Origin: Vicinamibacterales bacterium | GTDB lineage: Bacteria > Acidobacteriota > Vicinamibacteria > Vicinamibacterales > UBA8438 | DNA: 64,000 bases | Reading direction: 5' to 3' | Assembly: GCA_965200895.1 (NCBI GenBank) | Contig: CBDAVM010000001.1 | Location: forward strand, 2,484,335-2,548,334 | Shown: in pieces, positions 1 through 64,000 of the stretch | Numbering within the stretch: position 1 is the first letter of the stretch | How the letters are laid out: every line of letters starts with the position of its first letter | Position numbers and translations under genes: made by a program | The notes under the pieces: generated by a model | The model's input: the letters and a program-made list of their open reading frames with translations, nothing else | Databases searched by the model: none | What the model was told of the DNA's origin: nothing

Positions 1-1
1 G

Positions 2-1711
2 ATGCCGAACGGGCGCGAGGGTTGGATCGGCGCCGGCGCGGTGGCCGGCGGGGCAGAAGCGTTGCTCGCGCCTGGGCGCAGCGGCCGGCGCGACGGGCTG
101 GCGGCCGGCGCCTTCGTCTGCGTGCTCGCGATGCTGACCGCCGGGTGCGCCGGGCCCGACGCCGGGGCGCCGGCCGCGACGGTAACGCTGTCCGCGCCGG
201 CGGGTTCGCCGCGCTGCGGAACCGGGCTCGCCGATCTTGATCGTCTTGGCCCCTCGGTGCAGGCGCAGGTCCGCGAGCGGCAGGCGGCGGTGACCGGGGT
301 GGGGGAGGGTGGCGCCGCCCGCGACGATGCGCCCGGCGCGGCCCAGGGCGCGCTCGGCATGATCCTGATGGCGGCGAGCCTCCCCGACGCGGCCGAGGCC
401 TGCTTCCGCGAGGCCGCGGCGGCGGCGCCGGACGAGGCCCGCTGGCTCTACCATCTCGCCCACCTGCGCCGGGAGGCGGGCGCGCTGCCGGAGGCGGCCG
501 CGCTGTTCGACGCGGTGCTCCGGCTGCGGCCCGACAACGTGGCGGCGCTCGTCCGGCTCGGCGACGTGCGTCTGGAGCAGGACCGTCCCGCCGCCGCCCG
601 ACCGTTCTTCGAGCAGGCCCTGGCGCTGCGGCCCGATTCCCTCTCCGCCCGCTACGGACTCGGCCGCGCGGCGCTGCTGGCCGGGGACCATCGCCGGGCG
701 ATCGACGTGCTGGAGGGGCTTCTGGCGCGTGATCCGACCGCCGCCGCCGCGCACTATCCGCTCGGCATGGCCTACCGCGCCCTCGGCGACCGCGCCCGCG
801 CGGAGGCGCACCTGCGGCGGCGGGGGCGCACGGCGCTCCGTCCCGCGGACCCGTGGATGGCGGAGGTCGACGCTCTGCTCGAGAGCGCGCGCGCCTACGA
901 GACACGCGGCAACGAGGCGCTGGACCGCGGCGAGTGGGGCGCGGCGGCCGATCTGTTCCGCCGCGGGCTGGCCCTTGCCCCGGACAACCCGGCGCTGCGG
1001 CAGCGGCTGGGGACGGCGCTCTACCTGCAGGGCGATGCGGCCGGGGCGCGGGCCGAGTTCGAGCGGGTGACGCGCGAGGCGCCCGACTTTCCCGCGGCGC
1101 ACTACAGCATCGGCGTGCTGCTGCAGGAACAGGGGCGCCACCGCGCGGCGATCGAGCGGTTCGAGACGGCGCTCCGCTATCGGCCCACCGATGGCGAGGT
1201 GCGCCTGCAGTTGGCCCGGAGTCTGCGCCGCGCGGGCGATCCGGGCGCGGCGCTCGAGCACTACCGGGCCGTGCTGCGGATGGCGTCCGACAACGTCGAC
1301 GCGCGCTTCGGCAGCGCCATGGCGCTGGTGCAGCTCCGGCGTCACCGCGAGGCCCGCGACCGGCTGGCGGCGGGGATGGAGGCCGTTCCGGGCGCCTCCG
1401 TCTTCCCGCACGCGCTGGCCCGGCTGCTCGCCGCCGCGCCCGACCCGGCGGTGCGCGATGGCCGGCGGGCGCTGCGGCTCGTCGAGCAGCTCGCGCAGGC
1501 GGAGCGCACCATCGACCTTGGCGAGACGATGGCCATGGCGCTGGCCGAGCTGGGGCGCTACGGAGAGGCCGCCGCCGTGCAGCGCGACCTGATCGCCGCC
1601 GCCGAGGCCGAGGGAATGCGGGGCATGGTTCCCCGCTTGGCCGCCAACCTCCGCCTCTACGAGCAGGGCCGGCCGAGCCGCACGCCCTGGCCGGCGGACG
1701 CCGTGCCGTGA
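2..1711 (+). CDS. TPR-repeat lipoprotein (TPR-0; paralog of 15589..17268)
   Basis: 569-aa ORF with a lipobox-like LTAGC after a hydrophobic stretch and TPR-type helical repeats. Long by-eye alignment to 15589..17268 (SLSARYGLGRAALL vs SLSARYGLARTALL; HYPLGMAYRALGD vs HYPLGMAYRGLGD). Same tail: NLRLYEQGRPSRTPWPADAVP vs NLRRYERGEPCRTPWPAEAMP. The start gATGCCGAAC mirrors the coupled start tgATGCCGGAAC of the paralog. Confidence 0.8.
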   Translation: MPNGREGWIGAGAVAGGAEALLAPGRSGRRDGLAAGAFVCVLAMLTAGCAGPDAGAPAATVTLSAPAGSPRCGTGLADLDRLGPSVQAQVRERQAAVTGVGEGGAARDDAPGAAQGALGMILMAASLPDAAEACFREAAAAAPDEARWLYHLAHLRREAGALPEAAALFDAVLRLRPDNVAALVRLGDVRLEQDRPAAARPFFEQALALRPDSLSARYGLGRAALLAGDHRRAIDVLEGLLARDPTAAAAHYPLGMAYRALGDRARAEAHLRRRGRTALRPADPWMAEVDALLESARAYETRGNEALDRGEWGAAADLFRRGLALAPDNPALRQRLGTALYLQGDAAGARAEFERVTREAPDFPAAHYSIGVLLQEQGRHRAAIERFETALRYRPTDGEVRLQLARSLRRAGDPGAALEHYRAVLRMASDNVDARFGSAMALVQLRRHREARDRLAAGMEAVPGASVFPHALARLLAAAPDPAVRDGRRALRLVEQLAQAERTIDLGETMAMALAELGRYGEAAAVQRDLIAAAEAEGMRGMVPRLAANLRLYEQGRPSRTPWPADAVP

Positions 1712-1719
1712 GGAGGTTC

Positions 1720-1737
1720 TGTGTGCTATGTGTGCTA
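1720..1737 (+). repeat. Perfect tandem 9-mer TGTGTGCTA x2 in the 80-nt leader of the first TonB-dependent receptor gene
   Basis: Read directly: TGTGTGCTATGTGTGCTA. A -10-like TACAAT lies at 1755..1760. AGGAGG at 1782..1787 precedes the ATG at 1792. Confidence 0.4.
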
Positions 1738-1791
1738 TCGTGACGCCCTGTCGGTACAATAACAGCGGAAGATCGAGGAGTAGGAGGATCC

Positions 1792-4700
1792 ATGAGACGT
1801 TCATTCACGGTCGCCACGGCGCTGGCTGCCCTGGCCCTCGCGCCGGCCGCCGCGTTCGGGCAGGCCGGCAGCCAGATCATCGGTGAGGTCACCGACAACA
1901 CGGGCGGCATCCTGCCCGGCGTCACCGTCGAGGCGTCGAGTCCGGCGCTGATCGAAGGGAGCCGCGTCGCGATCAGCGACGGGGTGGGCCGCTACACCAT
2001 CGTCGACCTGCGGCCCGGCCTCTACACCGTCACCTTCACGTTGCCCGGCTTCTCGACCGTGGTGGTCGAGAACCAGGAGCTGCCGGCCGGCTTCGTGGCG
2101 ACGGTCGATGCCGTGCTCTCGGTCGGCGCCCTCGAGGAGACGGTGACCGTCTCCGGCGAGGCGCCGGTCGTGGACGTGGCGACCACCCGCCGGGTCGAGG
2201 TGCTCGACCGCGAGGTGCTCGACGCCATCCCGACCGGCAACAACCTGCAGTCGACCGCGCAGTTGATCCCGGGCATCAAGCTGAACCGGCCGGAGGTCGG
2301 CCTGACCACCGCGGCCCAGCAGACCTACATGTCGGTGCACGGCATGAGCGTCCGCCAGACCACGGTCGCCGTCGACGGCCAGCTCGTCATGAGCTCGGGC
2401 TACGACGGGGCGAACCAGAACTACAACAACCATCTCGCCAACCAGGAGATGGTCTACGAGACCAGCGGCATCTCGGCCGAGACCTCGGCCGGGGGCGTGC
2501 GGATCAACATGATCGGCCGCGAGGGCGGCAACACGCTGAGCGGGCAGCAGTACTTCGGCTTCAGCCAGTCCGGGCTGCAGCAGGACCAGCTCACCCAGCG
2601 GCTCGAGGATCGCGGCGCCAGCTCGCGCGAGTCGATCGACCTGATCTACGACTTCAACAACGCCCTCGGCGGTCCCATCGTCCGCGACCGGTTCTGGTTC
2701 TTCGGCAGCTTCCGCCGCTTCGAGATCGACAAGCCGACCACCAACAGCTTCACCCGCAGCGACGACGGGTCGGTGCCGCGCTACTTCCTGCACTCGCGCT
2801 ACGGCGTCGACGCCGACGGCGTCGACTTCAGCCAGAAGCTGCCCGGGGTCGACGACAACAGCGTCACCAGCGGCCTGCTGCGCCTGACCACGCAGATCAA
2901 CCAGAACAACAAGTTCTCGGTCTACATGGACCGCATCATCAAGCAGCGCTTCCACAACCACGGCTCGGTCCAGGACGTGGCGACCGCCGCGCGGCACCAC
3001 GGCTCGCCCCTCTACTACGTGGGGTCGGCGAAGTGGACGGCGACGCTCAGCAGCCGGCTGCTGCTCGAGGCGGGGTATTCGACCAACGTCGAGAACTGGA
3101 GCAACATCGACTCGGAGGACGACGTGCCGTTCGCGCCGGGGCCGTCGCTGACGCCGGGCGGCCGGCACACGCAGCCGCTGCCGGGGGGGCTGGCCACCTG
3201 TCAGGACACACCCTGCTATCCGGGCGTGATGGGGTATCCCGGCCTGAGCATGCCGGGGTCGATGAACCAGTACGGCTCGACCATCGATCCCTGGTACGCA
3301 GTCACCCACCGGCGCGAGAAGACCAACGGCTTCGAGGACCGCTACCACTGGGGCGACAGCCACGCCTATGTCGAACGGTTCAACTACAACACGTCGATGT
3401 CGTACGTCACCGGGTCGCACAACCTGAAGATCGGCCTGATGAGCAGTTGGGGGCCGTTCCTCGAGGACCTGAAGAAAAACGGCGCCCTGCGGCAGGAGTA
3501 CCGCGACGGCATTCCGACGACGGTGCGGGTGACGAACCACCCGACCTACTTCAAGATGTCGTTCCGCGACGTCGGCACCTACGTGCAGGACACCTGGACC
3601 ATCGACCGGCTGACGCTGAACCTCGGCGTGCGCTGGGAGACGTTCGCCTCGCACATCGAGGAGACGCCGGCGACGCTGCGGCGGTTCACCAACTGGGACC
3701 AGGCGTTCCCACAGCAGCGGAACGTGCCCAAGTGGACCGACTGGGCGCCGCGCCTGGGGATGGCCTACGACCTGTTCGGCGACGCATCGACCGCGCTGAA
3801 GTTCTCGTGGGGACGCTACAACGCGTCGAACATCTTCAACTACGCGCGCGACTTCCATCCCGGCGGCTGGCAGCACCACGAGCGCGACTGGTTCGACTGC
3901 GCGCTCAGCCCGGCCACCCGCAACACGTGCGCGACCTTCTCCGAGCTGGAGGCGATCTCGCCGGGGCTGGGCGCCGTCGCCTACGGCAGCCGTGACCCGA
4001 ACATGGTCTACGAGAAGGGCGTGGCCGGCTACACGGGCCACCAGCAGCACGGCGGCACCAACGGCGACGACTACGTCCAGGACTGGGAGGTCGGCGTGAC
4101 CGCGGATCCGGGATTCGGCGGCCCCATCGGCCGGCCCCGGCAGGACCCGGACGGCGTGGCCCGACCCTGGGCGTCGCTGTTCAACGCGGGGATCCAGCGC
4201 GAGCTCATCCCGGGGCTGTCGGCGAGCTTCAACTGGTACCGCCGCCACAGCTATGACGGCATCCTGCAGCGCAACGCCGCCATCGGGCTGAACGACTACG
4301 TGCCGTTCCAGATCGCCAATCCCTGCGGTCCGGGCACTCTGGAGGGGAACGCCGTCGGCATGGCGCCCAGCGGCTTCCCGTGCACCACGCGCGGCAACAC
4401 CGCACAGTCGATGCTGACGGTCTACAGCCTGACCGACGAGGCCCGCGCGCGGACGCCCGACCACCTCGTCATCAACACCTACGGCGACGACGGCTACTCC
4501 GACGTCTACAACGGCTTCGAGACCGCGTTCAACGCCCGGCTGCCCAACGGGACCAACATCTTCGGCGGCTGGACGATGGAGCGCAACCTGCTCACCCGCT
4601 GCGACACGCGGGACGATCCCAACGAGCTGATGTTCTGCGACCCGACAGGCGCGTGGGGGCCGGACTCCTACGGGGGCTACGGTGTGCCCTGGCTGAACGA

Positions 4701-5175
4701 GTTCAAGCTGTCGGGCACGCTTCCGCTGCCGGGCGGCTTCACGTTCAGCGGCTCGCTGCAGTCGTACAACCCGCGCGAGCTGGTCGTGGGCGGCGGCGGC
4801 GGCCAGAGCGCGGGCGGCCTCAACGGCGGCGGCGAGCTCGAGGGCAGCCTCACCCGCACGGGCAACGTGCGCTGGAACGTGCCGAAGAACGACACGTACT
4901 ATCCCGAGGGCGTGCCCCGGACGCAGACCATCACCATCCCGCTGATGGCGCCCGGGTCGGCCTTCCTCGACCGCCTGAACCAGATCGACATCTCGATCCG
5001 CAAGGTGTTCGAGCTGGGCAACGGCATGCGCTTCGACGTGCAGGCCGACATCTACAACATCATCAACGGCGACCCGATCATCGAGGGCACCAACTTCTTC
5101 GGCAGCTCCATGGGCAACGTCACCCGCACGGTCCAGGGGCGCTTCCTGCAGTTGGCGACCAACATCCACTGGTAG
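1792..5175 (+). CDS. TonB-dependent receptor with N-terminal carboxypeptidase-regulatory-like domain (TBDR-1)
   Basis: 1127 aa with signal peptide ALAALALAPAAAFGQ. CarboxypepD_reg-like module GEVTDNTGGILPGVTVEASSPALIEGSRVAISDGVGRYTIVDLRPGLYTVTFTLPGFSTVV, then a plug-like segment and a long beta-rich body. C-terminal aromatic residue (LATNIHW). Strong SD AGGAGG. Confidence 0.85.
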   Translation: MRRSFTVATALAALALAPAAAFGQAGSQIIGEVTDNTGGILPGVTVEASSPALIEGSRVAISDGVGRYTIVDLRPGLYTVTFTLPGFSTVVVENQELPAGFVATVDAVLSVGALEETVTVSGEAPVVDVATTRRVEVLDREVLDAIPTGNNLQSTAQLIPGIKLNRPEVGLTTAAQQTYMSVHGMSVRQTTVAVDGQLVMSSGYDGANQNYNNHLANQEMVYETSGISAETSAGGVRINMIGREGGNTLSGQQYFGFSQSGLQQDQLTQRLEDRGASSRESIDLIYDFNNALGGPIVRDRFWFFGSFRRFEIDKPTTNSFTRSDDGSVPRYFLHSRYGVDADGVDFSQKLPGVDDNSVTSGLLRLTTQINQNNKFSVYMDRIIKQRFHNHGSVQDVATAARHHGSPLYYVGSAKWTATLSSRLLLEAGYSTNVENWSNIDSEDDVPFAPGPSLTPGGRHTQPLPGGLATCQDTPCYPGVMGYPGLSMPGSMNQYGSTIDPWYAVTHRREKTNGFEDRYHWGDSHAYVERFNYNTSMSYVTGSHNLKIGLMSSWGPFLEDLKKNGALRQEYRDGIPTTVRVTNHPTYFKMSFRDVGTYVQDTWTIDRLTLNLGVRWETFASHIEETPATLRRFTNWDQAFPQQRNVPKWTDWAPRLGMAYDLFGDASTALKFSWGRYNASNIFNYARDFHPGGWQHHERDWFDCALSPATRNTCATFSELEAISPGLGAVAYGSRDPNMVYEKGVAGYTGHQQHGGTNGDDYVQDWEVGVTADPGFGGPIGRPRQDPDGVARPWASLFNAGIQRELIPGLSASFNWYRRHSYDGILQRNAAIGLNDYVPFQIANPCGPGTLEGNAVGMAPSGFPCTTRGNTAQSMLTVYSLTDEARARTPDHLVINTYGDDGYSDVYNGFETAFNARLPNGTNIFGGWTMERNLLTRCDTRDDPNELMFCDPTGAWGPDSYGGYGVPWLNEFKLSGTLPLPGGFTFSGSLQSYNPRELVVGGGGGQSAGGLNGGGELEGSLTRTGNVRWNVPKNDTYYPEGVPRTQTITIPLMAPGSAFLDRLNQIDISIRKVFELGNGMRFDVQADIYNIINGDPIIEGTNFFGSSMGNVTRTVQGRFLQLATNIHW

Positions 5176-5190
5176 GGCGCATCGCCGACC

Positions 5191-5264
5191 CCGGCCGCGC
5201 GTGATGTGCGCGCGGCCGGTTCCACTGCGCGGGCCGGGAAGCCAGGCTGCTCTTCCCGGCCCGC
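5191..5264 (+). terminator. Two consecutive GC-rich hairpins after TBDR-1
   Basis: Hairpin 1: CCGGCCGCGCG-tgatgtg-CGCGCGGCCGG (5191..5219). Hairpin 2: GCGGGCCGGGAAG...CTTCCCGGCCCGC (5229..5264), followed by a T-containing tail gcttccttcg. Confidence 0.5.
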
Positions 5265-5458
5265 GCTTCCTTCGTACCTCTCTGCAAGGGGCGGCGCGCA
5301 GCGTGCAGCGGCCCGGAATCCAGAATTCTGAATCCCGATTGCTGAATCTTCGCCTCGACAGCGCCTCGGCCGCCGATTCGCTCTGCAAGCCGCACGGCCC
5401 GTTCAGGTCGTAATCTGCGGGGCGCGCGCGGTCCGGAGGACGACGGCGCGGCGTCCCC

Positions 5459-5477
5459 GTGTTACCTGGGTGTTACC
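5459..5477 (+). repeat. Direct repeat GTGTTACC-tgg-GTGTTACC upstream of TBDR-2
   Basis: Read directly at 5459..5466 and 5470..5477. It lies about 110 nt upstream of the ATG at 5590. A -10-like TAAAGT follows about 20 nt downstream. Confidence 0.35.
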
Positions 5478-5589
5478 GGATCGTTTCTTGCGGTAAAGTA
5501 GGCTGCGGAGCAGCCAGGACGACAGGTCGTCCGAACATCGAACGCCCAGGGCGGCCGGGACCGGCGCAACACACAGGAGGGAGGACTCC

Positions 5590-8500
5590 ATGAGACGATC
5601 GTGGAATTTCACGGCGGTCGCTGCGCTGGCCGCGGTGGCGCTGGCGCCCGGGTGGGGGCACGCGCAGCCGGCCAGCCAGTTCACCGGCGTGGTCACCGAC
5701 AACACGGGCGGCATCCTGCCCGGCGTTACCGTCGAGGCGTCCAGCCCGGCGCTGATCGAAGGCAGCCGCGTCGCCTTCACCGACGGCGCGGGCCGCTACC
5801 TGCTGGTCGACATGCGACCCGGGATCTACACCGTCACCTTCACGCTGCCCGGCTTCTCGACCGTCGTGGTCGAGCAGCAGGAGCTGCCGGCCGGCTTCAC
5901 GGCCAACGTCGACGCCGTACTGTCGGTCGGCGCCCTCGAGGAGACGATCACCGTCTCGGGCGAGGCGCCGGTGGTCGACGTGCAGTCGATCAGCCAGGCC
6001 GAGGTGCTCGACCGCGAGGTGCTTGACGCCATTCCGACCGGCCGCAACCTGCAGTCGACGGCGCAGCTCATTCCGGGCGTCAAGATGAACCGCCCGGAGG
6101 TGGGTCTGACGACCGCGGCGCAGCAGACCTACATGTCGGTGCACGGCATGAGCAATCGGCAGACCACCGTCATGGTCGACGGCCAGCTCGTCATGAGCTC
6201 GGGCGGCGACGGGGCGGTGCAGAACTACAACAACCAGCTCGCCGCGCAGGAGATGGTCTACGAGACGAGCGGCATCTCGGCCGAGACGTCGACCGGCGGC
6301 GTGCGCATCAGCATGATCCCGCGCGAGGGCGGGAACACGCACAGCGGCCAGAACTACTTCGGGTTCACCGAGAGCACGCTGCAATCGAACAACCACCACC
6401 AGTGGCTCATCGATCGCGGGCTCACCTCGGTCGAGTCGGTCGACTACGTCTACGACCTGAACGTCGCCCACGGCGGCCCGATCATCCGCGACAAGCTGTG
6501 GTTCTTCGGCAGCGGCCGGCGCTTCAGCATCAACGTGCCGGTGACCGACAGCTTCTACAAGAACGAAGAGGGCACGGCGCCGCGCTACATGCAGGACAGG
6601 AAGTACCCCGACGGCACCGAGGGACTCCGGCCGGGCATCAACGACGATCGCATCACGAGCGGCCTGCTCCGCCTGACGTATCAGGTGAGCCAGAACAACA
6701 AGTTCTCGGCCTACCTCGACCGCATCATCAAGCAGCGCTTCCACGACTACGACGCCCGCGTCGACGTCGGCACCGCGTCGCGGCACCACGGCTCGCCGAT
6801 CTACTACGTCGGCGCGGCCAAGTGGACATCGACGCTGAGCAGCCGGCTGCTGCTCGAGGTGGGCTACTCGTCCAATGTCGAGAACTGGAGCAACGTTGAC
6901 CAGGAGGCCGACGTGCCGAACGGGCCGGGCTACGGGCTGCGTGGCGGCGCCGTCGGCCCGCACACGCAGCAGTTCGAGGCGGGTTGGCCGACATGCGTGG
7001 CGACGCCCTGCTATCCGGGCGTCGACGGCTATCCGTCCCTGGGCAGCGGGGCGCTGATGGCGCAGCTTCCGGGCAGCGGCGTCGACGGGGGGGGAGTGCA
7101 CCCATTCTACGCGAATACGCTGCGGCGTGACATCCCCAACGACTTCGCCGACCGCTACCACTGGGGCAACCGGTACGCGTACGTCGAGCGCTTCAACACC
7201 AATTCCTCGCTGTCGTACGTCACCGGGTCGCACAACCTGAAGGTCGGCGTCATGAACAGTTGGGGGCCGTTCCGCCTGATCGAGGACATCAACGGCGCCC
7301 TGCGGCAGCGCTACCGGGACGCGATCCCGTACCAGATCAACCGCAACAACCACGCCATCGACTACTCCCTCGGGTACCGGGACCTCGCCGCCTACGTGCA
7401 GGACACCTGGACGATAGACCGCCTGACGCTCAACCTCGGGCTGCGGTGGGAGACGGTCAACGGGACGGTCGATCCGACGAACCGTCTGTACCCGACGCGG
7501 TTCACGAACCCGGCCGTGTTCCCCGGCAAGGAGAACGTCCCGAACTGGACCAACATCGCGCCGCGGATCGGCTTGGCCTACGACCTGTTCGGCGACGCCT
7601 CGACGGCCCTGAAGTTCTCGTGGGGGCGTTACAACGCGGCAGTCACCCACAGCCTGGCCGACCGGCTGCACACCGGCAAGGCCCAGTGGCAGTCACTGGC
7701 GTGGTTCGACTGCGCGATGATCACGACGCGGCACGGCAGCGCCTCCAACCGTTGCGCGACGCTCGACGAACTCGAGATGCTCTCGCCGGGTCTCGGCGCG
7801 GTGGCCTACGGCAACTCGGGCCTCGCCGACTGGGGTGACGCCAGGGTGGCCGGCTCGGTTCCGGGCCACGGCACCAACGGCGACGACTACGTGCAGGACT
7901 GGGAAATCGGCCTCGGCCCCGCCGACTTCGGTGATCCGACGTCGACCCCGACTCTCGACCCCAATCTCCAGCGGCCCTGGGTGGGGTTGACCAACATCGG
8001 CATCGAGCGCGAGCTGTGGCCGGGACTGTCGGCCAGCTTCAACTATTACCGCCGCGACAGCTACGGCGCGCTGCTGGAAGTGAACCGGGCAATCTCGGCC
8101 TCGGACTTCACGCTCTTCCAGTTCGCCAACCCGTGCGCCGCCAATCCGACCCCCGGCCCGGGCGGTTTCGGCTGCACCACCAACGGATCCGCCATTCCGG
8201 CGACGCTGCCGGTGTACGTGCTGAACCCCGAAGCGCAGGGGCGACCAAGGGACCGGGTCTACACGAACACCAATGCGGACACCGGGTACACCGAGGTCTA
8301 CAACGGGTTCGAGAGCGGCTTCAACGCGCGGCTGCCGAACGGGACCACCCTCTTCGGCGCCTACACGTTCGAGCGGAACATCATCACCCGCTGCGACTCG
8401 CGGGACAATCCGAACCGCTGGCTCTTCTGTGATCGGTCCGGGATGCATCCAATCACCGGTCAGGATGTGGGCCCGTCGTACGACATGCCGTGGCTGCACG

Positions 8501-8976
8501 AGTTCAAGCTGTCCGGCACCGTGCCGCTGCCCGGCGACTTCCAGTTCAGCGCGACCCTCCAGTCGTACACCCCGCGCGAGCTGCTCGCCACCACGAGCTT
8601 CGCCGGCGACAGCGCGTCGGGGCTCAACGGCGGCGGCGGGTTGTGGGGCGGTCTGCTGGCGCTCGGCAACGTCGGCTACTCGGTCAAGAAGGCGGAGATC
8701 GAGGCGGCCGGCGTGCCCTTCACGAGCAGCCCCTACATCCCGCTGATGCAGCCCGGCTCCACCTACCTCAGCCGGTTGAACCAGTTCGACATCTCGGTCC
8801 GCAAGGTGTTCGATCTGGCCGGCGGCCGGCGCCTCAACGTGCAGGCCGACGTCTACAATCTGCTCAACGGCGGTCCGGTGCTCGAGGCGGTCAACGCCTA
8901 CGGTGGCAGCACCGGCCGGCCGCGCCGGACCATCCAGGGTCGGTTCGTGCAGTTCGCGACACACCTCTACTGGTAG
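5590..8976 (+). CDS. TonB-dependent receptor with carboxypeptidase-regulatory-like domain (TBDR-2; tandem paralog of TBDR-1)
   Basis: 1128 aa, colinear with TBDR-1 (GVVTDNTGGILPGVTVEASSPALIEGSRVAFTDGAGRYLLVDMRPGIYTVTFTLPGFSTVV; shared ARLPNGT, WLxEFKLSGT, RLNQxDISxRKVF). Ends in FATHLYW. SD GGAGGGAGG. Confidence 0.85.
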   Translation: MRRSWNFTAVAALAAVALAPGWGHAQPASQFTGVVTDNTGGILPGVTVEASSPALIEGSRVAFTDGAGRYLLVDMRPGIYTVTFTLPGFSTVVVEQQELPAGFTANVDAVLSVGALEETITVSGEAPVVDVQSISQAEVLDREVLDAIPTGRNLQSTAQLIPGVKMNRPEVGLTTAAQQTYMSVHGMSNRQTTVMVDGQLVMSSGGDGAVQNYNNQLAAQEMVYETSGISAETSTGGVRISMIPREGGNTHSGQNYFGFTESTLQSNNHHQWLIDRGLTSVESVDYVYDLNVAHGGPIIRDKLWFFGSGRRFSINVPVTDSFYKNEEGTAPRYMQDRKYPDGTEGLRPGINDDRITSGLLRLTYQVSQNNKFSAYLDRIIKQRFHDYDARVDVGTASRHHGSPIYYVGAAKWTSTLSSRLLLEVGYSSNVENWSNVDQEADVPNGPGYGLRGGAVGPHTQQFEAGWPTCVATPCYPGVDGYPSLGSGALMAQLPGSGVDGGGVHPFYANTLRRDIPNDFADRYHWGNRYAYVERFNTNSSLSYVTGSHNLKVGVMNSWGPFRLIEDINGALRQRYRDAIPYQINRNNHAIDYSLGYRDLAAYVQDTWTIDRLTLNLGLRWETVNGTVDPTNRLYPTRFTNPAVFPGKENVPNWTNIAPRIGLAYDLFGDASTALKFSWGRYNAAVTHSLADRLHTGKAQWQSLAWFDCAMITTRHGSASNRCATLDELEMLSPGLGAVAYGNSGLADWGDARVAGSVPGHGTNGDDYVQDWEIGLGPADFGDPTSTPTLDPNLQRPWVGLTNIGIERELWPGLSASFNYYRRDSYGALLEVNRAISASDFTLFQFANPCAANPTPGPGGFGCTTNGSAIPATLPVYVLNPEAQGRPRDRVYTNTNADTGYTEVYNGFESGFNARLPNGTTLFGAYTFERNIITRCDSRDNPNRWLFCDRSGMHPITGQDVGPSYDMPWLHEFKLSGTVPLPGDFQFSATLQSYTPRELLATTSFAGDSASGLNGGGGLWGGLLALGNVGYSVKKAEIEAAGVPFTSSPYIPLMQPGSTYLSRLNQFDISVRKVFDLAGGRRLNVQADVYNLLNGGPVLEAVNAYGGSTGRPRRTIQGRFVQFATHLYW

Positions 8977-8990
8977 GGGATCGTCCGGGT

Positions 8991-9059
8991 ACCGGTCGCG
9001 CGTGCTGCACGCGCGACCGGTCGTTTCAAGGGCCGGGAGGCGATGACGCCTCCCGGCCC
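8991..9059 (+). terminator. Two consecutive hairpins after TBDR-2
   Basis: Hairpin 1: ACCGGTCGCGCGTG-ctg-CACGCGCGACCGGT (8991..9021). Hairpin 2: GGGCCGGGAGGCG-atga-CGCCTCCCGGCCC (9030..9059), followed by ttctttgcttg. Confidence 0.55.
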
Positions 9060-9493
9060 TTCTTTGCTTGCGCCGCGGGCGAGCGCAGGGCCGGCGTGGC
9101 CACCGAGTACGGTACCGATCCCCTTGGCGACATGGAAACGGCCCCCTTCCGGGGATGAGTCAGCCGGATGAAGGGATGCGAACACCTCCTCCATGAAGAG
9201 GGACAAGTGTCCAGGAACCGGGGCAATTCCACCGGAGCGCGGCGCTTGCTCCGGAGTCCGGGCGCAGGCTACGATCCTGCGTCCCGTCACGGTCTCGGAA
9301 CGTGGCGTGCGATGGAGTGTCCCGGGTCGGAGGCGGCACCGGCCGAACACGATACCGAAGGCCAGTTGCGCAAGGGCACTCGAGCGCGGTCGTACTGCCC
9401 AGTGCGTCGCGGTGCAAGGATCGCCGGCCGCGCCGGCCGAAGCACGGCGATGCAGGCACCACAACTGGAGGTCGCTTGCAAACAGGCTTGAGA

Positions 9494-10306
9494 ATGCGGT
9501 CGCTGGCGGCAGGGCTGTCGATCCTCCTCTGCCCGGCCCTCGTCGGCGGTGCGGCGGAGGCGCAGACGGTTCAGGAGACGCAGGCGTCGCAGCGCTCGAG
9601 AGGCAGGCTGATGGAAGTCGGGTACCTCAATCTCGACGCCGTGTATTCGAGCGGCGTCCATGCGGTGAGCCAGCATGTGTCGAGGCTCGTGTACGACGAA
9701 CCGGCCGGGTTCGATTTCCGGTACGCGACGCCGTACCGTATCGGGCTGGATGCGGCCGCCGGGCTGCGGTTGTGGAGCAACCTTTCGATCGGCCTGGGGG
9801 TTACGCGTTCGAGTGCTGTAACCGAGGTCGATGCGGCCGGAGTCGTTCCGCATCCGCTCTTCTTCCACCAGCCTCGCGAGGCGGAGCTTCGACTGGACGG
9901 CTTCAACCGCACGGAGCTCGGCATCCGCCTGCATGCCGCGTGGACGATCCCGCTGGCGGATCGGTTCGATGTGACGTTCTCCGCCGGTCCATCACTCTCC
10001 TTGGTGGATATCGACCGCGCGGTTCCGGACTGGCTCGATGTACGCGAGACGACACCCTACAACGACGTACAGTTCGATTTCGGTCGCGAGTCCGTGCGGA
10101 AGCGAGTTCCCGGCGCCACCTTCGGGGTCGACCTGACCTGCCATTTCCTCAGGCGCCTCGATCCCGGCGCGTTGTTCTGGACCGCGGGCATCGGGGTCTT
10201 CGCCCGCTGGACCACGGGCACGTCGGCGCTGCCGGAGTTCGGACCCGACGAGACCCTGGATGTCGGCGGTCTCCGATTCGGCGGGGGGATGCGGTTCCGA
10301 TTCTGA
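9494..10306 (+). CDS. Putative outer-membrane beta-barrel protein
   Basis: Internal ATG of the 9302..10306 ORF gives a signal peptide MRSLAAGLSILLCPALVGGAAEAQ. Alternating hydrophobic beta-strand pattern. Terminal ...GGGMRFRF with C-terminal Phe, as is typical for OM barrels. Confidence 0.55.
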   Translation: MRSLAAGLSILLCPALVGGAAEAQTVQETQASQRSRGRLMEVGYLNLDAVYSSGVHAVSQHVSRLVYDEPAGFDFRYATPYRIGLDAAAGLRLWSNLSIGLGVTRSSAVTEVDAAGVVPHPLFFHQPREAELRLDGFNRTELGIRLHAAWTIPLADRFDVTFSAGPSLSLVDIDRAVPDWLDVRETTPYNDVQFDFGRESVRKRVPGATFGVDLTCHFLRRLDPGALFWTAGIGVFARWTTGTSALPEFGPDETLDVGGLRFGGGMRFRF

Positions 10307-10370
10307 GCCCGCGATGCGTGCCCGTCGTGCGCTTTGCGGCGGGTCGGGGAGGTCGATCTACCATTTCAAG

Positions 10371-12140
10371 ATGACCGTGCGGACGGCGGGCGGGTTGGCG
10401 GGGATGGCCCTCGCCGGACTGCTGTCCGCCTGCGGGACGGCGCCGGCGCCGGACGAATCGGAATCGGCGCCTGTCGCGGACGTGCTGCCGATCGAGCACG
10501 CGGGCGACTGGTTCGTTGACCGGGCCGGCGCGGTGGGGCTCGACATTGTCCACGCCAACGGCATGACGGGCCGCTTCTACCAGCCGGAGATGATGGGTCC
10601 CGGCGTGGGGTTGCTCGACTACGACAACGACGGCGACCTCGACATCTACTTCGTGCAGGGAGGGCGGCTCGGGGGCGGCGAGGCGCTGCTGGCGCCGCCG
10701 GCGGACCAGCCGCCCGGCGACCGGCTGTTCCGCAACGATCTCGACACCGGACCCGGCGGCGAGCGGCGGTTGCGGTTCACCGACGTGACCGGGGAGGCCG
10801 GCATCGCATCCCGCGGGTACGGCATGGGAGTGGCCGCGGCCGACTACGACAACGACGGCTGGCTCGACATCTACACCACGCGGTTCGGGCCGAACCAGAT
10901 GTTCCGCAACCGGGGCGACGGGACCTTCACCGACGCGACGGCGGAGACCGGTACCGGCGATCCGGGTCTGAGCGTGCCCGCCACCTTCTTCGACTACGAC
11001 CGCGACGGCTGGCTCGACCTGTTCGTCGGCAACTACCTGAACTACAGCATCGAGACCCACTGGCAGTGCTACGCGCAGTCCGGCCCGGCCGACTACTGTC
11101 CGCCGGAGGTCAGTCCGCCGCAGCCGGATCGCCTGTACCGCAATCGCGGCGACGGCACGTTCGTCGACGTGACGTTCGAGGCCGGGATGGGGCGCGAGTA
11201 CGGGCCGGGGCTCGGGGCGTCGGCGGCCGACTACGACAACGACGGCTGGCTCGACCTGTTCGTCGCCAACGACCAGCGGGACAACCAGTTGTGGATCAAC
11301 CAGCGGGACGGCAGCTTTCGGAACCGTGCGCTGCTGTGGGGGACCGCCTTCGGCGCCACCGGGGTGGCCAAGGCCGACATGGGCGTCGATGCCGGCGACT
11401 TCGACAACGACGGGGACGAGGATCTCTTCATCACCGAGCTTACGGGACAGGGGAGCACCCTGTACGTCAACGACGGCGGCATGTTCCGGGACGAGAGCGC
11501 GGGGCGGGGCATACGCGCCGCCAGCCTGCCCTATACCGGATTCGGGGCGGGCTGGCTGGACATCGACAACGATGGCTGGCTGGACCTGATCGCGGTCAAC
11601 GGCACCGTGACGCTGGATCTGGAGGCGTACGGACCGGACAATCCCTTCGCCCTGCAGCAGCGCAACCAGGTGTTCCGCAACCGCGTCGGCGAGCGGTTCG
11701 AGGAGGTCACGGAACGCGCCGGCGCGGCGTTCGCGCTGTCGGAGGTCAGCCGCGGCGCTGCGTTCGGCGACGTCGACAACGACGGCGATACCGATGTGCT
11801 CGTCGCCAACGGCGCCGGTCCCCTGCGTCTGCTCGTCAACGAGGTGGGGCAGGGGCGTCACTGGATCGGGCTGCGGCTCGTGGGCGGCGAACCGCCGCGC
11901 GACATGCTCGGGGCGCGCGTGGAGGTGACCCTGCCAGACGGCTCGACGCGCTGGCGCCGGGCCCGCGCCGATGGAAGCTACGCCTCGGCCAACGATCCGC
12001 GCGTGATCGTCGGCCTGGGCGAATCGGCGGGCCCGCCGCGAATCGCGGTCACCTGGCCCGACGGTACGGTGGACGAGTGGACCGACCTGCCGATCGACGG
12101 GTACACGACACTGATGCAGGGAGACGGCCGGCAACCATGA
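10371..12140 (+). CDS. CRTAC1-family lipoprotein (FG-GAP/VCBS repeats + ASPIC/UnbV C-terminal domain), copy a
   Basis: Lipoprotein signal MTVRTAGGLAGMALAGLLSAC. Repeated DYDNDGxLD(I/L) calcium-binding FG-GAP motifs and (L/M)FRNxGDGTFxD repeats. C-terminal UnbV-like HWIGLRLVG...GARVEV...SYASANDPRVIVGLG...WPDG. Confidence 0.85.
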   Translation: MTVRTAGGLAGMALAGLLSACGTAPAPDESESAPVADVLPIEHAGDWFVDRAGAVGLDIVHANGMTGRFYQPEMMGPGVGLLDYDNDGDLDIYFVQGGRLGGGEALLAPPADQPPGDRLFRNDLDTGPGGERRLRFTDVTGEAGIASRGYGMGVAAADYDNDGWLDIYTTRFGPNQMFRNRGDGTFTDATAETGTGDPGLSVPATFFDYDRDGWLDLFVGNYLNYSIETHWQCYAQSGPADYCPPEVSPPQPDRLYRNRGDGTFVDVTFEAGMGREYGPGLGASAADYDNDGWLDLFVANDQRDNQLWINQRDGSFRNRALLWGTAFGATGVAKADMGVDAGDFDNDGDEDLFITELTGQGSTLYVNDGGMFRDESAGRGIRAASLPYTGFGAGWLDIDNDGWLDLIAVNGTVTLDLEAYGPDNPFALQQRNQVFRNRVGERFEEVTERAGAAFALSEVSRGAAFGDVDNDGDTDVLVANGAGPLRLLVNEVGQGRHWIGLRLVGGEPPRDMLGARVEVTLPDGSTRWRRARADGSYASANDPRVIVGLGESAGPPRIAVTWPDGTVDEWTDLPIDGYTTLMQGDGRQP

Positions 12141-13756
12141 CCATGCGGAGCAGGTTGCGCCACGGATTCCCGGCGTGGGCCGCCATCGTCGCGCTGGCCG
12201 CCGCAACGCTCGCCGGTTGCGGGGCGCCCGACGACGCGGCGTCGACCGGGCGCGGCGGCGGCGCGGGTGAAGCGCTCCCGCCGGTCGTCCTGCCGCGGCT
12301 GGCCGGGCTCGCGCCGGCGGTCCAGGATCAGATCCGCGCGCGACACGCGGCCGTGCTCGCGCTCGACGGCGGCGCCGGGGCGCCTCCGACCGCATTCGCG
12401 GAGGCCCACGGCGAGCTCGGTCTGGTGCTGCAGGCGGCGGGATTCTACGAGGCCGCCGAGCACGCCTTCCTGCACGCGCAGGCAGGCGCGCCCGACGCCT
12501 TGCGCTGGCCGTACCTGCTGGCGCACCTGTACCAGTTGACGGGACAGCGGGGACGTGCGCTCGAGCGTTTCCGGCACGTCGTCGAGCGGGATCCGGCGAA
12601 CCTGCCGGCCCTGGTCTGGCTCGGCGAGATGTATCTCGATCAGGGACAGCCGGCCGAGGCCGAGCGGGTCTACGGTCGGGCGCTGGCGCTGCAGCCCGCC
12701 TCGTCCGCCGTCCTGGCCGGCATCGGCAGGGCCGCGCTGGCGCGCGGGGATGCAACCCGCGCCGTCACCCTTCTGGAGCGCGCCCTGGCCGTCGATCCGG
12801 CGGCGACGAGCCTCCACTACAGCCTCGGCATGGCGTACCGGGACCTCGGCCAACTGGAGCGGGCCGAGCAGTACCTGCGCCGGCGGGGCGGCGGCGCGCC
12901 CGGGCTTCCCGATCCGCTGCTGCAGGAATCGACCGGTCTGCTCGACAGCGCGCTGGCCCATGAGCGGCGCGGATCGCGGGCCCTGGGCGCCGGACGGCAC
13001 GCCGAGGCGGCGGCGGCCTTTCGCGCCGGCTTGGCGCTGACGCCGGACGATCCGACGCTGCGGCACCGCCTCGGCGTGGCGCTCGACATGGCGGGCGACA
13101 CCCGCGGCGCGCTGGCCCAGTTCGAGGCGGCGCTGGCGGTGGCGCCGGACCTGGCCGACGCCCACTTCAGTCTCGGGGAGCTGCTGGCGCGGGACGGCCG
13201 CTATACCGAGGCGATAGCCCGCTACGAATCCGCGGTCGAGAGTCGCCCCAACTACGTGGACGCGCGGATGGGCCTGGCCGACACGCTGAGTCTCGCCGGG
13301 CGGCTTGCCGACGCCGTTACGGAGTTCGAACGGGTGGTCGCGGCGGATCCGGCCTCCGACCAGGCGTGGATGGGACGCGGGGTGGCGCTGGTGCAGCTCG
13401 GCCGGCATCGGGAGGCGCGCGACTGGCTCGAGCGGGCGCAGCTCGTGCATCCCGGCCACCTGCTGCTGACGAACCTGCTGGTGCGTGTCCTCGCCGCGTC
13501 CCCGGACGCCCGGGCGCGTGACGGCGAACGGGCGCTGGCGTTGGCGAACGAGCGGCTCCGCGGCGACACGAGCATCGAGACCTACGAGAGCCTGGCGATG
13601 GCCTGCGCCGAGACGGGGCGCTACGACGAGGCGGTGACCTGGCAGCAGCGGGCCGTCGGGGCCGCGCGGCAGGCGGGGCAGGGGGGGCGCGCACGAAGCC
13701 TGGCCGCGAACCTGGCCCGTTACGAGCGGGGCCGACCGAGCCGTTCGCCGCTGTGA
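12137..13756 (+). CDS. TPR-repeat lipoprotein (TPR-a), translationally coupled to CRTAC1-a
   Basis: The ATG at 12137 overlaps the upstream TGA (ATGA). Signal MTMRSRLRHGFPAWAAIVALAAATLAGC. TPR repeats. C-terminal tail NLARYERGRPSRSPL. Confidence 0.8.
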   Translation: MTMRSRLRHGFPAWAAIVALAAATLAGCGAPDDAASTGRGGGAGEALPPVVLPRLAGLAPAVQDQIRARHAAVLALDGGAGAPPTAFAEAHGELGLVLQAAGFYEAAEHAFLHAQAGAPDALRWPYLLAHLYQLTGQRGRALERFRHVVERDPANLPALVWLGEMYLDQGQPAEAERVYGRALALQPASSAVLAGIGRAALARGDATRAVTLLERALAVDPAATSLHYSLGMAYRDLGQLERAEQYLRRRGGGAPGLPDPLLQESTGLLDSALAHERRGSRALGAGRHAEAAAAFRAGLALTPDDPTLRHRLGVALDMAGDTRGALAQFEAALAVAPDLADAHFSLGELLARDGRYTEAIARYESAVESRPNYVDARMGLADTLSLAGRLADAVTEFERVVAADPASDQAWMGRGVALVQLGRHREARDWLERAQLVHPGHLLLTNLLVRVLAASPDARARDGERALALANERLRGDTSIETYESLAMACAETGRYDEAVTWQQRAVGAARQAGQGGRARSLAANLARYERGRPSRSPL

Positions 13757-13837
13757 CGGGGCCGCTCCGGGAGCCTGCCGCCGCAGGAGTCGCTCCGTTG
13801 CGTTCTGCGGCGCAAGCTCCTAGACTGCGAATCTGAC

Positions 13838-15589
13838 GTGAGAATCCACGCGGCGTGGTCGGGAGTGTGCGTGTTGCTGGCCGCCGCCTGCAGCGGGCCG
13901 GCGGGCGGGACCGGTCCCGGTCCCGTCGACGCATCGCGCGCTGACGGGGACTGGTTCGTGGATCGTGCGCGCGAGACCGGCCTCGACTTCGTCCACTTCA
14001 ACGGCGCCTCGGGCGGGTTCCACTACCCGGAGATCCTGCCGCCCGGCGTCGGGCTGCTCGATTACGACAACGACGGTGATCTCGACGTCTACCTCGTTCA
14101 GGGACGGGCGCTCGGCCGGGACGGGGCTCCGGCCGGCGTACCCTCACCACCGGAGCCGGCGCTGCCGCTCACCGGACGCCTCTTCCGGAACGATCTGGAG
14201 GTGACGGCGGACGGCGCGCGCGCGTTGCGTTTCACCGACGTCACGGCCGGGAGCGGCATCCAGGCCGACGGATTCGGTCTCGGGGTGGCGGCCGGCGATG
14301 TCGACAACGACGGCTGGACCGACCTGCTGCTGACCAACTTCGGACCGAGCGCGCTGTACCTCAACCAGGGGGACGGTACGTTCCGTGACGCGTCGGCGAC
14401 CAGCGGCATCGACGGCGCGCCCGGTTTCGGCGTCTCGGCCTCGTTCGTCGACTACGATCGGGACGGCCTGCTCGATCTCTACGTCGGCCACAACGTCAGC
14501 TACGCGCTCGACAACACCCTCGAGTGCTCCAACGTCACCGGCGCCCGCGACTACTGTCCGCCCGAGACCTACGGCGGCACTCCCGATCACCTGTACCGCA
14601 ATACCGGCGAGGGACGTTTCGTCGATGTCAGCGACACGGCTCTTGCGGGCGGTCAGTTCGGGCCGGCCCTGGGCGTGGCGGTCGCCGACTACGACGGCGA
14701 CGGCTGGAGCGACATCTACGTGGCGAACGACGCCACCGAGAACCTGCTCTGGATCAACCAGCGGGACGGGACCTTCCGCGACGTCGCGCTGCTGGCCGGC
14801 GCGGCGCTGAGCGGCATGGGACTGGCCGAGGCGAGCATGGGAGTCGACGCCGGCGACTACGACAACGACGGCGACGAAGACCTGTTCATGACCCACATCA
14901 CGAACGAGGGCAACAACCTGTATGTGAACGACGGCGCGGCGTCGTTCCAGGATCGGAGCACGGTGTCGGGGCTCGGCGCCGGCAGCCTGCCGTACACCGG
15001 GTGGGGGACCACCTGGTTCGACTACGACAACGACGGCTGGCTCGACCTGCTCGCGGTCAACGGCACGGTCATCGCCAGTCCGGGACCGGCGGACCGCCCG
15101 TTTCCGTACGATCAGCGCAAGTCGCTGTTCCGCAATCTGGGCGACGGCACCTTCGAGGACGTGACGGGAAGCGCCGGTTCGGCGTTCGAGCTGTCGGAGA
15201 CGGGCCGCGGCGCCGCCTTCGGCGACATCGACAACGACGGCGACGTCGACGTCGTGGTCGGGAACGACACCGGTCCCGTGCGGCTGCTGATCAATCAGGT
15301 CGGCAGCCGGAGCCACTGGCTCGGGTTGCGTCTCGTCGGCGCCGGCGGGCGGGACATGCTCGGCGCGCGGGTGGCGGTGCGTCGTGCCGGGGAGCCGGTG
15401 CTGTGGCGCCGGGCCCGCTCGGACGGCAGCTATGCTTCGGCCAACGATCCGCGCGTGGTCGTCGGCCTCGGGGAGTCGGAGGTCCGTCCCGCCGTCGAGG
15501 TGCACTGGCCGGACGGGCGGATGGAGACCTGGGAGGACGTCGGGATCGATCGATGGACCACGCTGGAGCAGGGAACGGGGAGCTCCTGA
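13838..15589 (+). CDS. CRTAC1-family lipoprotein (FG-GAP + ASPIC/UnbV), copy b
   Basis: GTG start. Signal/lipobox VCVLLAAAC. Same DYDNDGD, FRNxGDGTF and HWLGLRLVG...SYASANDPRVVVGLG...WPDG motifs. More diverged than copies a and c. Confidence 0.85.
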   Translation: MRIHAAWSGVCVLLAAACSGPAGGTGPGPVDASRADGDWFVDRARETGLDFVHFNGASGGFHYPEILPPGVGLLDYDNDGDLDVYLVQGRALGRDGAPAGVPSPPEPALPLTGRLFRNDLEVTADGARALRFTDVTAGSGIQADGFGLGVAAGDVDNDGWTDLLLTNFGPSALYLNQGDGTFRDASATSGIDGAPGFGVSASFVDYDRDGLLDLYVGHNVSYALDNTLECSNVTGARDYCPPETYGGTPDHLYRNTGEGRFVDVSDTALAGGQFGPALGVAVADYDGDGWSDIYVANDATENLLWINQRDGTFRDVALLAGAALSGMGLAEASMGVDAGDYDNDGDEDLFMTHITNEGNNLYVNDGAASFQDRSTVSGLGAGSLPYTGWGTTWFDYDNDGWLDLLAVNGTVIASPGPADRPFPYDQRKSLFRNLGDGTFEDVTGSAGSAFELSETGRGAAFGDIDNDGDVDVVVGNDTGPVRLLINQVGSRSHWLGLRLVGAGGRDMLGARVAVRRAGEPVLWRRARSDGSYASANDPRVVVGLGESEVRPAVEVHWPDGRMETWEDVGIDRWTTLEQGTGSS

Positions 15590-17268
15590 TGCCGGAACCT
15601 CGGATGAGGGCGGCCGGGTCGGCCCCGACGCGGTGGTTGGTCGTGATGCTGGGGTTCGCGGTGCTGCTCGCCGGATGCGCCGCACCGGACGAGCCTGCAT
15701 CGGAGGCGCAGGCGTCGGCGGAGACGGCGGCCGGAACGCCGGCCTCGGCGGGCTCGATGGTGTCGTGCGGCGATGCGCTGCCGGCTCTCGACCGGGTCGG
15801 CGAGTCGGTGCAGGCCCGGATCCGCGAACAGCACGCGGCCCTGCCGCCGCGCGACGAGCGGGCGGGCCTCCCGGCGGAGCTGGCGGCCGATGTCGTCGGC
15901 GTGATGGGGATGACGTTCATGGCGGCCTGGTTCACGGACGAGGCCGAGCCGTGCCTGCGCGAGGCGGCGGGACTGGCGCCGGACGACGTGCGCTGGCCCT
16001 ACTATCTCGCGCAGTTGTACCGCGACCGCGGCGCGCTGGACGAGTCGGCCGCGTTCTTCGAGCAGGTCCTCCGCATCCAGCCGGAGGACCCGACGACGCT
16101 GTTCTGGCTCGGCGACATCCGCCTGGAGCAGGGCCGGTCCGACGAGGCCGAGCCGCTGTTCGCCCGGGCGCTGGCGCTGTTCCCGTCGTCGCTCTCGGCG
16201 CGCTACGGCCTGGCGCGGACGGCGCTGCTCGAAGAGGACTACCGCCGGGCCGCGGACCTGCTGGAGGAGATCCTCGCGCGCGCCCCGGACATCGGCGCGG
16301 TGCACTACCCGCTGGGGATGGCCTATCGCGGGCTGGGAGACGACGCGAAGGCCGAGGAGCACCTGCGGCGGCGCGAGAACGCCGAGATCCGCCCTGCGGA
16401 CCCGTTGATGGCGGCGCTGGACTCGCTTCTGACGACCGCCGGCACCTTCGAGAATAGCGGTCTGGAGGCGCTCGACCGACAGGAGTGGCCGGCCGCGATC
16501 GAGCAGTTCCGGCAGGGGCTCGAACTGGATCCCGACGATCCGGGGCTGCGGCACCGGCTGGGCACGGCGCTCTTCATGGTCGGCGATCTCGACGGCGCGA
16601 TGGCCGAGTTCCAGCGGGTCGTGCGGACCACCCCCGACTACTTTCCCTCGCACTACAGCATCGGCGTGCTGCTGCAGGAAACGCGGCGGCATGCCGAAGC
16701 CGTCGAACGGTTCCGGACCGCACTGCGCCACCGGCCGGGGGACGACGCCGTGCACCTGCGGTTGGCGATCAGCCTGCGGCACGCGGGCGATCCGCAGTCG
16801 TCCCTGTCGTACTACGAGCGGGTGCTGCGTTCCGCTCCCGACGCGCTCGAGGCCCGGTTCGGATACGCGATGGCCCTCGTGCAGCTCGGCCGCTACCGGG
16901 AGGCGCGCGACCGGTTGGTCACCGCGATGGAGGCGTTTCCGAACGAGACTTCGTTCCCGCACGCGCTGGCCCGGCTGCTCGCGGCCGCACCGGATGGCGC
17001 GATCCGCAACGGCCGGCGGGCGATGACGCTGGTCGAGCAGGTCATGGACGCGGAGCCGGAGCCGACGCTCGATCTGGGCGAGACGATGGCGATGACCCTC
17101 GCCGAGGTGGGCCGCTTCGGCGAGGCCGCCGAGGTGCAGCGTGCACTGATCGGCGCCGCCGAGCTGGCCGGGTTGCCGGACGTGGTTCGGCGCCTGACGG
17201 TGAATCTCCGGCGTTACGAGCGGGGGGAACCGTGCCGCACGCCCTGGCCCGCCGAGGCCATGCCATGA
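15589..17268 (+). CDS. TPR-repeat lipoprotein (TPR-b), coupled to CRTAC1-b
   Basis: The ATG at 15589 shares one nt with the upstream TGA (TGATG). Signal MPEPRMRAAGSAPTRWLVVMLGFAVLLAGC. Paralog of 2..1711. Confidence 0.8.
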   Translation: MPEPRMRAAGSAPTRWLVVMLGFAVLLAGCAAPDEPASEAQASAETAAGTPASAGSMVSCGDALPALDRVGESVQARIREQHAALPPRDERAGLPAELAADVVGVMGMTFMAAWFTDEAEPCLREAAGLAPDDVRWPYYLAQLYRDRGALDESAAFFEQVLRIQPEDPTTLFWLGDIRLEQGRSDEAEPLFARALALFPSSLSARYGLARTALLEEDYRRAADLLEEILARAPDIGAVHYPLGMAYRGLGDDAKAEEHLRRRENAEIRPADPLMAALDSLLTTAGTFENSGLEALDRQEWPAAIEQFRQGLELDPDDPGLRHRLGTALFMVGDLDGAMAEFQRVVRTTPDYFPSHYSIGVLLQETRRHAEAVERFRTALRHRPGDDAVHLRLAISLRHAGDPQSSLSYYERVLRSAPDALEARFGYAMALVQLGRYREARDRLVTAMEAFPNETSFPHALARLLAAAPDGAIRNGRRAMTLVEQVMDAEPEPTLDLGETMAMTLAEVGRFGEAAEVQRALIGAAELAGLPDVVRRLTVNLRRYERGEPCRTPWPAEAMP

Positions 17269-17284
17269 CCCTTCCGGCCGGCGC

Positions 17285-17422
17285 CCGGTTGCGTCACGCA
17301 CGCGCGGCCGAGCGCGCCGGCCGACGTCTTTCTGCTGGTCGACGCGAGTCGGCATTTCGATCGGGATCGGCTTGAGCGTCGCCCGCGAGGACGTCACCAT
17401 CCGCGTCACGCCCGTGTTCTGA
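17285..17422 (+). pseudogene. Relic of a vWA-domain gene paralogous to 17601..18608 (MIDAS region joined out of frame to the last ~22 codons)
   Basis: The relic reads HARPSAPADVFLLVDASR vs LARPRGPADVSILVDTSE in the intact gene. After a frame change it reads ISIGIGLSVAREDVTIRVTPVF-stop vs LQIEIGIAREDVTVRVTPVI-stop. Both are followed by tgaacc. Confidence 0.7.
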
Positions 17423-17600
17423 ACCGCGCGCCCGAGGGGTTGCGTCGTGCGCCGCCGGCCGGGGACGAGGTGTGCGCCCTTGTGTTCCGAACCCGCGCGC
17501 ACGAGAGCGCTGCCGTCAGACCCGGCGCCCCCGGCCCGGCGCCCGCTCTCCGGCCCGACTTCGCGTATAGTGAACGGACCGACAGGCAAGGAGAACCGCC

Positions 17601-18608
17601 ATGGTGATGTCCACGCGATCGCCCCGTCCGTCGCGTCTGCGCCCGTTCGTCACCGCCGCTGCCGGTCTCGTGCTCTGGATGGCGGTGGACGCGGTCCTGC
17701 CGGCGCAGTCCGCGCAACAGCTTTATCTGACCGTGCTCGACGACGACGGAAATCCTGTCGTTGACCTTCGGCCGCACGAGATATCCGTGGCGGAGAACGG
17801 GGTGCGGTCCGAGGTGCTGTACCTGGCCCGCCCGCGCGGTCCGGCGGACGTCTCGATACTGGTCGACACCAGCGAAGCGGTCGTGCCCTCCACGACGCAC
17901 GTGCGGCGGGCGTTGACGGAGTTCGTGGAGGCCCTCGACGGCTACGCGCGCATGTCGCTGATGACGTTCGGCGACCTGCCGGTGCGCGTGGTGCCGCCGA
18001 CGACGCGGCTCGGCGTGATGCGGGATGCGGTCGACCGGGTGTTCCCCGCCGTCGGCGCGATTCCCCGCTTCCAGGACGCGTTGATCCAGACGGTGCGCGA
18101 CATCCAGAACCGCCAGCCGAACCGGCCCACGCTGGTCGTCATCACCTCGGACCAGGTGCCGGGCGCGTTCGCCACCGAGTCGCCCAACACGTCGGCCCGC
18201 CCGGTGGACCAGGTCATCGGCGTACTGCAGGCCATCGGTGCGCCGGTGCACATCGTGGCCCTGCGGAGCAGCGCCTCGTTCGACATCGTGGGGCGCGGCG
18301 TCTTCGACCGGGCGTCGGCCTTCAGCGGCACCGCCGACAACAACATGCGCAACTCGATCATGGCCCGCGAGACCCGCGACTGGCTGATGGCGCTCGAGAC
18401 CGCGTCGAATCGGACCGGCGGCCGGCTCGTCAATACCTATGCGAGCGCCGGCCTCGCCACGCCGTTGATCGAGATCGCCAACGAGATTGCCGGCCAGTAC
18501 GTGCTGACGTATTCGCGCGCCGCGCTTCCGCTCGACACCGAAACGCTCCAGATCGAGATCGGGATCGCGCGCGAGGACGTCACGGTGCGCGTGACGCCCG
18601 TCATCTGA
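17601..18608 (+). CDS. vWA-domain protein (acidobacterial VWFA-related type)
   Basis: 335 aa with an N-terminal signal/anchor. LYLTVLDDDGNPV...ISVAENG N-domain, then a MIDAS-like ILVDTSEA and MSLMTFGD. The overall layout matches the VWFA-related acidobacterial family as I remember it. Confidence 0.7.
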   Translation: MVMSTRSPRPSRLRPFVTAAAGLVLWMAVDAVLPAQSAQQLYLTVLDDDGNPVVDLRPHEISVAENGVRSEVLYLARPRGPADVSILVDTSEAVVPSTTHVRRALTEFVEALDGYARMSLMTFGDLPVRVVPPTTRLGVMRDAVDRVFPAVGAIPRFQDALIQTVRDIQNRQPNRPTLVVITSDQVPGAFATESPNTSARPVDQVIGVLQAIGAPVHIVALRSSASFDIVGRGVFDRASAFSGTADNNMRNSIMARETRDWLMALETASNRTGGRLVNTYASAGLATPLIEIANEIAGQYVLTYSRAALPLDTETLQIEIGIAREDVTVRVTPVI

Positions 18609-18692
18609 ACCCGCGATGGCGAGCGTGGCCGGCGCCGGCGTTCGACGCATGCGGCGGGAGGTTCCCTCGCGGCGTGCGCCCTTTCTCGCGTC

Positions 18693-20456
18693 GTGAAGCA
18701 GACGCTGTTGGCGTGGTCGGCGGCCGCGGCGCTGGCCGCCTGTGGTCCGTCCGGTTCCGGGTCGTCCGAGCCGGCCGGGACGGGCGCGCCGCCGGTCGCC
18801 CCGCTCGATCCAGCCCGCGAACTGTTCGCCGACCGGGCGGTCGAGGCCGGCCTCGACTTCGTCCACTTCAACGGCATGACGGGCGGGTTCTACCAGCCGG
18901 AGATGATGGGGCCGGGCGCAGGCCTCTTCGACTACGACAACGACGGGGACCTCGACGTCTATCTGGTGCAGGGCGAGCTGCTCGGCGACGGGACGCCGCT
19001 GCTGCCGCCGCCCGAGGGACAGCCGCCGGGCGACAGGCTGTACCGGAACGATCTGGCGGTGGGGCCGGACGGGACGCGGTCGCTCCGCTTCACCGACGTC
19101 ACCGACGAGAGCGGCCTGCCGGCGGGCGGCTACGGCATGGGGGTGGCGGCGGGCGACTACGACAACGACGGCTGGGTCGATCTGTACCTGACGCGCTTCG
19201 GGCGGAATCGGATGCTGCGCAACCGCGGTGACGGGACGTTCGCCGACGTATCCGCCGAGACCGGCGCCGACGAGCCGTCGTGGGGCGTGCCGGCGACCTT
19301 TCTCGACTACGACCGCGACGGCTGGCTGGACCTGTTCGTCGGCAACTACCTGAACTATACGCTGGACACGCATACGCAGTGCTACAACCGGTCGGGGCCG
19401 CCCGACTACTGTCCGCCGGAGGTGAGCCCGCCGGCCCCGAGCCGGCTGTACCGCAACCGGGGCGACGGCACGTTCGCCGACGTCACGGCCGCGGCGGGGC
19501 TGGGCCGGGAGTTCGGGCCTGCGCTCGGAGCCGCGTCGGCGGATTTCGACAACGACGGCTGGATCGACCTGTTCGTCGCCAACGACCAGCAGGAGAACCA
19601 GCTCTGGATGAACCAGGGCGGGGGCGGGTTCCTCAACCTGGCCCTGCTGCAGGGCGTGGCGCTGGGCGCGGCGGGGGACGCGAAGGCGGACATGGGGGTC
19701 GACGCGGGCGACTTCGACAACGACGGCGACGAGGACCTGTTCATCACGGAGCTGACCGGACAGGGGAGCACGCTCTACGTCAACGACGGCGCCGGGCTGT
19801 TCGAGGACCTGAGCGCCGTCTACGGCATCCGCGCTGCGAGTCTGCCCTATACCGGGTTCGGAGCGGGCTGGCTCGACATCGACAACGACGGCTGGCTCGA
19901 CATCGTGGCCGTCAACGGGGCGGTGACGCAGCGTCTCGAATCGCTGGGCCCGGGGAACCCCTTCCCGCTGGACCAGCGCAACCAGGTGTTCCGCAACCTC
20001 GCCGGAACGCGTTTCGAGGACGTGACCGACCGGGCCGGCGCCCCGTTCGCGCGCTCCGAGGTGAGCCGGGGGGCGGCGTTCGGCGACATCGACAACGACG
20101 GCGACACCGATGTCCTGGTGGCGAACGCCGCCGGCCGGGTGGAACTGCTGATCAACCAGGTGGGTCAGGGCCGCGACTGGATCGGACTGCGCCTTGCCGG
20201 GGGCGATGTCCCGCGTACGGTGGTCGGCGCGCGCGTGACGGTCATCGGCTCGGACGGGGTCACGCGCCGGCGGCGTGCGCGGGCCGACGGCAGCTACGCG
20301 TCGGCGCATGACCCGCGGGTGCTGATCGGGCTCGGCGACGAGTCGGCGGATGCGCTGGCCGTGCAGGTCACGTGGCCGGACGGACGGGCCGAGGCGTGGC
20401 CCGACGTGCCGGTCGGGCGCTACAGCACGCTGGCGGCAGGCGGGGGGCGGCAGTGA
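18693..20456 (+). CDS. CRTAC1-family lipoprotein (FG-GAP + ASPIC/UnbV), copy c (closest to copy a)
   Basis: GTG start. Lipoprotein signal MKQTLLAWSAAAALAAC. Long near-identical stretches with copy a (NGMTGxFYQPEMMGPGxGLxDYDNDGDLD; YCPPEVSPPxPxRLYRNRGDGTF). Confidence 0.85.
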   Translation: MKQTLLAWSAAAALAACGPSGSGSSEPAGTGAPPVAPLDPARELFADRAVEAGLDFVHFNGMTGGFYQPEMMGPGAGLFDYDNDGDLDVYLVQGELLGDGTPLLPPPEGQPPGDRLYRNDLAVGPDGTRSLRFTDVTDESGLPAGGYGMGVAAGDYDNDGWVDLYLTRFGRNRMLRNRGDGTFADVSAETGADEPSWGVPATFLDYDRDGWLDLFVGNYLNYTLDTHTQCYNRSGPPDYCPPEVSPPAPSRLYRNRGDGTFADVTAAAGLGREFGPALGAASADFDNDGWIDLFVANDQQENQLWMNQGGGGFLNLALLQGVALGAAGDAKADMGVDAGDFDNDGDEDLFITELTGQGSTLYVNDGAGLFEDLSAVYGIRAASLPYTGFGAGWLDIDNDGWLDIVAVNGAVTQRLESLGPGNPFPLDQRNQVFRNLAGTRFEDVTDRAGAPFARSEVSRGAAFGDIDNDGDTDVLVANAAGRVELLINQVGQGRDWIGLRLAGGDVPRTVVGARVTVIGSDGVTRRRRARADGSYASAHDPRVLIGLGDESADALAVQVTWPDGRAEAWPDVPVGRYSTLAAGGGRQ

Positions 20457-20533
20457 TCAGGATGGCGGCCGGCCGGATGCGGCTTCCCCGGCCCGCGGTC
20501 GTACGCCGGAGAGCACGTCGTTGGGTGAGCGGG

Positions 20534-21916
20534 ATGGCGGCCGGTCGGACACGGCGGGGCGCGGCGCTGGTGTGGCTCCTGGGGATGTTGAGTCTTGCGT
20601 CGTGCGGCGACGCCGGGTCGTCGGATGCCGGCGGACCCGCTGCGCCCGGCCCCCTTGAATGGTCGGGGCCGCGGCCGGTCGATCAGCCTGACCTCTCCCG
20701 GCTGGCGCCGCCGGTGCAGGAGCAGGTGCGCGAGCGGTACGCCGCCATCGCGCGCGCGGGCGACGGTCCGGATGCGTCGCCGACCGTGCTGGGGGATGCC
20801 TACGGCGAGCTCGGCCTGATTCTGATGGCCGCCGGCTACCGGGACCGGGCCGAGGTCGCTCTCCTGAATGCGTACGGGCTGGCGCCCCGCGTGATGCGCT
20901 GGCCCTACTATCTCGCGCACCTCCATCGCCAGGAGGGGGACCGGGCGCGGGCGGCCGGGTTCCTTGTCCGGGCGCTGGCGCTGGAGCCGTCGCACCTGGC
21001 CGCCCTGGTCTGGCTGGGTCGCATGGAGCTCGACCGGGGGCGCACCGTCGAGGCGCAGGCGGCGTTCGAGCGGGCGCTGGGCGTCGATCCGGCCTCGGCG
21101 GCGGCCCTGGCCGGCGCCGGGCGGGCCGCGCTCGCGGCGCGCGATGCGCAGCGGGCCGTGGGGTACCTGGAGCGCGCCCTGGCGCTGGAACCGTCGGCCG
21201 GGAGCCTGCACTACAACCTGGCCATGGCGCACCGGGCGCTCGGCAATCTCGACACCGCGCAGTCCCACCTCCGGCGTCGCGGCGCCGGCGTGCCGGCGCC
21301 CCCCGACCCGCTGATGCGGACCTACAACGGTCTGCTCCGCAGCGCTCTCGCCTACGAGATCCGCGGCATGCGGTCCATGGACGCGCGCCGGTTCGACGAG
21401 GCAGCCACGATCTTCAGGGCCGGGTTGACCGGGACCCCCGACGATCCGTCGCTGCGGCACCGGCTGGGCACCGCGCTGATGATGGCCGGCGACGCCGAGG
21501 GCGCCATCCGGGAGTTCGAGGCCACGTTGCGCATCGCGCCGGACTTCGAGAAGGCGCAGTTCGGGATCGGCGTGATTTTGGGCATGAGCGGGCGGCACGT
21601 CGAGGCGGCCGAGCGTTATGCGGCGGCGGTCGAGCTGCGGCCGAACTACCTGGAGGCGCGGCTCGGGCTGGGGGAGGCGCTGCGGCTCACCGGCCGGCTG
21701 CAGGAGGCTGCGGCGCAATTTGCCGAGGCGGTCCGCATCGACCCGGCGTTCGCCGAGGCCTGGGTGGTGCGTGCGATCATCCTGCTGCAACTGGGGCTGT
21801 CCGGCGAGGCGGATGCCTGGCTGCGCGAGGCGCTGCTGGTGCACCCGGGCCATCCCGATCTGACGGCGCTGCTGGCGGAGGTCGAGGGCCGCGGATCCCG
21901 ACGCGGGGCGCGGTAG
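20534..21916 (+). CDS. TPR-repeat lipoprotein (TPR-c), C-terminally shorter than its paralogs
   Basis: In-frame starts at 20453 (GTG overlapping the upstream TGA), 20462 and 20534. 20534 gives the canonical signal MAAGRTRRGAALVWLLGMLSLASC. Colinear with TPR-a up to LLVHPGHPDL, then it ends. Confidence 0.75.
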   Translation: MAAGRTRRGAALVWLLGMLSLASCGDAGSSDAGGPAAPGPLEWSGPRPVDQPDLSRLAPPVQEQVRERYAAIARAGDGPDASPTVLGDAYGELGLILMAAGYRDRAEVALLNAYGLAPRVMRWPYYLAHLHRQEGDRARAAGFLVRALALEPSHLAALVWLGRMELDRGRTVEAQAAFERALGVDPASAAALAGAGRAALAARDAQRAVGYLERALALEPSAGSLHYNLAMAHRALGNLDTAQSHLRRRGAGVPAPPDPLMRTYNGLLRSALAYEIRGMRSMDARRFDEAATIFRAGLTGTPDDPSLRHRLGTALMMAGDAEGAIREFEATLRIAPDFEKAQFGIGVILGMSGRHVEAAERYAAAVELRPNYLEARLGLGEALRLTGRLQEAAAQFAEAVRIDPAFAEAWVVRAIILLQLGLSGEADAWLREALLVHPGHPDLTALLAEVEGRGSRRGAR

Positions 21917-21965
21917 GGCTCGCAGCCGGCGGACAGGCGCGCCGACGGGCCGAGCCGCGCGGCTC

Positions 21966-24194
21966 TCAGGGCGGGGCGCGGTACGGCTCGTAGCGGCGGT
22001 ACAGGTTCAGCCGCTGTTCGATGCGCCGCACGAGGTCGCCGAGTCCCGGCGTTGCGCGCGCGCGGGCCGCGGCGCGGCGTGCCGTGGCCACCGCATCCGG
22101 GAAGCGTCCGACGGCGGCGTAGGCGGCGGCGAGCGTGTCGAGCGCGTCCGGGTGCGCATCGCCGCCGATACGCACCGCCTCCTGGGCGAGGCGCAGCGCC
22201 GCGGCGCCGTCTCGCAGCGCGGCGTCCGCCGACGTGGCCCGGATCCAGGCCAGTCCCAGGCGCGGGGCGGCCAGGTTCGGGCCGTGAGAGAGGGCCCGCA
22301 GGTAGAGCGCCGCCGCCTCGGCCGTCCCGCCCGCGCCGACCAGCGCCCGCGCCAGGTTGTTCAGGATCTCGGGATCGTCCGGCGCGGCCTCCAGGGCCAG
22401 CCGGTAGTGCCGGATCGCCGCGGCGGTCTCGCCGCGCGTCAGCAGGACGTTGGCCAGGTTGTAGTGCGCTCCGGAATGGCCGGGATCGGACCGCACCGCC
22501 AGGCGGTAGTGCACGATGGCCTCGTCGAGGGCGCCGGTCGCGGCAAGCAGGCCGCCGACGTTGTTGTGCGCTTCCGGGTAGTCCGGACGCAGCGCGATCG
22601 CGCGCCGGTAGGCGGCGATGGCCGCCGCCGCATCCCCTTCGGCCAGGGCCACGCCGCCCAGGTTGTAGTACGCGTCCGGAAAGTCCGGGGCGAGGGAGAC
22701 GGCCGCTTCGAGATGCTCGCGGGCGAGTGCCACCTGACCGACGTCGAGGTAGCGCACCGCGAGCGCCGCGTGATTCACGTGGTCGGTCGGATCGGCGCGC
22801 AGCAGGGACTGATAGCCGAGTATCTCGTCGCGCGCCTGCTTGACGGCCAGGCTGCGCGCCAGCGTGTCCGGGTCGCCGACCGGCAGTACCTGCAGCATCA
22901 GCTCCGCCATCTCGTCGGTCGCGGCCGGGCCGAAGCCGACCGTGGCCGGCGGGTCGTGGGGGTTGCGCGGGTTGCCGCGGGAGTTGTCGAAGGTGAAGCG
23001 CACCCGGAGCTGCGTCCCCGCCGGCAGGTGGACCGGCTCCTCATAGCGGTACTCGTCCTGCCAGTTGAAGTCCCAGTCGTCGATGCGCAACAGCGGCTCC
23101 TCGCGCCCGTTCGGCAGCGTGGCCGTCGCCTGGATCCGTTTCCCCAGGTAGTGCATGTGGGGCGCGATACCCAGCACGTCGACCGCGATCGGCAACCGAT
23201 AGCCGTCCTGGATGACGTGGGCCGGATCGCCGGCGGGGATGCGAATGGCCTGCGACGTGAGCAGCACCGAGACCGGCGTCAGCGTCGCCGGACGGTCCGC
23301 GAAATGGAGTCCGACCGCCGGTTGCACGACCACCGCTTCGCGACCGGGCAGCAGGTGGAGCTGCAGCACGAGATCGGTGCCGGGATCGAGCGGCCAGGCG
23401 ATCTCGTCCGGGAGGGTCACCGGCGTCCGGCCGGGCGCCCAGCCCAGGAAGTGACCGGCGGGAAAGCGGGCGTGGTCGAGCATCAGACCGTCGTAACCCG
23501 GATCGGGATCTTCCGCATCGAGTTCCCGCGCTGCACGAGTCTCGTCCAGCAGGATGCGGGCATGGTGGATCACGCGCCCGCCGCCGGCGCCCGGCCGCAG
23601 CTCGACGGCGCGCACCCAGCGCCGGGAATCCAGATCCACGGGCAGGACGAAGTTGCGATAGACATCGGTGTGGCCCGACGACAGCCGGAACGGCTCCGGC
23701 GCGGGCACGACGAGGTCCGGCGGTCCGAGCTGCCAGCCGTTCCCGGTCCCGGGCGGCTCCGGGAGGTCGGCCCGCTCGCCTTCGGCCGCGCCGGTCGCCG
23801 CCCACCGGGACAGCAGGGCGATCTGTTCTTCCGACAGCCGTCGCTCGTTGCGGAAACGGCCATGACCGGGGACCGGTTTCCAGGGCGGCATCCGCCGCTC
23901 GGCGGTGGCCGCGGCGATCTGCACCGCCCGCGCCCCGGCGTCCGCGTAGGTGGTCAGACTGAAGGGACCGATGCCGCCGGGACGGTGGCAGCCGACACAG
24001 TGGGCGTGGAGGATCGGCGCAACATCACGTGCGAACGTCACGGAGCCGCTGTCGGGTTCGCCCTGTGCGAAGCCGATCTCGGGAGCGCCGCCGGCTCCCG
24101 ACATGCCGATGACGACGATTGCCGCCGCCGCGACACGCGGGCGGAGCCATTCGTATCGCGGCCCGGTACGCATGCGCTTCATCGTGCTGGACAT
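21966..24194 (-). CDS. Secreted CxxCH-motif + PHM/DBH-like type-2 copper monooxygenase domain + C-terminal TPR protein (paralog 1)
   Basis: 742 aa. HCVGCH heme-c motif. Cu-ligand-like VIHHARIL, LVLQLHLL, APHMHYLGK and TDEMAELM. DWDFNWQ. About 250 aa of TPR. Tail RLNLYRRYEPYRAPP. Confidence 0.75.
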   Translation of the reverse strand: MSSTMKRMRTGPRYEWLRPRVAAAAIVVIGMSGAGGAPEIGFAQGEPDSGSVTFARDVAPILHAHCVGCHRPGGIGPFSLTTYADAGARAVQIAAATAERRMPPWKPVPGHGRFRNERRLSEEQIALLSRWAATGAAEGERADLPEPPGTGNGWQLGPPDLVVPAPEPFRLSSGHTDVYRNFVLPVDLDSRRWVRAVELRPGAGGGRVIHHARILLDETRAARELDAEDPDPGYDGLMLDHARFPAGHFLGWAPGRTPVTLPDEIAWPLDPGTDLVLQLHLLPGREAVVVQPAVGLHFADRPATLTPVSVLLTSQAIRIPAGDPAHVIQDGYRLPIAVDVLGIAPHMHYLGKRIQATATLPNGREEPLLRIDDWDFNWQDEYRYEEPVHLPAGTQLRVRFTFDNSRGNPRNPHDPPATVGFGPAATDEMAELMLQVLPVGDPDTLARSLAVKQARDEILGYQSLLRADPTDHVNHAALAVRYLDVGQVALAREHLEAAVSLAPDFPDAYYNLGGVALAEGDAAAAIAAYRRAIALRPDYPEAHNNVGGLLAATGALDEAIVHYRLAVRSDPGHSGAHYNLANVLLTRGETAAAIRHYRLALEAAPDDPEILNNLARALVGAGGTAEAAALYLRALSHGPNLAAPRLGLAWIRATSADAALRDGAAALRLAQEAVRIGGDAHPDALDTLAAAYAAVGRFPDAVATARRAAARARATPGLGDLVRRIEQRLNLYRRYEPYRAPP

Positions 24195-24228
24195 CCCGTT
24201 CGCCGGGCCTGCTGCCCTTGATGCTCCC

Positions 24229-26403
24229 TTATCGGAGCGGCCGTCGTTGCCGGTACAGCGTCAGCCTGCGCTGCAGTTCGGCCGTCAGATCCGGGCTGCC
24301 GATCGGGCGAGCCAGCGCAATCGCCTGCCGTTGCGCGGTCAGCGCCCCGTCGAAGCGCCCCGCTGCAGCGTACGCCGCGGCGAGCGTGGCCACGACGTTG
24401 AGGTCCTGCCGGCCGGTGAGCACGGCCGCCCGTTCGGCCAGCGCCACGGCTTCGCCCGGCGTGCGAAGCCGTTCGTCACCGGTCGTCGACAGGAGCCAGG
24501 CGAGAGATGTCAGCGACTCGACCCCGTCCGGTTCCAGCGCCAGCGCCCGGCGATAGTGCCGGATGGCGTCACCGTCCCGGCCGACCGCGGCCAGGGCGCT
24601 GGCGAGATTGTTGTGCGCCGCCGCGTTGCCCGCGTCCAGCGCCACGGCGCGTTCGAAGTACGCCGTGGCCTCGGCGCCGCGGCCCATCGCCTTCAGCACG
24701 GCCCCGAGGTTGTTGTGCGCGGCGGCGTGCGCGGGCCGCAACGCGATGGCCCGCCGGAAGTGCCGCACCGCCTCGTCGAGCGCGCCTCGCGCGGCCAGCA
24801 GCGTGGCGAGGTTGTAGTGCGCCGTGACCGACGCCGGATCCAGCTCGATCGACCGCCGGTAGTGGCGCACGGCGACGGCCGTGCGGGCGGCTGTCATGTA
24901 GAGCGACGCCACGTCCCGATGCAGGACCGGGTTGTCGGGATCGGAGGCCAGCATCGACTCGTACCCGACGATGTCCTCGTTGAGGACCTTCGGCATGAAG
25001 GCCTGGACGAGCGTCCGCCGATCCGCCTCGGAGCCGGGCAGAAGCTGCAGCCAGAGATCCCCCATCTCGTCGTTCGAGAACTGCCCGAACCGGACGCGGC
25101 GCGGCGGATGGTCCGGGTTGCGCGGGTTGGCGGCCGAGTTGTCGTAGACGTACTCCATGGCGACCGTCGTCCCGGCCGGCAGAAACGGTCGCGTCTCGTA
25201 GCGGTAGACGTCCTGCCAGTTGAAGTCCCAGTCGGGAATGCGGATCAGGGGCTCGGTCCGGCCGTCCGGGAACGTGGCGAAGCCGTTGATCTCGGTGGCG
25301 CGGAAGTGGGCGTGCGGCTGGATGCCGATCAGCTCGGCCGCGACCGGCAGCGTGAACCGGTCGCGGATGACGTAGCGCGGCTCGCCCGGCGGAATGTCGA
25401 TGCTCTGGCGGCCGAGGCGCAGCATCATCGGGGTGCGCACCGGCGGATCGTCGGTGAAGTGGAGCCCGACGCTGGCCTGGATCGATTCCGGACGGCCGGT
25501 CGACTGCATGTGGAGCTGAATGACGAAGTCGCTGTCCGGCTCCAGGCGCCAGGCCATCCCCGGATCGGCCAGGGGGGGAAGCTGGCCCGGGGTCCACCCC
25601 AGAAAGTGGCCGTCGGGATAGTGCGCCTGCGGGCTGATGGGGCCTTCGTATCCGGGCTCCGGATCCTGCTCGTCGAGCTGTCGGGACGAGCGCGTCCGGT
25701 CGATTCGCAGGTTCGCGTGGTGCGCCACCCGCGGGTTGCCGGGCCGGAACTCGATGCCGGCGACGAAGGCCGTGCGCTCGACCGGGATCGGAAGGACGAA
25801 GTTGCGGAACGTATCGGGGCCGTCGGCAGGTACCGTGTACGGTTCCGGCATCGTCACCACGACATCGGGCGTGCCGAGACGCCAGCCCCGCGGCCAGTCC
25901 GGATGCGGCGGCACACGGCTCAGGTCGCCGGCCGGCGCGCCGGCCTCGGCCCAGCGCCGGAAGAGCGCCACGCTACTGTCCGAGAGCCGCCGGGAGCCGA
26001 CGAACGGTCCGCCGAATCCCGGCTCCGGCTTCCACGGCGGCATGAAGCGGCTGGCCGTCACCTCGGCGATCTGGCGCGCGCGCCGCCGGACGTCGTCGTA
26101 TGTGAGCAGCGGAAAGGGGCCGACCTCCCCGGGGCGGTGGCATGGCGCGCAGTGCTCGATCACCAGCGGCGCGATGTCGTCGGAGAAGGTCGGCGTGGCC
26201 GGTTCGCGCGGCGCCGGGACGGAAGCCTCCGCCGACATCGGCGCCTCCGGTGCGACCGTCGCACCGCGCGCGTTGTCGGGGGCCGCGACGCCGTACGCGA
26301 GGAGCGCTGCAGCGAAGGAAAGACGAGGAGGACGGCGCCATCGATTGTCGCGTCGCATGGTTCCGGAGCGCACAACAGGGCTCATCGGCATTATATTGGC
26401 CAT
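24229..26403 (-). CDS. Secreted CxxCH-motif + PHM/DBH-like copper monooxygenase domain + TPR protein (paralog 2)
   Basis: The start is uncertain (ATG at 26403 or 26358). HCAPCH, VAHHANLR, FVIQLHMQ, QPHAHFRAT, NDEMGDLW, DWDFNWQ, TPR tail ...RLTLYRQRRPLR. The long N-terminal extension of the 875-aa ORF overlaps the upstream gene and is discarded. Confidence 0.75.
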   Translation of the reverse strand: MANIMPMSPVVRSGTMRRDNRWRRPPRLSFAAALLAYGVAAPDNARGATVAPEAPMSAEASVPAPREPATPTFSDDIAPLVIEHCAPCHRPGEVGPFPLLTYDDVRRRARQIAEVTASRFMPPWKPEPGFGGPFVGSRRLSDSSVALFRRWAEAGAPAGDLSRVPPHPDWPRGWRLGTPDVVVTMPEPYTVPADGPDTFRNFVLPIPVERTAFVAGIEFRPGNPRVAHHANLRIDRTRSSRQLDEQDPEPGYEGPISPQAHYPDGHFLGWTPGQLPPLADPGMAWRLEPDSDFVIQLHMQSTGRPESIQASVGLHFTDDPPVRTPMMLRLGRQSIDIPPGEPRYVIRDRFTLPVAAELIGIQPHAHFRATEINGFATFPDGRTEPLIRIPDWDFNWQDVYRYETRPFLPAGTTVAMEYVYDNSAANPRNPDHPPRRVRFGQFSNDEMGDLWLQLLPGSEADRRTLVQAFMPKVLNEDIVGYESMLASDPDNPVLHRDVASLYMTAARTAVAVRHYRRSIELDPASVTAHYNLATLLAARGALDEAVRHFRRAIALRPAHAAAHNNLGAVLKAMGRGAEATAYFERAVALDAGNAAAHNNLASALAAVGRDGDAIRHYRRALALEPDGVESLTSLAWLLSTTGDERLRTPGEAVALAERAAVLTGRQDLNVVATLAAAYAAAGRFDGALTAQRQAIALARPIGSPDLTAELQRRLTLYRQRRPLR

Positions 26404-26485
26404 CGTGCCGCGAGACTTCACCCGCCGTGCCGCGAGACTCCACCCGCGCACCGGCGAGGAGCGGTGCCGGCGGCCTCGGAAAGTG

Positions 26486-28069
26486 TCACTCGGCGACGGG
26501 TTCACCGCGCAGCAGTGGCAGCCGCGCTCGCACCTCGCGCCGTGACAGCCCGATGACGTCGGCTGCGTCCACAAGCGTCTCCACGTCGGCGGGATAGAGT
26601 CGGCGCCGGGCCGGGTCGGCCAGACCGGCGACGTTGCGCGGGGCAATCGTGCGGCGAGCGAGGTCGAGCAGCGGCCCGGAACGGGGCTCCTCCACGAGCC
26701 GGGCCGCCGCCGCGAGGATCCCCTGCAGCACCGGGTCGGTGGCGCCGAGGAATCCGGACCAGGCCCACTGGCCGTCGGTTCCGGGCGGCGCAGGACACAG
26801 GCGTTGGCGTGTCTCGCTGTAGCTGGCCGCGGCGAAGTACGCCTGGACGTAGGCATCGAACGCGTCGAAACGGCAGCGGCAGCGGTAGGCAGGCTCGATG
26901 AGGCGACGCAGGTGGTTCGCCTCCGAGCGGAGCAGCGCGGAGTACCGCTCGAGTCCGGTCGTCAGCCGGACCCGCGTGGCGGTCGGGGAAGCCGTCCGGT
27001 CCTCGAGCAGCAGGCCGAGGCGTTCGACGCCGAGCAGGCTCCAGGCGATGCCGGTGGAGAAGAGCGGGCTCCAGAACTGCAGGACGTGCGGCAGCAGGGC
27101 CCAGCCGTCGCCCGCGGCGCGCGACAACCGGCGCTGCAGCCGCGGAATCACCGCCACCGGGCGCACCGGGACCGCGGTCTCGTATTGCGCGGCGAGCGAG
27201 GGATAACGCCGCGCGAACGCCTGGAACGCGGCGGCGGGCATCCGGTTCGTGATCGCACGAACGGCCGCGGCCCCTTCGACGACGAAGCCGGCGCTGACCA
27301 CGCCGTGATCGAAGGTCAGTTCGTACATCCAGCCTTCGTCGAGGAGATGGTGGACGGCCGCCCTTTCGTCGGGGTAGGGACCGGCGGAGAACGTCCCGCC
27401 GGCGCCGGCCGCGGCCCGCAGCGGTCGTACGCCGCGAAAGTGGCCGTGGACGAGCCCGGTGTGGAGCGAGCCGGGCGGCAGCGCCGCCTGCAGCTTCAGA
27501 TGCCGAGCCAGGAAGCCGTCGGGTCCCGAGGCGTCGATGACGACATCGGCCGGCAGCCGCACCGATCCATCCGGGCGCGCGCCGCGCAGGCGGAAGGCGC
27601 CGCCGCGGCGCTCCAGGGTGTCCAGGGCGGTCCGCTCGAGGCAGCGCACGCCTTCGGCGTCGGCCTGTCGGAACAGGAAGGCGTCGACGTCCTCCCGCAG
27701 CCAGTGCGCATCGGCGACCGCGTCGTCGGGGCTGGCCGCGACGAGCAGACGGTTGCTGTTCGTCGCGTCGTTGCGGTACCGCTGTCCCTGCCGGTGCAGA
27801 TAGAACGTGAATCCGCGCTTGAGCCCGCGGCGGACCTCGGGAAGACGGGCGGTCCAGCGGCCGTAGGCGGCGAGCTGGCGCAGGTCGTCGAGGCCGTAGC
27901 GGGCGGCCAGCCGCTCCAGGGCGATCGCCGCCAGTGGCGTCGACGATTCCCCCAGGGCGAACCGCGGATGTGCGCCCCGCTCGACCAGGGTGACGTCGTG
28001 GCCGATGGCGCGGGCGACCCGGGCCAGGATCGACCCCGCGAATCCGGAACCTACGATGACGACGCGCAT
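26486..28069 (-). CDS. FAD-dependent oxidoreductase with a flavin-dependent halogenase/monooxygenase-like fold
   Basis: The start MRVVIVGSGFAGSILA carries GxGxxG. FALGESSTP. GWMYELTF sits where halogenases carry WxWxIP, so the motif is degenerate. 528 codons. The rest of the 787-aa ORF is an Arg/Pro-rich artefact. Confidence 0.7.
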   Translation of the reverse strand: MRVVIVGSGFAGSILARVARAIGHDVTLVERGAHPRFALGESSTPLAAIALERLAARYGLDDLRQLAAYGRWTARLPEVRRGLKRGFTFYLHRQGQRYRNDATNSNRLLVAASPDDAVADAHWLREDVDAFLFRQADAEGVRCLERTALDTLERRGGAFRLRGARPDGSVRLPADVVIDASGPDGFLARHLKLQAALPPGSLHTGLVHGHFRGVRPLRAAAGAGGTFSAGPYPDERAAVHHLLDEGWMYELTFDHGVVSAGFVVEGAAAVRAITNRMPAAAFQAFARRYPSLAAQYETAVPVRPVAVIPRLQRRLSRAAGDGWALLPHVLQFWSPLFSTGIAWSLLGVERLGLLLEDRTASPTATRVRLTTGLERYSALLRSEANHLRRLIEPAYRCRCRFDAFDAYVQAYFAAASYSETRQRLCPAPPGTDGQWAWSGFLGATDPVLQGILAAAARLVEEPRSGPLLDLARRTIAPRNVAGLADPARRRLYPADVETLVDAADVIGLSRREVRARLPLLRGEPVAE

Positions 28070-29022
28070 CCCGGACAGCGGACGGGAGGACCCGGATCCC
28101 CCGTGAGGTTGAAGCGGCGCAGCCGGGCGATCCGCGAGGCGCGGCAACGCCGGCAGGGCAGGACGCGGTCGATGTCCCACAGGTCCACCGTCGCCACGGC
28201 GGCGGAGATGCCGGCGCAACCCTCCATCGCTTCCTCGATCAGCTCGCGTGTGGGCGGGGTCCAGAGTCCCCGGGCCCGGAGCGCGTCCAGGGCGCCGTTG
28301 CCGTCGCGGGTCGGGATGAGGGTGACGTGTGCGGCCCCCTGATCGACCGCGTGGCGCGCCGCGTCGAGGGCCGCTTCGACTGCCCCGACCGACGGCACGA
28401 ACGGCGGCGGCAGCAGCACGAACGCGCGCATCCCGATGTTGCTCCGGGCGAGTCGCGCGGCGGCCCGATCGAAGTCCTCGATCGTCATGCCCTTGTCGAG
28501 TCGCACCAGAGCCGCCGGGTCCGCGGTCTCCAGACCCATGGCGACATCGAGCCGCCCGGGGATGCGGTCCGCGAATTCGAGGCAGCGCCGCCCGACCAGA
28601 CGCGGGTGGCACTCGACGGTGACGCGGTCGAACGGACGGAGGAGGGCGGCGATGGCTGTGTCGTCTTCCGGCGGGACGGCGCGCGCATCGAAGAAGTTGC
28701 TCGCGTTGTAGAGCTTGATCCCGCACCCGGCCGGCACCGCACCGGTATCCCGGAGCACGGTCTCCAACTGCCGGGGAACCGCACCGCGTGGCGTCGGGCC
28801 GTCGAGCGTCCGGCGCCACAGGTCGCAGAACACGCAGGTGAAGGGGCATTCCGCACCGGCGAGCAGCACCGTCAGCACCGGCGCGATCGAGCCGTCGAGC
28901 CGCCGCTCCTCCTCCTCGAAGTGGGCGATCGGGCGCATCGGATGCGGTTGGATCTTCGGGCCGCGCCGTGCTCGCGCCGCGCCGCCGGCGCGCCCTCCGC
29001 GCCGGGATGCCGGTTCAGGCAC
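28051..29022 (-). CDS. Radical SAM protein (small, no obvious SPASM domain)
   Basis: CxxxCxxC in AGAECPFTCVFCDLW. TIM-barrel-like length. C-terminal CRRC...CPGC pair. The start is ambiguous (GTG at 29022, or ATG at 28938 giving MRPIAHFEEEE). Overlaps the downstream gene by 19 nt. Confidence 0.75.
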   Translation of the reverse strand: MPEPASRRGGRAGGAARARRGPKIQPHPMRPIAHFEEEERRLDGSIAPVLTVLLAGAECPFTCVFCDLWRRTLDGPTPRGAVPRQLETVLRDTGAVPAGCGIKLYNASNFFDARAVPPEDDTAIAALLRPFDRVTVECHPRLVGRRCLEFADRIPGRLDVAMGLETADPAALVRLDKGMTIEDFDRAAARLARSNIGMRAFVLLPPPFVPSVGAVEAALDAARHAVDQGAAHVTLIPTRDGNGALDALRARGLWTPPTRELIEEAMEGCAGISAAVATVDLWDIDRVLPCRRCRASRIARLRRFNLTGDPGPPVRCPGCASSS

Positions 29023-30361
29023 GCGGCGCGTACTGGGCGAGGAAGTAGCCGCGATAGCGATCCGGGTCGCCGAACACCGCGTCGAACGCAGCGTCCGCCA
29101 GCGCCCCGTGCTGGAAGCGGCGTTTCGGAAAGACCGGCAACTCGCGGCCCAGCACCTGCCGCACGCCGCGGCCGAGCACCTCGCCCTTGAGGGCGTACAG
29201 GCGTTCGTGCGAGCCGCGGCTGAGCTCGTCGAACGGGATGCCCTCGGCCGCCGCGATCACGTCCGGTGCGGTGAAGGGGCTGACCAGGTGGAAGCCGTAC
29301 CGCCGGGCCGGCGCATGGCCGCGCACGCAGCCCCGGCTCAGGCCCCCGCTGTAGGTCAGCGAGTGCTTGATGGCGTCCACGCCCCAGCCCTCCTGGTACA
29401 GCATGCGGTTCGAGACGACGCTGCGGATGGTGAGTTCCGTGTTCTCCTCGATCGGGTAGTCCTTCAGGTTCTCGTCGCCGCCGTCGCCGTCGAAGAGCCA
29501 GCGCCAGCGCGGGTAGCGGGCCCGGACCCCGGCCAGCAGGGCCAGACCGACCGTGGCGCACTCGACATCGAGCGGCTTGTAGTCCTCGATGACCGCCACC
29601 GCCCCCCGCGGATCGAGCGCCCCGGCCGGTTCGTCGATCTCCTCCAGCAGGAACTCGAGGCCGGTGTCCCGCACGAAGCGGCGCGCCTGCCTGGCATCGT
29701 CGCCACCCCCGGCGACCGACAGCGTGAACGCCTTCAGCCGCGCCGGCGATTCCTGCCGCTGCAACAGCGCGTCATGCAGGCAGAGCAGCAGCGCGCCGCT
29801 GTCGAGGCCGCCCGAGAAGAGCACGCCGAGCGGCTCGTCCGGCGGCGCGGCGTCGAGCCAGGCATGGACCTCGGCCAGCGCCGCCGTCACGTAACGTCGC
29901 CCGATGAGGTCGAGATCGGTCGGCATGTCGGCCATCGCGGGGGCGAAGAACCGCGTATGGCGCGGCTTCGGATCCGGACAGCCGACCAGCGCGATCTCCG
30001 TCACGTGGTGCGCGGGCGCCATGCGCGTGTAGGTCGGGTGGAACTGGCTCGCGTAGCCCTCCGCCTCCAGGAAGCGATGGATGGCGTCGATGCGGTCGGC
30101 GATCACCAGGAGCGGTCCGGCCGCTTCCTTGGCCAGGAAGTAGCGCAGCGGCCGGCTGAGGCTGCGGACCAGGCGGACGCGTTCGCCCTTGCGGGCGACG
30201 AGCGCGAACGAGCCGCGGATGTCCAGTACCGCAGCCGGGTCGTCGGCCAGGAGGCGCCGGCGCGCCTCGTCGACCGTCATGTTGAGGATGTGCTGGTCCT
30301 CGTCCGGAATGAGGTTCGCAATCCGATGCACCGGATACTCGGCGATTGTGCTGGCGTCCAT
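29015..30361 (-). CDS. Asparagine-synthetase-B-like ATP-dependent amidoligase (PP-loop; no N-terminal catalytic Cys)
   Basis: PP-loop LGVLFSGGLDSGALLL. A vestigial Ntn-like N-domain (RGSFALVA) lacks Cys2. ATG at 30361 (MDASTIAEYP) with SD AGGGGA. The ORF extends to 30388. Confidence 0.75.
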   Translation of the reverse strand: MDASTIAEYPVHRIANLIPDEDQHILNMTVDEARRRLLADDPAAVLDIRGSFALVARKGERVRLVRSLSRPLRYFLAKEAAGPLLVIADRIDAIHRFLEAEGYASQFHPTYTRMAPAHHVTEIALVGCPDPKPRHTRFFAPAMADMPTDLDLIGRRYVTAALAEVHAWLDAAPPDEPLGVLFSGGLDSGALLLCLHDALLQRQESPARLKAFTLSVAGGGDDARQARRFVRDTGLEFLLEEIDEPAGALDPRGAVAVIEDYKPLDVECATVGLALLAGVRARYPRWRWLFDGDGGDENLKDYPIEENTELTIRSVVSNRMLYQEGWGVDAIKHSLTYSGGLSRGCVRGHAPARRYGFHLVSPFTAPDVIAAAEGIPFDELSRGSHERLYALKGEVLGRGVRQVLGRELPVFPKRRFQHGALADAAFDAVFGDPDRYRGYFLAQYAPRA

Positions 30362-30629
30362 GACAGGTTCCCCTGGATCGGATCCCAATCAGCCCGTGGC
30401 GGAAGTCCCCGCGGCATTCGAGCGGCCTCCGCCAGCCCGCGGAGACCGGTATTCACCCAACCGTTCCGAGCGGCGTGTATCGAGGGCAACCGCCAGCCCG
30501 GGGGACTCTTCGATATACTAACCGCTCTGCGGCGAGTTCGCCGCGTTGCCTGCACCGTCGGTTCAGGCACCGAGACCGGGCGAGCCGCCCCGCGTATCCG
30601 GAACTTCGCATAAGGGAAAGGCAAGCCGC

Positions 30630-31568
30630 ATGTCCACTCGACTCCTTCGCCTCGCCAGCCTGCCGGCGCTCGGCCTCCTGCTGCTCACACCGTCCGCGTC
30701 GGTCGCACAGCTCGACCAGACCGCGACGTGGGCCTCGCATCTCTCCAACGAGTACCGCGTCGTGCCGAATGTGACGTATCACGTCGCGAACGGATTCGAG
30801 AACCGCGTCGATCTCTATCTGCCGGGCAACGCGTCCGGACCCTCGCCGGTGCTGATGTACATCCACGGCGGCGGCTGGGTCGGCGGCAGCAAGGAGGGCA
30901 ACGTCCTGCGGTTGCTGCCCTGGCTGGAGAAGGGCTGGGCCGTGGTCAACGTGCAGTACCGGCTGGGCCGCATCTCGCGGGCTCCGGCCGCGGTGGAGGA
31001 CTGCCTCTGCGCCCTGCACTGGGTGAAGAGCAACGCGGAGCAGTACGGTTTCGATACGTCGCGCATCGTCGTCACCGGCAACTCGGCGGGCGGGCACCTG
31101 GCGCTGACCACGGGGATGGTGCCGGATTCGGCTGGCCTCGACCTGGAGTGCCAGCCGCGGGGCGACCTGGGCGTCGCCGCGATCATCAACTGGTACGGCA
31201 TCACCGACGTGGGTGACCTCCTGCAGGGCGTGAACGAGAAGTCGTACGCGGTGCGCTGGATGGGTAGCCTGCCGGACCGGCTTGATGTCGCCCGCCGCGT
31301 GTCGCCGCTCAGCTACGTCCGGGCCGGTCTGCCGCCGGTGCTCAGCATCCATGGGGACGCTGACACGGTCGTCCCGCATCAGCACGCGGTACGGCTGCAC
31401 GAAGAGTTGTCGGCGGCCGGCGTCGACAATCAGTTGCATACGGTGCCGGGCGGAGGCCACGGCCGCTTCACCCGTGACGAGACGATCGTGATCTTCGAGG
31501 CCATCCAGGCCTTCCTCGGGGAGCACGGGCTCGGAGACATGCCCGCGCCGACCCAGGGTCAGCAGTGA
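30630..31568 (+). CDS. Alpha/beta hydrolase (esterase/lipase, HGGG type), secreted
   Basis: Signal MSTRLLRLASLPALGLLLLTPSASVAQ. MYIHGGGWVGG oxyanion motif. GNSAGGH nucleophile elbow. C-terminal HGDADTVVP and GGGHG. Confidence 0.8.
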   Translation: MSTRLLRLASLPALGLLLLTPSASVAQLDQTATWASHLSNEYRVVPNVTYHVANGFENRVDLYLPGNASGPSPVLMYIHGGGWVGGSKEGNVLRLLPWLEKGWAVVNVQYRLGRISRAPAAVEDCLCALHWVKSNAEQYGFDTSRIVVTGNSAGGHLALTTGMVPDSAGLDLECQPRGDLGVAAIINWYGITDVGDLLQGVNEKSYAVRWMGSLPDRLDVARRVSPLSYVRAGLPPVLSIHGDADTVVPHQHAVRLHEELSAAGVDNQLHTVPGGGHGRFTRDETIVIFEAIQAFLGEHGLGDMPAPTQGQQ

Positions 31569-33229
31569 CCCGTTCGTTCCGCCCGCGGCCGAGCCGTTCT
31601 CGGCCGCGGGGCGGTCGGCTTCCGCGCTGGTGCGCCACCGTCGTCGGGCTGGCGTCGGTGGTTCTCTGTGGCGGTGAGACCGCGCGCGCCGGCCAGGTGA
31701 CGGAGAGCGCCCTGGACGAGGCAGTGGCCTCGTTCTGGTCCGCAACGTCCGAAGACGAGATCGCCTCCGCCTCCGCCGCCATCCTCGCCGTCGACCCCGA
31801 CATCGAGGAGATCTGGGCGCGGCTGCGCGCCGGCCGGCCCTACGCGGCCGACGCGCCCACCGGCCGGCGGCTCCTGACCCGCGAGAACCGGGACGGTGTC
31901 GAGCACGGCTACGTGGTGCGCGTGCCCGGGAACTACGACCCGTCGATTCGCTACCCGGTGATCGTCTACCTGCACGGCGGCGTGTCGCGGCCGAAGCGTG
32001 AGGATGGGACCTGGTGGCGCCGCGAGGAGCGGCTGGCCCGGGACGACGCCGTCGTCGTGGCGCCCGCCTCGTGGAACGAGTCGCTCTGGTGGCAGGACAG
32101 CCAGATCGAGAACCTGGCCGGCGTCCTCAACGACCTGAAGCGGACCTGGAACGTCGACGAGAACCGCGTCTACCTGATCGGGATCTCCGACGGCGCGACC
32201 GGCGCGTTCTACCACGCGATGAAGGCGACGACCCCGTGGGCCGCGTTCCTTCCGTTGAACGGCCATCCGGTGGTGCTCGCCAACCCGGCGTCGGACGTCG
32301 ATGGCGAGATGCACGTGACCAATCTGCGCAACAAGCCGCTCTTCATCGTCAACGGCGGCCGCGATCCGCTGTACCCGGCCGCATCGGTGGTCCCGTTCAT
32401 GCGGCTCTTCCAGCAGGCGGGGGTGTTCCTCGACTTCCGACCGCAGCCGGAGGCCGGGCACGACGTGAGCTGGTGGGACGACCAGAAGCCGGCCATGGAC
32501 GCGTTCATGACCCGGCAGATCCGCCGGCCGCTCCCCGCCCGCCTGTCGTGGGAGACCGAGCGGTCGGATCGTTACAACCGTGCGCACTGGCTGGTCATCA
32601 CCGAACTGGGCGCAGTCGAGGGCGAGCCGGACCTGGAGGCGTACAACACGGTCATGGATCAGAACTCGGGCATCCCGCTGGGCATCAACATGATCGGTCA
32701 GATGGTCGACGGATCAGGCCTGCGCGTGCTCGAGGTCGGCTCGGACTCGATGGCGTCGGCGGCCGGCATGCGGAACGACGACACGATCGTCGAGGTGGCC
32801 GGCACGTCGGGTCCGTCGGTCGAGGATCTCAGGCAGGCGTTGATCGGGTTCGCGCCGGGACAGCAGATACCGTTGGTCGTGCAGCGCGGCGCCGAGCGCA
32901 TCGCGATGACGCTCGAATATCCCGCCGAAGCGGCCCCGCGCGGCCGGCCGGCGTTTCCTCGCACGCGTGTTCCGGGACGCGTGGAGCTGGATCAGCGGGG
33001 CAACACCGTCACGGCCTACACGCGGGGGGTGAGGCGGTTCACGCTCCTGATCTCTCCGGAGCAGTTCGACTTCACGCAGCCGATCGCGGTGGCGGTCAAC
33101 GACGTCACGGTGTTCGACGGCATGGTCGAGCCCGACATCGCCGTCCTGCTGCGCTGGGTGGCTGTCGATCAGGATCGCACCGCGATGTACGGCGCCGAGC
33201 TGGACATCGCGGTGCCGCCCGGGTCGTGA
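31565..33229 (+). CDS. Secreted alpha/beta-hydrolase-like protein with a PDZ domain
   Basis: The GTG at 31565 overlaps the upstream TGA. VIVYLHGG and LIGISDGATG (GxSxG). PDZ-like GLRVLEVGSDSMASAAGMRNDDTIVEVAGTSGPSVEDL...PLVVQRG. Confidence 0.65.
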   Translation: MTRSFRPRPSRSRPRGGRLPRWCATVVGLASVVLCGGETARAGQVTESALDEAVASFWSATSEDEIASASAAILAVDPDIEEIWARLRAGRPYAADAPTGRRLLTRENRDGVEHGYVVRVPGNYDPSIRYPVIVYLHGGVSRPKREDGTWWRREERLARDDAVVVAPASWNESLWWQDSQIENLAGVLNDLKRTWNVDENRVYLIGISDGATGAFYHAMKATTPWAAFLPLNGHPVVLANPASDVDGEMHVTNLRNKPLFIVNGGRDPLYPAASVVPFMRLFQQAGVFLDFRPQPEAGHDVSWWDDQKPAMDAFMTRQIRRPLPARLSWETERSDRYNRAHWLVITELGAVEGEPDLEAYNTVMDQNSGIPLGINMIGQMVDGSGLRVLEVGSDSMASAAGMRNDDTIVEVAGTSGPSVEDLRQALIGFAPGQQIPLVVQRGAERIAMTLEYPAEAAPRGRPAFPRTRVPGRVELDQRGNTVTAYTRGVRRFTLLISPEQFDFTQPIAVAVNDVTVFDGMVEPDIAVLLRWVAVDQDRTAMYGAELDIAVPPGS

Positions 33230-33277
33230 CGCCCGGGCTCGACGTCACGGTGCCGCCCGCGCCGTGACGCCGGGCCT
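33203..33277 (+). repeat. Imperfect tandem duplication (38 + 37 nt) of the 3' end and stop codon of 31565..33229
   Basis: Unit 1 is gacatcgcggtgccgcccgggtcgtgacgcccgggctc. Unit 2 is gacgtcacggtgccgcccgcgccgtgacgccgggcctc. Confidence 0.7.
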
Positions 33278-33365
33278 CGCCGGTTGGGACGGCAGCGTCC
33301 TGCGCAGGTCGGATGGCGGGTCCGCACCGACAGTCCGGCGCGAACCCGCCCGCGTTCGCGCAACG

Positions 33366-33863
33366 CTACTGCAGGTCCGCCGCCGCGGCGTCGATTCCCG
33401 CCTGCCCGCAGATGGCGTCGTTGGCGCCGGTGTCGCCGCTGACGCCGATCCCGCCGACGTGGTAGCCGTCCGCGGTCATGATCGGCAGGCCGCCTTCGAA
33501 GTAGATGATTCCCGGCACGAACGCCGCCGCCCCGGGCGTGCCGCCGCCGAACGCCATCTCGCCCCACTGGAGCGTCGATCTCGGGCTGACGGCGGAGCTG
33601 CGCGCCTTGCCGATCGCGACGTCCTGCGACAGCAGTTGCGCGTCATCCATCCGGTGGTAGGCCTTCAGGTTGCCGTGATTGTCGGTCACCGCGATGTGCA
33701 TCAGCCAGCCCTCGGCCTCCGCGCGGGCGACGCAGGCGTCGATCATCTTGCGGGCGGCGGCGGCGGTCAGGATGGGCCGTTCCTCGGCGGCCTCGGCTGC
33801 CGGTGCAGCGGTGGAGGCCAGGATTGCGACGGTGAGGGCGGTGAACAGACTGCGGTTACGCAT
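33366..33863 (-). CDS. GlcG/HbpS-like (DUF336) heme-binding protein, secreted
   Basis: ATG at 33863 with SD GGAGGAG. Signal MRNRSLFTALTVAILASTAAPAAEA. Motifs ...HIAVTDNHGNL...AIGKARS...GGLPI...GGIGVSG. Confidence 0.7.
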   Translation of the reverse strand: MRNRSLFTALTVAILASTAAPAAEAAEERPILTAAAARKMIDACVARAEAEGWLMHIAVTDNHGNLKAYHRMDDAQLLSQDVAIGKARSSAVSPRSTLQWGEMAFGGGTPGAAAFVPGIIYFEGGLPIMTADGYHVGGIGVSGDTGANDAICGQAGIDAAAADLQ

Positions 33864-34150
33864 TTCGTATCTCCTCCGATGTGGTGTGGTTGGTGAACGA
33901 GGGACGCACGTACGAATACAGGGAACACTACGGGAACCGGGACTGCGGCCATGCGCCTCCCGCGGCCTCGCGGATCCGACGGTTGCGACCGAACATGCGA
34001 AGACACACGTTGGACGATCCACATGTCGGATCGAGGCGGTCGGCGGCTACCCCTGCTGAGGACACTGACGGAAATCATCTTGCCACGCGCCCGGGCGCCG
34101 GCCCTGGAATCCACGGGCCGGGCTCCGCTGCGGTGGCAAACCAATATCGA

Positions 34151-34909
34151 TCACGGTTCCTGCAGCTCCCGGACCCAGATGTTGCGGTAGCTGACGAGGT
34201 TGGTGTGGTCCTGGAGCCGGATCGGCGCCTTCGGGGCATGCGCCTCGTAGCGCGGCGCGCCCCGGAACACGGTGGGGCCGGCGAGCTCCACGTGGTTCTG
34301 CACGAGCACGCCGTTGTGCAGCACCGTCATCGTTGCCGGGCGCTCCAGGCTGCCGTCGTCGCGAAAGCGCGGGGCCATGAAGACGATGTCGTAGGTCTGC
34401 CACTCTCCCGGCTCGCGCGAGACGTTGACCAGGGGGATGTGCTGCTTGTAGATGCTGGCCGCCTGCCCGTTGGAGTACGTGCGGTTCTCGTGCGAGTCGA
34501 GCACCTGCACCTCGTAGCGCTCCATCAGGAAGACGCCGCTGTTGCCGCGGCCCTGTCCCTCGCCGACGATCTCGGTCGGGGTGCGCCACTCGACGTGGAG
34601 CTGCACGTCGCCGAAGCTGTCCCGGGTGGAGATCGACCCGGTGCCCGGCCGGACCGTCATCGCCCCGTCGGCCACCGTCCACTCCGCCGCGCCGTGGCGG
34701 CCGGTCCACTGCGACAGGTCCTTCCCGTCGAAGAGCACGATGGCGTCCGAAGGCGCCCGGCCGTGCCCTCCGGGGTCGACGACGGATGGCTCCGGCTGCC
34801 AGACCTCGGTCTTCTCGGGCGGCGGCAGTTCGGCTCCCTCCTGCGCCAGAGCGGTCAACAGCACGGGAACCACGAACACCATCGCAAGCGGCAGATAACG
34901 CTGCATCAT
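34151..34909 (-). CDS. DUF1080 (3-keto-disaccharide hydrolase-like) domain protein, secreted
   Basis: ATG at 34909 with SD GGGGAAGGA. LFDGKDLSQW...GDVQLHVEWR...NSGVFL...YEVQVLD...PIRLQDH...YRNIWVRE. Confidence 0.75.
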   Translation of the reverse strand: MMQRYLPLAMVFVVPVLLTALAQEGAELPPPEKTEVWQPEPSVVDPGGHGRAPSDAIVLFDGKDLSQWTGRHGAAEWTVADGAMTVRPGTGSISTRDSFGDVQLHVEWRTPTEIVGEGQGRGNSGVFLMERYEVQVLDSHENRTYSNGQAASIYKQHIPLVNVSREPGEWQTYDIVFMAPRFRDDGSLERPATMTVLHNGVLVQNHVELAGPTVFRGAPRYEAHAPKAPIRLQDHTNLVSYRNIWVRELQEP

Positions 34910-34998
34910 GCGGTCCTTCCCCAATCACGCCTCGTGTCGCCGGTGGATGCCGGCCCGCGGGGCGGGCGCCGTCGACTGCCTTCCCGAGCCGCCATGGA

Positions 34999-36345
34999 CT
35001 ACACCTGCGGCAGCTTCCAGGGGCCGTCGTACTTCGCCTTCAACAGCACGTTGGCCGCGTCGTTGTCCTGGAAGGTCATCTGCTCGCCGTCCCAGTGCAC
35101 CTTCGCGCCGGTCCGGAAGGCGATGTTGCCGAGATGCGCGTTGACCGCGGCCAGGCTGCCGACCTCGGCGTTGCAGACCGGCTGGCGGCGCGTCTTCATG
35201 CAGTCGATGAAGTTCGCGGTGTGCTGGTCGAGCCCGCGTTGCCCGGCCGCCGCCACGACCGGCGGGCGCGTCTCCATGCGCCAGGCGACCGGGCGTCGGT
35301 TCTCGAGCTTCTCCTCGGGGAAGATCTCCCAGCCCCGGCGGTCGACGACCAGCGTCCCGTTGTTGCCGACGAACGCCACCCCGTGGGCGCGCTGGAACGG
35401 TCCGAGCTCGATCATGGTGGCCTGCTCCCAGACCATCAGGAAGTCGTCGAACTCGTAGAGTGCGGTCAGCGTGTCGGGCGTCTCCTGGGCGTCGTCCGGG
35501 TAGGCGAGCTTGCCGCCGCTGGCCGCGATGGAGTTGGGCGCGCCGGCCTGCATGCCCCAGAGGACGATGTCGATGATGTGCACGCCCCAGTCGGTCATCA
35601 GGCCGCCGGCGTAGTCCCAGTACCAGCGGAAGTTGAAGTGGAAGCGGTTGCGGTTGAAGGGCCGCTTCGGGGCCGGGCCCAGCCACATGTCGTAGTCGAC
35701 GCCGTCGGGGGCGGGCTCGTCCGGCACGTTCGGCACCGGCGGCAGCCAGTTCATGTAGGCCCAGGCCCGCACCGTCCGGATACGTCCGAGCTTGCCGGAG
35801 TGCACGAAGTCGATCGCCTCGGCCCAGTGCGGGCCGCTGCGCTGCCACTGGCCGATCTGAACGACCCGGTCGTAGCGCTTCGCCGCCGCCACCATCAGAC
35901 GGCTCTCCTCGATGGAATTGGCGAGAGGCTTCTCGCAGTAGACGTCCTTGCCCGCCTCGCACGCCTCGACCATCTGCAGGCAGTGCCAGTGGTCCGGCGT
36001 GCCGATGACCACCGCGTCGAGGTCCGGATTCTCCAGCAGGGCCCGGTAGTCGCCGTAGACCTTCGGCGTGGCCGACGTCATGTCCTCCACATCGCGCTTG
36101 CGCCGCTCCAGCACGCCGGCGTCGACGTCGCACAGCGCCCCGCACTCCACCTCGTTCATCCGCAGCAGGGACCGCAGGTTCGAGAAACCCATTCCGTTGC
36201 AGCCGATGACGCCGATGACAATCCGGTCGCTCGGCGACACCCCCTGCTCGCGGGTGCGGACGGCGGTCGGCAACAGCGATGCGGCGCCCGCGCCGGCTGC
36301 GGCGGCGGTTGAATCGGTCAGAAAGCGGCGACGTGTGATTGGCAT
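34999..36345 (-). CDS. Gfo/Idh/MocA-family oxidoreductase with twin-arginine signal
   Basis: MPITRRRFLTDSTAAAAGAGAA (Tat-like). Rossmann IVIGVIGCNGMG. SD GAGGAG before the ATG at 36345. Commonly paired with DUF1080 genes. Confidence 0.85.
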   Translation of the reverse strand: MPITRRRFLTDSTAAAAGAGAASLLPTAVRTREQGVSPSDRIVIGVIGCNGMGFSNLRSLLRMNEVECGALCDVDAGVLERRKRDVEDMTSATPKVYGDYRALLENPDLDAVVIGTPDHWHCLQMVEACEAGKDVYCEKPLANSIEESRLMVAAAKRYDRVVQIGQWQRSGPHWAEAIDFVHSGKLGRIRTVRAWAYMNWLPPVPNVPDEPAPDGVDYDMWLGPAPKRPFNRNRFHFNFRWYWDYAGGLMTDWGVHIIDIVLWGMQAGAPNSIAASGGKLAYPDDAQETPDTLTALYEFDDFLMVWEQATMIELGPFQRAHGVAFVGNNGTLVVDRRGWEIFPEEKLENRRPVAWRMETRPPVVAAAGQRGLDQHTANFIDCMKTRRQPVCNAEVGSLAAVNAHLGNIAFRTGAKVHWDGEQMTFQDNDAANVLLKAKYDGPWKLPQV

Positions 36346-36663
36346 GGCAACTCCTCGCAGCACGTATTCTATCCGGGATCCTGAGCGTTCCGAAGTACAC
36401 GAAGGGACTGTCGAACCCGCGGCGTCGGACGCCGATGGCGTCCCACAGCGCCGTCCGGTCCCAGGTCGGATTGAAGGCGCTCACCAGGTTCCCGGAGACG
36501 GGAGCGACGGGCGGGTCGCGGTCGTGCGACGGCGCGCGAAAGCCATGCGGGCGTTCCCAGGCGCTCGCGGCGCAGAACGCCGCGGAGTGCGTTCCGCGCC
36601 GCAAGCTTCCGGGGCGATGGGAACTGCGGCCAACGCGGAGCCTTGACGACGGGTTGGCCGGCG

Positions 36664-37692
36664 CTAGCGCGACGCGTCCTGCCCCTCGCCCTCCAGGGCG
36701 CCGGCCAGAATGACCGCCATCGAGTAGTTCCCTTCGTGGCAGGCATACTCGAAGACAGGCGCCGGGTTCCACTGCATCGGGATCTCGTACGTCCAGGGGG
36801 CGGTCCACGTGTTCGGATCGTCGACCGTCACCTCGTAGAGCAGCACGCCGGCCGCCGCGCGGGTGAAGCGCTCGGTGAGTTGCAGGTCGGCAGTGGCCCC
36901 GCCGCGCATGAAGCTGGTCTCGCGCAGAAAGTTCGTGGTTTCGACGACAAGCGTGTCGCCCTCCCAGCGCCCGCGCGACTCCCCGGCCCACTGGCGCAGG
37001 CCGGTGAACGGCCGGCCGTCGAGCGGGATGACGCGCGGGTTGTGGTTCATCTCGTTGTAGATGACCACGGAATCCGGCGTCTGGAAGAGTTGCATGTTGT
37101 TGTTGTAGCCGCCCGGCGTCATCGGCGGTCCGGCATTGAAGCCGACGATGCAGCGCACCTGCAGCCCGTTGGCGCCGAGGTCATCGACCCAGCCGCCCGG
37201 CGTCGGCTGGTGCGGTCCGGTGTTCCTGCGTGCTTCCGCCAGTGCGTCGCGCCTGGCCTGCGCTTCCTCCGTGAGCGGCGGAATGCGCCCGCTGGGCGGA
37301 TCGACCACCAGCGACGTGCGGTTGGTGGAGACCGCCGACGTGCCGCGGTCGAACCAGAAGTTGTTGTACGACCCGGGTGCGCCGTCGACCCCGCGGTCCA
37401 CGTTGCCGGACGGGTCCGCTTCCGTTCGCCGGGCGGGCCGGGCGGCGAGATCGGCGTTCCGGTCGAGCGCCGCCTGCTCCAGGGCGGTCGCTTCCTCCGC
37501 GGTCAGGAACTCCTGCCCGGCGCGGTCTTCCGGGCGCTCCATCGGGGTGATGGTGCGGAAGTCCCAGACGCCCTGCAGATCGGGGTCGCCCCACGGCGTG
37601 GGTGGGACTTCGCCCTGCGCCGCGACGGACAGGGGAGCCAGTGCCGCGACCGCCAGGATCGTCGACAAACCCGCGATTCGTCCGCGTCCCAT
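36664..37692 (-). CDS. Conserved secreted hypothetical protein, paralog family member A (GRWEGDTLVV motif)
   Basis: ATG at 37692 with SD AGGAGG. Signal MGRGRIAGLSTILAVAALAPLSVAAQ. PDLQGVWD, GESRGRWEGDTLVVETTNF, VTVDDPNTWTAPWT. Confidence 0.7.
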   Translation of the reverse strand: MGRGRIAGLSTILAVAALAPLSVAAQGEVPPTPWGDPDLQGVWDFRTITPMERPEDRAGQEFLTAEEATALEQAALDRNADLAARPARRTEADPSGNVDRGVDGAPGSYNNFWFDRGTSAVSTNRTSLVVDPPSGRIPPLTEEAQARRDALAEARRNTGPHQPTPGGWVDDLGANGLQVRCIVGFNAGPPMTPGGYNNNMQLFQTPDSVVIYNEMNHNPRVIPLDGRPFTGLRQWAGESRGRWEGDTLVVETTNFLRETSFMRGGATADLQLTERFTRAAAGVLLYEVTVDDPNTWTAPWTYEIPMQWNPAPVFEYACHEGNYSMAVILAGALEGEGQDASR

Positions 37693-37960
37693 CAGACACC
37701 TCCTGCAGATATCGATACCGAAATCACCTGATGTATTGGAGAGTCCCACAATAACATGGCTCATTCGACCGGCAGAGTGCACCCGGTTCGCTGTCGTCAT
37801 CCGCAGCACCCGCCTGCTGCATGCCGGGAAAGCGGCTCGACTTCGCCGGGCGTTTGCCGGCCGGGCCGGCCCGCGGCGAGGCCATGCGGTGCAATTGCGC
37901 TGTTGTCCTCGCGGGTGTAACCTGCTGCATCATGCGGTCCGCGCCGACCGCGGGAGGGAC

Positions 37961-38380
37961 ATGCCGATGAGAACGCTGGCGATAGCGCTCGTGAGTGTGG
38001 GGGTGGTGCTGGCCGCGGCAACCGGATCCGCGCACCACTCGTTCTCGGCGGAGTTCGACATCGAGAAGCCGGTCACGCTCGAAGGCAGGCTGACCGAGCT
38101 GGAGTGGGTCAACCCCCACGGGTGGATTCACATGGACGTGGAGGATCCCGACGGCACGGTCACGAACTGGGCCGTCGAGCTGGGCAACCCGACGGCGCTT
38201 CTGCGTCGCGGCCTGCGACGGAGCGACTTTCCGCCGGGGATCGAGTTCGTGGTCGAGGGGTACGAGGCCAAGGACGGCTCACCGACCGCCAATGCGATCA
38301 CCGTGACGTTCCCGGATGGGCGCGACTTCTTCGCCGGCTCGTCCGGCACTGGCGCGCCGGTGCCGCAGGGACAGCGCTAG
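37961..38380 (+). CDS. DUF6152-like small secreted protein
   Basis: SD GGGAGGG. Signal MPMRTLAIALVSVGVVLAAATGSA, then HHSFSAEFD...VTLEGRLTELEWVNPHGWIHMDV, as in DUF6152 proteins as I recall them. Confidence 0.6.
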   Translation: MPMRTLAIALVSVGVVLAAATGSAHHSFSAEFDIEKPVTLEGRLTELEWVNPHGWIHMDVEDPDGTVTNWAVELGNPTALLRRGLRRSDFPPGIEFVVEGYEAKDGSPTANAITVTFPDGRDFFAGSSGTGAPVPQGQR

Positions 38381-38515
38381 GAGCTTGCGCCGCAGAACGC
38401 AGCGAAGCGAAGTGCCGAGGCGCAGGGTCATGGAGCGGGGGATGGGCCGAAAACGCCGATCCCGCGCGGCGTTTCGGGGCGCTGGGGCGCCGTGCGCGCG
38501 CCATCGCGCGGAGGG

Positions 38516-39307
38516 ATGATCATCGTGTCCAAGCGATCCATGCCGGCCGTCTTCGCGGCCATCTGTTTCTGTCTGTTCCTGTCGCTGCCCGTGGCGGCGC
38601 CGGCGCAGTCCGGCTCTGCGGAGACCTACGTGCCGCCGCGCACGCCGGACGGGCAGCCCGACCTGCAGGGCATCTGGCAGGCGCTCAACACCGCCGCCTG
38701 GGACATCCAGGACCACCGGCCGAGCGCCGGGGTGCCCGCCGGCCAGGGCGTCGTCGACGGAAACGAGATCCCGTACCAGCCATGGGCGCTCGCGCAGAAG
38801 CGGGAGAACTACGAGAACCGGCTGACCGCCGACCCCAACCGGCAGTGCTATCTGCCGGGCGTGCCGCGGATCACCTACATGCCGTATCCCTTCCAGATTC
38901 TCCAGTTCTCCGATCGCATCCTGATCCTGTACGAGTATGTGCACGCCTCGCGCACCGTCTACATGGACGGAAGCGCGCACCCCGAGGGGCACATCGACTT
39001 CTGGATGGGCGATTCGCGCGGGCGCTGGGAGGGCGACACGCTGGTCGTCGACGTGATCCACTTCAACGACCGGACGTGGTTCGACCGGGCCGGCAACTTC
39101 CACAGCGAGGCCCTGCACGTGGTCGAGCGCTACACGCCGACTGGACCGGATCACCTGCACTACGAGGTCACGATCGAGGATCCGAAGGTGTTCACGCGGC
39201 CCTGGACGATGAGCATGCCGCTCTATCGGCGCCAGGAAGCGAACGTCCAGCTCCTGGAGTACGAATGCTACGCCTACTCCGAGGAGGAGCTGGCGGCGGA
39301 CAAATGA
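38516..39307 (+). CDS. Conserved secreted hypothetical protein, paralog family member B
   Basis: ATG at 38516 after GGAGGG. PDLQGIWQ, GDSRGRWEGDTLVVDVIHFND, HVVERY, VTIEDPKVFTRPWT. Confidence 0.7.
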   Translation: MIIVSKRSMPAVFAAICFCLFLSLPVAAPAQSGSAETYVPPRTPDGQPDLQGIWQALNTAAWDIQDHRPSAGVPAGQGVVDGNEIPYQPWALAQKRENYENRLTADPNRQCYLPGVPRITYMPYPFQILQFSDRILILYEYVHASRTVYMDGSAHPEGHIDFWMGDSRGRWEGDTLVVDVIHFNDRTWFDRAGNFHSEALHVVERYTPTGPDHLHYEVTIEDPKVFTRPWTMSMPLYRRQEANVQLLEYECYAYSEEELAADK

Positions 39308-39389
39308 CCGTTTCGAATCGCGCGTCGCCCGCGACGGGAACGACCCTGCGGGCGGGGACTTTCGCCACGGGCTGTCCAGGGAGGATCCG

Positions 39390-40355
39390 ATGAGTAGACG
39401 CTGTGTCCGTGCCATGGTCGCGACGGCGGCCTGCGTGGCGACGGTTTCGCTGGCTTCGCCGCCCGCGTCGGGACCGGACCTGCCGGCGCCGCTGGCGGCG
39501 GTGGTCGTGGCCGCCGGCCCGGGCGGCTCCGGTGCAGGTGGCGGGCAGGCCGCGGAGCTGCCGCGGACTCCCGACGGCCACCCGGACATGCAGGGCTACT
39601 GGGACGGCGGCCCGGGCAATGCCTCGCACAGCATCGAGGAGGGCTGCTGCGACGCGATACACGCGCGGATGCAGAACCGCACACCGGACCGGCTCGGCCT
39701 GCCCGAGCCGATGATCGTCGACCCGCCGAACGGGCGGATTCCCTACCGGCCGTGGGCGGCGGAGAAGCGCATCGAGTTCCTGTTCGACATGGAGACTCCG
39801 ACCGAGCTGTCGCACATCGATCCCGAGGACCGCTGCCTGCTGAACGGCGTGCCGCGCAGCAACTACCGCGGGGATATCGAGATCAGACAGAACGACACCC
39901 ACGTGGTGATGCTGTACGAGTGGGCCCACGCCTACCGCGTCGTGCCGACGGACGGCAGCCCCCACATCGGTGCGGACATCGCCCTGTTCAACGGCGACTC
40001 GCGCGGGCGCTGGGAGGGCGACACGCTGGTCGTCGACGCGACGAACTTCAACGACGTGCCGTGGCTCGACTCGCACGGCAGCTTCTACAGCGAGCAGCTC
40101 CACGTGGTCGAGCGCTGGCGCATGCTCGACGCGGACACCATCCGCTACGAGGCGACCATCGAGGACCCGGCGGTGTTCACCCGGCCCTGGACACTCGCGT
40201 TCACCATGGGCCGCATCGGCGCCGACGGCGAATACGAGTTCTATGAGGAGGCCTGCTGGGAAGGCGTCACCAACCGGCGCCGGCTGGCCGCCGGGCGCAT
40301 CGCGGTCGCCAACGGCGAGCGCTTCATGCACACGCACGACGACCCGCAGCAGTAG
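39390..40355 (+). CDS. Conserved secreted hypothetical protein, paralog family member C
   Basis: SD GGGAGG. PDMQGYWD, GDSRGRWEGDTLVVDATNFND, HVVERW, ATIEDPAVFTRPWT. Confidence 0.7.
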   Translation: MSRRCVRAMVATAACVATVSLASPPASGPDLPAPLAAVVVAAGPGGSGAGGGQAAELPRTPDGHPDMQGYWDGGPGNASHSIEEGCCDAIHARMQNRTPDRLGLPEPMIVDPPNGRIPYRPWAAEKRIEFLFDMETPTELSHIDPEDRCLLNGVPRSNYRGDIEIRQNDTHVVMLYEWAHAYRVVPTDGSPHIGADIALFNGDSRGRWEGDTLVVDATNFNDVPWLDSHGSFYSEQLHVVERWRMLDADTIRYEATIEDPAVFTRPWTLAFTMGRIGADGEYEFYEEACWEGVTNRRRLAAGRIAVANGERFMHTHDDPQQ

Positions 40356-40421
40356 CCCGGCGGGCGCCGACCGGGGGTTGCGGTCATCGATGCGGGCCGC
40401 AGCCGCGGCACTCGGAGGGAG

Positions 40422-40451
40422 TTGACGTCAGGGAACACGGCAAGGTAGGGT
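40422..40451 (+). promoter_or_regulatory. Candidate sigma70-type promoter for the 40.5-45.7 kb operon
   Basis: TTGACG (40422..40427), an 18-nt spacer, then TAGGGT (40446..40451). This is the only -35-like hexamer in this intergenic region. Confidence 0.3.
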
Positions 40452-40500
40452 CGCCCACGGCATCGGGAGTGCGATTCACAGGACCGGTAGTCTGCGGCGA

Positions 40501-40974
40501 ATGTTGGGCCGACGCCCGGGCACGTGTTACGGGGGTCGGTCGTTTCGCGTACCGGCTGCCTGTGCCACGTTGCGCCGACGGCGCGAGAACGACATCGTGA
40601 CGGCTCATCATTTCATCGGGGAAGGCGACTTCTCGGACCGCCTGCAGGCCGCCTGTGGCGACCCGCCGAACCTGCTTGCCGTCGTCGCCGCCGCCGTGCG
40701 CGAGGCCGGCCTGCAGGTGGTTGCCGACCAGGCCGTGGAGTTCGCCGGTGGGGGCGCCACGCTGGTCTGGGTGCTCGCGGAATCGCATCTCGTCCTGCAT
40801 CTGTGGCCCGAGTTGAGCCGAGCCACCCTCGACCTGCACGTCTGCGACTACCGGGATTCGAACCGCGTCAAGGCGCGGCGGCTGCGGGATGCGCTGACCG
40901 CGCTCTGTTTCGCGCCCGATTCGGCGGCGTGGCGCGAACTGGCCGTCGGCGGAGATGCTGCGTCCGGTGGCTGA
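40501..40974 (+). CDS. S-adenosylmethionine decarboxylase-like (pyruvoyl, SpeD/SpeH class 1) protein
   Basis: LAESHLVLHLWPELSRATLDLHVCD matches the ESH self-cleavage site and HxxPE...C motifs of small bacterial AdoMetDC. The true start may be the GTG at 40597, which gives about 125 aa (typical size). Confidence 0.65.
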   Translation: MLGRRPGTCYGGRSFRVPAACATLRRRRENDIVTAHHFIGEGDFSDRLQAACGDPPNLLAVVAAAVREAGLQVVADQAVEFAGGGATLVWVLAESHLVLHLWPELSRATLDLHVCDYRDSNRVKARRLRDALTALCFAPDSAAWRELAVGGDAASGG

Positions 40975-41812
40975 TTCGGGCCATGAGGCCCAGTATCGCG
41001 GCTTCTGGGCCGACGTCGGCGCCACCTTTCCCGATCTTGCCGGCGCCCGCTCCACGACGCAGTACCGCCACGACGAACAGTGGCTCCTGCGCACGCAGTT
41101 GCCCCCGCTCGAGGACCTGCGGATCCTGAAGACGGATCTGTGGGATGAGGCGAAGAACACCCACGTGCTGCGCTGGGCCGCCGCCGAGGGCGCACGGGCG
41201 ATCGGCGTAGACATCTCGCCGGCCATCGCGATGGAAGCCCGCCGGGGATTCATCGTCGACGGCCATCGGCTGCTCGCCGTCCAGGGCGACGTGCGCGCCC
41301 TGCCGTTCCGGTCCGGCAGCGTCGACGCCGTCTACTCGATGGGCACCGTCGAGCACTTCGACGATACGGAAGGCGCGGTGCGCGAGATCTTCCGCGTGCT
41401 GCGTCCCGGTGGGCGAGCCATCATCGGCGTGCCGAACCGCCACGACCCGTTCCTGCGCCCACTACTGGTCGTGCTGCTGTACCATCTGGGTCTTTACGGT
41501 TACGGTTTCGAGAAGTCGTACTCGCGCCGTGCGTTGCGCGGCATGCTCGAACGCGCCGGCTTCGATGTGCGCGCCGAAACCGGTATCCTGTTCATTCCAG
41601 GCTGGCTGCGGATGCTCGATCTCGCCTGCCATGCGTGGTTGCGGCCGGTCGCCAGGTTGACCGGGGCATTGTGCGCCCCCTTCGACTGGCTGTCGCGGCG
41701 CTACCCGCGCCTTCGGCGCCACGGCTATCTGATCGCCGCCGTCGGAGTGCGGCCGGCGGTGAACAGGGCGGGCGCCGGGCCGGGAGTGTTCCCGGGAGGA
41801 ATCGCCGGATGA
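40955..41812 (+). CDS. Class I SAM-dependent methyltransferase-fold protein
   Basis: GVDISPAIAMEAR...GDVRALPFRSGSVDAVYSMGTVEHFDD...VLRPGGRAII (Methyltransf_11-like). Motif I is atypical (ILKTDLWDE instead of the Gly-rich loop). Overlaps the upstream gene by 20 nt. Confidence 0.7.
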   Translation: MLRPVADSGHEAQYRGFWADVGATFPDLAGARSTTQYRHDEQWLLRTQLPPLEDLRILKTDLWDEAKNTHVLRWAAAEGARAIGVDISPAIAMEARRGFIVDGHRLLAVQGDVRALPFRSGSVDAVYSMGTVEHFDDTEGAVREIFRVLRPGGRAIIGVPNRHDPFLRPLLVVLLYHLGLYGYGFEKSYSRRALRGMLERAGFDVRAETGILFIPGWLRMLDLACHAWLRPVARLTGALCAPFDWLSRRYPRLRRHGYLIAAVGVRPAVNRAGAGPGVFPGGIAG

Positions 41813-43236
41813 AGCCCTCCGCAACTTCTGATCGGTCCCCGAGCACGGGCTCCGGCGGCCTGCGATACGCCGCCACTGTCGGCGCCTGGTTCGTCGGGCT
41901 GTTCGGGCTGATGCGGCTCGGCTGGGTGGAGGGCAGCGTGCTGACTCCCTTCGCTCGCATCCAGCAGCAGGTGGCCGACCAGTTGACCGGCGCCCCGTCC
42001 GACCTGGTCTATGCCGACGCGAGCTGCAGCGGCGGCGACCCGATGGCGCTGTGCGCCGGGGCGATATTCTCCTTCCCCGCCGCCTGGGGCGCGCGTCTGC
42101 GCGGCGCGGCGTTTGGCCTGCTGTTGATCACGCTGCTGAACGTCGTCCGGTTGGGCCACCTGTCGCTGGTGGCGAGCGACCGCGCGCTGCTGGAACTGCT
42201 TCACATATACGTCTGGCCGGGCATCCTGATCCTCGCGACCACGGCCTACGTCTTCGGCTGGATGAACCGCCAGGGACCTGATGCCCCGGCCGGCGCCGCG
42301 CCGGGCGCCGTGGTGCTGGACAGTGCGGCGCGGCGGTTCCTGGTGCTGGCGGCGCTGCTGGTGGTCGTCTATTTCGCCACTGCGCCGTTCTTCTACGAGA
42401 GCCCGGCCGTCGACGTGATTGCGGGTTGGATTGCCGCCGTCGGCGGCGCCCTTCTGCACGCGGCAAGGACGGCGGCGACGGTCGAAGGTCCCCTCATCCG
42501 GACGGCGCACGGCGCCTTCGTCGTGACCCAGGAGTGCATCTTCACGCCGTTGATCCCGCTCTACATCGCCGGCGCGCTGACGGCGCGGCTGACGCCGGCG
42601 CGTCGCGCCGCGGCCCTGGCCGCGACGCCGGCGGTCTTCTTTGCGCTCGGCGTCTCGCGCCTGCTGGTGCTGGCCGTGCCCGCCGCCGTGATCGGTTCGT
42701 ACACCACGGCGATTCACGCCTTCTCGCAGATGCTGGTGGCGTTGATCCTGGTCGTCGCGGCCGCCGTCCGCGTCGTGGGACCGACGGCAGGAACGCGAGC
42801 CGCAACCATCCGCGCGCTGGGCGCGGTGGGACTCGGCATCGCTGCCGGAAGCGCGGCCGCGCCGGTCTGGGGCGCGCTGTTCGGCGGGGCGGCAGCGGGT
42901 CTGCAGGCTCTGGCAGGCCACCCGGGCCACGTCTTCGTCGACATCCAGGGCGCCTGGGCGATCGTGCCGGCCTTCCAGCTCGGCCTCTTCACATCCCTCT
43001 GGGCAGCCGTCGCGGGCCGGACCGGGTGGCGCCGCGCGGCGCTCGGGCTCTGCGTCCTCGCGGTTGCGCAGGCGGTGCTCGTCCCGGTGGTCGGGGAGCT
43101 CGCGCACCATTACGGCTTCGACCCGCACGTCGGACTGATTCGCGGCTGGGCCCTCGCCGCCCCGGCGGCGCTCGTCTGGCGGCTGCGCCGCCCGGCGCCC
43201 GGTGCGATCGGGTTGCCGACCCCGGTCAGCGCCTGA
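41809..43236 (+). CDS. Polytopic membrane protein with two tandem exosortase/archaeosortase-like cores
   Basis: ATGA overlap with the upstream stop. First core: ADASCSGG (C73), LLNVVRLG (R114), LLHIYVWPG (H132). Second core: TQECIFTP (C243), LGVSRLL (R284), AIHAFSQ (H303). Many hydrophobic helices. Confidence 0.6.
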   Translation: MKPSATSDRSPSTGSGGLRYAATVGAWFVGLFGLMRLGWVEGSVLTPFARIQQQVADQLTGAPSDLVYADASCSGGDPMALCAGAIFSFPAAWGARLRGAAFGLLLITLLNVVRLGHLSLVASDRALLELLHIYVWPGILILATTAYVFGWMNRQGPDAPAGAAPGAVVLDSAARRFLVLAALLVVVYFATAPFFYESPAVDVIAGWIAAVGGALLHAARTAATVEGPLIRTAHGAFVVTQECIFTPLIPLYIAGALTARLTPARRAAALAATPAVFFALGVSRLLVLAVPAAVIGSYTTAIHAFSQMLVALILVVAAAVRVVGPTAGTRAATIRALGAVGLGIAAGSAAAPVWGALFGGAAAGLQALAGHPGHVFVDIQGAWAIVPAFQLGLFTSLWAAVAGRTGWRRAALGLCVLAVAQAVLVPVVGELAHHYGFDPHVGLIRGWALAAPAALVWRLRRPAPGAIGLPTPVSA

Positions 43237-43266
43237 ACAGCAATACACTGTCAGACGCTGGACAAC

Positions 43267-45735
43267 GTGGCGGGAATCGAACGCTGGTTCCTTCGCATTG
43301 CATTGGGCGTGAGCGCTGTTGCGTGGCTCGCGCTCGTGCTGGCCGAGTTCGGCCGCTTTCGGATCGAACTGCTGCTGGCGCTGCTGCTGACGGTCGCGAT
43401 CGGTCTGGCGCTGCTCGCGTACGCCTTCTTCGCACCGCCGCCGCCGGCAACGCGCGCCCGAAGCGGCGCGCTGCCGCCGATCCTGGAATTCGGGGCGCTG
43501 CTGCTGCTGGCGGCCTGGCTGTTCCTGCCGCCCTACGAGGCGGTCGTCGCGGGGGGCGACGCGACCGTCTACCTGAACTTCGGCCGACGGATCGCCTCCA
43601 CCGGCACCCTCGAGTTCGAGGACGGACTGGTCAGCCGACTGCCCGCCGACATCAGAGCCGAGTTGTTCGAGAACCGCAGGCCGTCGGATGCGACCGGCCG
43701 CTACGCCCGGTTCCCGGGCGGCTTCCGGATCCCGGATATCGTCGATCCGACCGTCACGGCCGGCTTTTCGCCCTTGTTCCCGGTGCTGGCGGCGTTGTTT
43801 CACGAAGTCGCGTCGTTGCGCGGATCGCTGTTCGTGGCGCCGTTGTTCGCGACCTTGAGCATCGGCAGTCTGTTTCTCGTTGCCGCGCACATCGGCGGGC
43901 GCCGGGCCGGCTGGCTGACCGCGGCGCTGACCCTCGCTGCGCTGCCGCAACTCTGGTTCGCCAGGCTTCCCGTGCCCGAAATGGTGGCGCAGTATTTCGT
44001 GCTGACTGGCCTGCTGGCCTGGCTGGTCGCGAGGCGAGACGACGCGCGGCGCTGGGCGGTCGCCGCCGGTTGGTTGTTCGGCGTGGCCTGCTTCGCGAAG
44101 GTCGATCTGATCGTGCTGCTGTCGATCTCCCTGCTGGCGTTCAGCGCGTGGCGGCTGCTCGCCCGTCCCGACCGCGGCACGCGCGGGGTCGGCTGCCTGC
44201 TGGTCTCGTTCGGGCTGCTCCTGATCCACAACGGTGCGCACTATCTTGCCTTTGACTCCCACTATCGGCCCTACATCGAGTATCTGATCCGGACGTCCTA
44301 CCTGGGCGCCCTGTGGCGGCAGGCGGGGCCGACGGCGACCCTGGCGGCGGCGGCAGCCGGGCTCTTCGCGGCGGGACTCGTGTGGGTCGCCTGCAGGTGC
44401 TCGCCGTGGACGCGCCGCCGCGCCTGCGGGGCGGTGCTGGCCGGCATCGTCTCCGCCTACGCCGTCAACTACGCGGCGATCACCAACGCGCGGTTCGATG
44501 AGACGGTCGTCTGGCTGAGCTGGTACGTCTCCTGGCCCGTGCTGATCCTGGCGGCGCTCGGACTCGCAGGGCGGTTCGGCGCCGGTCTTGCTGGTCGTGG
44601 GGGCGGCGACCACGGGAGCGGGCTGGCGTTCGTCCTCCTCACGGTCGTCGGCCTGCACTACCTGTACGATCCGCTGGAACCGGGCGTGCACGTCTGGTCG
44701 ATGCGCCGCTTCACGCCGGTCGTGCTCCCGCTGCTGATGCTGGTCGTGTCGACAGCCGTCGCCGCGCTGGTGGGCCGCATCGCTCTCGGCTACCGGCGCA
44801 TCGTTGCGGTGGGCGTCGCCGCCGCGCTGGTGGGCCTGGTGGTCAGACCGAGCCTGGCGGTCGTGGGGAAGCCGCTGTGGGACGGCGCGCTTGCCCAGAC
44901 CGACGTCGTCGCAGGCCTGTTTCCCGCCCGCGCCGTCGTGCTGATGAGCCCGGGTCTGGCCGGCACGCACGTGCCGACGTCGCTGGCCTATCTGCACGAT
45001 CTCGACACCGTGCTGGTCCAGGGCAGCCCGGGCGGCGGCCGGCGATCCTCGTCGATCGCGAGGGCGGTCCACTTCTGGCTGGCGCGCGGGCGACCGGTCT
45101 TCTTCGTCTTCAGTGATCGGGACTTCTTTTCCTTCTTCGCACCGGAATTCTCGCTCACCGGGATCGGTCGCGCGCACATCGACCTGCTCATGCTGGAGCA
45201 GACGCGCACCAGAGCGCCGCAGGACGCCGTCCGGCCGCCGATCAGGTTGCGTGTGTTCCAGGTGCGGCGGACAGACACTGTCCCGGTGGCGGTCGACGTC
45301 GGAGATCCCGCCGCCGACGTGTTCTTCGGCCTGGAGGGCTTCCATGCGGCTGAACGCGATGGATGGGGGGACGGGACATTCCGTTGGAGCAGCGAGCGCG
45401 CCTCGTTCACGATTCCCGCGGGCGTGCATGCCGCCCTCACCGTGGCGGGGGGCAGACCGGCCGGCGCGCCGCCGGCGGCGCTGCGCGTCTGGATGGGTGA
45501 CGAACTGGTGGTGGAGCGCCGGGTGCTGGGCGATGAACCGCAGGTGATCGTCCTCGGTGCGCCGGCTGCGTCGGGGTCGACCAGGCTGACGATCGAATCG
45601 ACCACGTTCCAGCCCCGGGCGCTCGGCATCTCGGCCGACGCGCGCATACTGGGCGTGAAGTTGTACCGCGTGACCCTCGATGCGCGGGCGTTGCCCGAGC
45701 TTCAGGCGCCTCGGGGCGGTCGCGGCGCGCCGTGA
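43267..45735 (+). CDS. Large polytopic membrane protein, GT-C (ArnT/PMT family-39-like) glycosyltransferase candidate with a C-terminal soluble domain
   Basis: GTG start, 822 aa, at least 12 hydrophobic helices in the first ~530 aa. First-loop acidic motif GGDATVYLNFGRRIASTG resembles the DExxY loop of GT-C enzymes. The last ~250 aa are hydrophilic. Confidence 0.45.
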   Translation: MAGIERWFLRIALGVSAVAWLALVLAEFGRFRIELLLALLLTVAIGLALLAYAFFAPPPPATRARSGALPPILEFGALLLLAAWLFLPPYEAVVAGGDATVYLNFGRRIASTGTLEFEDGLVSRLPADIRAELFENRRPSDATGRYARFPGGFRIPDIVDPTVTAGFSPLFPVLAALFHEVASLRGSLFVAPLFATLSIGSLFLVAAHIGGRRAGWLTAALTLAALPQLWFARLPVPEMVAQYFVLTGLLAWLVARRDDARRWAVAAGWLFGVACFAKVDLIVLLSISLLAFSAWRLLARPDRGTRGVGCLLVSFGLLLIHNGAHYLAFDSHYRPYIEYLIRTSYLGALWRQAGPTATLAAAAAGLFAAGLVWVACRCSPWTRRRACGAVLAGIVSAYAVNYAAITNARFDETVVWLSWYVSWPVLILAALGLAGRFGAGLAGRGGGDHGSGLAFVLLTVVGLHYLYDPLEPGVHVWSMRRFTPVVLPLLMLVVSTAVAALVGRIALGYRRIVAVGVAAALVGLVVRPSLAVVGKPLWDGALAQTDVVAGLFPARAVVLMSPGLAGTHVPTSLAYLHDLDTVLVQGSPGGGRRSSSIARAVHFWLARGRPVFFVFSDRDFFSFFAPEFSLTGIGRAHIDLLMLEQTRTRAPQDAVRPPIRLRVFQVRRTDTVPVAVDVGDPAADVFFGLEGFHAAERDGWGDGTFRWSSERASFTIPAGVHAALTVAGGRPAGAPPAALRVWMGDELVVERRVLGDEPQVIVLGAPAASGSTRLTIESTTFQPRALGISADARILGVKLYRVTLDARALPELQAPRGGRGAP

Positions 45736-45845
45736 CAGGAGCGGTCAGTCGAGTCCGGCGCGTCGAGGTTCCGGCCGCGGCGGTGCTCCTGGCCGCGGTG
45801 CGCGGGTATCACGTTGCATGCCGCAACGGGGATTCGGTCGAGCCA

Positions 45846-46601
45846 ATGCCGTTACACACCGCCGACGCCCTGGTTCTCCGGACGTACAAGCTGGGTGAGG
45901 CGGATCGCATCGTCGTGTTCCTGACCGCTGATCGGGGCAAGCGCCGCGGTGTCGCGAAGGGGGCACGCCGGCCCCGCTCGCCGTTCTCGGGCGGCCTGGA
46001 GCCGTTGACGCGGGGACGTGTTGCCTACTTCGAACGGGAGCGGCGAGAACTGGTGCGGCTGCGCTACGTCGAGCCCATCTGCTCGCCGCTGGCCAGCGGC
46101 AGTGTCGAGGCCCTCGCCCACGCGGGGTACTTTGCCGAGCTGATCGACGAGTGGGCGCCGGAAGCCGATCCGAACGAGAAGCTGTTCCGTCTGGGGGCGG
46201 CGGTGGTCGAGGCGCTCGCCGCCGGGGCGCCGGTCGAGCGGCTCGCGCGCTACTTCGAGTTCTGGCTGTTGCGCCTGCAGGGCGTCTATCCGTCGCTTGC
46301 GGCGTGCAGCCGTTGCGGCGGCGCGCTGAGCACCGGCGCGCGATTGGTCGGCGGCGGAACGCTGGCCTGCCCGCGGTGCGATCGGGGCGGCGAGGGCGGC
46401 AGCCTGTCGGCCGCGGCAATGGTGTTTCTGGCGGCGGCGCGGCGGATTGCTCCTGGCGCTCTGGGGGACGTCGAACTGCCTGCGCCCGCCGAGCGCGAGC
46501 TGGCCCGGGCGCACCGCCGGTTGATCGCGACCCACCTGGAAAAGGAGCTGAAGTCGGTGCGTGTAGTGCGGTCTCTGACAAGCACCCCGCGCGGCGATTG
46601 A
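45846..46601 (+). CDS. recO: DNA repair protein RecO
   Basis: MPLHTADALVLRTYKLGEADRIVVFLT (OB-fold N-terminus). Zinc-finger CSRCGG...CPRC. About 251 aa. The upstream part of the 289-aa ORF is excluded. Confidence 0.85.
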   Translation: MPLHTADALVLRTYKLGEADRIVVFLTADRGKRRGVAKGARRPRSPFSGGLEPLTRGRVAYFERERRELVRLRYVEPICSPLASGSVEALAHAGYFAELIDEWAPEADPNEKLFRLGAAVVEALAAGAPVERLARYFEFWLLRLQGVYPSLAACSRCGGALSTGARLVGGGTLACPRCDRGGEGGSLSAAAMVFLAAARRIAPGALGDVELPAPAERELARAHRRLIATHLEKELKSVRVVRSLTSTPRGD

Positions 46602-46641
46602 GTTTGAACCAGGGGCAATACGCGTGTCCGGCGCCGGACAG

Positions 46642-48597
46642 CTACTCCGGCAGCGCCATGGCGACCAGCTCGCTTCCCATGTCGTCCCAGCCGACGGTGG
46701 CGATGATGTACTGCCGGCCGTCGACCAGGTAGGTCATCGGGGCGCCGGTGGTGCCGCCCGGCAGCTCGATCTCCCAGACCACCTCGCCGGTCGCCTTGTC
46801 GTAGGCGCGGAACATCTTGCCGCCGGGGCCGTTCCACCACTGCGGCAGCGTCGCCACGCCGGTGTTGCCGCCCTCGCCGAGGAAGACGAGCGCCTTGGTC
46901 ACCAGCACCGACGCGCGCCCGCCCTGCCCGAGCCACGGCAGGTCGAGGTCGCGCAGCGCCGGGTGGTCCCGCGGCCCCTCGCCGTTGGGGACCTGCCAGG
47001 CGATGTCGCCGGCGTTCAGGTCGATGGCGGTGAGGCGGCCGTAGGGCGGCTTGAACATCGAGAGGCCCCGTGGACCGACGAGCGGCGTGTAGCGCTCGCG
47101 CACCAGCCGCACGTCGGCGCGCGGGTGCTGCGACGGGGTCAGCGCGACCACGTTGTGGCTGTAGGCCGACGGCACGTAGAGCATGCCGGTCTCGGGATCG
47201 AACCCGGCCCCGCTCCAGCTCGCGCCGCCGGCGGTGCCGGGGCTGAAGATGGTCCCCTGCTTTGCGCCGGCAGCCGGGTCGAGCACGATCGGGGCGGTGA
47301 ACATCGGTCCCCAGACGTAGCGGTCCAGGATCTCGATCGCCTCCTGCCGCAGCGCGGGGGTGAAGTCGATCAGGTCGTCGATGGTCACGCCCTGCAGCTC
47401 GAACGGCGGCGGCTTCGTCGGGAAGGGCTGCGTGGGGGAGAGCTGCTCGCCCGGTACGTCGGACCCCGGGACCGGCCGCTCCTCGATCGGCCAGACCGGA
47501 TCGCCGGTGGCGCGGTCGAAGACGTAGACGAACGCCTGCTTGCTGGGCTGCGCGACCGCCTTGATGGGCCGGCCGTCGACGGTGATGTCCACCAGCACCG
47601 CCGACGAGGCGAAGTCGTAGTCCCAGACCCCGTGGTGGATGGCCTGGAAGTGCCAGATGCGCTCGCCGGTGCGCGCGTCGACGCAGACCAGGCTTTCGGC
47701 GAACAGGTTGTCGCCGGGCCGGTGCCCGCCGTAGTAGTCGTTGGTCGGCGTCGACAGCGGCAGGTAGACGTAGCCCAGCTCCGGGTCGCCGGTCGGGTGC
47801 GCCCACATGTTCGTGTTGCCGCTGTACTCCCACGATACGCGGTCGTCCACCGGATCGACGCCCCAGGTCTCGACCCCGAACTCGTTCTCCAGGGGGATGG
47901 TGTGGAACGTCCAGAGATGCTCGCCGGTCCGCACGTCGAAACCGCGCACGTCGCCGCGCGGCGACTCCTTGTTGGCGACCCGCTGGTTGGTGGTGATGTC
48001 CTCGACATAGGAGCCGATGACCACCACGTCGTTGACGATGACCGGGGCCGAGTTCCAGTAGAAGTCCGGGAACGGGCGGAGGAGTCCCAGCCGCAGGTCC
48101 ACCTCGCCCGATTCACCGAAGTCGGCGTCGCGCTCGCCGGTGCGCGCGTCCAGCGAGACGAGCTTCGGCCCCAGCGTGGCGATGACCCGCGCCTCGTCGC
48201 CGTCGGTCCACCAGGCGAGGCCGCGCGTCTGGCGCACCCGCACGCCGTCGCCGGGTCCCGCGTTCCAGAGCACTTCGCCGGTGGTCGGCTCCAGCGCCGC
48301 GATCGTGCCCAGGCCGGTGCTGAAGTAGAGCATCCCGCCCGCCATCAGGGGCGTGGTCTGCGAGCCGACCGGCCCGCGGGTCGTCTCGCCGCCGCGGATG
48401 GCGTCGGGGATGACCGGCTGCCGCCAGACGATCTCCACGTCGCCGACGGTCTCGGCGTTGATCTGGTCGAGCGCGGAGTACTTCGTGCCCGCCTGGTCGG
48501 CCGCGTAGGAGGGCCACTCCACTGTCTGGCCGGCCGCCGGCGCGGGCGCCGCCGCCGACAGCGCCAGGGCGCATGCCGCGGCGACCCGGCGTGTCAT
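46642..48597 (-). CDS. PQQ-dependent dehydrogenase (quinoprotein beta-propeller), secreted
   Basis: Signal MTRRVAAACALALSAAAPAPAAGQ. WPSYAADQAGTKYSALDQIN. Repeated propeller W-motifs (GEVLWN, GERIWHF, GDPVWP, GEVVWE). Confidence 0.8.
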   Translation of the reverse strand: MTRRVAAACALALSAAAPAPAAGQTVEWPSYAADQAGTKYSALDQINAETVGDVEIVWRQPVIPDAIRGGETTRGPVGSQTTPLMAGGMLYFSTGLGTIAALEPTTGEVLWNAGPGDGVRVRQTRGLAWWTDGDEARVIATLGPKLVSLDARTGERDADFGESGEVDLRLGLLRPFPDFYWNSAPVIVNDVVVIGSYVEDITTNQRVANKESPRGDVRGFDVRTGEHLWTFHTIPLENEFGVETWGVDPVDDRVSWEYSGNTNMWAHPTGDPELGYVYLPLSTPTNDYYGGHRPGDNLFAESLVCVDARTGERIWHFQAIHHGVWDYDFASSAVLVDITVDGRPIKAVAQPSKQAFVYVFDRATGDPVWPIEERPVPGSDVPGEQLSPTQPFPTKPPPFELQGVTIDDLIDFTPALRQEAIEILDRYVWGPMFTAPIVLDPAAGAKQGTIFSPGTAGGASWSGAGFDPETGMLYVPSAYSHNVVALTPSQHPRADVRLVRERYTPLVGPRGLSMFKPPYGRLTAIDLNAGDIAWQVPNGEGPRDHPALRDLDLPWLGQGGRASVLVTKALVFLGEGGNTGVATLPQWWNGPGGKMFRAYDKATGEVVWEIELPGGTTGAPMTYLVDGRQYIIATVGWDDMGSELVAMALPE

Positions 48598-48790
48598 CGG
48601 GCCGCGCGTCCGATCCCGTACCGCCGACGCGTCCCGGGCATGCCGACCTCGGACTCGGTGCGCTGCACGCCGCATCTCGACCTCCTGTTCCAGTAGAGGC
48701 AGTGTACCGCACCACGCACGCCACGAGGGTCGCGCCCGTGCTCACGTGCGCAGCAGACCGTCCAGCGCGCCGATGAGGTCACGGCCGCGG

Positions 48791-49102
48791 TCACCGCCGC
48801 GGGCGGTAATGAGCATGAGCGCCCGTCGGGCGAGTGTCAGGTCCGACTCTCGGTCGGGGCCAGGAGACCGGTCGTCCGGCGCCGTCGCCATGTTCCGCTC
48901 CCGGACGTTCCTGGAGCCATTCCTGCAACTGGTGGTCGATATCCGCGTCGCTGGCTTCCGGCTGGCGGCGGCGCAGATTCTGATGTTGCAGCCGCACCCC
49001 GGTCTCGAACAGATCGAGCGTTGCACGGAACGCGTCGACGGCGCCGGGTGTTCCTCCGGGCGCGGTCGCGATGGTGCACGGGGGCGACGACCGGCGGCTC
49101 AC
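48791..49102 (-). CDS. Small hypothetical protein
   Basis: GTG start 18 nt after the upstream stop. The core AVDAFRATLDLFETGVRLQHQNLRRRQPEASDADIDHQLQEWLQERPGAEHGD looks protein-like. The C-terminal third is low complexity, so the extent is uncertain. Confidence 0.35.
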   Translation of the reverse strand: MSRRSSPPCTIATAPGGTPGAVDAFRATLDLFETGVRLQHQNLRRRQPEASDADIDHQLQEWLQERPGAEHGDGAGRPVSWPRPRVGPDTRPTGAHAHYRPRR

Positions 49103-49120
49103 GGCGGTGCGCGCCAGCGG

Positions 49121-49501
49121 TCAGTGTTTCGTAGGGTCGTCGCCACTGCGGTTGCGGGCGGCCTCGAGCGCGGCGATGCGCGTGCCGAAGCCGTCGCGCA
49201 CGAGCGCGTCCACGGACTGCCGCAGGTCCCGCACGTCCCCGCGGACGATGGTCGTCTCACCTCGAGTGCGATCCTCGGCGGCGGTGATCTCCTCTCGGAG
49301 CCGTCCTTCAGCGGCGGTAATCTCCTCTCGGAGCCGTCCTTTAGCGGCGGTGATCTCCTCTCGAAGCTTCCCTTCGACGGCGGTGATCCGTCGTTCGATG
49401 GCTGCGAGATCCTCGCGTCGCTCTCGCCGCTCCCACCGCTGACCCATGATGACGGCGACGAATACCGCCACCAATCCCGCCAGCGTCAGTCCTTCGATCA
49501 T
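49121..49501 (-). CDS. Membrane-anchored coiled-coil protein with 11-residue tandem repeats
   Basis: MIEGLTLAGLVAVFVAVIMG TM helix, then EGKLREEITAAKGRLREEITAAEGRLREEITAAEDR. The upstream 19 codons of the ORF are excluded. Confidence 0.6.
   Translation of the reverse strand: MIEGLTLAGLVAVFVAVIMGQRWERRERREDLAAIERRITAVEGKLREEITAAKGRLREEITAAEGRLREEITAAEDRTRGETTIVRGDVRDLRQSVDALVRDGFGTRIAALEAARNRSGDDPTKH
49278..49400 (-). repeat. About 3.7 copies of a 33-bp in-frame tandem repeat inside 49121..49501
   Basis: Units at 49278..49310, 49311..49343 and 49344..49376, plus a partial fourth (gcggcggtgatctcctctcggagccgtccttca and variants). Confidence 0.85.
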
Positions 49502-49792
49502 GGTGCTCCGCCACCGCTCGCAGACAGATGCCTCGGTGAGACGTTCGTCATTGTACACGCCGACGCCCCGAACGCCGCGCTGGCTCGGCGTTCGACCCCG
49601 GCTCCATGACCTTGCGCCTCAGTATTTCGCCCCGAGCAAGGACGAACCACGTGGTCCGACAGCGATGGCGCGGCAGCGGGTTGGTGACGGCGCGCTCCAG
49701 CCGGCCCAGCGGGGACGTGGCCCGACAGCGACGGGTGCACGCGTGCAATGGCGGCCCGGGGGCGATGATCACCCCCGGCCGCCGTCGAGCGA

Positions 49793-51166
49793 CTACGACA
49801 GGCCGGACAGCTCCCGGAGCGTCCCGGTGCTGTCCCCGAAGCGCTCCACGCGGACGCCGAGCCGGTGCAGCATGGTGAGCTGCAGGTTGGTCATCGGGTT
49901 CCTGTCCGCCGGGTAGACGATGTGCCGGTCGCCCCGGATGCCGCCGCCGTCGTGGCCCACGAGCAGCAGCGGGATGTTGTTGTACTGGTGCGCGTCGCCG
50001 TCCCGGATCGGCGCGCCGTAGAGCAGCATCACGTTGTCGATCAGCGAGCCGTCGCCGTCGGGCGTGCCGGCCAGCTTCGAGACGAACTCGCTGAAGAGCT
50101 GCACGTGGTACTCGTTGATCTTCTTGACCTTCTCGATCTTCTCGCGGTCCCCGCGGTGGTGCGTCAACGGGTGGTGCGGGTCGGCGACGCCGATCTGCGG
50201 ATAGGTCGTGCCGCTCTGCTCGCGGCCGATCATGTAGGTGAAGACGCGCGTCGTGTCGGTCTGCCAGGCCAGCACGAGCAGGTCGTACATCAGCCGCGCG
50301 TGGTCCTCGAACGAGACCGGGATGCCGGCGGGCGACTCCAGCAGCGGCAGCTCGCGGTCAGCCTGCCGTTCTGCGATCTGGATGCGCCGTTCGATCTCGC
50401 GGACGGCGTCGAGGTAGTTGTCCAGCTTGCGCTGGTCCTCGCCGGCCAGGCCGCCCTGCAGCGCCGCCACCTTGTCCATAACCGCGTCGAGGATGCTGCG
50501 CTGCTGTTGCGCGCGGGTGCGCCGGATGCCGGCGTCGGTGCTGCCGGCGTCGCCGAACAGCCGCTCGAAGACCATGCGCGGGTTCGTCTCGCGCGGCATC
50601 GGCGTCGTCTCGTCGTGCCACGAGATGTTGAGGTAGGCGCAACTGTAGCCGGTGTCGCAGGTGCTGACGCCGTTGAACGTGTCGGCGCCCTCCAGCGAGA
50701 GCTCCAGCGACGGCAGGCGGGTCTCGCGTCCCAGCACCCGGGCGGCGAACTGGTCCATCGAGGTGCCCAGATCGAGCTCCGACCCCTGCGTCTGCTCGGC
50801 GTGCAGGCCGGTCAGGAACGCCGCGGCGGGCCGCGAGTGCGACCCGAGCGCCTCGCCCGGGCGGGCGAAGGCGGCGCGGTTGTCGAGGTTGGTCAGGACG
50901 GTCATGTGCTCGCGCACCGGCTCCATCGACCGCAGCAGGCGCGGCAGCTCGAAGCCGGGCGTCTCGGTGGTCGGCGTCCAGTCCCCCTCCTGGGTGATGA
51001 TGCCGTTGGGGACGTAGACCACGCCGAGCCGTTTGGTCGGATTCGCCGCGGTCTTCGCCAGCGCCGTCAACGCCGGCACCATGCTGTCCAGCAGCGGCAG
51101 CGCCAGCGCCGCGCCCGCCCCCCGCAGCACCGTGCGGCGCGGGATGGCCTTCCTGGTGATGATCAT
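49793..51166 (-). CDS. DUF1552 domain protein (Tat-signal; partner of DUF1592-type proteins)
   Basis: MIITRKAIPRRTVLRGAGAALALPLLDSM. 457 aa. The characteristic pairing with the upstream DUF1592-type gene is present. Confidence 0.8.
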   Translation of the reverse strand: MIITRKAIPRRTVLRGAGAALALPLLDSMVPALTALAKTAANPTKRLGVVYVPNGIITQEGDWTPTTETPGFELPRLLRSMEPVREHMTVLTNLDNRAAFARPGEALGSHSRPAAAFLTGLHAEQTQGSELDLGTSMDQFAARVLGRETRLPSLELSLEGADTFNGVSTCDTGYSCAYLNISWHDETTPMPRETNPRMVFERLFGDAGSTDAGIRRTRAQQQRSILDAVMDKVAALQGGLAGEDQRKLDNYLDAVREIERRIQIAERQADRELPLLESPAGIPVSFEDHARLMYDLLVLAWQTDTTRVFTYMIGREQSGTTYPQIGVADPHHPLTHHRGDREKIEKVKKINEYHVQLFSEFVSKLAGTPDGDGSLIDNVMLLYGAPIRDGDAHQYNNIPLLLVGHDGGGIRGDRHIVYPADRNPMTNLQLTMLHRLGVRVERFGDSTGTLRELSGLS

Positions 51167-51298
51167 GATCCCACCCTCCTCAACTGAAACGGCGTGCTCT
51201 CGAACGACTCCACGACCAGGGCGGGCCGGCGGACGCTCATGATCCCACCCTCCGCAACCGGAACGGCGCGCTCTCGACGACCCCCATGATCAGGGCGG
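51163..51298 (-). repeat. Direct duplication (period 74 nt) of the DUF1592 3' end / DUF1552 start junction
   Basis: Copy 1 (51163..51224) is tcatgatcccaccctcctcaactgaaacggcgtgctctcgaacgactccacgaccagggcgg. Copy 2 (51237..51298) is tcatgatcccaccctccgcaaccggaacggcgcgctctcgacgacccccatgatcagggcgg. Confidence 0.8.
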
Positions 51299-53763
51299 AC
51301 CAGCGGTGGCCGCCAGCCGCTGCGTCCCGCACGATCTGCCGGACCACCGGTCGATCGTAGTGCGCCAGCCGGCGGCCGAGCGCGTACGTCAGCAGCTTCT
51401 CGGTCACCGTCCGCGTGAACTCCTGCCGCCGGTCGAGCAGGAGCTGCCGGAGTCCTGCCGGCCCTTCGAACCGCTGGCCGTCCGGCGTGATTCCGGAGGC
51501 GTCGATGGGCGGTCCCGGCTGACCCGGGATCCGCGGATCGTCGGTGGTCCGCCAGCGGCCGATCGCATCGAAGTTGTCGAGCGCGAAGCCCAGCGGGTCC
51601 ATCAGCCGGTGGCAGACCGCGCAGCTCGGGTTGGCGCGGTGCGCCTCCATCCGTTCGCGCTGCGATCGCGGCGCCGTCCCGGCGGCGGCGTTCTCATCCA
51701 GCGGCGGCACATCGGCCGGCGGCGCCCCGAGCACCCGCTCGAGCAGCCACTTGCCGCGGTTCACCACCGATGTGCGCGTGGAGTAGGACGTGAGCGTCAG
51801 GATGCTCCCCTTGCCGATGATCCCCGCCCGCTGCTCGTCCGGCAGCGTCACGCGCCGGAAGTGGTTTCCGTACACGCCCGGGAGCCCGTAGTGGCGGGCC
51901 AGCCGCTCGTTCAGGAACGTGTAGTCGGCGCGCAGCAGGTCGATGGCGCTGCGGTCCTCGCGGAGCTGGCTGGCCAGGAACAGCTCGGTCTCGCGCTGCA
52001 TCGCCTGGCGCAGGTTCTCGTCGAACGCCGGGAAGATGGTCGGGTCCGGCGCCACGTTGCGGATCTTGTGCAGCTCGAGCCAGCGGTCGAAGAAGTTGCG
52101 CGCCAGACCGTCCGAGCGCGGGTCGGCGAGCATGCGGCGGACCTGTCGCTCCAGCACGGCCGGCTCCGACAGCGCGCCGCGCTCCGCGAGGGTGAGCAGC
52201 TCGTCGTCGGGGATGCTGTTCCACAGGAAGAACGACAGCCGTGACGCCAGCTCGACGTCGCCGATGCGGTACACGGCGACCTCGGGATCCGCTGGCGGGC
52301 GCGGGACGCGGAACAGGAACTCCGGATCGACGAGCACGCGCTCCAGGACGGTCCGGATTCCGCTGTCGAAGTCGCGCCCGGCGCGGCCGGAGGCGAAGAA
52401 GCCGTGGAGATGCTCGACATCGCCGGTGGTCACCGGCCGCCGGTAGGCGCGGCGGGCCAGGGTGCGGATGATCGCTCTGGCGCAGTCCGCTTCCGCAACG
52501 TCGTCGTCCTCCGGGCTACAGACGAAGAGACGCTGCCGGCTCGCCACCTGCTGCGGCGTCAGGCCGTCGAACGGGCCCCCGATGACGACGCTGCCCACGG
52601 CGGGGTTGCCGTCCATCTCCTCGTCGGTGCTGTAGCCGAAGGTCGACATGTCCACCGGCGGCTGCAGGACGCCCTCTTCAAGGGCCGGGTTGCGGACGAA
52701 AGCGGACCCCCACGGTGCGCAGCCCCGCCTGCACCTGGACCCGCACCTCGAAGTCGTCGTCGGCGTGGTTGGCGTACCACTCCCACTCGGCCCCGCCCAT
52801 GCCGGAGCTGCCGCAGAAGCTCGCGATGCAGCGCTCGGAGTCGGGGCTGAGGCCGCCGCCGGCCTGGAAGCGGGCCACCAGCGCGCCGTCGAGCCGTACG
52901 TCGAGGGGGTGGGCGGTGTTGCCGATGCCGCGGATGTAGTTGTAGAAGTTGCGGCGCAGCCCGACCCGGATGCTGTACTCCCCGTCCAGCGGGAAGTAGT
53001 GGCGCACCGCGATGCCGCCGCGCGTCCCGAACGGCAGGTCGTCGCTTGCGTGGTGGTCCTGGATCTCGCGGTCGGGCACCCGGTAGGTGTCGAAGCGGGG
53101 CCGCAGACCGGTGTCTCCGATGGCGAGCTGGCTCACCTGCCGGGCGGCGTACAGGTAGCGCTCCATCAGCGTCGGCGACACCGAGAGCACATCGGCGATG
53201 TTGTCGAAGCCCTCGTCCTCGTCGTCCGGGGGCAGCAGCGCCTCGGGGTCGATCTGCAGCCCGAGCAGATCGCGGATGGCGTTGCCGTACTCCAGCCGGT
53301 TGAGGCGGTGGACCGTCGTGCGGCCGGGATTGAGGTCGTCCGCGGCGGCGCGGTCGAGCTCGGCCTCCAGCCAGTCGGCCACTGCGTCGTAGGCGGCCTC
53401 GTCGGGGCGCGGGCGGCCCACCGGCGGCATCATCCGGGCGCGCAGCTTCAGGGCCACCGTCTCCCACTCCGCAGGGTGGGCGGCGACGTCGGTCGCGTCG
53501 AGTCCCTGCAGGGAGATCGGCACGCTTCCCGCCGCGGCCCCGCGGTCGCTGTGGCAGCCGATGCAGTAGCGGTTCAGCATCGCCCGCACCTGCGGCGCGT
53601 CGCCGGCCGGTGTTGCCGCGCCCTCCGGTGGCGGGTGTCCGGTCTGTCCCGCCGACACGCCCGCGGGCGCCAGCGACAACAGCCCGCCGAGGATCAGACC
53701 GGCGGTCCATCCCGCCGGGCGCCGCCGCGACGTCACGATCCTGCGCGGTCTCTCGTGCGCCAT
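51237..53763 (-). pseudogene. DUF1592/DUF1588/DUF1587-type protein with planctomycete-style cytochrome-c motifs, split by a 1-nt frameshift near 52698
   Basis: The N-terminal ORF 52678..53763 (RYCIGCHSD...) ends ...RTVGVRFRPQPGP-stop. The +1 frame continues VRNPALEEGVLQPPVDMSTFGYS... into ORF 51237..52655 (SCAVCH, DUF1588-like). Confidence 0.7.
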
Positions 53764-53998
53764 CCCATCACCTCGTTCTTCGCGCCGAGCGTCGTCACGT
53801 CGCGAACGACCACCGCGAACAGGAGGACCAGCGGCATCGACGCGGCGTTCAGCCCGCGTATTCGACGGGATGTCGCGCCCAGGCCCCGGTGACGATCACA
53901 GTGTAGTTGAATGTGAACATGCTGTACATGCAAATCGTCAGCGAGACGATCCTCGCCCACGGCGCCCGGCGTCGTCCGCCGAAGATTGTCGTTCTCGC

Positions 53999-54355
53999 CT
54001 ACGCGGTGAGTCCGAGGGTCACCCGCAGCGCCTCCAGCACCGCATGACTGCTCGCGCAGGTCGACTCGAGTTCGCGCAGAGTCATCTGCGCGGGCTGCCG
54101 CGAGTGAACGATGGTGTGGCGGGCATGCATGATGTTGTCCCAGGAAGCGTGCGCTCGCGTGTTCGCTACGCGGGTCATGAACTGATCCCGGTAGTCCGCC
54201 CCGAACTGTCCGAGCGCTTCGGTGATCTTGCCGAGATCCGGGCTCCGAAATCGACGCGCGGTCTGTCGGGTCACGAAGTTCGCCACGTGTCGGTCGCCGC
54301 TGCGGGCGGCGCGCCGGGAGAACTGATCCGCTACATGGCCCTCGTAGTGGGACAC
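53999..54355 (-). CDS. HEPN-like C-terminal domain ORF (Rx4H)
   Basis: 118 codons from a GTG start. SWDNIMHARHTIVH carries an R-x4-H motif in the position and context typical of HEPN nuclease domains. No N-terminal half is present. Confidence 0.4.
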   Translation of the reverse strand: MSHYEGHVADQFSRRAARSGDRHVANFVTRQTARRFRSPDLGKITEALGQFGADYRDQFMTRVANTRAHASWDNIMHARHTIVHSRQPAQMTLRELESTCASSHAVLEALRVTLGLTA

Positions 54356-54359
54356 GATC

Positions 54360-54881
54360 GAGCTGCCGCACCACGAACGCCCGGAGCACCGCGTCGTTCA
54401 GGGTATTGAAGGACACGGGGTCGCTCTCCCGCAGATCTTCGTACGTCTTGTCCCGGTGCGGACTGCTCTCGTGCAGGCCGTCGAGCGTGAAGACCGTACG
54501 CTTCCCGCGCTCTTCGAAGCGGCCCTCGAAGAAGCGGACGATGCTCAGCAGCCGCTGCTGGCCGTCGATGACGGTGTAGCTTCTGTCCCGGGCGTCGACG
54601 AAGAGGAACACGGCGGGGACGGGCAGACCGAGAAGAAACGACTCGATCAACCGCGTGGCCTGACGCCGCGACCAGACGAACTTGCGCTGGAATCCAGGTA
54701 TCGTGAGCTGCCCGTGCCGGTACTTGCGCACGAGACCCTCGAGTGTGAAGTCGGCCGGGTAGGTGACGATCTCGTATCGCGGCGGGGAACTCTCCAGGTC
54801 ATCCTGCTCGCTCGCCACCCTCTCGATGTCCGACTCCGCGTGTCGCCGTCCGTTGTCGCTCCCGTACTCGGTTTCCATCAT
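54360..54881 (-). pseudogene. DUF262 (ParB/Srx-like, GmrSD N-terminal type) domain fragment
   Basis: TIPGFQRKFVWSRRQATRLIESFLLGLPVP...VIDGQQRLLSI is the DUF262 signature. After ...AFVVRQLD the frame degenerates into Arg/Pro-rich sequence that overlaps the HEPN-like ORF. Confidence 0.6.
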
Positions 54882-54951
54882 GACTTCGGGCGATGGTACT
54901 ACGTGGGATTCGGCGCGCAGGAGGCTGCGCGCCGTGGACGGGAGCCATCCA

Positions 54952-56382
54952 TCATCCCGCGCAGCGGACGAGTCGGTCGCCCTCGTGGCACATCATCTGC
55001 AGCGGCGTCCGCTGCCGCTCGTTCATCGCCTGCAGGTCGCCGCCGTGGTCGACGAGGAGCTGGACGACCCCCGGCCACGCCTTGAAGACGGCCGAGTGCA
55101 GCGCCGTGTCGCCGGCGTCGTTGCGGGCGTTCACGTCGGCCCCCAGGCTGAGGGCGAGGCGCGTCGCCTCCAGGTTCGGCTGCTCGTCCGCGTGCAGGGC
55201 TTCGGCCACCTCGGGCGGCACGCGCCGGTCGTGGCGGTCGATCTCGCCGTTGCTCCAGCGTGCGCCGGCCGCCATCATCAGCGGCGTCGTCCCGTCCCGC
55301 AGCGGCAGCAGGGGGTTCGCCCCGGCGTCGGCCAGGATACGCATGATCCCGACATCGGCGTACTTCGCGGCCAGCAGGAACGGGGTGGCCCCGGCCAGCG
55401 ACGCCGGCAGGATCCACCAGTGGGTCGCCCGCGGCACGCGGCTGCCGCCGGTCATGCGGATGTCGGGGTCGGCGCCGTGCGCGAGCAGCGTCTCGACCAG
55501 CGGCGCATCGGCCCGCAGCACCGCGGTGTGCAGGGCCGCGTAGCCGGCCCCGGCCGCGTCGGGGTCGGCGTCGCGCTCCAGCAGGAATGCGGCCAGCGCG
55601 CCGTGGCCGCTGAAGCTGGCGACGACCAGCGCGGAGGCGCCGTCGGGCGCCGTCCCGTTGACGTCCGCTCCGGCATCGAGCAGCAGCCGCGCGCTTTCGA
55701 CCTCGCCGTGCCGGGCCGCGAACAGCAGCGGCGTGAAGCCGCCCAGCGGCAGGTTCCGCGCCCGCTCGTCGCCCCGGCCGCCCACGCTCACCAGCAGCGA
55801 GCGCGTCCGGGTGCGCGCGTGCACGTCCGCGCCGTGGGCCAGGAGCAGGCGCACCACGTCCGCGTGCCCTCCCGCCACGGCCCACATCAGGGCTGTCTGG
55901 CCGCGCGACGCCTCCCGCGCGTTGGCGTTGCTCGCCCCGTGCTCCAGCAGGGCCGCCACCGCGTCCGCATTGCCCGTCCGCGAGCAGGTCATCAGCGCCG
56001 TCTCGCCCATCGTGGTCGCGGCGTCCGGATCGGCGCCGGCGGCCAGCAGCCGCTCGACGAGCGGGGCGCTGCGGTTGATGCAGGCGAGCGCCAGCGGCGT
56101 CACCCCGTAGTCGTTCGCGGCGTCGACGTCGGCGCCGGCGCCGATCAGCAGGTCGACCGATTCGGGATCGTCCCGGCGGACCGCCCAGTGCAGCGGGGTC
56201 GCGCCGTCGGCCTCCGGCGCGTTCACGTCGGCATCGTCGGCGATGAGCGCGCGCAGGGCGTCGTGGTCGCCGCCGCGCACGGCCTCCTTGAGTCGCAGGT
56301 CGGCGGCGGCGGCAGGCGCGTTCGCGCCCGCCAGCACGGTTGCCAGCAGGACGGCGGTCGGGACGGCGGCTCCGGTGCGCAT
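54952..56382 (-). CDS. Secreted ankyrin-repeat protein
   Basis: Signal MRTGAAVPTAVLLATVLAGANAPAAAA. At least 8 ankyrin-type repeats (GATPLHWAVRRDDPESVDLLIGAGADVDA, GVTPLALA..., GQTALMWAVAGGHADVVRLLLAHGADV...). Confidence 0.85.
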   Translation of the reverse strand: MRTGAAVPTAVLLATVLAGANAPAAAADLRLKEAVRGGDHDALRALIADDADVNAPEADGATPLHWAVRRDDPESVDLLIGAGADVDAANDYGVTPLALACINRSAPLVERLLAAGADPDAATTMGETALMTCSRTGNADAVAALLEHGASNANAREASRGQTALMWAVAGGHADVVRLLLAHGADVHARTRTRSLLVSVGGRGDERARNLPLGGFTPLLFAARHGEVESARLLLDAGADVNGTAPDGASALVVASFSGHGALAAFLLERDADPDAAGAGYAALHTAVLRADAPLVETLLAHGADPDIRMTGGSRVPRATHWWILPASLAGATPFLLAAKYADVGIMRILADAGANPLLPLRDGTTPLMMAAGARWSNGEIDRHDRRVPPEVAEALHADEQPNLEATRLALSLGADVNARNDAGDTALHSAVFKAWPGVVQLLVDHGGDLQAMNERQRTPLQMMCHEGDRLVRCAG

Positions 56383-56516
56383 GCTCTACCTCCTGTTCCG
56401 GGTCGCCGCCCGCGGGCGGCGTGCGAGCGACCGGCCGAGCTGCGCTACGCGAGGATACAGCCGAGTATACGCCCATTCGCGGCGATTCGCCTGCGCCGTA
56501 TACGCGCGGCGTGTCT

Positions 56517-56921
56517 TCAGTCGGGAGGACAGATCAGCGGGATCGTCTCGCGCCGGTTGCGCCGGTAGATCCGGAAGTCGGCGCGGTCCACCGTGATCAC
56601 GGGATGACGCGGATGCAATTCACTCATGCGTACAAGACAGATATCGGCCAGATCCGGTCGTCGATCCGCGTAGCGGTCGGCGAGCTCCGCCAACTCGACC
56701 AGATGATCGTTGACGTCGAAGGCGCTCTCAATGAGACCTTCCCGGACCATGGAGAGCACGAGGGGAACGTTCCGCAGGTGAAAGGCAGCCTCCGCCAGCA
56801 CGGCTTCACAGGTCAGGAGCGGCATCGTCACGCGTGCGGCCAAGCCGGCCGCCCAGTCGTGATGCCGATCTGCCCGGTTGGCGAAAGCCACCAGAAGACC
56901 GGTGTCGGCGATGCCGATCAT
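56517..56921 (-). CDS. vapC: PIN-domain toxin (VapC-like)
   Basis: MIGIADTGLLVAF (first acidic residue), then ...CEAVLAEA..., then ...ADICLV.... 134 aa. ATGA overlap with the upstream antitoxin gene. Confidence 0.75.
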   Translation of the reverse strand: MIGIADTGLLVAFANRADRHHDWAAGLAARVTMPLLTCEAVLAEAAFHLRNVPLVLSMVREGLIESAFDVNDHLVELAELADRYADRRPDLADICLVRMSELHPRHPVITVDRADFRIYRRNRRETIPLICPPD

Positions 56922-57130
56922 TCCGTGGAAAATCCCTTGCGGCTCGACAGATCGCGCGGTCCGCGCACGGAACCGGCCAGGCGCATGAAAGTGCGCGTCT
57001 CCCCCTCTTCACGCGCCTTCTGAAGCTGCTCGCGGACGATCTCGCTCCTGGACACGCCGGTCGTCGCGGATGCGTGCTTCAGCCACGCGGCGAGATCGGG
57101 CGTGAGACGCACCGTAATTGTATTACTCAT
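56918..57130 (-). CDS. vapB: Ribbon-helix-helix (CopG-like) antitoxin (VapB-like)
   Basis: MSNTITVRLTPDLAAWLKHASATTGVSRSEIVREQLQ is a classic RHH N-terminus. 70 aa. Confidence 0.75.
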   Translation of the reverse strand: MSNTITVRLTPDLAAWLKHASATTGVSRSEIVREQLQKAREEGETRTFMRLAGSVRGPRDLSSRKGFSTE

Positions 57131-57148
57131 CTGTCAGAAGTGTAATAC
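57120..57148. promoter_or_regulatory. Inverted repeat GTATTAC-N15-GTAATAC spanning the vapB start codon (candidate operator)
   Basis: Read directly at 57120..57126 and 57142..57148, in a local AT-rich patch. Confidence 0.3.
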
Positions 57149-57240
57149 GCGCTGTCCGCAGCGACAGTCGGTTCCTGCGTCCTGCATCCGACCTTCTGTC
57201 CGGGTGGAGGAGTCGAGAGTACCGCAGACGCGGCGCTCTG

Positions 57241-57348
57241 GGCGGTTTCGCCGATGCGACGATCGGGTGCTACCTTGAAACGGCGCTTCTTTCATTCTCC
57301 GAGTTGCCACTCGGCGGTTCCGCCGATGCGCCGATAGCGTGCTACCCT
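57241..57348 (+). repeat. Two copies of a ~36-nt imperfect direct repeat, 72 nt apart, upstream of 57412..59613
   Basis: ggcggtttcgccgatgcgacgatcgggtgctacct (57241..57275) vs ggcggttccgccgatgcgccgatagcgtgctaccct (57313..57348). Confidence 0.75.
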
Positions 57349-57411
57349 CCGCGCCGGCGTGCTCCGGCTTCCTGGCGAGGAGGGAGACGCGCCCCGGAGG
57401 AAGAGACACGC

Positions 57412-59613
57412 ATGCGGACGCTGTACAGGCACGCTCCGGTCAGGTGGCTGGCGGCCGGTCTCGGCGCCGCCGCGGCCGGGGTCGCGCTCGCCCTCTTCCT
57501 GTCGCCCGAGGCCGGAATGGCGCTGGTCCTGTTGGGTGTCGGCGTGTTGGGCTTCGCCCTGGGGCTGGGGCGGTCGTCGACCCTCGATCGCGAGCTGATC
57601 GCCGAAGTCGAGCAGCACATGGCCGAGCTGCGCGAAGCGGAGCTGCGGGCGATCGGGGAGCGTTGGATCTCCGAGGGCGTGTCGCCGACCGAGCAGGCCT
57701 ACCAGGCGCTTCGAGAGTCGCGCGACGGAGCGGCCGCCGACGCCCCGTCGGCGCAGCCCGGCGCGTTCGCCGACCGGGAGCGCGAACTCGGGCGGCTGAT
57801 CAAGCACCGCTGCGAGCGGGTCTGGGAGGGTATCGGCGACCGGCGCTACGTGCAGCAGGAGCACGGACAGATCACCGGCCTCGACGGCAGGGCCGTCCAG
57901 GCCGAGGTGCGCGGCATCGTGGAGGAGGTCGCCGCGCTGCACCACGCCGATTCCGACCGGGCCATGATGGAGGCGCGCATCGGTGACGTGCTCATGGCCG
58001 TGCGCTCGACGGTCGGCGAGCTGCTGCAAGTGATGCACCGGATCCCGTACATCGACCCTGCCGACTGGTCTCTCCGGTCGGTCCTGACGCAGCTCGAGCG
58101 CGCGCAGCAGGCGCAGAGCCTCTACCGCAAGTACTCGGACTACCAGCACTACGTCACAGGTGTCACGCTGGCTGCGCGCCTGGCCCTGGGCGTGAATCCC
58201 GTCTCCCTCGTGGGGTGGACCGTGGGCCAACAGGTCGCCATGCGGATCGGGAGCAGGGTCGTCAAGGCGTATGCGCAGACGTGGGTCAAGGAGTTGCTGG
58301 AGAGTGCGGTCGCGCTCGTCTACATCCAGGCGGCCCGCACCTACGACCCCGAACGCGTCTATCGCAGCGCGGACTGGATGGCGCTGGTGGAGGCCCTGCG
58401 CATCCAGGCCCGCATCCCGGGCCTCGATCACAACCGCAAGGTACTGCTGGACCGCATCCTGCACGCGCAGATTCCCGACGAGTTCGCGAAGCTGACCCTG
58501 CTGCGCGCCCTCGCGCAGGATGCCGATCCGGAGCCCGGCGCGGATTCCACTGCGCGATTCGCGGCTCTCTCCCCGCGGCAGCGCCATGCGATCGCCGATT
58601 CCCTCGCCGGGATCCTGTGCGCCATGCGCGGGCTGAACGAGACCGCGGCCAGCGCCGCGATAGAAGCCCTGGAGGACCGCCTGCAGCGGGCGTTGGGGGT
58701 CGATCTGGTCGGCTCCGGCAGCCGGATCGGGGTGCGCGTGGCCGAGGGGTTCGAGCGGCTCGCGGAGGCCGCGTGCGACTGGCGCCGCCTCGACCGCGCC
58801 GCGGCGCAGCAGGCGATTGACGCGACGCCCTTTGCGGTCCGGGCGCGGAAGGCGGCCGGCGCCGCCGACTGTGGCGCGGCGCTGGAACGGGCGCTGGGCG
58901 CCGTCTACGACGAGGACGAACGGGCCGTCGGCGAGCGCCGGCTCGTCGAACCGCCGCGCGATCTGGTCGGCGACCCGCTGGCCGAACCGTTCGTCGCGTC
59001 GCTCATCGACCTGCTGGCGACGGCCGGGCCGGACGACTGGCCGGTCGAGATCGACCACATGGCGCTGCTCCACGCCTCGGTGCTGCTGCCCGAGCGCAAG
59101 GCGGTGGAGAGGGCGTGGAGGGGCTACCTGGATGCTGCGTCCGCGCGGCTGCGCGAACGGCTGGCGCACGCGGATCGGTCGAGCTGGCCGAAGGCGGCGG
59201 CGCCGGCCATCCTGCGGCAGATCGGCGCCCTCGGGCACGCCCCGCCGTCGCCCGACAGGGGCATCGCGCCGCCGTCAGCGGCCGTGCGCCCCCTGGCCGT
59301 CTTCGAGCCGATCGCCGCCGACGGCCGTGCGCGCTGGCTGCTCCTGTGCGCCGACCGCGTGGTCGTCGGCGATACGCCGGACGAGCCGCTGGCGATCGAC
59401 GACGGTGCGCCGGAGGTGTTTCCGACCGCCGCGGTCCGCTTCACGCGCCGCACGGGGACCGTGGCCGACGAGCTCGTCATCCACTGCGGCGCGCATCCGG
59501 ACGACCGTCGCCTGGCGGTCGCGGGCGACGTGATGGGCACGTTCGCCACGAAGTTCGGGCCTGTGCTCGCCCCGCTCGGCCTTGATGTCGAGGCGTTGGC
59601 GGAGGAGGATTGA
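57412..59613 (+). CDS. Large hypothetical membrane-anchored protein (733 aa), no recognisable domain
   Basis: ATG after GGAGGAAGAG. Two N-terminal TM helices (WLAAGLGAAAAGVALALFL; MALVLLGVGVLGFALGLG), then a coiled-coil-like Glu/Arg-rich region. The rest is alpha-helical-looking with no motif I can name. Confidence 0.6.
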   Translation: MRTLYRHAPVRWLAAGLGAAAAGVALALFLSPEAGMALVLLGVGVLGFALGLGRSSTLDRELIAEVEQHMAELREAELRAIGERWISEGVSPTEQAYQALRESRDGAAADAPSAQPGAFADRERELGRLIKHRCERVWEGIGDRRYVQQEHGQITGLDGRAVQAEVRGIVEEVAALHHADSDRAMMEARIGDVLMAVRSTVGELLQVMHRIPYIDPADWSLRSVLTQLERAQQAQSLYRKYSDYQHYVTGVTLAARLALGVNPVSLVGWTVGQQVAMRIGSRVVKAYAQTWVKELLESAVALVYIQAARTYDPERVYRSADWMALVEALRIQARIPGLDHNRKVLLDRILHAQIPDEFAKLTLLRALAQDADPEPGADSTARFAALSPRQRHAIADSLAGILCAMRGLNETAASAAIEALEDRLQRALGVDLVGSGSRIGVRVAEGFERLAEAACDWRRLDRAAAQQAIDATPFAVRARKAAGAADCGAALERALGAVYDEDERAVGERRLVEPPRDLVGDPLAEPFVASLIDLLATAGPDDWPVEIDHMALLHASVLLPERKAVERAWRGYLDAASARLRERLAHADRSSWPKAAAPAILRQIGALGHAPPSPDRGIAPPSAAVRPLAVFEPIAADGRARWLLLCADRVVVGDTPDEPLAIDDGAPEVFPTAAVRFTRRTGTVADELVIHCGAHPDDRRLAVAGDVMGTFATKFGPVLAPLGLDVEALAEED

Positions 59614-59836
59614 GGCCGCCGCGTAGCCACGCGATCTCGTTCTCCAACGACCCCCACTGTAGATGCGGCGCGGGTTCACCTGTTCGGCCAGCGCCGCGAC
59701 GATCGCCCGCGTCCTCGGTGGCCTGTGCGAAACGGGGACGGAGCGCCTGTTCGATGACGGTCGCCCGCCGGGGCTTCCGCGGTATGGACTACGATGGTGT
59801 GCTTGCGCAGCGGAGGGAACGGACGGAGAGCGACCG

Positions 59837-60571
59837 ATGACAACGAACGCACCGCCAGCCGACTGCCTCGGAGAGCATTCGGACCTGCGTATCGAGAGCG
59901 GCGCGCTGATCTTCCCGATGCCGGTGGCGGTGTACGACCAGCTGATGGACAGCGACTGCCTGCCGCGCGGCGCCTGCTACAACGGTCCGCGCGGTGTGCT
60001 GGAGGTGGACGCCGTGCCCAACGGTCGCTACCACGATCCTCGCGCCGACGCGATGTTCATCCTGCTGTGGGAGCTTACGAGCGTTTCCGGGGTCACCGCC
60101 CGGGTCGGGACCGCCCCGGTGGAAGACATCGAGGGTGACCGACGGCATCCGGACGCCCAGCTCCTCGTCTCGCCGGCGAAACTCGGTATGCTCCGGACCG
60201 CTTCCCGGCCGGCGCCGGTCCCCGATCTCGTCGTGGAGGTCGACACGACGCCCCTGAGCCTGTCGCGCGACCGCGCGCGCCGCGCAGCCTATGCGCGGCT
60301 GGGGGTGCCGGAACTCTGGCTCTGGACACGCACCGGCGGCACCGAAGCGCGGCCGGATGGGGTGGCCACCCTGCAGATGCTCGCCGGGAGCGGCTACCGG
60401 GAGACGACCGCGTCCGACACCGTCCCCGGCCTGGGCCCGCGCGACCTGGAAATCCTGCTGCGGGAGCCGGACGACCTTGCTCGCGACCAGCAGGCCAAGG
60501 CGCTGGCGGCGCGCCTGGCACCGGCCTTCGCACGCCGGTGGTCTGTGGGGAGCGGCCGCCCGGAACGGTGA
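59837..60571 (+). CDS. Uma2-family (DUF820) endonuclease-like protein
   Basis: PDLVVEVDTTPLSLSRDRARRAAYARLGVPELWLW matches the PD-(D/E)xK core and the GVPEYW signature of Uma2 proteins. ATG at 59837. Confidence 0.7.
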   Translation: MTTNAPPADCLGEHSDLRIESGALIFPMPVAVYDQLMDSDCLPRGACYNGPRGVLEVDAVPNGRYHDPRADAMFILLWELTSVSGVTARVGTAPVEDIEGDRRHPDAQLLVSPAKLGMLRTASRPAPVPDLVVEVDTTPLSLSRDRARRAAYARLGVPELWLWTRTGGTEARPDGVATLQMLAGSGYRETTASDTVPGLGPRDLEILLREPDDLARDQQAKALAARLAPAFARRWSVGSGRPER

Positions 60572-60689
60572 TTGCGTCGTGGTGCAGTGTTACGAGATCG
60601 CACGGGCCGAAGGGCGGGCGCGGGCGACGCGCGTGGCTGACCGCGCGTGATTCTCGGAAGATCGAGGCCGCCCATGGCTGCAATGTGGT

Positions 60690-61010
60690 TCAGTCGGCTG
60701 GCGCCGTCCGTTCGAGGAGTTGAAGCAGCAGGCCGCGGATCTCGCGGATGTCGGTCTGCATCTCGTCGATGCGTCGGTTCTGGTCGTTGAACCGCTCGTT
60801 CGTGGAGCGATTCGTGTCGTCGATGCGGGCGTTGATGGTGGCGTACTGCTGCATCAGCATGGCGTTCTGCTGGATCATCATGCTGTCGAGGGTGACCAGC
60901 AACAGGGCGATGGCCACGCCGGTGGCAACGATCCACCGGGCGTCGGTCGAGAGTCTCGGCTTCGCGGGTCCGGCTGCGTGCTCGGCGGCGATGGCGGTCG
61001 TGTCGGCCAT
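60690..61010 (-). CDS. Small membrane-anchored coiled-coil protein
   Basis: Strong SD AAGGAG. TM helix WIVATGVAIALLLVTL, then INARIDDTNRSTNERFNDQNRRIDEMQTDIREIRGLL. Local GC is lower than the surroundings. Confidence 0.6.
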   Translation of the reverse strand: MADTTAIAAEHAAGPAKPRLSTDARWIVATGVAIALLLVTLDSMMIQQNAMLMQQYATINARIDDTNRSTNERFNDQNRRIDEMQTDIREIRGLLLQLLERTAPAD

Positions 61011-61130
61011 GAGTGAAGTCTCCTTTTTCCGTGATTTTACAGGGGATTCGGGACGGCGGATCCACTGGACCCACTGACGCACGTACGCGATCGGAGCCCA
61101 CAGGACGCGCACAGGCGGTGGCCTCCGTCA

Positions 61131-61440
61131 GCCGGTTACCGTCGTACGTCGCATTCCCGGCACACGCGCGTCGCGAGCGCCGCCCAGCCTTATGCACGGC
61201 TGGGCGTGCCGAAGCTCTGGCTCTGGACGCGCACCGGCGCCGAGCCGGACAGCCGCCCCTGCAGATGCTCGCCGGCCGGAGACGACCGCGTCCGACACCG
61301 TCCGTGGCTTGGGGCCCGCGTGATCTGGAAGTTCTCCTGCGCGAACCGGACGACCTCGCTCGCGATCAGCAGGCCAAGGCGCCGGCGGCGCGTCTGGCGC
61401 CCGCCTTCGCGCGCCGGTGGCCTGCGGGCCGCTCTCGAAA
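61131..61440 (+). pseudogene. Degraded copy of the 3' half of a Uma2-family gene
   Basis: 61181..61425 aligns by eye with 60281..60545 (...ggctgggcgtgccgaagctctggctctggacgcgcaccggcg... vs ...ggctgggggtgccggaactctggctctggacacgcaccggcgg...), with several indels that break the frame. Confidence 0.75.
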
Positions 61441-61539
61441 GCTGCTCTGTAGCATGTAGTAGCGCAGAAAATCGGACCGATACGTCTGGAGTGGCCGGAG
61501 CACATGGAACTCACCAGGGTGAGTGCTTCCAACCTGGAG

Positions 61540-61569
61540 TTTACAATAAGGCCTCTTGATGGCTATTGT
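61540..61569 (+). promoter_or_regulatory. Candidate promoter of the XRE-ImmA/PIN cassette
   Basis: TTTACA (61540..61545), an 18-nt spacer, then TATTGT (61564..61569), in a lower-GC patch. An overlapping TACAAT lies at 61542..61547. Confidence 0.3.
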
Positions 61570-61588
61570 CAACCCTCGGGGAGGCGGC

Positions 61589-62671
61589 ATGTTCGGACAA
61601 CGGCTCAGGCTGGCCCGGAAGAAGGCGGGGTTCTCGATGCGCGACCTCGCCGGACGCCTGTCGCGCCCGGTGTCGGCCCAGGCGATCAGCAAGTACGAAG
61701 CGGGCAGGATGATGCCGAGCTCGGCGTTGCTGGTCGACCTCGCGCGGACGCTCGGCGTTTCGCTCGACTTCCTGATGGGCGGTCAGGTCGAGGCGCTGGA
61801 AGGCATCGAGTTCCGCAGACATTCGGGGACGTCGGCCAGGGACCGTGCGCGGGCCGAGGCGATCGTGACCGAGGCGCTCGAAGACTACCTCGCGATCGAA
61901 GACATCCTGGAGCTGGAGCCGCCCGTTGACCCGTTCACCGGCCTTCGGTGCGACCGCATCGAGAGCTTCGACGAAGTGGAGAAGAAGGCCGGAGACCTGC
62001 GCGTGCACTGGAACCTGGGCTGGAACCCGATTCCGAGCGTGGCCGGCCTGCTCGAAGGCCACGGCATCAAGGTGATCGAGGCCGATCTCCCCGCGCGGTT
62101 CGACGGTCTCGCCTGTGGCGTGAAGCGCAGCGGCGACCGGGCGGACACCGACGTCGTCGTCACGTCCGGGCGGACCAACGTGGAGCGCCGGCGACTCACG
62201 TTGGCGCACGAGCTGGCCCACCGCGTGATACGGGGCACCGGAAGTCCCGCCATCCGGATCGAGAAGGCGATGCAGCGGTTCGCGGGGGCGTTCCTCGTGC
62301 CTGCGGAACATCTCCGCGCAGAGGCCGGCGTGCATCGGCGCGCCCTTGCGTATGGGGAACTGATGCGGCTGAAGCGCTTCTACGGCGTGTCCGCGTCGGC
62401 GATGCTCATCCGCCTGCGCGACGTTGGCGTCCTGGCGGCCGGCACGGTGCAGTACGCCTTCCGGACCTACGCGCGATCCTGGCGCACGAGCGAACCCGAG
62501 CCGATCAGGGACGACGAGGGGCTGGGCGCCTTCGAGAGACCCTCGCGATTCGAGCGTCTCGTCTGGCGCGCTTTTGGGGACGAATTGATCTCCACGGTTC
62601 GCGTCGCGCAGATGTTGAAGCGGCCGCTGCACGACGTGGAACGGGCAATCCGGGGACCGCGGCCCCGGTGA
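61589..62671 (+). CDS. XRE-family HTH fused to an ImmA/IrrE (COG2856) zinc metallopeptidase domain
   Basis: MFGQRLRLARKKAGFSMRDLAGRLSRPVSAQAISKYEAG (HTH_3). HEXXH in TLAHELAHRV. SD GGGAGG before the ATG at 61589. Confidence 0.8.
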   Translation: MFGQRLRLARKKAGFSMRDLAGRLSRPVSAQAISKYEAGRMMPSSALLVDLARTLGVSLDFLMGGQVEALEGIEFRRHSGTSARDRARAEAIVTEALEDYLAIEDILELEPPVDPFTGLRCDRIESFDEVEKKAGDLRVHWNLGWNPIPSVAGLLEGHGIKVIEADLPARFDGLACGVKRSGDRADTDVVVTSGRTNVERRRLTLAHELAHRVIRGTGSPAIRIEKAMQRFAGAFLVPAEHLRAEAGVHRRALAYGELMRLKRFYGVSASAMLIRLRDVGVLAAGTVQYAFRTYARSWRTSEPEPIRDDEGLGAFERPSRFERLVWRAFGDELISTVRVAQMLKRPLHDVERAIRGPRPR

Positions 62672-63039
62672 CCGTCGTCGTCAATGACGCGTCGTGTCTG
62701 ATCGATCTGCACAAGGGGCGGCTGATCGACGTCATGTTGACGTTGCCGTACAGGTTCGAGGTTCCGCTCCCGGTTCGCTATGCGGAGGCGCTCGACTTCG
62801 ATGAACGAGGCTGGCAACACTTGGCGGAATGCGGACTCGTTACCTCCGATCTCCCGCCGGAACGGCTCGCGAGGGCCATGAGCATCAAGACAGCGCATCC
62901 CAGGCTCCCGGCGAACAACTGCATCTGCCTGGTGTCCGCACTGTGTCACGAGCATGGAATCCTGCTCACCGGGGACCGGACACTGCGGCGCGTGGCGATT
63001 CAGAACGGCGTGCGGTACACGGCGTACTGTGGGTCGTAG
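62668..63039 (+). CDS. PIN-like nuclease domain protein (DUF3368/DUF4411-like) coupled to the ImmA/IrrE gene
   Basis: The GTG at 62668 overlaps the upstream TGA. VVVNDASCLIDLHKG (N-terminal Asp) and ILLTGDRTLRRVA (C-terminal Asp). About 123 aa. Confidence 0.55.
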   Translation: MTVVVNDASCLIDLHKGRLIDVMLTLPYRFEVPLPVRYAEALDFDERGWQHLAECGLVTSDLPPERLARAMSIKTAHPRLPANNCICLVSALCHEHGILLTGDRTLRRVAIQNGVRYTAYCGS

Positions 63040-63320
63040 ATGAACTCTGGCGGGCCGGCGCCTGTGGCGTGGATGCGCTGTTGGCGGCCTTGCGCTGTTG
63101 GCAGGAAGACTCGCTCGGGAGCGATACCGGCCGGATCGCGTCGCAGAGCCACCGCCTCCCGGTCATCAGTGAAGGCGTTCCGGAGCCGCTGGAAGACCGG
63201 CCCCAGTCGTTCGCCCTGCCGCTCTCGGCTGGGCCGCCGAATCGCACTCCCGCCACCTGTGCCGGGCGGACACCGGTCGGCGTCAGGAGGCGGGATCGGC
63301 AGTAGCGGGAACTCCGCCAT
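63000..63320 (-). pseudogene. 5' remnant (about 70 meaningful codons) of an S8-peptidase-like partner gene of the AAA+ ATPase
   Basis: MAEFPLLPIPPPDADR...RRPSRERQGERLGPVFQRLRNAF...LRRDPAGIAPERVFL resembles the N-terminus of S8 peptidases encoded after AAA ATPases (from memory). No Asp/His/Ser catalytic region follows. The ORF tail overlaps the convergent PIN gene. Confidence 0.4.
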
Positions 63321-64000
63321 CCGGCGTCTCCTTCTGTTCGGCCACCCGCGACCGCGCCGCCCAGAACGTCAGGCGCTCGCCGACGATCGCCCGCAGCGGT
63401 GCTTCTCCCAGCCCCAGGACGTGGTGCCGCCGCACGTCGCGGCAGAACTCCTCCGCCTCGGCGTAGCTGACCGCGCCGAGGCGCTTCGCGATGGTCACGG
63501 CCGAGCGGCCGAGCGGTTCGTCGAACGTCGCGGCGAACCGTTCGATGTAGGCGGTCAGGTCCCGGCGGGACGGCGCGTCGAGCGCGAGCCGCACCTGGAA
63601 GCGGCGCCATGCGGCGCGGTCGAGCAGTTCGGCGTGGTTCGTCGCCGCGACCACCACGGTATAGCTCGGCAGGTCGTCGACCTGCATCAGCAGCGACGAG
63701 ACGACGCGCTTGATCTCTCCGGTCTCGTGGCGGTCGCCGCGCTCCTTGCCCACGGCGTCGAACTCGTCGAAGAAGAGGACGCAGGGCGTCGTGCGGGCGT
63801 AGTCGAACACACGCCGGAGCCGGGAGGCGGTCTCGCCGAGAAAGCTCCCGATCAGAGCGTCGTAGCGGACGATGAAGAACGGCACGGCCAGCGCTTCCGC
63901 GATCGCCTCGGCGAGGGAGGTCTTGCCGTTGCCGGGCGGCCCCACGAGCAGCACGCGGTGGCGCGGTTCGAGCGAGTGGGCGCGCAGGACCGATGCCCGG
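63283..64000 (-). CDS. AAA+ ATPase (5' end outside the window)
   Basis: Walker A LLVGPPGNGKT. Walker B VLFFDEFD. Sensor-1 VVAATN. Arg finger region AAWRRF. The reading frame is open to the window edge. Confidence 0.85.
   Translation of the reverse strand, partial: RASVLRAHSLEPRHRVLLVGPPGNGKTSLAEAIAEALAVPFFIVRYDALIGSFLGETASRLRRVFDYARTTPCVLFFDEFDAVGKERGDRHETGEIKRVVSSLLMQVDDLPSYTVVVAATNHAELLDRAAWRRFQVRLALDAPSRRDLTAYIERFAATFDEPLGRSAVTIAKRLGAVSYAEAEEFCRDVRRHHVLGLGEAPLRAIVGERLTFWAARSRVAEQKETPDGGVPATADPAS

Follow-up and report, generated by a model that had tools for sequence, protein, structure and literature searches.

Two adjacent open reading frames in the genome of a soil acidobacterium of the Vicinamibacterales raise the question of whether the two-copper monooxygenases represented by peptidylglycine alpha-hydroxylating monooxygenase (PHM) and DBH have bacterial counterparts and, if so, where such enzymes would obtain their electrons. 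PHM and DBH are textbook uncoupled two-copper monooxygenases, the two coppers of PHM lying about 11 Å apart, and the electron route from donor to CuH to CuM is still debated. The members known to us are eukaryotic secretory-pathway enzymes. An earlier reading of this DNA, made without database searches (hereafter, the sequence-only reading), interpreted both frames as fusions of a heme-c motif, a PHM-like core and TPRs, and stated that no bacterial protein with this three-part architecture had been characterised. The fusion is supported in both paralogs by the analyses described below. The statement about novelty agrees with a literature search of incomplete coverage, which turned up no report of a bacterial enzyme of PHM/DBH type, and with a 2020 metalloproteome review in which PHM and DBM are listed for eukaryotes only (PMC7435645).

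We lean toward the view that the two genes, here called winA and winB, encode periplasmic PHM/DBH-type copper monooxygenases that are each fed by their own heme c. Such a bacterial enzyme, carrying its own heme-c donor, would form a self-contained system that may be easier to express and in which the entry of electrons could be triggered and followed optically. It would also show how the chemistry proceeds without ascorbate.

The tandem gene pair

Both genes lie on the reverse strand of the window, by which we mean the whole 64,000-nucleotide stretch of DNA that was analysed, with winA at 21966..24194 and winB at 24229..26403, as the sequence-only reading had placed them. The winA gene starts with ATG and encodes a 742-aa precursor comprising a signal peptide, a cytochrome c, a PHM-like two-copper core and a TPR arm, and winB encodes a 724-aa paralog of the same architecture. 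The GC3 of winA (0.88) supports its coding frame, and the in-frame GC3 of the pair is 0.87–0.88. The frame of winB, which has an ATG at 26403, is open upstream as far as 26856; because the preceding gene ends within this extension, we place the true start either at 26403 or at the Met at 26358. The two proteins are tandem paralogs with 42% identity over their full length (E 2e-177). Since winB lies only 34 nt upstream of winA, the genes are probably co-transcribed; a scan of 21700–26900 for sigma-70 promoters and intrinsic terminators found none. Orthologs of winA (78–80% identity) are present in eight Vicinamibacterales loci, and those of winB (82–88% identity) are always located immediately upstream of the winA ortholog. 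We counted the retention of this B-then-A tandem as orthologous pairs in eight genomes as a sign of selection.

Both proteins are predicted to be exported to the periplasm or envelope on account of their signal-like N-termini. In winA, a predicted Sec signal peptide (residues 1–43; 24066..24194, reverse strand), read by eye, consists of a basic n-region, the hydrophobic stretch VAAAAIVVIGMSGAGG and a GFA|Q cleavage site, and residues 1–48 are disordered in the AF2 model, with pLDDT <50. The corresponding signal peptide of winB, also predicted by reading the sequence, spans residues 16–45 (26269..26358, reverse strand) and combines MRRDNRWRRPPR with LSFAAALLAYGVAA. Covalent attachment of heme c takes place outside the cytoplasm.

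At the other end of winA, the TPR arm (residues 442–742; 21969..22871, reverse strand) begins with a linker helix, continues through about seven TPR pairs and ends in a helical cap. The TPRs named in the sequence-only reading are borne out by strong Pfam matches in both proteins (TPR_11/TPR_2/TPR_1, E 1e-21 to 1e-25). The arm of winA is all-helical in the AF2 model, the top Foldseek matches of which are TPR superhelices. Over about 260 aa the arm shares 33–35% identity with the modules at the C-terminal end of the ASPIC-partner TPR proteins encoded in the same window.

A PHM/DBH-like core with two putative copper sites

Seven motifs occur in the same order in both proteins: CxxCH, MPPW, HH, xQLH, PHxH, DWDFNWQ and DEM. 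In winA these are C66-x-x-C69-H70, M102-PPW, H210-H211, LQLH280, PH346-M-H348, DWDFNWQ373-379 and DEM429, and in winB they are represented by C85/C88/H89, M121, H228/H229, H298, H364/H366, DWDFNWQ391-397 and M447. The PHM/DBH-like core of winA (residues 141–441; 22872..23774, reverse strand) contains six of the residues in question as putative copper ligands, H210, H211 and H280 for CuH and H346, H348 and M429 for CuM; the putative ligands of winB follow the same CuH-type (H228, H229, H298) and CuM-type (H364, H366, M447) order. In the PHM/DBH superfamily, the HH pair of the CuH site is followed by the third His about 65 residues on, and the HxH of the CuM site by the Met about 70 residues on; the motifs of winA align in this register.

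Recognition of this relationship needed a family profile. A search of the PDB with the N-terminal 443 aa of winA as a single sequence returned nothing meaningful, whereas a profile of the core family matched PHM chains only (10/10 matches, E about 0.01). In this alignment the HH pair falls on PHM H107/H108, LQLH on H172 and PHxH on H242/H244. Both HMM and pairwise alignments place the DEM motif (winA M429) on SSDEM314 of PHM and winA Q379 on Q272, the Met register having been set by alignment to a PHM segment whose sequence was verified beforehand. When only the C-terminal half of the core was turned into a profile, PHM was not recovered. The structural comparison points the same way as the full-core profile: the AF2 model of winA (pLDDT 90.1, pTM 0.83) matched PHM in Foldseek with E 5e-11, TM 0.65 and an rmsd of 4.0 Å over 288 columns of the 304-residue target, and matched human DBH with E 1e-9. 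Pfam models gave fainter signals. Cu2_monoox_C (PF03712) scored 16.7–18.5 bits on winA, below its cut-off of 23, and gave no match on winB; 17 of 18 family cores matched it at E<=1 (best 1.7e-5), again sub-threshold, and PF01082, which covers the N-terminal half of the core, matched nowhere among the window proteins or family cores.

We examined conservation in a set of 148 diverged sequences, consisting of 147 cluster representatives and winA. None of the six putative copper ligands varies (148/148), every sequence that covers the CxxCH position has the motif (134/134), and the distal Met of MPPW is kept in 137 of 138. Among close homologs, 112 of 120 have six intact ligands. The remaining eight have lost two to four of them and kept CxxCH, so that some paralogs may use the scaffold for a function that does not need copper. 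Where ORFs at the homolog loci cover the copper ligands, all are intact except two copies of one gene (P0087, in L002 and L003). A candidate seventh ligand suggested by close homologs, H248 in GHFLGW, was rejected, being conserved in only 76/148 sequences of the wider family.

These results support the assignment of the winA/winB core as distantly homologous to the catalytic core of PHM and DBH, as judged from profiles and models, and the ligand register together with the global superposition suggests that the residues of the CuH- and CuM-type sites may be arranged so as to bind copper. Most of what the sequence-only reading had said of the core stands. Every motif that it quoted is present, and the conservation counts show that the motifs are not chance; the PHM motifs that it cited, HTHHLGK and SDEMCNLY, agree with the PHM sequence as verified here; the match in ligand order and context to CuH and CuM is borne out jointly by the profile, the Met register and the invariance; and the superposition that it had proposed on the PHM core holds at fold level. 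Its expectation of Cu-monooxygenase HMM matches was realised only marginally, in the sub-threshold PF03712 hit on winA, and not at all for winB or PF01082. Its statement that DWDFNWQ is shared with PHM was wrong: PHM has QNPQLPQAFY there, and the agreement is limited to the Gln (PHM Q272) and the Tyr after it.

In comparison with the rat PHM core (1PHM, 1OPM, 3MLL), winA has a two-domain beta-sandwich aligned near full length (TM 0.60–0.65, about 290 columns), with the CuH HH...H and CuM HxH...M ligands in the same order, at similar spacing and in register, and with the Q272 equivalent kept. It differs in being only 17–19% identical, bacterial and predicted to be periplasmic, in carrying an N-terminal heme-c domain and a C-terminal TPR arm with no PAL partner, and in an insert of 8–11 residues (DNSxxNPRNPxxPP) before the Met strand. 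The core fold is also that of human DBH (4ZEL) and of MOXD and tyramine beta-monooxygenase, which resemble winA/winB in being multidomain, with an accessory DOMON domain preceding the core on the DBH side. Unlike DBH, which has the DOMON and a dimerisation domain, winA and winB have a c-type cytochrome and TPRs, and our analysis found no evidence for a phenylethylamine substrate.

Proposed heme c and electron supply, and alternative readings

The N-terminal domain of winA (residues 51–140; 23775..24044, reverse strand) reads as a class-I-like c-type cytochrome domain with C66-x-x-C69-H70 and a distal M102 in MPPW, in which four helices are predicted by the model. Cytochrome_CBB3 matched the N-terminal domains of 34 of 35 family members (best E 1.1e-6); winA itself scored 22.8 bits (E 1e-4), under the cut-off of 27, and further Pfam matches within the family (Haem_bd, Cytochrom_C, PccH) likewise scored mostly below their cut-offs. 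Against the PDB, the profile of this domain matched c-type cytochromes (E 0.003–1), and the CxxCH and axial Met of cytochrome c6 align with the CxxCH and MPPW of the profile. When the cytochrome domain was modelled alone (pLDDT 88), Foldseek gave no PDB match at E<4, a result that we treat as uninformative rather than contrary because the domain is small and the model lacks heme. At the level of the family, the heme-c domain proposed in the sequence-only reading scores as a c-type cytochrome, and it would be expected to bind heme. As in the C-terminal heme domain of hydrazine synthase alpha (5C2V), PccH (4RLR), cytochrome c6 (2CE0) and CcoP, it begins with a CxxCH helix, carries its distal Met within an MP motif and ends in a W...G helix. 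Unlike these monoheme cytochromes it is not free-standing and its apo-model has no Foldseek match; it is fused to an enzyme, and the cytochrome domain and the core share one ORF in nearly all of 85 loci.

PHM residues R240, N316 and Y318, which we take from published PHM–substrate structures to be the clamp for the substrate carboxylate and backbone, are replaced by A344, E431 and M433 in winA and by Q362, D449 and W451 in winB. Because the clamp is not conserved, the substrate, judged from these positions, is not a glycine-extended peptide bound as in PHM, and no substrate can be deduced by homology. A protein or peptide may be the substrate, and the heme may be the point of electron entry, as the sequence-only reading had suggested. 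To our knowledge there is no ascorbate in the bacterial periplasm, and we therefore propose the fused cytochrome c as the electron source, presumably in place of ascorbate. The cytochrome domain of cellobiose dehydrogenase feeds LPMOs, and some NirK enzymes carry a fused cytochrome c; winA/winB would resemble these extracytoplasmic systems in passing electrons from a heme domain to mononuclear copper, with the difference that the copper domains of NirK and LPMO have an unrelated fold.

We infer the localisation, direction of electron flow, oxygenase chemistry and role of the TPR arm as follows. Sec would translocate each polypeptide, and the Ccm machinery would attach one heme c at CxxCH, ligated axially by His70 and Met102. 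In the two-domain beta-sandwich core, one copper would occupy the CuH-type site (H210/H211/H280) and a second, separate copper the CuM-type site (H346/H348/M429). The fused cytochrome c would take single electrons from the periplasmic cytochrome or quinol pool and pass them to CuH and on to CuM, where O2 would be activated and a C–H bond of the substrate hydroxylated, while the TPR arm would dock the enzyme to a protein partner or hold a protein or peptide substrate.

The same cofactors might support other activities. The two proteins could be cytochrome-c-fed copper reductases or oxidases that act on a small oxidant, be it O2 (giving H2O2 or H2O), superoxide or nitrite, with the TPR arm serving only for docking. 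A heme c donor, a His3 copper and a second copper formally resemble cytochrome-fused NirK; in crystals of PHM the copper can bind nitrite, azide and CO, going by the titles of entries 3mlk, 3mib, 3mll and 3mlj; the substrate-binding residues of PHM are absent; and a peroxiredoxin-type Redoxin/AhpC-TSA protein, adjacent or fused in other lineages, would fit the handling of reactive oxygen. We nevertheless consider this reading rather unlikely, given the strict conservation of three hallmarks of an O2-activating monooxygenase site (His2Met at CuM, DEM, and Q379 as the equivalent of PHM Q272) and the finding that no denitrification or ROS genes are nearby. Electrons might also run in reverse, leaving a substrate oxidised at the copper core and reaching the respiratory chain by way of the heme c. 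The cytochromes c fused in PQQ quinohemoproteins are electron exits of this sort, and other genes of the window, for a PQQ dehydrogenase and for planctomycete-type cytochromes, show a periplasmic cytochrome network. Reversed flow seems improbable to us, however, since a His2Met CuM site is tuned for O2 activation and we know of no PHM/DBH superfamily member that acts as a dehydrogenase with a cytochrome acceptor.

Two further readings concern whether the metal sites, or even the genes, are real. The PHM-like core could serve chiefly for binding or as a scaffold within envelope complexes that include FG-GAP/ASPIC, TPR and TonB-type proteins, its metal sites structural or vestigial. The close homologs that persist with lost ligands fit such a role, as do the homology of the TPR arm to modules of the adjoining ASPIC-partner TPR proteins and the recurrence of ASPIC, TPR and TonB-type genes as neighbours. 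On the other side, the six ligands, CxxCH and the Met are intact in both window genes and invariant in the 148 representatives, implying strong selection on the metal sites, and we give the scaffold reading a low probability. DNA of 71–76% GC also yields many long spurious ORFs on both strands, from which a motif pattern might arise by coincidence in frames that are not genes. More than 3,000 homologs, the 11,938 cluster representatives, the GC3 of the pair, the confident fold, the ligand conservation and the conserved synteny refute this, and we assign it almost no weight. The reading that we prefer remains that of a heme-c-fed copper monooxygenase.

Distribution and neighbourhood of the family

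The 11,938 representatives correspond to about 12,000 clusters at 50% identity and span Acidobacteriota, Gemmatimonadota, Verrucomicrobiota and Planctomycetota. One homolog (L063) belongs to Acidobacteria bacterium Mor1. Public names for family members are only "TPR protein" or "tetratricopeptide repeat protein". We tentatively suggest, with somewhat less confidence than for winA and winB themselves, that the family is a very large, unrecognised bacterial branch of PHM/DBH in which a fused heme c replaces ascorbate and the TPR arm serves for action on proteins of the envelope, on peptides or on organic matter that has been imported, with FG-GAP/ASPIC, TonB-type and redoxin proteins as partners. 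If true, a "eukaryotic" enzyme class would be common in the cell-envelope biochemistry of soil and aquatic members of these four phyla, and thousands of proteins with a repeat for a name, in abundant and poorly understood soil phyla, would gain a likely catalytic role. The neighbouring FG-GAP/ASPIC+TPR, TonB-type and redoxin genes lack an assigned function, and the substrate of a winA-type enzyme could open up an envelope system.

Neighbourhood context was drawn from the homolog loci. The phyletic and neighbourhood mapping that the sequence-only reading had proposed thus gave four phyla with recurrent neighbours, namely FG-GAP/ASPIC+TPR genes, TonB-type outer-membrane proteins and redoxin. In the window, a convergent gene for a TPR protein (20372..21916, forward strand; Pfam TPR) is the partner of an upstream gene for an FG-GAP beta-propeller/UnbV_ASPIC protein (18693..20456, forward strand; FG-GAP_3 E 6e-50, UnbV_ASPIC E 2e-13), the third of three such FG-GAP/UnbV_ASPIC genes in the window. 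A convergent TPR-ASPIC(-VWA) arrangement adjoins homologs in L001, L004-L011, L020, L023, L026, L027 and L057, and an ASPIC gene lies within 10 kb (<=10 kb) of a family gene in 21 of 80 GTDB loci. A functional link between the convergent TPR/ASPIC genes and winA/winB is only suggested by this arrangement, and the ASPIC and TonB-type associations may be due in part to a general abundance of such genes in the genomes concerned.

A Redoxin/AhpC-TSA protein is encoded next to the family gene in 18 of 80 loci from several phyla, and in one family member (P0164) a redoxin is fused N-terminally; no redoxin gene was found in the 64-kb window. This redox theme, adjacent or fused, was counted for the mechanism. 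The T-D-C-P-I-S/A-N motif of the redoxin resembles that of Sco. A role as a Sco/SenC-type copper chaperone is not supported, as Pfam gave only Redoxin, AhpC-TSA and thioredoxin-like matches and no SCO1-SenC match. The Asn-synthase-like, radical-SAM and FAD-halogenase-like genes upstream of winB were rejected as conserved partners, being absent from the tandem-pair loci L001, L009 and L010; they adjoin the pair only in the five closest genomes.

The gene pair and its PHM/DBH-like core

The tandem minus-strand genes winA (21966–24194; 742 aa, ATG start) and winB (24229–26403; 724 aa counted from an ATG at 26403) are separated by 34 nt, and were distinguished from the many spurious ORFs of this ~71% GC window by frame-specific GC3 values of 0.87–0.88. 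The winB frame remains open upstream of 26403, although an extension would overlap the end of the preceding gene, and a Met at 26358 is an alternative start candidate. The two proteins are 42% identical over their full length (E = 2e-177), and every motif listed in the sequence-only reading was found at its expected position in both. Each N-terminus has a basic stretch and then a hydrophobic run of ~15 residues, followed in winA by a small-residue site (GFA|Q); residues 1–48 are disordered in the winA model. These N-termini look like Sec signal peptides, suggesting that both proteins may be exported.

Four independent lines of evidence, namely a family profile, Pfam matches of individual cores, a fold model, and an alignment of ligands, converge on a PHM/DBH-type identity for the middle domain. 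The Cu-monooxygenase HMM match called for by the sequence-only reading appeared in winA below threshold (Cu2_monoox_C, E = 0.005, 16.7 bits versus the Pfam cut-off of 23); in the same Pfam search Cu2_monoox_C did not match winB and PF01082 matched no sequence, and a single-sequence search of the PDB returned no match. When a profile of 18 family cores was searched against the PDB, ten sequences matched and all ten were PHM (E ~0.01), with vHHa aligned on VH107H108M, LQLH on LQVH172, and PHaHyLGk on H242TH244HLGK. Individually, 17 of the 18 cores matched Cu2_monoox_C (best E = 1.7e-5). An AlphaFold2 model of full-length winA (mean pLDDT 90.1, pTM 0.83) retrieved TPR proteins first in Foldseek and then ~25 PHM entries, including 1PHM and 1OPM, as well as human DBH (4ZEL, E = 1e-9). 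The match to PHM 3MLL (E = 5e-11, TM 0.65 normalised to PHM, rmsd 4.0 Å, 288 columns) spans almost the entire PHM catalytic core, including its two sub-domains.

The register of the methionine was set by local HMM and global pairwise alignments to PHM residues 242–322, a segment checked against the PDB at 100% identity. Both approaches placed the family DEM on PHM SSDEM314, HxH on H242/H244, and the invariant Q379-x-x-Y on Q272-x-x-Y. Taken with the profile alignment, this gives all six PHM copper ligands aligned counterparts: the putative ligands are H210, H211, and H280 plus H346, H348, and M429 in winA, and H228, H229, and H298 plus H364, H366, and M447 in winB. The fold match and the register of all six residues support the earlier proposal of a PHM/DBH-like core with six putative copper ligands. 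Spacing between the ligands (69, 66, and 81 residues) is similar to that in PHM (64, 70, and 70), and the extra residues correspond to a conserved DNSxxNPRNPxxPP insert. This strictly conserved DNSxxNPxNPxxPP loop, at winA residues 403–416 (window about 22947–22988) and the equivalent place in winB, directly precedes the Met-ligand strand and is lacking in PHM; it may form a lid or part of the substrate pocket peculiar to the bacterial clade.

Predicted fold and active-site signature together place these proteins in the PHM/DBH superfamily, a structural inference that we regard as solid. Because the family falls below the Pfam curated thresholds and does not match the PHM substrate-site residues, we file it as a distant bacterial clade and not as PHM or DBH. 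InterPro superfamily signatures, we presume, may already label such proteins as PHM/PNGase F-like. We found no characterised counterpart of the cytochrome c, core, and TPR fusion, and a full-text literature search turned up no publication about a PHM/DBH-type enzyme from bacteria, in agreement with the earlier claim that no bacterial protein of this three-part architecture has been characterised. In the tables of a metalloproteome review from 2020 (PMC7435645), PHM and DBM are copper proteins found in eukaryotes only.

Flanking domains, conservation, and distribution

The N-terminal domain (four predicted helices in winA residues 51–140) is well supported by sequence as a predicted monoheme His/Met c-type cytochrome domain of unconfirmed fold. 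Cytochrome_CBB3 scored 22.8 bits in winA (cut-off 27) and matched 34 of 35 diverse family N-domains (best E = 1.1e-6), among which Haem_bd matched 23, Cytochrom_C 12, and PccH 10. An N-domain profile gave weak PDB matches, nearly all to c-type cytochromes (the hydrazine synthase alpha heme domain, E = 0.003; PccH, 0.007; cytochrome c6, 0.09; and CcoP), and the 80-residue cytochrome c6 alignment placed CaaCH on CxxCH and the axial-Met motif RMPGF on MPPW. The heme-c domain proposed earlier stood as a sequence signature but not as a structural match, the model of the isolated domain finding no structural neighbour. In almost every one of 85 loci, this domain and the core share a single ORF.

The proposed TPR arm was confirmed by strong Pfam matches (E = 1e-21 to 1e-25) and by the winA model, in which a long linker helix leads to a capped array of about seven repeat pairs. 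Such an arm, variable in length, is the family norm; the exceptions are P0121, a 1064-aa homolog with two cytochrome-plus-core modules per chain and EF-hand motifs replacing the arm, and P0164, which has an additional N-terminal Redoxin domain.

A core profile matched 11,938 representatives of clusters at 50% identity with E ≤ 1e-3, and 2,782 with E ≤ 1e-30. Among the best 147 of these 11,938 representatives plus winA, the six ligands were invariant (148/148), as were W374, Q379, and N404. CxxCH was present in all 134 sequences covering that region, and the MPPW Met in 137 of 138. H248 appeared conserved among close relatives and was dropped, being present in 76 of the 148 sequences of this wider set.

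This huge family is unannotated: NCBI names its members "tetratricopeptide repeat protein" (e.g., MCY4662915.1) and JGI "TadD/PilF / mono/diheme cytochrome c family". The nearest loci (80–85% identity) are in Vicinamibacterales (Acidobacteriota) MAGs, and relatives occupy at least 431 GTDB species-representative loci in other Acidobacteriota, Gemmatimonadota, Verrucomicrobiota, Planctomycetota, and a small number of Gammaproteobacteria. More than one copy is present in several genomes, and 15 of 80 loci have two or three within 20 kb.

Genomic neighbourhood

A large plus-strand block of envelope genes (1744–21916) converges on winA. It comprises two CarboxypepD_reg/OMP_b-brl_4 TonB-receptor-like genes (1792–5175 and 5590–8976), a 393-aa ORF (9193–10374), three pairs of an FG-GAP/UnbV_ASPIC gene and a TPR gene directly after it (10260–13756, 13838–17268, and 18693–21916), and a VWA gene (17601–18608) whose product passes the acidobact_VWFA model TIGR03436. 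The winB-then-winA tandem and the convergent TPR-ASPIC-VWA block are kept in eight related genomes, and at L004, a locus with 56% identity, a single gene converges on a TPR-ASPIC-TPR-ASPIC-TonB-type series. Within the 80 GTDB loci, ASPIC genes occurred at 21, TonB-type genes at 25, and either at 37, an association that is only suggestive.

Unbiased clustering of all flanking ORFs found a Redoxin/AhpC-TSA protein, exported and ~190 aa long, in which DCPI(S/A)NRY and GC motifs are conserved. Its gene, absent from the 64-kb window, directly adjoins the family gene at 18 of 80 loci in at least four phyla (L030, L031, L036, L038, L050–L052, L054, L056, L058, L062–L064, L071, L074, L075, L083, and L084). 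This adjacency and the fusion in P0164 support a redox function, without telling apart electron supply, peroxide handling, and help with metal loading. A Sco-type chaperone was considered for the redoxin and set aside, as no SCO1-SenC signal was found.

Directly upstream of winB lie overlapping or coupled minus-strand genes (26486–30388), Asn-synthase-like (29015–30388), radical SAM (28051–29022; weakly similar to the archaeosine RaSEA model), and FAD/Trp-halogenase-like (start about 28069, end 26486), possibly a small-molecule or modification operon. Their adjacency to winB and winA is limited to the five nearest Vicinamibacterales genomes, and we regard them as unrelated to the pair.

Elsewhere in the window are a BD-FAE/alpha-beta hydrolase esterase (30546–31568), a PDZ-containing hydrolase-like protein (31565–33229), and a 3-keto-disaccharide hydrolase domain protein beside a GFO/IDH/MocA oxidoreductase (34154–36363, minus), which looks like a sugar-oxidation pair. 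A full-length beta-propeller of the PQQ-dependent glucose/ethanol/alcohol dehydrogenase type is encoded at 46642–48675 (minus; Pfam PQQ, E = 5e-175). A planctomycete-type pair, DUF1552/HXXSHH (49793–51166, minus) and DUF1592/1588/1585/1595 (51237–52655, minus), is accompanied by a DUF1587 plus cytochrome c domain protein (52678–53763, minus), another exported cytochrome system. A GmrSD_N (DUF262-type) protein (53733–54881, minus) adjoins a 476-aa protein (54952–56382, minus) with ankyrin repeats, which are uncommon in bacteria.

Proposed function and alternatives

We lean towards winA and winB being periplasmic or envelope two-copper monooxygenases, each reduced through its own heme c and docked by its TPR arm. 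Electrons would pass from the fused heme c to CuH and on to CuM, where O2 would be activated and a C–H bond then hydroxylated, and the arm would dock the enzyme onto a protein partner or substrate. The analysis shows the architecture, the fold homology, the register and invariance of the ligands, the cytochrome signature, and the size and neighbours of the family, and from these the occupancy of the cofactors, the direction in which electrons flow, the chemistry, the localisation, and the part played by the TPR arm are inferred. The winA arm with its C-terminal cap (window 21969–22871) is 33–35% identical (E = 1e-22 to 1e-28) to the final ~260 residues of the window's TPR proteins paired with FG-GAP/ASPIC genes (2–1711, 11066–13756, and 14524–17268), barely less than to winB (36%), and the alignment runs to the very end of the arm. 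This likeness could reflect a docking partner in common, or merely one common TPR subfamily. In published PHM-substrate structures, R240, Y318, and N316 clamp the peptidyl-glycine carboxylate and backbone; their aligned positions are A344, M433, and E431 in winA and Q362, W451, and D449 in winB, replacements which indicate that the substrate is not bound in the manner of PHM.

That the motif pattern is a coincidence, or that the ORFs are not genes, is refuted. An enzyme with the same cofactors could instead be a copper reductase or oxidase that is fed by the cytochrome and acts on a small oxidant, which we consider an unlikely though serious alternative to a monooxygenase. A dehydrogenase with reversed electron flow appears improbable, and we give as little credence to a chiefly structural or binding role. 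Degenerate paralogs do exist: eight of the 120 closest homologs (P0073, P0074, P0075, P0081, P0085, P0087, P0090, and P0101) retain CxxCH and the distal Met although one to four of their copper ligands are gone, and may be non-catalytic or differently functioning. P0087 (loci L002/L003), with the ligand pattern RR..A..Y.H.M, has no ASPIC or TonB-type neighbours at its locus. Neither winA nor winB is degenerate.

Follow-up and report, generated by a model that had tools for sequence, protein, structure and literature searches.

Quinohemoprotein amine dehydrogenase, which has heme and beta-propeller subunits, is matured with the participation of a radical-SAM (rSAM) enzyme, QhpD, and a flavoprotein, QhpG. 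Among flavin-dependent halogenases (FDHs), the phloroglucinol halogenase PltM is inactive when K87 is replaced by alanine (PMC6424973), and the 'Halo_AMP CC A' cluster of a sponge acidobacterium combines an A-domain, an FDH, an rSAM enzyme and a P450 (bioRxiv 10.64898/2026.08.03.742642). We analysed 64,000 nucleotides of a Vicinamibacterales genome (contig CBDAVM010000001.1, positions 2,484,335 to 2,548,334; hereafter the window), in which genes for an AsnB-like enzyme, a small rSAM enzyme and an FDH homologue form a compact trio. The window derives from sponge metagenomes, and soil bacteria also commonly carry the trio. None of the curated families, solved structures or papers searched gives the trio a function, and the original prediction that it is not a described pathway agrees with the lack of a match in NCBIfam, Pfam, PADLOC, PDB and the searched literature; several bacterial phyla carry this uncharacterised module.

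Gene content and expression of the locus

The features of the window that enter the analysis are the following:
29015-30361, minus strand: putative AsnB-like adenylating/amide-forming enzyme, 448 aa from ATG
28051-29022, minus strand: small rSAM enzyme, 323 aa from GTG
26486-28069, minus strand: FDH homologue of the PltM/CtcP clade, 527 aa
30362-30545, no strand: divergent intergenic region between the trio and an esterase gene, presumed trio promoter region
26404-26485, minus strand: gap between the FDH-like gene and PHM-TPR1, 82 nt, sequence read
24229-26403, minus strand: PHM-TPR1, secreted, with CxxCH heme motif, PHM-like His/Met pattern and C-terminal TPRs
21966-24194, minus strand: PHM-TPR2, paralogue of PHM-TPR1, Cu2_monoox_C at 16.7 bits, below cut-off
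18693-20456, plus strand: FG-GAP/UnbV_ASPIC beta-propeller gene (Pfam), converging on the trio/PHM-TPR strand
20372-21916, plus strand: TPR gene (Pfam) paired with this ASPIC gene, likewise converging
10260-12140/12140-13756, plus strand: further ASPIC-TPR pair (Pfam)
13838-15589/15589-17268, plus strand: further ASPIC-TPR pair (Pfam)

The ORF coordinates match exactly the packing described in the original prediction, with overlaps of 8 nt (AsnB-like/rSAM) and 19 nt (rSAM/FDH), the 82-nt gap before PHM-TPR1 and a 34-nt gap between the two PHM-TPR genes. The source gene call starts the rSAM gene at an ATG at 28938 (295 aa), leaving a 76-nt gap in place of the 8-nt overlap; the GTG start is the better choice because the 28 residues upstream of the ATG are conserved in homologues.

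Contigs from four sponge metatranscriptome runs cover all of the genes; this RNA evidence is limited to assembled contigs, in which some DNA may be represented. One contig spans 25598-30491, from PHM-TPR1 to the AsnB-like gene, and the 82-nt gap, which holds no terminator-like site, is bridged in two of the four runs and broken in the other two. Contig depth over the AsnB-like and rSAM genes is about three times that over the FDH and PHM genes in three of the four runs. Depth changes at the divergent intergenic region, within which no match to the sigma-70 consensus was found. In the window organism the trio and the PHM-TPR genes may be co-transcribed.

Properties of the three enzymes

Motifs, profiles and structures uphold all three predicted enzyme assignments: an AsnB fold, a small rSAM enzyme and a halogenase-fold flavoprotein. 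The AsnB-like translation contains the PP-loop (FSGGLDSG), and its N-terminal glutaminase-like domain is dead: as predicted, no nucleophile Cys lies near the N-terminus, either in the window protein or in sets of 24 and 75 homologues. It matches Pfam Asn_synthase at 39.8 bits and TIGR01536, whose cut-off is 267, at only 31.8, and phmmer retrieves no PDB chain. The best PDB fold match of its AF2 model (pLDDT 79.6) is beta-lactam synthetase (1mbz; E 3.5e-13, TM 0.62), the relative to which it had been likened, with carbapenam synthetase (1q19) at 1.6e-10. Identity is 61-87% in 75 related loci and 65-90% in a comparison across phyla, and a super-conserved loop (residues 303-342) is modelled with low confidence.

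The rSAM translation carries CPFTCVFC and a C-terminal CRRC...CPGC, so that the predicted cluster motif and four C-terminal Cys are both present; C59, C63, C66, C290, C293 and C316 are invariant in homologues, and C319 is nearly so. Among curated families it comes closest to RaSEA (TIGR01210), matched over residues 38-258 with E 2.9e-19 and 69.4 bits, the cut-off being 212. The AF2 model (pLDDT 92) is closest to Elp3 and PFL-AE (TM ~0.5), with MiaB/MtaB also among the closest folds; the N-terminus is basic and the C-terminal 4-Cys element is Zn-ribbon-like. Among 1.84 billion representatives, 461 clusters match the rSAM protein at E<=1e-30.

The flavoprotein, read against the halogenase motif definitions of PMC8407142, has GxGxxG (GSGFAG), Lys84, Fx.Px.Sx.G (FWSPLFSTG) and, as predicted, a degenerate WxWxIP (GWMYELTF), conserved as GWmYxL across the clade and replaced by GWVWVL in a distant homologue (L112). 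Given the degeneracy of this motif in the clade, the enzyme could be a monooxygenase and not a halogenase. Its PDB matches are CtcP (2e-32) and PltM (5.6e-29), and K84 aligns with the catalytic K87 of PltM.

Conservation of the module and its partners

Of 81 neighbourhoods in Acidobacteriota and Gemmatimonadota, 76 have the AsnB-like gene ahead of the rSAM gene, and in 64 a halogenase-like gene comes next. This gene order, recurring in 64-76 of the 81 loci and in two phyla, is far beyond chance, and the observation from which the analysis started is confirmed: the three genes are a real conserved module. The AsnB-rSAM pair persists in distant Planctomycetota, where rSAM relatives only 35-42% identical to that of the window still follow an AsnB-like gene (L083-L085, L087, L088). 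The invariant core is therefore an AsnB-like gene followed immediately by an rSAM gene, with the halogenase-like gene as a frequent third member. No gene cluster besides the trio is common to loci of different phyla; the module is self-contained and moves between genomic contexts. A small-ORF search within 1.5 kb of the trio found no ORF conserved across trio loci, in keeping with the reported absence of a precursor-peptide gene.

The PHM-TPR genes, in contrast, adjoin the trio in a single Vicinamibacterales clade (eight related loci, nine with the window). They follow it in close relatives only (L003, L004, L006-L009, L051; rSAM identity 72-78%) and are missing from the other ~70 trio loci, more distant Vicinamibacterales included; in L007 and L008 opposite-strand genes, one of them transposase-like, are inserted between the two. 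Thus the predicted co-occurrence holds within this clade, with two loci interrupted, and fails elsewhere, and the trio cannot be said in general to head a copper-monooxygenase operon. The 'PHM' label is itself weaker than claimed: Cu2_monoox_C (Pfam) reaches 16.7 bits against a cut-off of 23 in just one of the two proteins, and the family profile retrieves no PHM or DBH from the PDB, whereas an invariant HH...H...HxH...M pattern with PHM-like spacing speaks for the label. Pfam TPR matches are present in PHM-TPR1, and the pair is a local version, in one clade, of a wider TPR partner set.

The recurrent partners of the module are secreted TPR and FG-GAP/ASPIC proteins rather than copper-monooxygenase genes. 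Across phyla these proteins form a unit, often with an RnfD/NqrB-like membrane protein and in Planctomycetota with an ABC importer, linked to the module in varied gene orders in Planctomycetota, Gemmatimonadota and Acidobacteriota. Four loci (L083 from Aquisphaera insulae, L085, L088, L100) share one same-strand arrangement of ABC importer, TPR-ASPIC, ASPIC, RnfD-like, AsnB and rSAM genes; where genes are called (L083, L085, L088), those from the importer to the RnfD-like protein overlap. The importer at the head of the planctomycete operon is of NMT1 type. The ASPIC unit lies upstream on the same strand in the Gemmatimonadota loci L024 and L042, and downstream on the opposite strand in L067, L082 and L073; in L050 an ASPIC gene directly follows the rSAM gene, and at four loci an FDH-like gene lies inside the ASPIC operon. 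Viewed from the RnfD-like gene, 51 of 52 loci have ASPIC directly upstream, and 10 of the 34 metagenome loci with enough flank to be evaluated have the module no more than 7 kb away; PHM-TPR is missing from all 80 loci on this side.

The window lacks an RnfD-like gene. Its three ASPIC-TPR pairs converge on the trio operon, the array being preceded by two TonB-receptor-like genes; the three ASPIC genes lie within 21 kb of the trio, the nearest at ~6 kb, and the pair at 18693-21916 has an equivalent place in relatives (e.g. L001). Every close Vicinamibacterales relative carries ASPIC genes within 10 kb; enrichment seen from the trio side is not calibrated to genome-wide ASPIC copies. No ASPIC gene occurs within 10 kb in 24 of 24 Thermoanaerobaculia loci or in most other acidobacterial loci, so that linkage in cis is not a requirement.

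Possible function

The recurrent linkage makes a role serving envelope proteins plausible, so that the original prediction of a trio serving its secreted neighbours stands in a broader form, for TPR and FG-GAP/ASPIC proteins of three phyla, and not as specific to PHM-TPR. Analogy with known enzymes suggests that an amide is formed at the expense of ATP, that a radical step like that of RaSEA takes place and that an aromatic ring is halogenated. The AsnB-like enzyme, without a glutaminase nucleophile, would adenylate a carboxylate and join it to an amine that is not ammonia derived from glutamine; the RaSEA/Elp3-like rSAM enzyme, translationally coupled to it, would carry out a radical step on this adduct, possibly a C-N cleavage that leaves the nitrogen behind, as in ArcS-RaSEA; and the FADH2-dependent halogenase, its catalytic Lys kept, would halogenate an electron-rich aromatic ring. 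The product may be a small molecule, or else a modified residue, that envelope TPR/ASPIC proteins, and here also PHM-like ones, use or receive; it or its target probably serves envelope proteins. Taken as a whole, this is the best explanation, and we judge it about evenly poised between right and wrong.

It is possible, if unlikely, that the trio instead modifies an exported protein while it is still in the cytoplasm, or a precursor whose gene lies elsewhere, to give a built-in cofactor or cross-link, with a TPR, ASPIC or PHM-like protein as candidate target and QhpD/QhpG (for quinohemoprotein amine dehydrogenase) or LodB/GoxB (for LodA/GoxA) as models. The module's partners are exported and include beta-propellers and heme-motif proteins, the FDH-like gene can sit within an ASPIC operon, the flavoprotein has weak NCBIfam matches to QhpG (7e-10), GoxB and LodB, AS-like enzymes modify peptide carboxylates (PMC13060819), and the very strong conservation of the AsnB-like protein across phyla fits a macromolecular substrate. 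However, no conserved small ORF adjoins the trio, a candidate target gene in cis is missing from most trio loci, the QhpG, GoxB and LodB matches are limited to the N-terminal Rossmann region of the flavoprotein, and its best structural relatives act on free phenolic molecules. That the trio heads the operon of the two PHM-TPR copper enzymes and makes a cofactor or substrate specifically for them, as originally predicted, now appears improbable: the single strand, short gaps, missing terminator-like site, continuous RNA-run contig and retention in close relatives are countered by the restriction to one clade, the absence of PHM-TPR from most trio loci and from the RnfD side, the insertions in L007 and L008, and the unequal contig depth.

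The importers would fit a catabolic or salvage route, in which envelope proteins, the TonB receptors of the window and the ABC importer of Planctomycetota would capture an external compound for processing by the cytoplasmic trio. This is very improbable, as most trio loci have no importer nearby, and biosynthesis is the typical role of AsnB-like ligases and of halogenase-clade flavoproteins. In the least probable reading, the AsnB-like/rSAM pair is the bacterial counterpart of ArcS-RaSEA, its PP-loop enzyme recalling TilS or QueC, and would place an amide- or amidine-type change on a tRNA or rRNA base, the flavoprotein adding a further step. RaSEA as the sole curated rSAM family matched, the fold likeness to tRNA-modifying Elp3 and MiaB/MtaB, the basic N-terminus and 4-Cys element, and the very high sequence conservation are consistent with it, but Pfam and NCBIfam profile searches detect no RNA-binding PUA, THUMP or TRAM domain, the module occurs patchily, its repeated association with exported proteins and importers is unexpected for a translation-machinery enzyme, and we know of no halogenase-family enzyme acting on RNA.

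Comparison with known systems

The module rSAM resembles RaSEA in family assignment and in having, in every case, a partner enzyme that would supply the adduct. The likeness is weak, 69 bits being far under the 212-bit cut-off, and the RaSEA model does not cover the C-terminal 4-Cys region; moreover, the partner is AsnB-like and ATP-dependent rather than ArcTGT/ArcS-like, and the module is bacterial and without tRNA context. With beta-lactam and carbapenam synthetases the AsnB-like protein shares the two-domain AsnB fold, the PP-loop and the missing N-terminal Cys, but it is only 12-19% identical to them, and no clavam or carbapenem companion genes lie beside the trio. PltM and CtcP (tetracycline 7-halogenase), the best solved relatives of the flavoprotein, share with it the aligned catalytic Lys, GxGxxG and Fx.Px.Sx.G; they differ in that the window protein has GWMYEL for WxWxIP and an unrelated C-terminal third, and that the trio has no pyoluteorin or tetracycline gene context.

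'Halo_AMP CC A' uses an AMP-binding (ANL) enzyme and P450s, genes for which are absent among the Pfam-scanned window genes (roughly 1.8-38 kb), yet it too comes from a sponge-associated acidobacterium and joins an adenylating enzyme to an FDH and an unclassified rSAM enzyme. Compared with the Qhp system, the trio has no small gamma-subunit-like gene and no protease, its rSAM enzyme is not SPASM-type, and similarity to QhpG is restricted to the Rossmann region; what the two have in common is cytoplasmic rSAM and class-A flavoprotein genes beside exported heme-motif and beta-propeller proteins.

Organization of the locus

The trio of genes for an AsnB-like protein, a radical-SAM (rSAM) protein and a halogenase-like (FDH-like) flavoprotein is followed in the window by two genes for secreted proteins, labelled PHM-like copper monooxygenase plus TPR (PHM-TPR1 and PHM-TPR2), all five being consecutive on one strand.

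Genes of the trio and the two downstream genes, with positions in the window
29015-30361, minus strand: AsnB-like protein, 448 aa
28051-29022, minus strand: radical-SAM protein, 323 aa from a GTG
26486-28069, minus strand: flavoprotein, 527 aa
24229-26403, minus strand: PHM-TPR1
21966-24194, minus strand: PHM-TPR2

The overlaps of 8 and 19 nt and the gaps of 82 and 34 nt described in the original prediction match the ORF coordinates, and all the motifs that it quoted are found in the translations (FSGGLDSG, CPFTCVFC, a C-terminal CRRC...CPGC, GSGFAG and GWMYELTF). The source gene call begins the rSAM gene at ATG 28938 (295 aa); the 28 residues encoded upstream of this codon match an N-terminal stretch that homologues conserve, so the GTG at 29022, with its 8-nt overlap, is the more likely start. 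The window has a G+C content of about 71%, its nearest relatives are Vicinamibacterales (Acidobacteriota) MAGs, and sponge metagenomes contain sequence near-identical to it. An Rfam search of the window found no riboswitch and no other RNA. Divergent from the trio lies a BD-FAE/alpha-beta-hydrolase esterase gene (30546-31568, plus strand); across four metatranscriptome runs from sponges its contigs are about 5-25 times as deep as those of the trio. Metatranscriptome contig forms that skip 65 nt at 25147-25213 (two runs) and 175 nt at 31012-31188 (four runs) may reflect strain variation or the assembly.

Predicted activities of the three enzymes

The AsnB-like protein passes the Pfam Asn_synthase model with its synthetase domain only, and its score of 31.8 bits against TIGR01536 (glutamine-hydrolysing asparagine synthetase; cut-off 267) excludes it from that family. 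No conserved cysteine that might serve as N-terminal nucleophile occurs in the first 40 positions of this protein and its homologues, among which the PP-loop FSGGLDSG is invariant. A PDB search with the single sequence gave no match; the best Foldseek match of its AF2 model (pLDDT 79.6) is a beta-lactam synthetase structure (1mbz; E 3.5e-13, TM 0.62), followed by asparagine synthetases, carbapenam synthetase and TsnB9. It resembles the beta-LS/CPS-type adenylating enzymes of the AsnB fold in its two domains, in its SGGxDS PP-loop and in a glutaminase domain that is inactive. The fold match, the sub-cut-off synthetase score and the missing N-terminal cysteine together indicate that it is an ATP-dependent carboxylate-adenylating enzyme, predicted to be unable to take ammonia from glutamine. 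The family is large, with at least 8000 members: all 8000 candidates scored fell at E<=1e-5.

The rSAM protein has the CxxxCxxC motif of the radical SAM superfamily within a partial TIM barrel, with C59, C63 and C66 invariant, and seven cysteines, comprising this cluster triad and the C-terminal CxxC...CxxC, are invariant or nearly so. Its Pfam PF04055 score is 23.7 bits, under the cut-off of 29.5, and PDB sequence searches with the single sequence or a profile gave no match; its AF2 model (pLDDT 92) resembles a generic Elp3/PFL-AE-like barrel at a TM of about 0.5, with LipA and viperin also matched. The rSAM profile retrieved 461 clusters (50% identity) at E<=1e-30 from 1.84 billion representatives. 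The sole curated relative is RaSEA, the rSAM partner of ArcS in archaeosine synthesis (TIGR01210; E 2.9e-19), to which family the protein does not belong (69.4 bits versus a cut-off of 212.15). The genome that carries locus L004 also holds a second, solo rSAM copy (L010; 75% identical) that adjoins an M28 peptidase gene and has neither AsnB-like nor FDH-like neighbour; it was uninformative. In two database proteins the rSAM domain is joined to other sequence: to an FG-GAP/ASPIC region in P0374 (896 aa) and to the Rossmann start of the flavoprotein in P0331 (450 aa). These fusions are suggestive, but they may be read-throughs in gene calling, and we gave them no weight.

The best solved relatives of the flavoprotein are the halogenases CtcP (2e-32) and PltM (5.6e-29). 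Its GxGxxG motif, GSGFAG at residues 7-12, is conserved in 58 homologues. The flavin-proximal catalytic lysine of FDHs is K87 in PltM and K79 in PrnA and RebH; K84 of the flavoprotein, which is at least 95% conserved, aligns with residue 107 of the PltM chain, equivalent to native K87 by a 20-residue numbering offset fixed from the L111Y entry. Replacing this lysine in PltM by alanine (K87A) abolishes activity (PMC6424973). The tunnel motif Fx.Px.Sx.G, one of the defined FDH motifs (PMC8407142), is present as FWSPLFSTG and conserved as PlFSTG. In place of WxWxIP the window has GWMYELTF and the clade has the consensus GWmYxLxF, such that the degeneracy is itself conserved; a more distant homologue has GWVWVL at this position, and WxWxIP is missing from some active FDHs (PMC8407142). 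Its matches to CtcP and PltM place the flavoprotein firmly within the halogenase clade, and its halogenating activity is putative.

Conservation of the module

When a single genome of each GTDB species was scanned, an rSAM relative turned up in at least 464 species. The best 80 loci, from Vicinamibacterales, Thermoanaerobaculia, other Acidobacteriota and Gemmatimonadota, were analysed by tblastn and ORF clustering together with the window, which makes 81 in all. In 76 of the 81 the rSAM gene has the AsnB-like gene immediately upstream of it, and in 64 the FDH-like gene immediately downstream; contig ends cut off some of the rest. This conservation of gene order rules out the coincidental adjacency of three unrelated genes. 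Relatives 35-42% identical to the rSAM of the window are still encoded behind an AsnB-like gene (L083, L084, L085, L087 and L088), and distant rSAM genes are followed by an FDH-like gene in L086 and L087. Because the pair is kept in distant relatives and the FDH-like gene in some, the AsnB-like/rSAM pair is the core of the module and the FDH-like gene a frequent third member. Metagenomes from soil, peat and sponges contain the module.

The original prediction placed the trio at the head of a copper-monooxygenase operon. This arrangement is found in eight close relatives, two of them interrupted, and is absent from all more distant loci. The trio has PHM-TPR genes behind it only in L003, L004 (which is the same place as L001), L006-L009 and L051, all from Vicinamibacterales with rSAM identities of 72-78%; neither more distant Vicinamibacterales nor any locus of Thermoanaerobaculia or Gemmatimonadota has this order, and the 80 loci gathered by way of the RnfD-like gene lack it too. 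In L007 two genes, one UPF0236 transposase-like and the other coding for 208 aa (12562-14553), and in L008 the 208-aa gene alone (12562-13188), lie on the opposite strand between the FDH-like gene and PHM-TPR1; a Pfam scan of the 208-aa gene gave no match. A terminator and independent promoter between trio and PHM-TPR1, which would have spoken against a joint operon, did not appear in a consensus scan of 21.5-31 kb (no terminator-like and no sigma-70-like site), and one metatranscriptome contig spans 25598-30491; the contigs of two other runs break within the 82-nt gap. Contigs of four runs cover every gene of the trio and PHM-TPR, and in three of the four the AsnB-like and rSAM genes have about three times the depth of the FDH-like and PHM genes; these RNA data are assembled contigs, which may contain DNA.

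Both PHM-TPR proteins start with a signal-like segment and a CxxCH heme motif, and share ligand-like residues that are invariant (H188 H189, H258, H324 H326) or nearly so (M407). We take the HH/H/HxH/M spacing to be PHM-like from the CuH (HH, H) and CuM (HxH, M) numbering of PHM. The Pfam copper-monooxygenase score is 16.7 bits (cut-off 23), and a PHM-TPR profile retrieved no PHM or DBH from the PDB; their identity as PHM is only moderately supported. A role of the trio specific to PHM, which we consider improbable, would accord with the gene order of the close relatives. That the trio is a genuine, conserved module without specificity for PHM-TPR is a conclusion that we hold with high confidence.

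Linkage to exported ASPIC proteins

Proteins of the FG-GAP/UnbV_ASPIC ("CRTAC1-like") type abound in Planctomycetota, Acidobacteriota and Bacteroidota; a literature search found no paper assigning them a function. In Aquisphaera insulae (Planctomycetota, L083), and likewise in L085, L088 and L100, genes on one strand encode, in order, an NMT1-type ABC importer, a TPR plus FG-GAP/UnbV_ASPIC protein (about 1180 aa), an FG-GAP/ASPIC protein (about 600 aa), an RnfD/NqrB-like membrane protein (about 285 aa) and, last, the AsnB-like/rSAM pair; in L083, L085 and L088 the genes overlap from the ABC ATPase through the RnfD-like gene. The RnfD-like homologue in L115 passes the Pfam cut-off, and this family, represented in L083 by the gene at 7693-8559, has the invariant motif TGPMYQLFxFFMITDPxT. 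Among Gemmatimonadota, L024 and L042 have ASPIC and RnfD-like genes a short way upstream of the trio and in its orientation; in L067, L082 and L073 these genes come just downstream, on the opposite strand; and in L050 an ASPIC gene lies directly behind the rSAM gene.

A reciprocal survey of 80 metagenome loci from the RnfD side found an ASPIC gene immediately upstream of the RnfD-like gene in 51 of 52 evaluable loci. Where at least 6.5 kb of downstream flank was available, 10 of 34 loci had an rSAM gene and 11 of 34 an FDH-like gene, the FDH-like, rSAM and AsnB-like genes usually being convergent and behind a third ASPIC gene. Since the module is approximately single-copy in multi-megabase genomes, co-location with RnfD-like genes in about 30% of loci is far above chance, and gene order varies between loci, which speaks against synteny that was simply inherited. 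In four RnfD-side loci, L108, L113 and L153 (about 6.3-7.9 kb) and L158 (4.4-5.9 kb), an FDH-like gene lies inside the operon of TPR-ASPIC, ASPIC and RnfD-like genes, and the AsnB-like/rSAM pair is absent.

The window fits this pattern. On its plus strand, two genes for TonB-receptor-like outer-membrane proteins (1792-5175 and 5590-8976) are followed at 10.3-21.9 kb by three tandem FG-GAP/UnbV_ASPIC-TPR pairs and a VWA gene, and this envelope locus (1792-21916) is convergent with PHM-TPR2 and faces its stop codon. An RnfD-like gene is absent from the window. None of 24 Thermoanaerobaculia loci has an ASPIC gene within 10 kb. We hold the link between the module and ASPIC proteins with moderate confidence.

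Proposed function and comparison with known systems

The analysis shows which classes the three enzymes belong to, that catalytic residues are kept, that the AsnB-like/rSAM pairing is invariant and that the module is linked to exported TPR/ASPIC proteins. A reaction sequence can be sketched by analogy, with low confidence in its chemistry. The AsnB-like ligase would adenylate a carboxylate and couple it to an amine other than glutamine; the rSAM enzyme would transform the adduct, perhaps by C-N cleavage that leaves the nitrogen in place, as in the ArcS-RaSEA reaction, in which the C-N bond is cleaved and the nitrogen stays behind; the flavoprotein would halogenate an aromatic ring, or hydroxylate it if the degenerate WxWxIP matters; and the product or modified residue would serve the envelope proteins. 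In its most specific form, which we regard as improbable, the trio would act as the cytoplasmic part of an envelope system, so far undescribed, that Planctomycetota, Gemmatimonadota and Acidobacteriota share, in which a carboxylate joined to an amino-acid amine undergoes RaSEA-type C-N cleavage, amounting to glutamine-independent amidation, and yields a halogenated aromatic cofactor or ligand for exported TPR/FG-GAP-ASPIC proteins acting with an RnfD-like flavin membrane protein and, in Vicinamibacterales, also for the heme-copper PHM-like proteins.

Several less probable alternatives compete with this proposal. The module might mature a protein or peptide in the manner of QhpD/QhpG. The original prediction had seen no precursor-peptide ORF near the trio, and a small-ORF search within 1.5 kb bears this out, with nothing conserved beyond single-lineage synteny; its only hits were chance families of low complexity and the end of a rhodanese gene. 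The 10-kb flanks contain no further gene family common to both phyla except the ASPIC/RnfD-like partner. A lasso-peptide cyclase or RiPP cluster, in which a precursor peptide and a leader peptidase (B protein) adjoin the cyclase, was rejected, there being no conserved precursor ORF within that distance and no conserved neighbour beyond the trio. RNA modification is a rival that the relationship to RaSEA brings to mind; RaSEA partners with ArcS on preQ0-tRNA, whereas the rSAM protein here is paired with the AsnB-like protein, and no ArcS/TGT-like gene is among the conserved neighbours of the trio loci. Catabolism is a further rival. PADLOC anti-phage defence models matched no trio protein.

The trio had been put forward as no recognised pathway, and this assessment stands: searches of Pfam, NCBIfam and PADLOC returned superfamily-level matches or none, with no trio enzyme at a curated family cut-off, and the literature searched on RaSEA homologues, on AS-like, rSAM and halogenase combinations and on CRTAC1/ASPIC proteins contained no description of the trio or of its TPR/ASPIC/RnfD-like linkage. 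Each enzyme belongs to a known superfamily; it is their combination that is undescribed in the sources searched. The module is abundant yet has no assigned function, and an enzyme set genetically linked to ASPIC proteins offers a first experimental route to their binding and role. A cluster of A-domain, FDH, rSAM and P450 genes is described from sponge acidobacteria in a 2026 preprint (bioRxiv 10.64898/2026.08.03.742642); this "Halo_AMP" cluster was rejected as the same system, since its architecture is different and includes an AMP-binding enzyme as well as P450s. Should the flavoprotein prove to be a genuine halogenase, the module would represent a widespread, conserved halogenation product outside classical secondary metabolism, and if the analogy with RaSEA holds, it would provide a second example, from bacteria, of the rare strategy of completing nitrogen transfer by a radical-SAM reaction.

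Follow-up and report, generated by a model that had tools for sequence, protein, structure and literature searches.

The four tightly packed genes g1 to g4, from an Acidobacteria genome of soil or marine origin, probably encode an Acidobacteriota-specific variant of exosortase-dependent protein sorting, in which two SAM-related enzymes (g1 and g2) would supply an amine acceptor for an unusual exosortase (g3) and a membrane glycosyltransferase (g4) would glycosylate. The operon was studied within a 64-kb window, the whole stretch of DNA that was analysed, and its features are listed in Table 1. The system occurs commonly among Vicinamibacterales and the Acidobacteriota related to them, and a single metagenome scan returned 403 relatives. 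Our results support the original prediction, in which the operon was interpreted as coupling surface modification to sorting; the chemistry described below (what g1 acts on, which group g2 transfers, the acceptor and the g4 target), as well as the topology, is what we infer.

Table 1. Features of the g1-g4 operon and its leader, in window coordinates.
Feature	Position	Strand	Size or residues	Basis
Intergenic leader 5' of g1	40356..40596	+	241 nt	Sequence reading
Operon of four tightly packed genes, g1-g4	40597-45735	+		
g1, class-1b AdoMetDC-like pyruvoyl decarboxylase proenzyme (P0121 in public collection)	40597..40974	+	125 aa	PF02675
g1/g2 overlap	g2 ATG 40955, g1 stop 40974		20 nt	
g2, class I SAM-binding-fold (Methyltransf_11) protein	40955..41812	+	285 aa	PF08241
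g2/g3 ATGA overlap	g3 ATG 41809, g2 stop 41812			
g3, tandem exosortase-family membrane protein	41809..43236	+	475 aa	TIGR04178
g3 repeat 1: C73, R114, H132	codons 42025, 42148, 42202	+	~residues 15-160	
g3 repeat 2: C243, R284, H303	codons 42535, 42658, 42715	+	~residues 170-330	
g3 C-terminal four-helix module: invariant Q380, R445	codons 42946, 43141	+	~residues 331-475	
g3-g4 gap	g3 stop 43236, g4 GTG 43267		30 nt	
g4, GT-C-fold glycosyltransferase	43267..45735 (stop 45735)	+	822 aa	AlphaFold model + Foldseek

The motifs, junctions and sizes that had been read from the DNA all held, and the coordinates confirm the two overlaps and the gap between the genes. Two points are corrected here. 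The g3 protein contains two catalytic triads rather than one, and no gene starts at 40422: the g1 ORF has its first ATG at 40501, and the start in the public collection is the GTG at 40597. If ATG 40501 were the true start, positions 40501-40596 of the leader would be coding. No sigma-70 consensus promoter was found in the leader (40356..40596), and no Rfam family, SAM riboswitches included, matched it. Three features described below had been missed: the exosortase core is duplicated, the system is related to XrtH/IPTL-CTERM, and g4 is less tightly linked than g1 and g2.

Domain identities of the four proteins

The g3 protein scores 28 bits against the exosortase/archaeosortase signature TIGR04178 (cut-off 23, residues 70-152), which bears out its earlier assignment to this family. 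Both of its Cys/Arg/His triads are invariant among 62 representatives at 29-47% identity, and their spacing agrees between repeat 1 and repeat 2 (41 and 41 residues from Cys to Arg, 18 and 19 from Arg to His). The HMM comparisons also returned partial matches to the XrtX, XrtH and XrtM models, with scores of 45.1 bits against XrtX (NF046081, cut-off 170) and 40 bits against XrtH (TIGR04177, cut-off 86), both far below the respective cut-offs. When the middle domain was isolated, it matched exosortase models (XrtX, XrtH, ArtB, XrtY) in nine of ten relatives; hhalign of the two halves of g3 against each other gave a similarity that was not significant (E 0.2). The AlphaFold model of g3 is polytopic and all-helical, and no solved structures match it. 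Judged from its sequence, g3 is a tandem exosortase with two minimal cores.

The g1 protein belongs to the AdoMet_dc family (PF02675, 55.8 bits, cut-off 25), and it scores 47.8 bits against the equivalog model TIGR03330, short of that model's cut-off of 75.65. The pyruvoyl self-processing site at ESH that had been proposed for it is present: LAESHLVLHLWPE occurs in g1 with the predicted processing site at E62-S63 (the Ser63 codon is 40783-40785), and His and Cys come after it. The protein aligns with the Aquifex and Thermotoga AdoMetDC enzymes (2III, 1TLU) over ESH..H..C, where vlaESHlvlHlwpe...dlhvCd of g1 lies opposite LLAESHISIHTWPE...DVYTCG of 2III and 1TLU is likewise aligned, and in this alignment the Glu-Ser self-processing site and the catalytic His and Cys are all kept.

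The g2 protein scores 71 bits against Methyltransf_11 (PF08241, cut-off 21.2), and its sequence matches in the PDB are methyltransferases. This result and an alignment with AtmM (6UV6) confirm the class I methyltransferase fold with an atypical motif I (ILKTDLWDE) that had been described, as the glycine-rich motif I (E/DxGxGxG) is missing from g2 and KTDLWDE stands in its place at 41129-41149; in the alignment LKTDLWDEAKNT of g2, with a 3-residue insertion, sits at LDVGCGVG of AtmM. The KTDLWDE motif is also conserved in the methyltransferase domains that are fused to exosortases. A remodelled acidic motif I is unusual for a plain methyltransferase, yet g2 could be one.

The earlier description of g4 as a GT-C-like protein was exact in size and is upheld by fold, whereas the HMM comparison to PMT_2 failed to support it (18 bits, cut-off 26.1). 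The AlphaFold model (pLDDT 84.2, pTM 0.85) retrieved GT-C enzymes as all of its top 21 PDB matches in Foldseek, with STT3 (E 2.9e-8) and ArnT (E 6.3e-7) both at a probability of 1.00; further GT-C matches were AftD, AglB, PglB, ALG9 and EmbB, and many homologues at 50-57% identity have a precomputed PF13231 match. In the model the N-terminal domain is predicted to be polytopic, and the C-terminal region would comprise a periplasmic alpha/beta portion and a CBM-like beta-sandwich, with Foldseek matches of the C-terminal domain to CBM35, CBM6 and CBM36. Residue D98 (codon 43558, GGDATVY) is invariant in 46 homologues and, judged from the helices of the model, is predicted to lie in the first extracytoplasmic loop.

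Linkage, fusions and cargo in related loci

The neighbourhood of the operon was counted in relatives, where g1, g2 and g3 proved to be syntenic and even to form one polypeptide. In 24 of 43 Vicinamibacterales genome loci, g3 has g1 and g2 as same-strand neighbours; they are upstream of it in 23, and in the remaining locus, L015, they come downstream of one of the g3 copies. The methyltransferase motif also seeded a metagenome scan that yielded 80 loci, 25 of which could not be evaluated for an exosortase because their upstream flank is shorter than 2.3 kb; an exosortase is adjacent or fused in every one of the 55 evaluable loci (55/80 overall), in gene orders that vary (Xrt-MT-DC, DC-Xrt-MT and DC-Xrt-X-MT). 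By Pfam, single proteins combine Xrt with Methyltransf_11, with Methyltransf_11 and AdoMet_dc, or with AdoMet_dc, and these proteins share the KTDLWDE and ESH..H..CC motifs. Other Acidobacteriota thus carry the genes fused in frame, as Xrt-MT or as Xrt-MT-AdoMetDC, and the triple form occurs in 12/80 metagenome loci from several different samples. One fused cluster holds six full-length 850-aa members from JGI and Logan records, and these members together with the 12 loci from several samples make it unlikely that the fused ORFs are assembly artefacts. With synteny conserved and in-frame fusions present in relatives, the operon arrangement is far beyond chance, and the products of g1, g2 and g3 constitute one functional module.

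The linkage of g4 to the exosortase is looser than that of g1 and g2. It follows g3 in the window and in 6/43 related genome loci, and in locus L055 it is contiguous with AdoMet_dc and the methyltransferase gene; homologues are also found away from an exosortase. A polytopic protein of ~660 aa, X, adjoins the module in 49/80 metagenome loci, and its C-terminal domain can be aligned with the g4 counterpart (hhalign E 2.3e-4); in L004 the exosortase has a TMEM260-like O-mannosyltransferase downstream of it. The module recurrently has a large polytopic membrane protein as a neighbour, g4 in the clade of the window and the ~660-aa analogue elsewhere.

HMM and regex searches found no C-terminal sorting-signal protein in the 64-kb window, in keeping with the earlier remark that no PEP-CTERM-type substrate is visible there. 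A candidate sorting-signal family was found in relatives, where proteins with a motif, a TM helix and a basic tail lie beside the exosortase in at least 15/43 genome loci and in 17/80 metagenome loci. FN3 proteins ending in ..TPALPLVG..RRRLRR are encoded directly upstream of the exosortase in related loci, and the closest relative (L001), which has the same g1-g4 order, encodes such a protein immediately upstream of g1. The tails in the 17 metagenome loci carry VP(A/T)LP or (I/V)PTLSxW, and four of them, from distant relatives, pass the IPTL-CTERM model TIGR04174 (32-44 bits, cut-off 20.5); one ice-binding-like protein at a distant relative's locus passes PF18203 (29.8 bits versus 20.8). Tails of the window's own clade, which bear the variant VP(A/T)LP, reach at most 18 bits against the IPTL model and stay below its cut-off. 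The cargo visible in relatives would consist of FN3 and ice-binding-like proteins with an IPTL-CTERM signal or this variant of it.

Proposed mechanism and alternative readings

In the pathway that we propose, g3 would be a membrane cysteine transpeptidase, most like XrtX and XrtH, that recognises secreted proteins with an IPTL-CTERM-type C-terminus, mostly (T/V)P(A/T)LP followed by a TM helix and an Arg cluster, and removes the TM helix of this cargo via a Cys thioester on the membrane's outer face. Its dedicated cytoplasmic partners would be g1 and g2, whose counterparts in relatives are fused to what is predicted to be the cytoplasmic C-terminus of the exosortase. Self-processing of g1 at Glu62-Ser63 would yield a pyruvoyl enzyme that decarboxylates SAM, and g2, with its remodelled, acidic SAM-tail-binding loop, may take decarboxylated SAM or SAM and equip a membrane-bound carrier with either an aminopropyl group or an N-methylated amine. 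Once on the outer face, the primary amine would act as the nucleophile that resolves the exosortase thioester, so that the cargo ends amide-linked to the carrier amine. The g4 enzyme may act on the same face from a polyprenyl-phosphate-linked donor, with either the Thr/Pro/acidic linker before the cargo's signal or the acceptor itself as its target. A carrier and a flipping step would be required, because the SAM chemistry takes place in the cytoplasm and the triads of the exosortase are predicted to lie on the outward side; no component for either role was identified. A shared SAM-derived substrate for g1 and g2 is the simplest account of the fusion of g1 to a SAM-binding-fold domain. In the literature that we searched, no experiment has defined the acceptor of a bacterial exosortase, no paper links exosortases to AdoMetDC and the g1-g4 system is not described. 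It is conceivable, if rather doubtful, that this operon represents the first bacterial exosortase acceptor pathway, with a SAM-derived aminopropyl or polyamine-like amine on a carrier becoming amide-linked to the cargo C-terminus.

The same system might instead run on a diamine. Here g1 would be an ornithine or arginine decarboxylase that produces putrescine or agmatine, g2 a true N- or O-methyltransferase, and the diamine, perhaps methylated, would serve as the nucleophile or modifier. SpeD homologues that lack SpeE have repeatedly proved to be ornithine or arginine decarboxylases, and such neofunctionalised homologues are widespread and retain Ser, His and Cys in the catalytic site (PMC10407285). 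The score of g1 below the AdoMetDC equivalog cut-off is consistent with this reading, as are the presence of g1 relatives at 50-60% identity in unrelated contexts and the restriction of g2 to matches with methyltransferase models; Spermine_synth, the SpeE-type partner, matched neither g2 nor any of the ~35 other window ORFs that were scanned. However, the g1-type domain is fused to a SAM-fold domain in two Pfam-scanned representatives and 12 metagenome loci, the window and the called-gene tables for related loci showed neither agmatinase nor other polyamine genes, and the acidic motif I of g2 is odd for a plain methyltransferase. On this evidence we consider a diamine pathway unlikely.

Protein sorting could also be absent from the module, if the g1/g2-linked exosortase were a paralogue co-opted as an acyl or peptidyl transferase for a SAM-derived lipid, glycan or polyamine conjugate and a separate, FN3-adjacent paralogue sorted the cargo. 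A neighbour-joining tree does set the g1/g2-linked exosortase clade apart from the cargo-linked clade, L015 holds one copy of each kind, and only a minority of g1/g2-linked loci have a cargo gene within 7 kb. Two observations make co-option quite improbable: both triads are invariant in both clades, and cargo genes adjoin g1/g2-linked or fused exosortases in L001, L034, L035 and the 17 metagenome loci, with L058, L059, L062, L065, L069 and L072 among the triple-fusion loci that have one. Finally, the existence of g4 homologues at loci without an exosortase (L054) and the presence in the window of flanking genes unrelated to the operon might suggest a polyamine or methylation operon (g1/g2) lying by accident beside an unrelated envelope operon (g3/g4), but this is hardly credible when in-frame g1/g2/g3 fusions recur in many independent metagenomes and the exosortase linkage persists in all evaluable loci across gene orders.

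Relation to known systems

Among known exosortases, g3 shares its minimal core with Cys/Arg/His with XrtH (TIGR04177), XrtX, XrtY and XrtM, and its repeats best match XrtX and XrtH. As in the XrtH system, the cargo of some related loci bears a bona fide IPTL-CTERM (TIGR04174, PF18203), whereas the VP(A/T)LP signal of the window clade fails the IPTL model. Unlike XrtH, which has ~160 aa and one core, g3 has 475 aa, two cores and a four-helix module, an architecture that also differs from XrtX. To our knowledge, XrtH has no dedicated AdoMetDC-like or methyltransferase partners.

Phosphatidylserine decarboxylases are pyruvoyl enzymes, and for rhombosortase an ethanolamine-lipid acceptor has been proposed, as with archaeosortase A. 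Archaeosortase A (ArtA) of Haloferax and Methanosarcina depends on PssA and PssD, in Methanosarcina it is syntenic with the decarboxylase, and thioester attack by the ethanolamine amine of a lipid was proposed (PMC7157517). Under our proposal the g1-g4 system would be similar, in that a sortase-like membrane peptidase is tied to a decarboxylase that makes a lipid primary amine. The ArtA system differs from g1-g4 in that its decarboxylase acts on phosphatidyl- or archaetidyl-serine, it has neither a methyltransferase-fold partner nor fusions, its enzyme has a single core and its signal is PGF-CTERM.

The EPS loci of XrtA/PEP-CTERM encode a PLP-dependent decarboxylase, an acyl-CoA ligase and asparagine-synthase-like amidotransferases, and XrtG has a paired glycosyltransferase. 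As in these systems, the exosortase studied here travels with small-molecule or glycosylation enzymes, which suggests modification coupled to sorting. The enzyme families are entirely different, and we know of no SAM enzymes, GT-C proteins or fusions in the XrtA and XrtG systems. This comparison follows what Haft et al. (2012) and the TIGRFAMs/NCBIfam descriptions reportedly state.

Decarboxylated SAM has a single known use, in the SpeD/SpeE polyamine pathway of AdoMetDC and aminopropyltransferase (PMC10407285). As in that pair, a pyruvoyl protein of the class-1b AdoMetDC type (g1) goes with a transferase that has the class I SAM fold (g2); in contrast to it, g2 matches methyltransferase models, with Spermine_synth absent from its Pfam matches, g1/g2 are tethered to a membrane peptidase, and polyamine genes were not seen among the ORFs scanned. 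In PilD, and in Rce1 with ICMT, a membrane peptidase removes a sorting peptide and a SAM methyltransferase modifies the new terminus, the two activities being fused in PilD. The PilD and CAAX folds are unrelated to those here, and their cleaved end and methyltransferase share the cytoplasmic side, whereas g2 would be unable to reach the new C-terminus of the cargo because the signal motif is on the outer side of the helix.

Exosortases are widespread, and cargo attachment and transpeptidation have been open questions since their descriptions in 2006-2012. An exosortase that is genetically joined to two SAM-related enzymes offers a concrete, testable source of acceptor chemistry, in parallel with the proposal that archaeosortase A and rhombosortase use ethanolamine lipids as acceptors, and a tandem, doubly catalytic exosortase is a new architecture in the enzyme family. 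The host groups are abundant and poorly understood soil and sponge-associated bacteria, with FN3 and ice-binding-like proteins among their surface proteins here. The system may reveal to what exosortases join their cargo, and if the amine-acceptor reading is true, the C-terminal modification or anchor of the protein would be of a new kind.

Gene layout and the exosortase-family protein

The four open reading frames, g1 to g4, lie on the forward strand within positions 40597-45735 of the window, which has a G+C content of ~70%. Re-reading of the sequence confirmed exactly the junctions given in the original prediction, namely a 20-nt overlap between g1 and g2, an ATGA overlap between g2 and g3, and a 30-nt gap between g3 and g4. 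The operon start placed at 40422 had to be abandoned, as no gene starts there; the earliest ATG of the g1 reading frame is at 40501, and the g1 product in the public collection (P0121, 125 aa) begins at a GTG codon. No sigma-70 consensus promoter was found in the 241-nt g1 leader, an Rfam search of the window and this leader returned no riboswitch and no other family, and recO (RecO_N, RecO_C; TIGR00613, 109 bits) lies directly 3' of g4.

Coordinates of the operon and of further features in the window and in loci of relatives
Feature	Locus	Coordinates	Strand
g1, AdoMet decarboxylase (AdoMetDC)-like	window	GTG 40597, stop 40974	+
g2, Methyltransf_11 fold	window	ATG 40955, stop 41812	+
g3, exosortase family	window	ATG 41809	+
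g4, GT-C-like	window	GTG 43267, stop 45735	+
c6 secreted paralogue	window	36664-37809	-
c6 secreted paralogue	window	38492-39307	+
c6 secreted paralogue	window	39390-40355	+
FG-GAP/ASPIC (UnbV) paralogue	window	10137-12140	+
FG-GAP/ASPIC (UnbV) paralogue	window	13757-15589	+
FG-GAP/ASPIC (UnbV) paralogue	window	18609-20456	+
Asn_synthase-domain protein	window	29015-30388	-
Coiled-coil repeat protein	window	49121-49558	-
Ankyrin-repeat protein	window	54952-56385	-
831-aa ORF	window	57118-59613	+
Truncated g2-type methyltransferase	L010	6590-6838	
Truncated g2-type methyltransferase	L019	6678-6935	
Fused LptF/LptG permease and second g1-g2-exosortase set	L015	9007-11340, 12257-15038	
Membrane-anchored sulfatase-family protein	L009	3954-6794	
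c5 secreted protein	L008	6116-6700	

The remaining genes of the window are typical Acidobacteriota content with no evident tie to the operon, and include those for CarboxypepD_reg outer-membrane barrels and for FG-GAP/ASPIC, TPR, ankyrin-repeat and DUF1585-DUF1595 family proteins. TPR and VWA proteins are encoded between the three FG-GAP/ASPIC paralogues, and the 831-aa ORF has coding-like GC3 and no Pfam match at E ≤ 0.05. The small coiled-coil protein, also lacking a Pfam match, consists of an N-terminal TM helix and tandem 11-residue repeats (EEITAAxGRLR); many of the related loci encode comparable proteins, with a TM helix and (ARIDEVRTELG)n (cluster c3). Ankyrin-repeat proteins, of which the window encodes one of 477 aa (Ank_2, 207 bits), are typical of sponge-associated symbionts, and several close g3 and g4 homologues come from MAGs with names that we read as those of sponge metagenomes. 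An Asn_synthase-domain gene (39.7 bits) lies ~10 kb upstream of the operon; XrtA loci have asparagine-synthase-like amidotransferases as system-associated enzymes, but relatives showed no linkage of this gene to the operon.

The 475-aa g3 product passes the exosortase/archaeosortase signature model (28 bits, cut-off 23), which upholds its predicted assignment as an exosortase with a Cys/Arg/His core; partial matches to XrtX, XrtH and XrtM (45, 40 and 36 bits, respectively) are all far under the cut-offs of those models. The family alignment reveals that the Cys…Arg…His pattern is present twice, as ADASC73SGGDP, NVVR114LG and LLH132IYVWP in the first triad and as VTQEC243IFTPLIP, GVSR284LLVLA and AIH303AFSQ in the second, with 41 residues from Cys to Arg in both and 18 and 19 residues, respectively, from Arg to His. 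A profile search of 1.84 billion representative proteins identified 218 family clusters at E ≤ 1e-30, and across 62 of these, aligned at 29-47% identity to g3, the sole invariant positions are C73, N111, R114, H132, P137, W151, C243, R284, P291, H303, F305, Q380 and R445. When the middle domain was scanned alone, nine of ten diverse family members matched exosortase/archaeosortase models (XrtX, up to 35 bits, XrtH, ArtB and XrtY), the one member without a match at E ≤ 0.01 being g3 of the window itself. Comparisons of the three thirds of g3 (N-terminal, middle, C-terminal) with hhalign were not significant (E 0.05-0.2) at a low alignment depth, and the weak alignment of its halves sits in the register expected for the triads. 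The duplication is upheld by the shared triad spacing and the independent HMM matches, not by hhalign, and as judged from its sequence g3 is a tandem exosortase. Its last ~145 residues form an additional four-helix module, and the g3 model, compared with the PDB by Foldseek, matched nothing but non-specific helical bundles (E > 0.5). Based on helix positions and the distribution of arginines, both termini are predicted to lie inside and both triads at the outer face.

SAM-related enzymes and membrane transferases linked to the exosortase

The predicted AdoMetDC-like character of g1, with its ESH processing site, is supported by its match to Pfam AdoMet_dc (55.8 bits, cut-off 25) and by its alignment with the AdoMetDC structures of Aquifex (2III) and Thermotoga (1TLU) across the processing site and catalytic residues (…LAESHLVLHLWPE…DLHVCD, in which the processing Ser is residue 63); its score against the AdoMetDC equivalog model, 47.8 bits, is under the cut-off of 75.65. 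Without a SpeE partner, SpeD homologues often prove to be decarboxylases of ornithine or arginine (PMC10407285). The g2 product has a Methyltransf_11-type class I fold (71 bits) with an atypical motif I, as had been proposed: in an alignment with the sugar O-methyltransferase AtmM, LKTDLWDEAKNT takes the place of the glycine-rich loop LDVGCGVG, and the downstream nucleoside-binding motifs GVDIS and GDVRALPF are retained. The g2 product may be a plain methyltransferase. Read from the two sequences together, the pairing would be one of an AdoMetDC-family pyruvoyl decarboxylase with a SAM-fold transferase that has a remodelled, acidic methionine-tail-binding loop.

A scan of one genome per species yielded 43 g3 loci, all from Vicinamibacterales, Vicinamibacteria or unclassified Acidobacteria MAGs, and the proposed synteny recurs, for g1, g2 and g3, in 24 of them, where g1 and g2 are on the same strand as g3 (tblastn) and, in 23 of the 24, upstream of it, sometimes with one to three genes inserted. 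A metagenome scan seeded with a methyltransferase-specific peptide gave 403 relatives, from which 80 loci were retrieved. The exosortase is fused or adjacent to the methyltransferase in 55 of these, and there is no evaluable exception among the 80, because the other 25 have <2.3 kb upstream of the methyltransferase. Gene orders in the metagenome loci vary (exosortase-methyltransferase-decarboxylase; decarboxylase-exosortase-methyltransferase; decarboxylase-exosortase-X-methyltransferase, X being a membrane protein described below; and exosortase-methyltransferase with the decarboxylase on the opposite strand), and 12 of the 80 loci contain in-frame triple fusions. Similarly, a subset of distant g3-family representatives (600-850 aa), from Acidobacteriota or Vicinamibacterales by their source names, are single polypeptides in which Pfam places a tandem exosortase with Methyltransf_11, with AdoMet_dc or with both. 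The fused methyltransferase domains have the KTDLWDEAKNT, YSMGTxEHF and GVPNRHDPFLRP motifs in common with g2, and the fused decarboxylase domains retain ESH…H…CC. The strongest computational argument for a common function of the module formed by g1, g2 and g3 is that their linkage persists through rearrangement and fusion. Relatives of g1 outside the order (50-60% identity) have unrelated gene contexts, so g1 alone is no predictor of the module. P0392 (1297 aa) was rejected as a true fusion, as it looks like a run-on into a downstream gene; in the related locus L053, a gene for an FtsX/MacB-type permease lies further downstream.

A neighbour-joining tree of g3 separates a g1/g2-linked clade, which includes the window and a g4-only subclade, from a cargo-linked clade, and locus L015 carries one exosortase copy of each clade, flanking g1 and g2. 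The second L015 exosortase is split over several frames, and is thus a pseudogene or the product of long-read indels; a fused LptF/LptG permease (502 bits) is located between the cargo-linked exosortase and the second g1-g2-exosortase set. In L010 and L019, a g2-type methyltransferase reduced to its C-terminal ~85 residues lies directly upstream of the exosortase, which suggests decay of this gene in part of the cargo-linked clade.

The 822-aa g4 product scores only 18 bits against PMT_2, and PF13231 is found in many homologues that are 50-57% identical to it. The original prediction of a GT-C-like protein is borne out by fold: the top PDB matches of its AlphaFold model (pLDDT 84, pTM 0.85) are all GT-C glycosyltransferases (STT3, ArnT, AftD, AglB, PglB, ALG9, EmbB and AftA), and all 46 homologues compared share D98 of the first outer loop (GGDATVY). 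Its C-terminal beta-sandwich matches CBM35, CBM6 and CBM36 modules in a structure search. g4 follows g3 in six of the 43 genome loci (L001, L002, L016, L018, L021 and L025), and is tied to the module less tightly than g1 and g2. In 49 of the 80 metagenome loci, the module has as its neighbour X, a ~660-aa polytopic protein with a beta-rich C-terminal domain and no match in Pfam or NCBIfam; X also lies upstream of the fused gene in L050. Profiles of the g4 and X families matched no PDB sequences, and the C-terminal domains of the two align with each other (profile-profile, E 2.3e-4, probability 45%) around a common G(F/W)xxxE…(F/W)(R/Q)W motif. In L055, a NAD-dependent epimerase gene and a g4 homologue are followed directly by the AdoMet_dc and Methyltransf_11 genes, with the exosortase ~9 kb away, and the gene after the exosortase in L004 encodes a TMEM260-like protein O-mannosyltransferase (66 bits). 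X, L055 and L004 thus make a large membrane transferase at the outer face a recurrent, interchangeable partner. A 485-aa protein upstream of the g4 homologue in L054 was considered as an exosortase and is not one.

Candidate cargo and other neighbours

As the original prediction had stated, the 64-kb window encodes no protein that ends in a sorting motif followed by a helix and a basic tail, nor was a homologue of the L001 cargo protein found there. A candidate sorting-signal family is present beside the exosortase in relatives. Immediately upstream of exosortase paralogues that lack g1 and g2 are genes for secreted FN3-repeat proteins, whose C-termini consist of a linker, acidic or rich in Thr/Pro, and then …(T/V)PALP(L/V/I)xG, a hydrophobic helix and RRRLRR. 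The (T/V)PALP tail also ends other proteins near g1/g2-linked exosortases in L034 and L035. In L001, the closest relative, with a g3 that is 80% identical and the four genes g1-g4 in the same order, it ends a small protein with Cys that is encoded immediately before g1. Neighbouring proteins with VP(A/T)LP… or (I/V)PTLSxW… tails occur in 17 of the 80 metagenome loci, triple-fusion loci included; of these tails, four score above the cut-off of the NCBIfam IPTL-CTERM model (32-44 bits versus 20.5), as does one ice-binding-like protein (PF11999, 211 bits) with the Pfam IPTL-CTERM model. The VP(A/T)LP variant of the window's clade passes no known sorting-domain model, its best match being IPTL-CTERM at 18 bits. 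Because an NCBIfam family with an IPTL-like motif bears the name 'midcut-by-XrtH', and IPTL-CTERM is the XrtH-type signal, the most apt description of the g3 family is that of a tandem XrtH/XrtX relative whose signal is IPTL-like. In L009, a membrane-anchored sulfatase-family protein, whose architecture we read as LtaS/EptA-like, is encoded directly upstream of a g3-family exosortase, with a VPALP-tail protein nearby; EptA-type enzymes install phosphoethanolamine, another amine-bearing group.

Two further secreted families without a match in Pfam or NCBIfam recur in these loci. The three c6 paralogues of the window (270-380 aa) have a common TPDGxPD(L/M)QGxW motif. Other c6 members directly precede the module in L003, L005, L036 and L038, and in L025 one is encoded upstream of the exosortase; from this position, the family may be a fifth component with loose linkage, or cargo that is specific to the clade and has no classical tail. 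The conserved c5 protein (~195 aa, ending ...ARLPVVLE), which is not present in the window, is encoded directly upstream of the exosortase in L008, L024, L026, L029, L030, L032, L033, L037, L039, L040, L041 and L043, and sits between the g2-type methyltransferase and the exosortase where a locus has both.

Proposed mechanism and relation to known systems

The component proteins, the invariance of both triads, the linkage and the sorting signal are direct observations, and archaeosortase A appears by analogy to be the best precedent for how g1-g3 may act. Substrate lipidation by archaeosortase A needs PssA and PssD, whose genes are syntenic with that of archaeosortase A in Methanosarcina, and the authors of that work propose the ethanolamine amine as the nucleophile that attacks the thioester, noting that a glycerophosphoethanolamine moiety is implicated for rhombosortase (PMC7157517). 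By the same logic, g3 would cut the sorting signal via a Cys thioester at the outer face, and the SAM enzymes g1 and g2, placed in the cytoplasm because of their fusion to the predicted cytoplasmic C-terminus of g3, would make the acceptor. In the simplest chemistry, decarboxylated SAM would give an aminopropyl group to a putative membrane carrier, and the resulting primary amine, after putative flipping, would resolve the exosortase thioester; g4 or X would glycosylate the linker before the signal, or the acceptor. We consider this specific aminopropyl-acceptor chemistry a speculative and rather unlikely version of the scheme.

Exosortase systems with accessory enzymes are already known. Full-text literature searches returned no paper that ties exosortases to AdoMetDC or to g2-type methyltransferases, NCBIfam holds no equivalog model fitting g1, g2, g3 or g4, and the source annotations go no further than 'exosortase/archaeosortase family protein', 'methyltransferase domain-containing protein', 'S-adenosylmethionine decarboxylase' and 'hypothetical protein'. 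What is new is the tandem catalytic core, the SAM-enzyme partners and their fusions, and the VP(A/T)LP signal variant, and the system as a whole is probably a variant of exosortase sorting in Acidobacteriota that employs SAM-enzyme partners.
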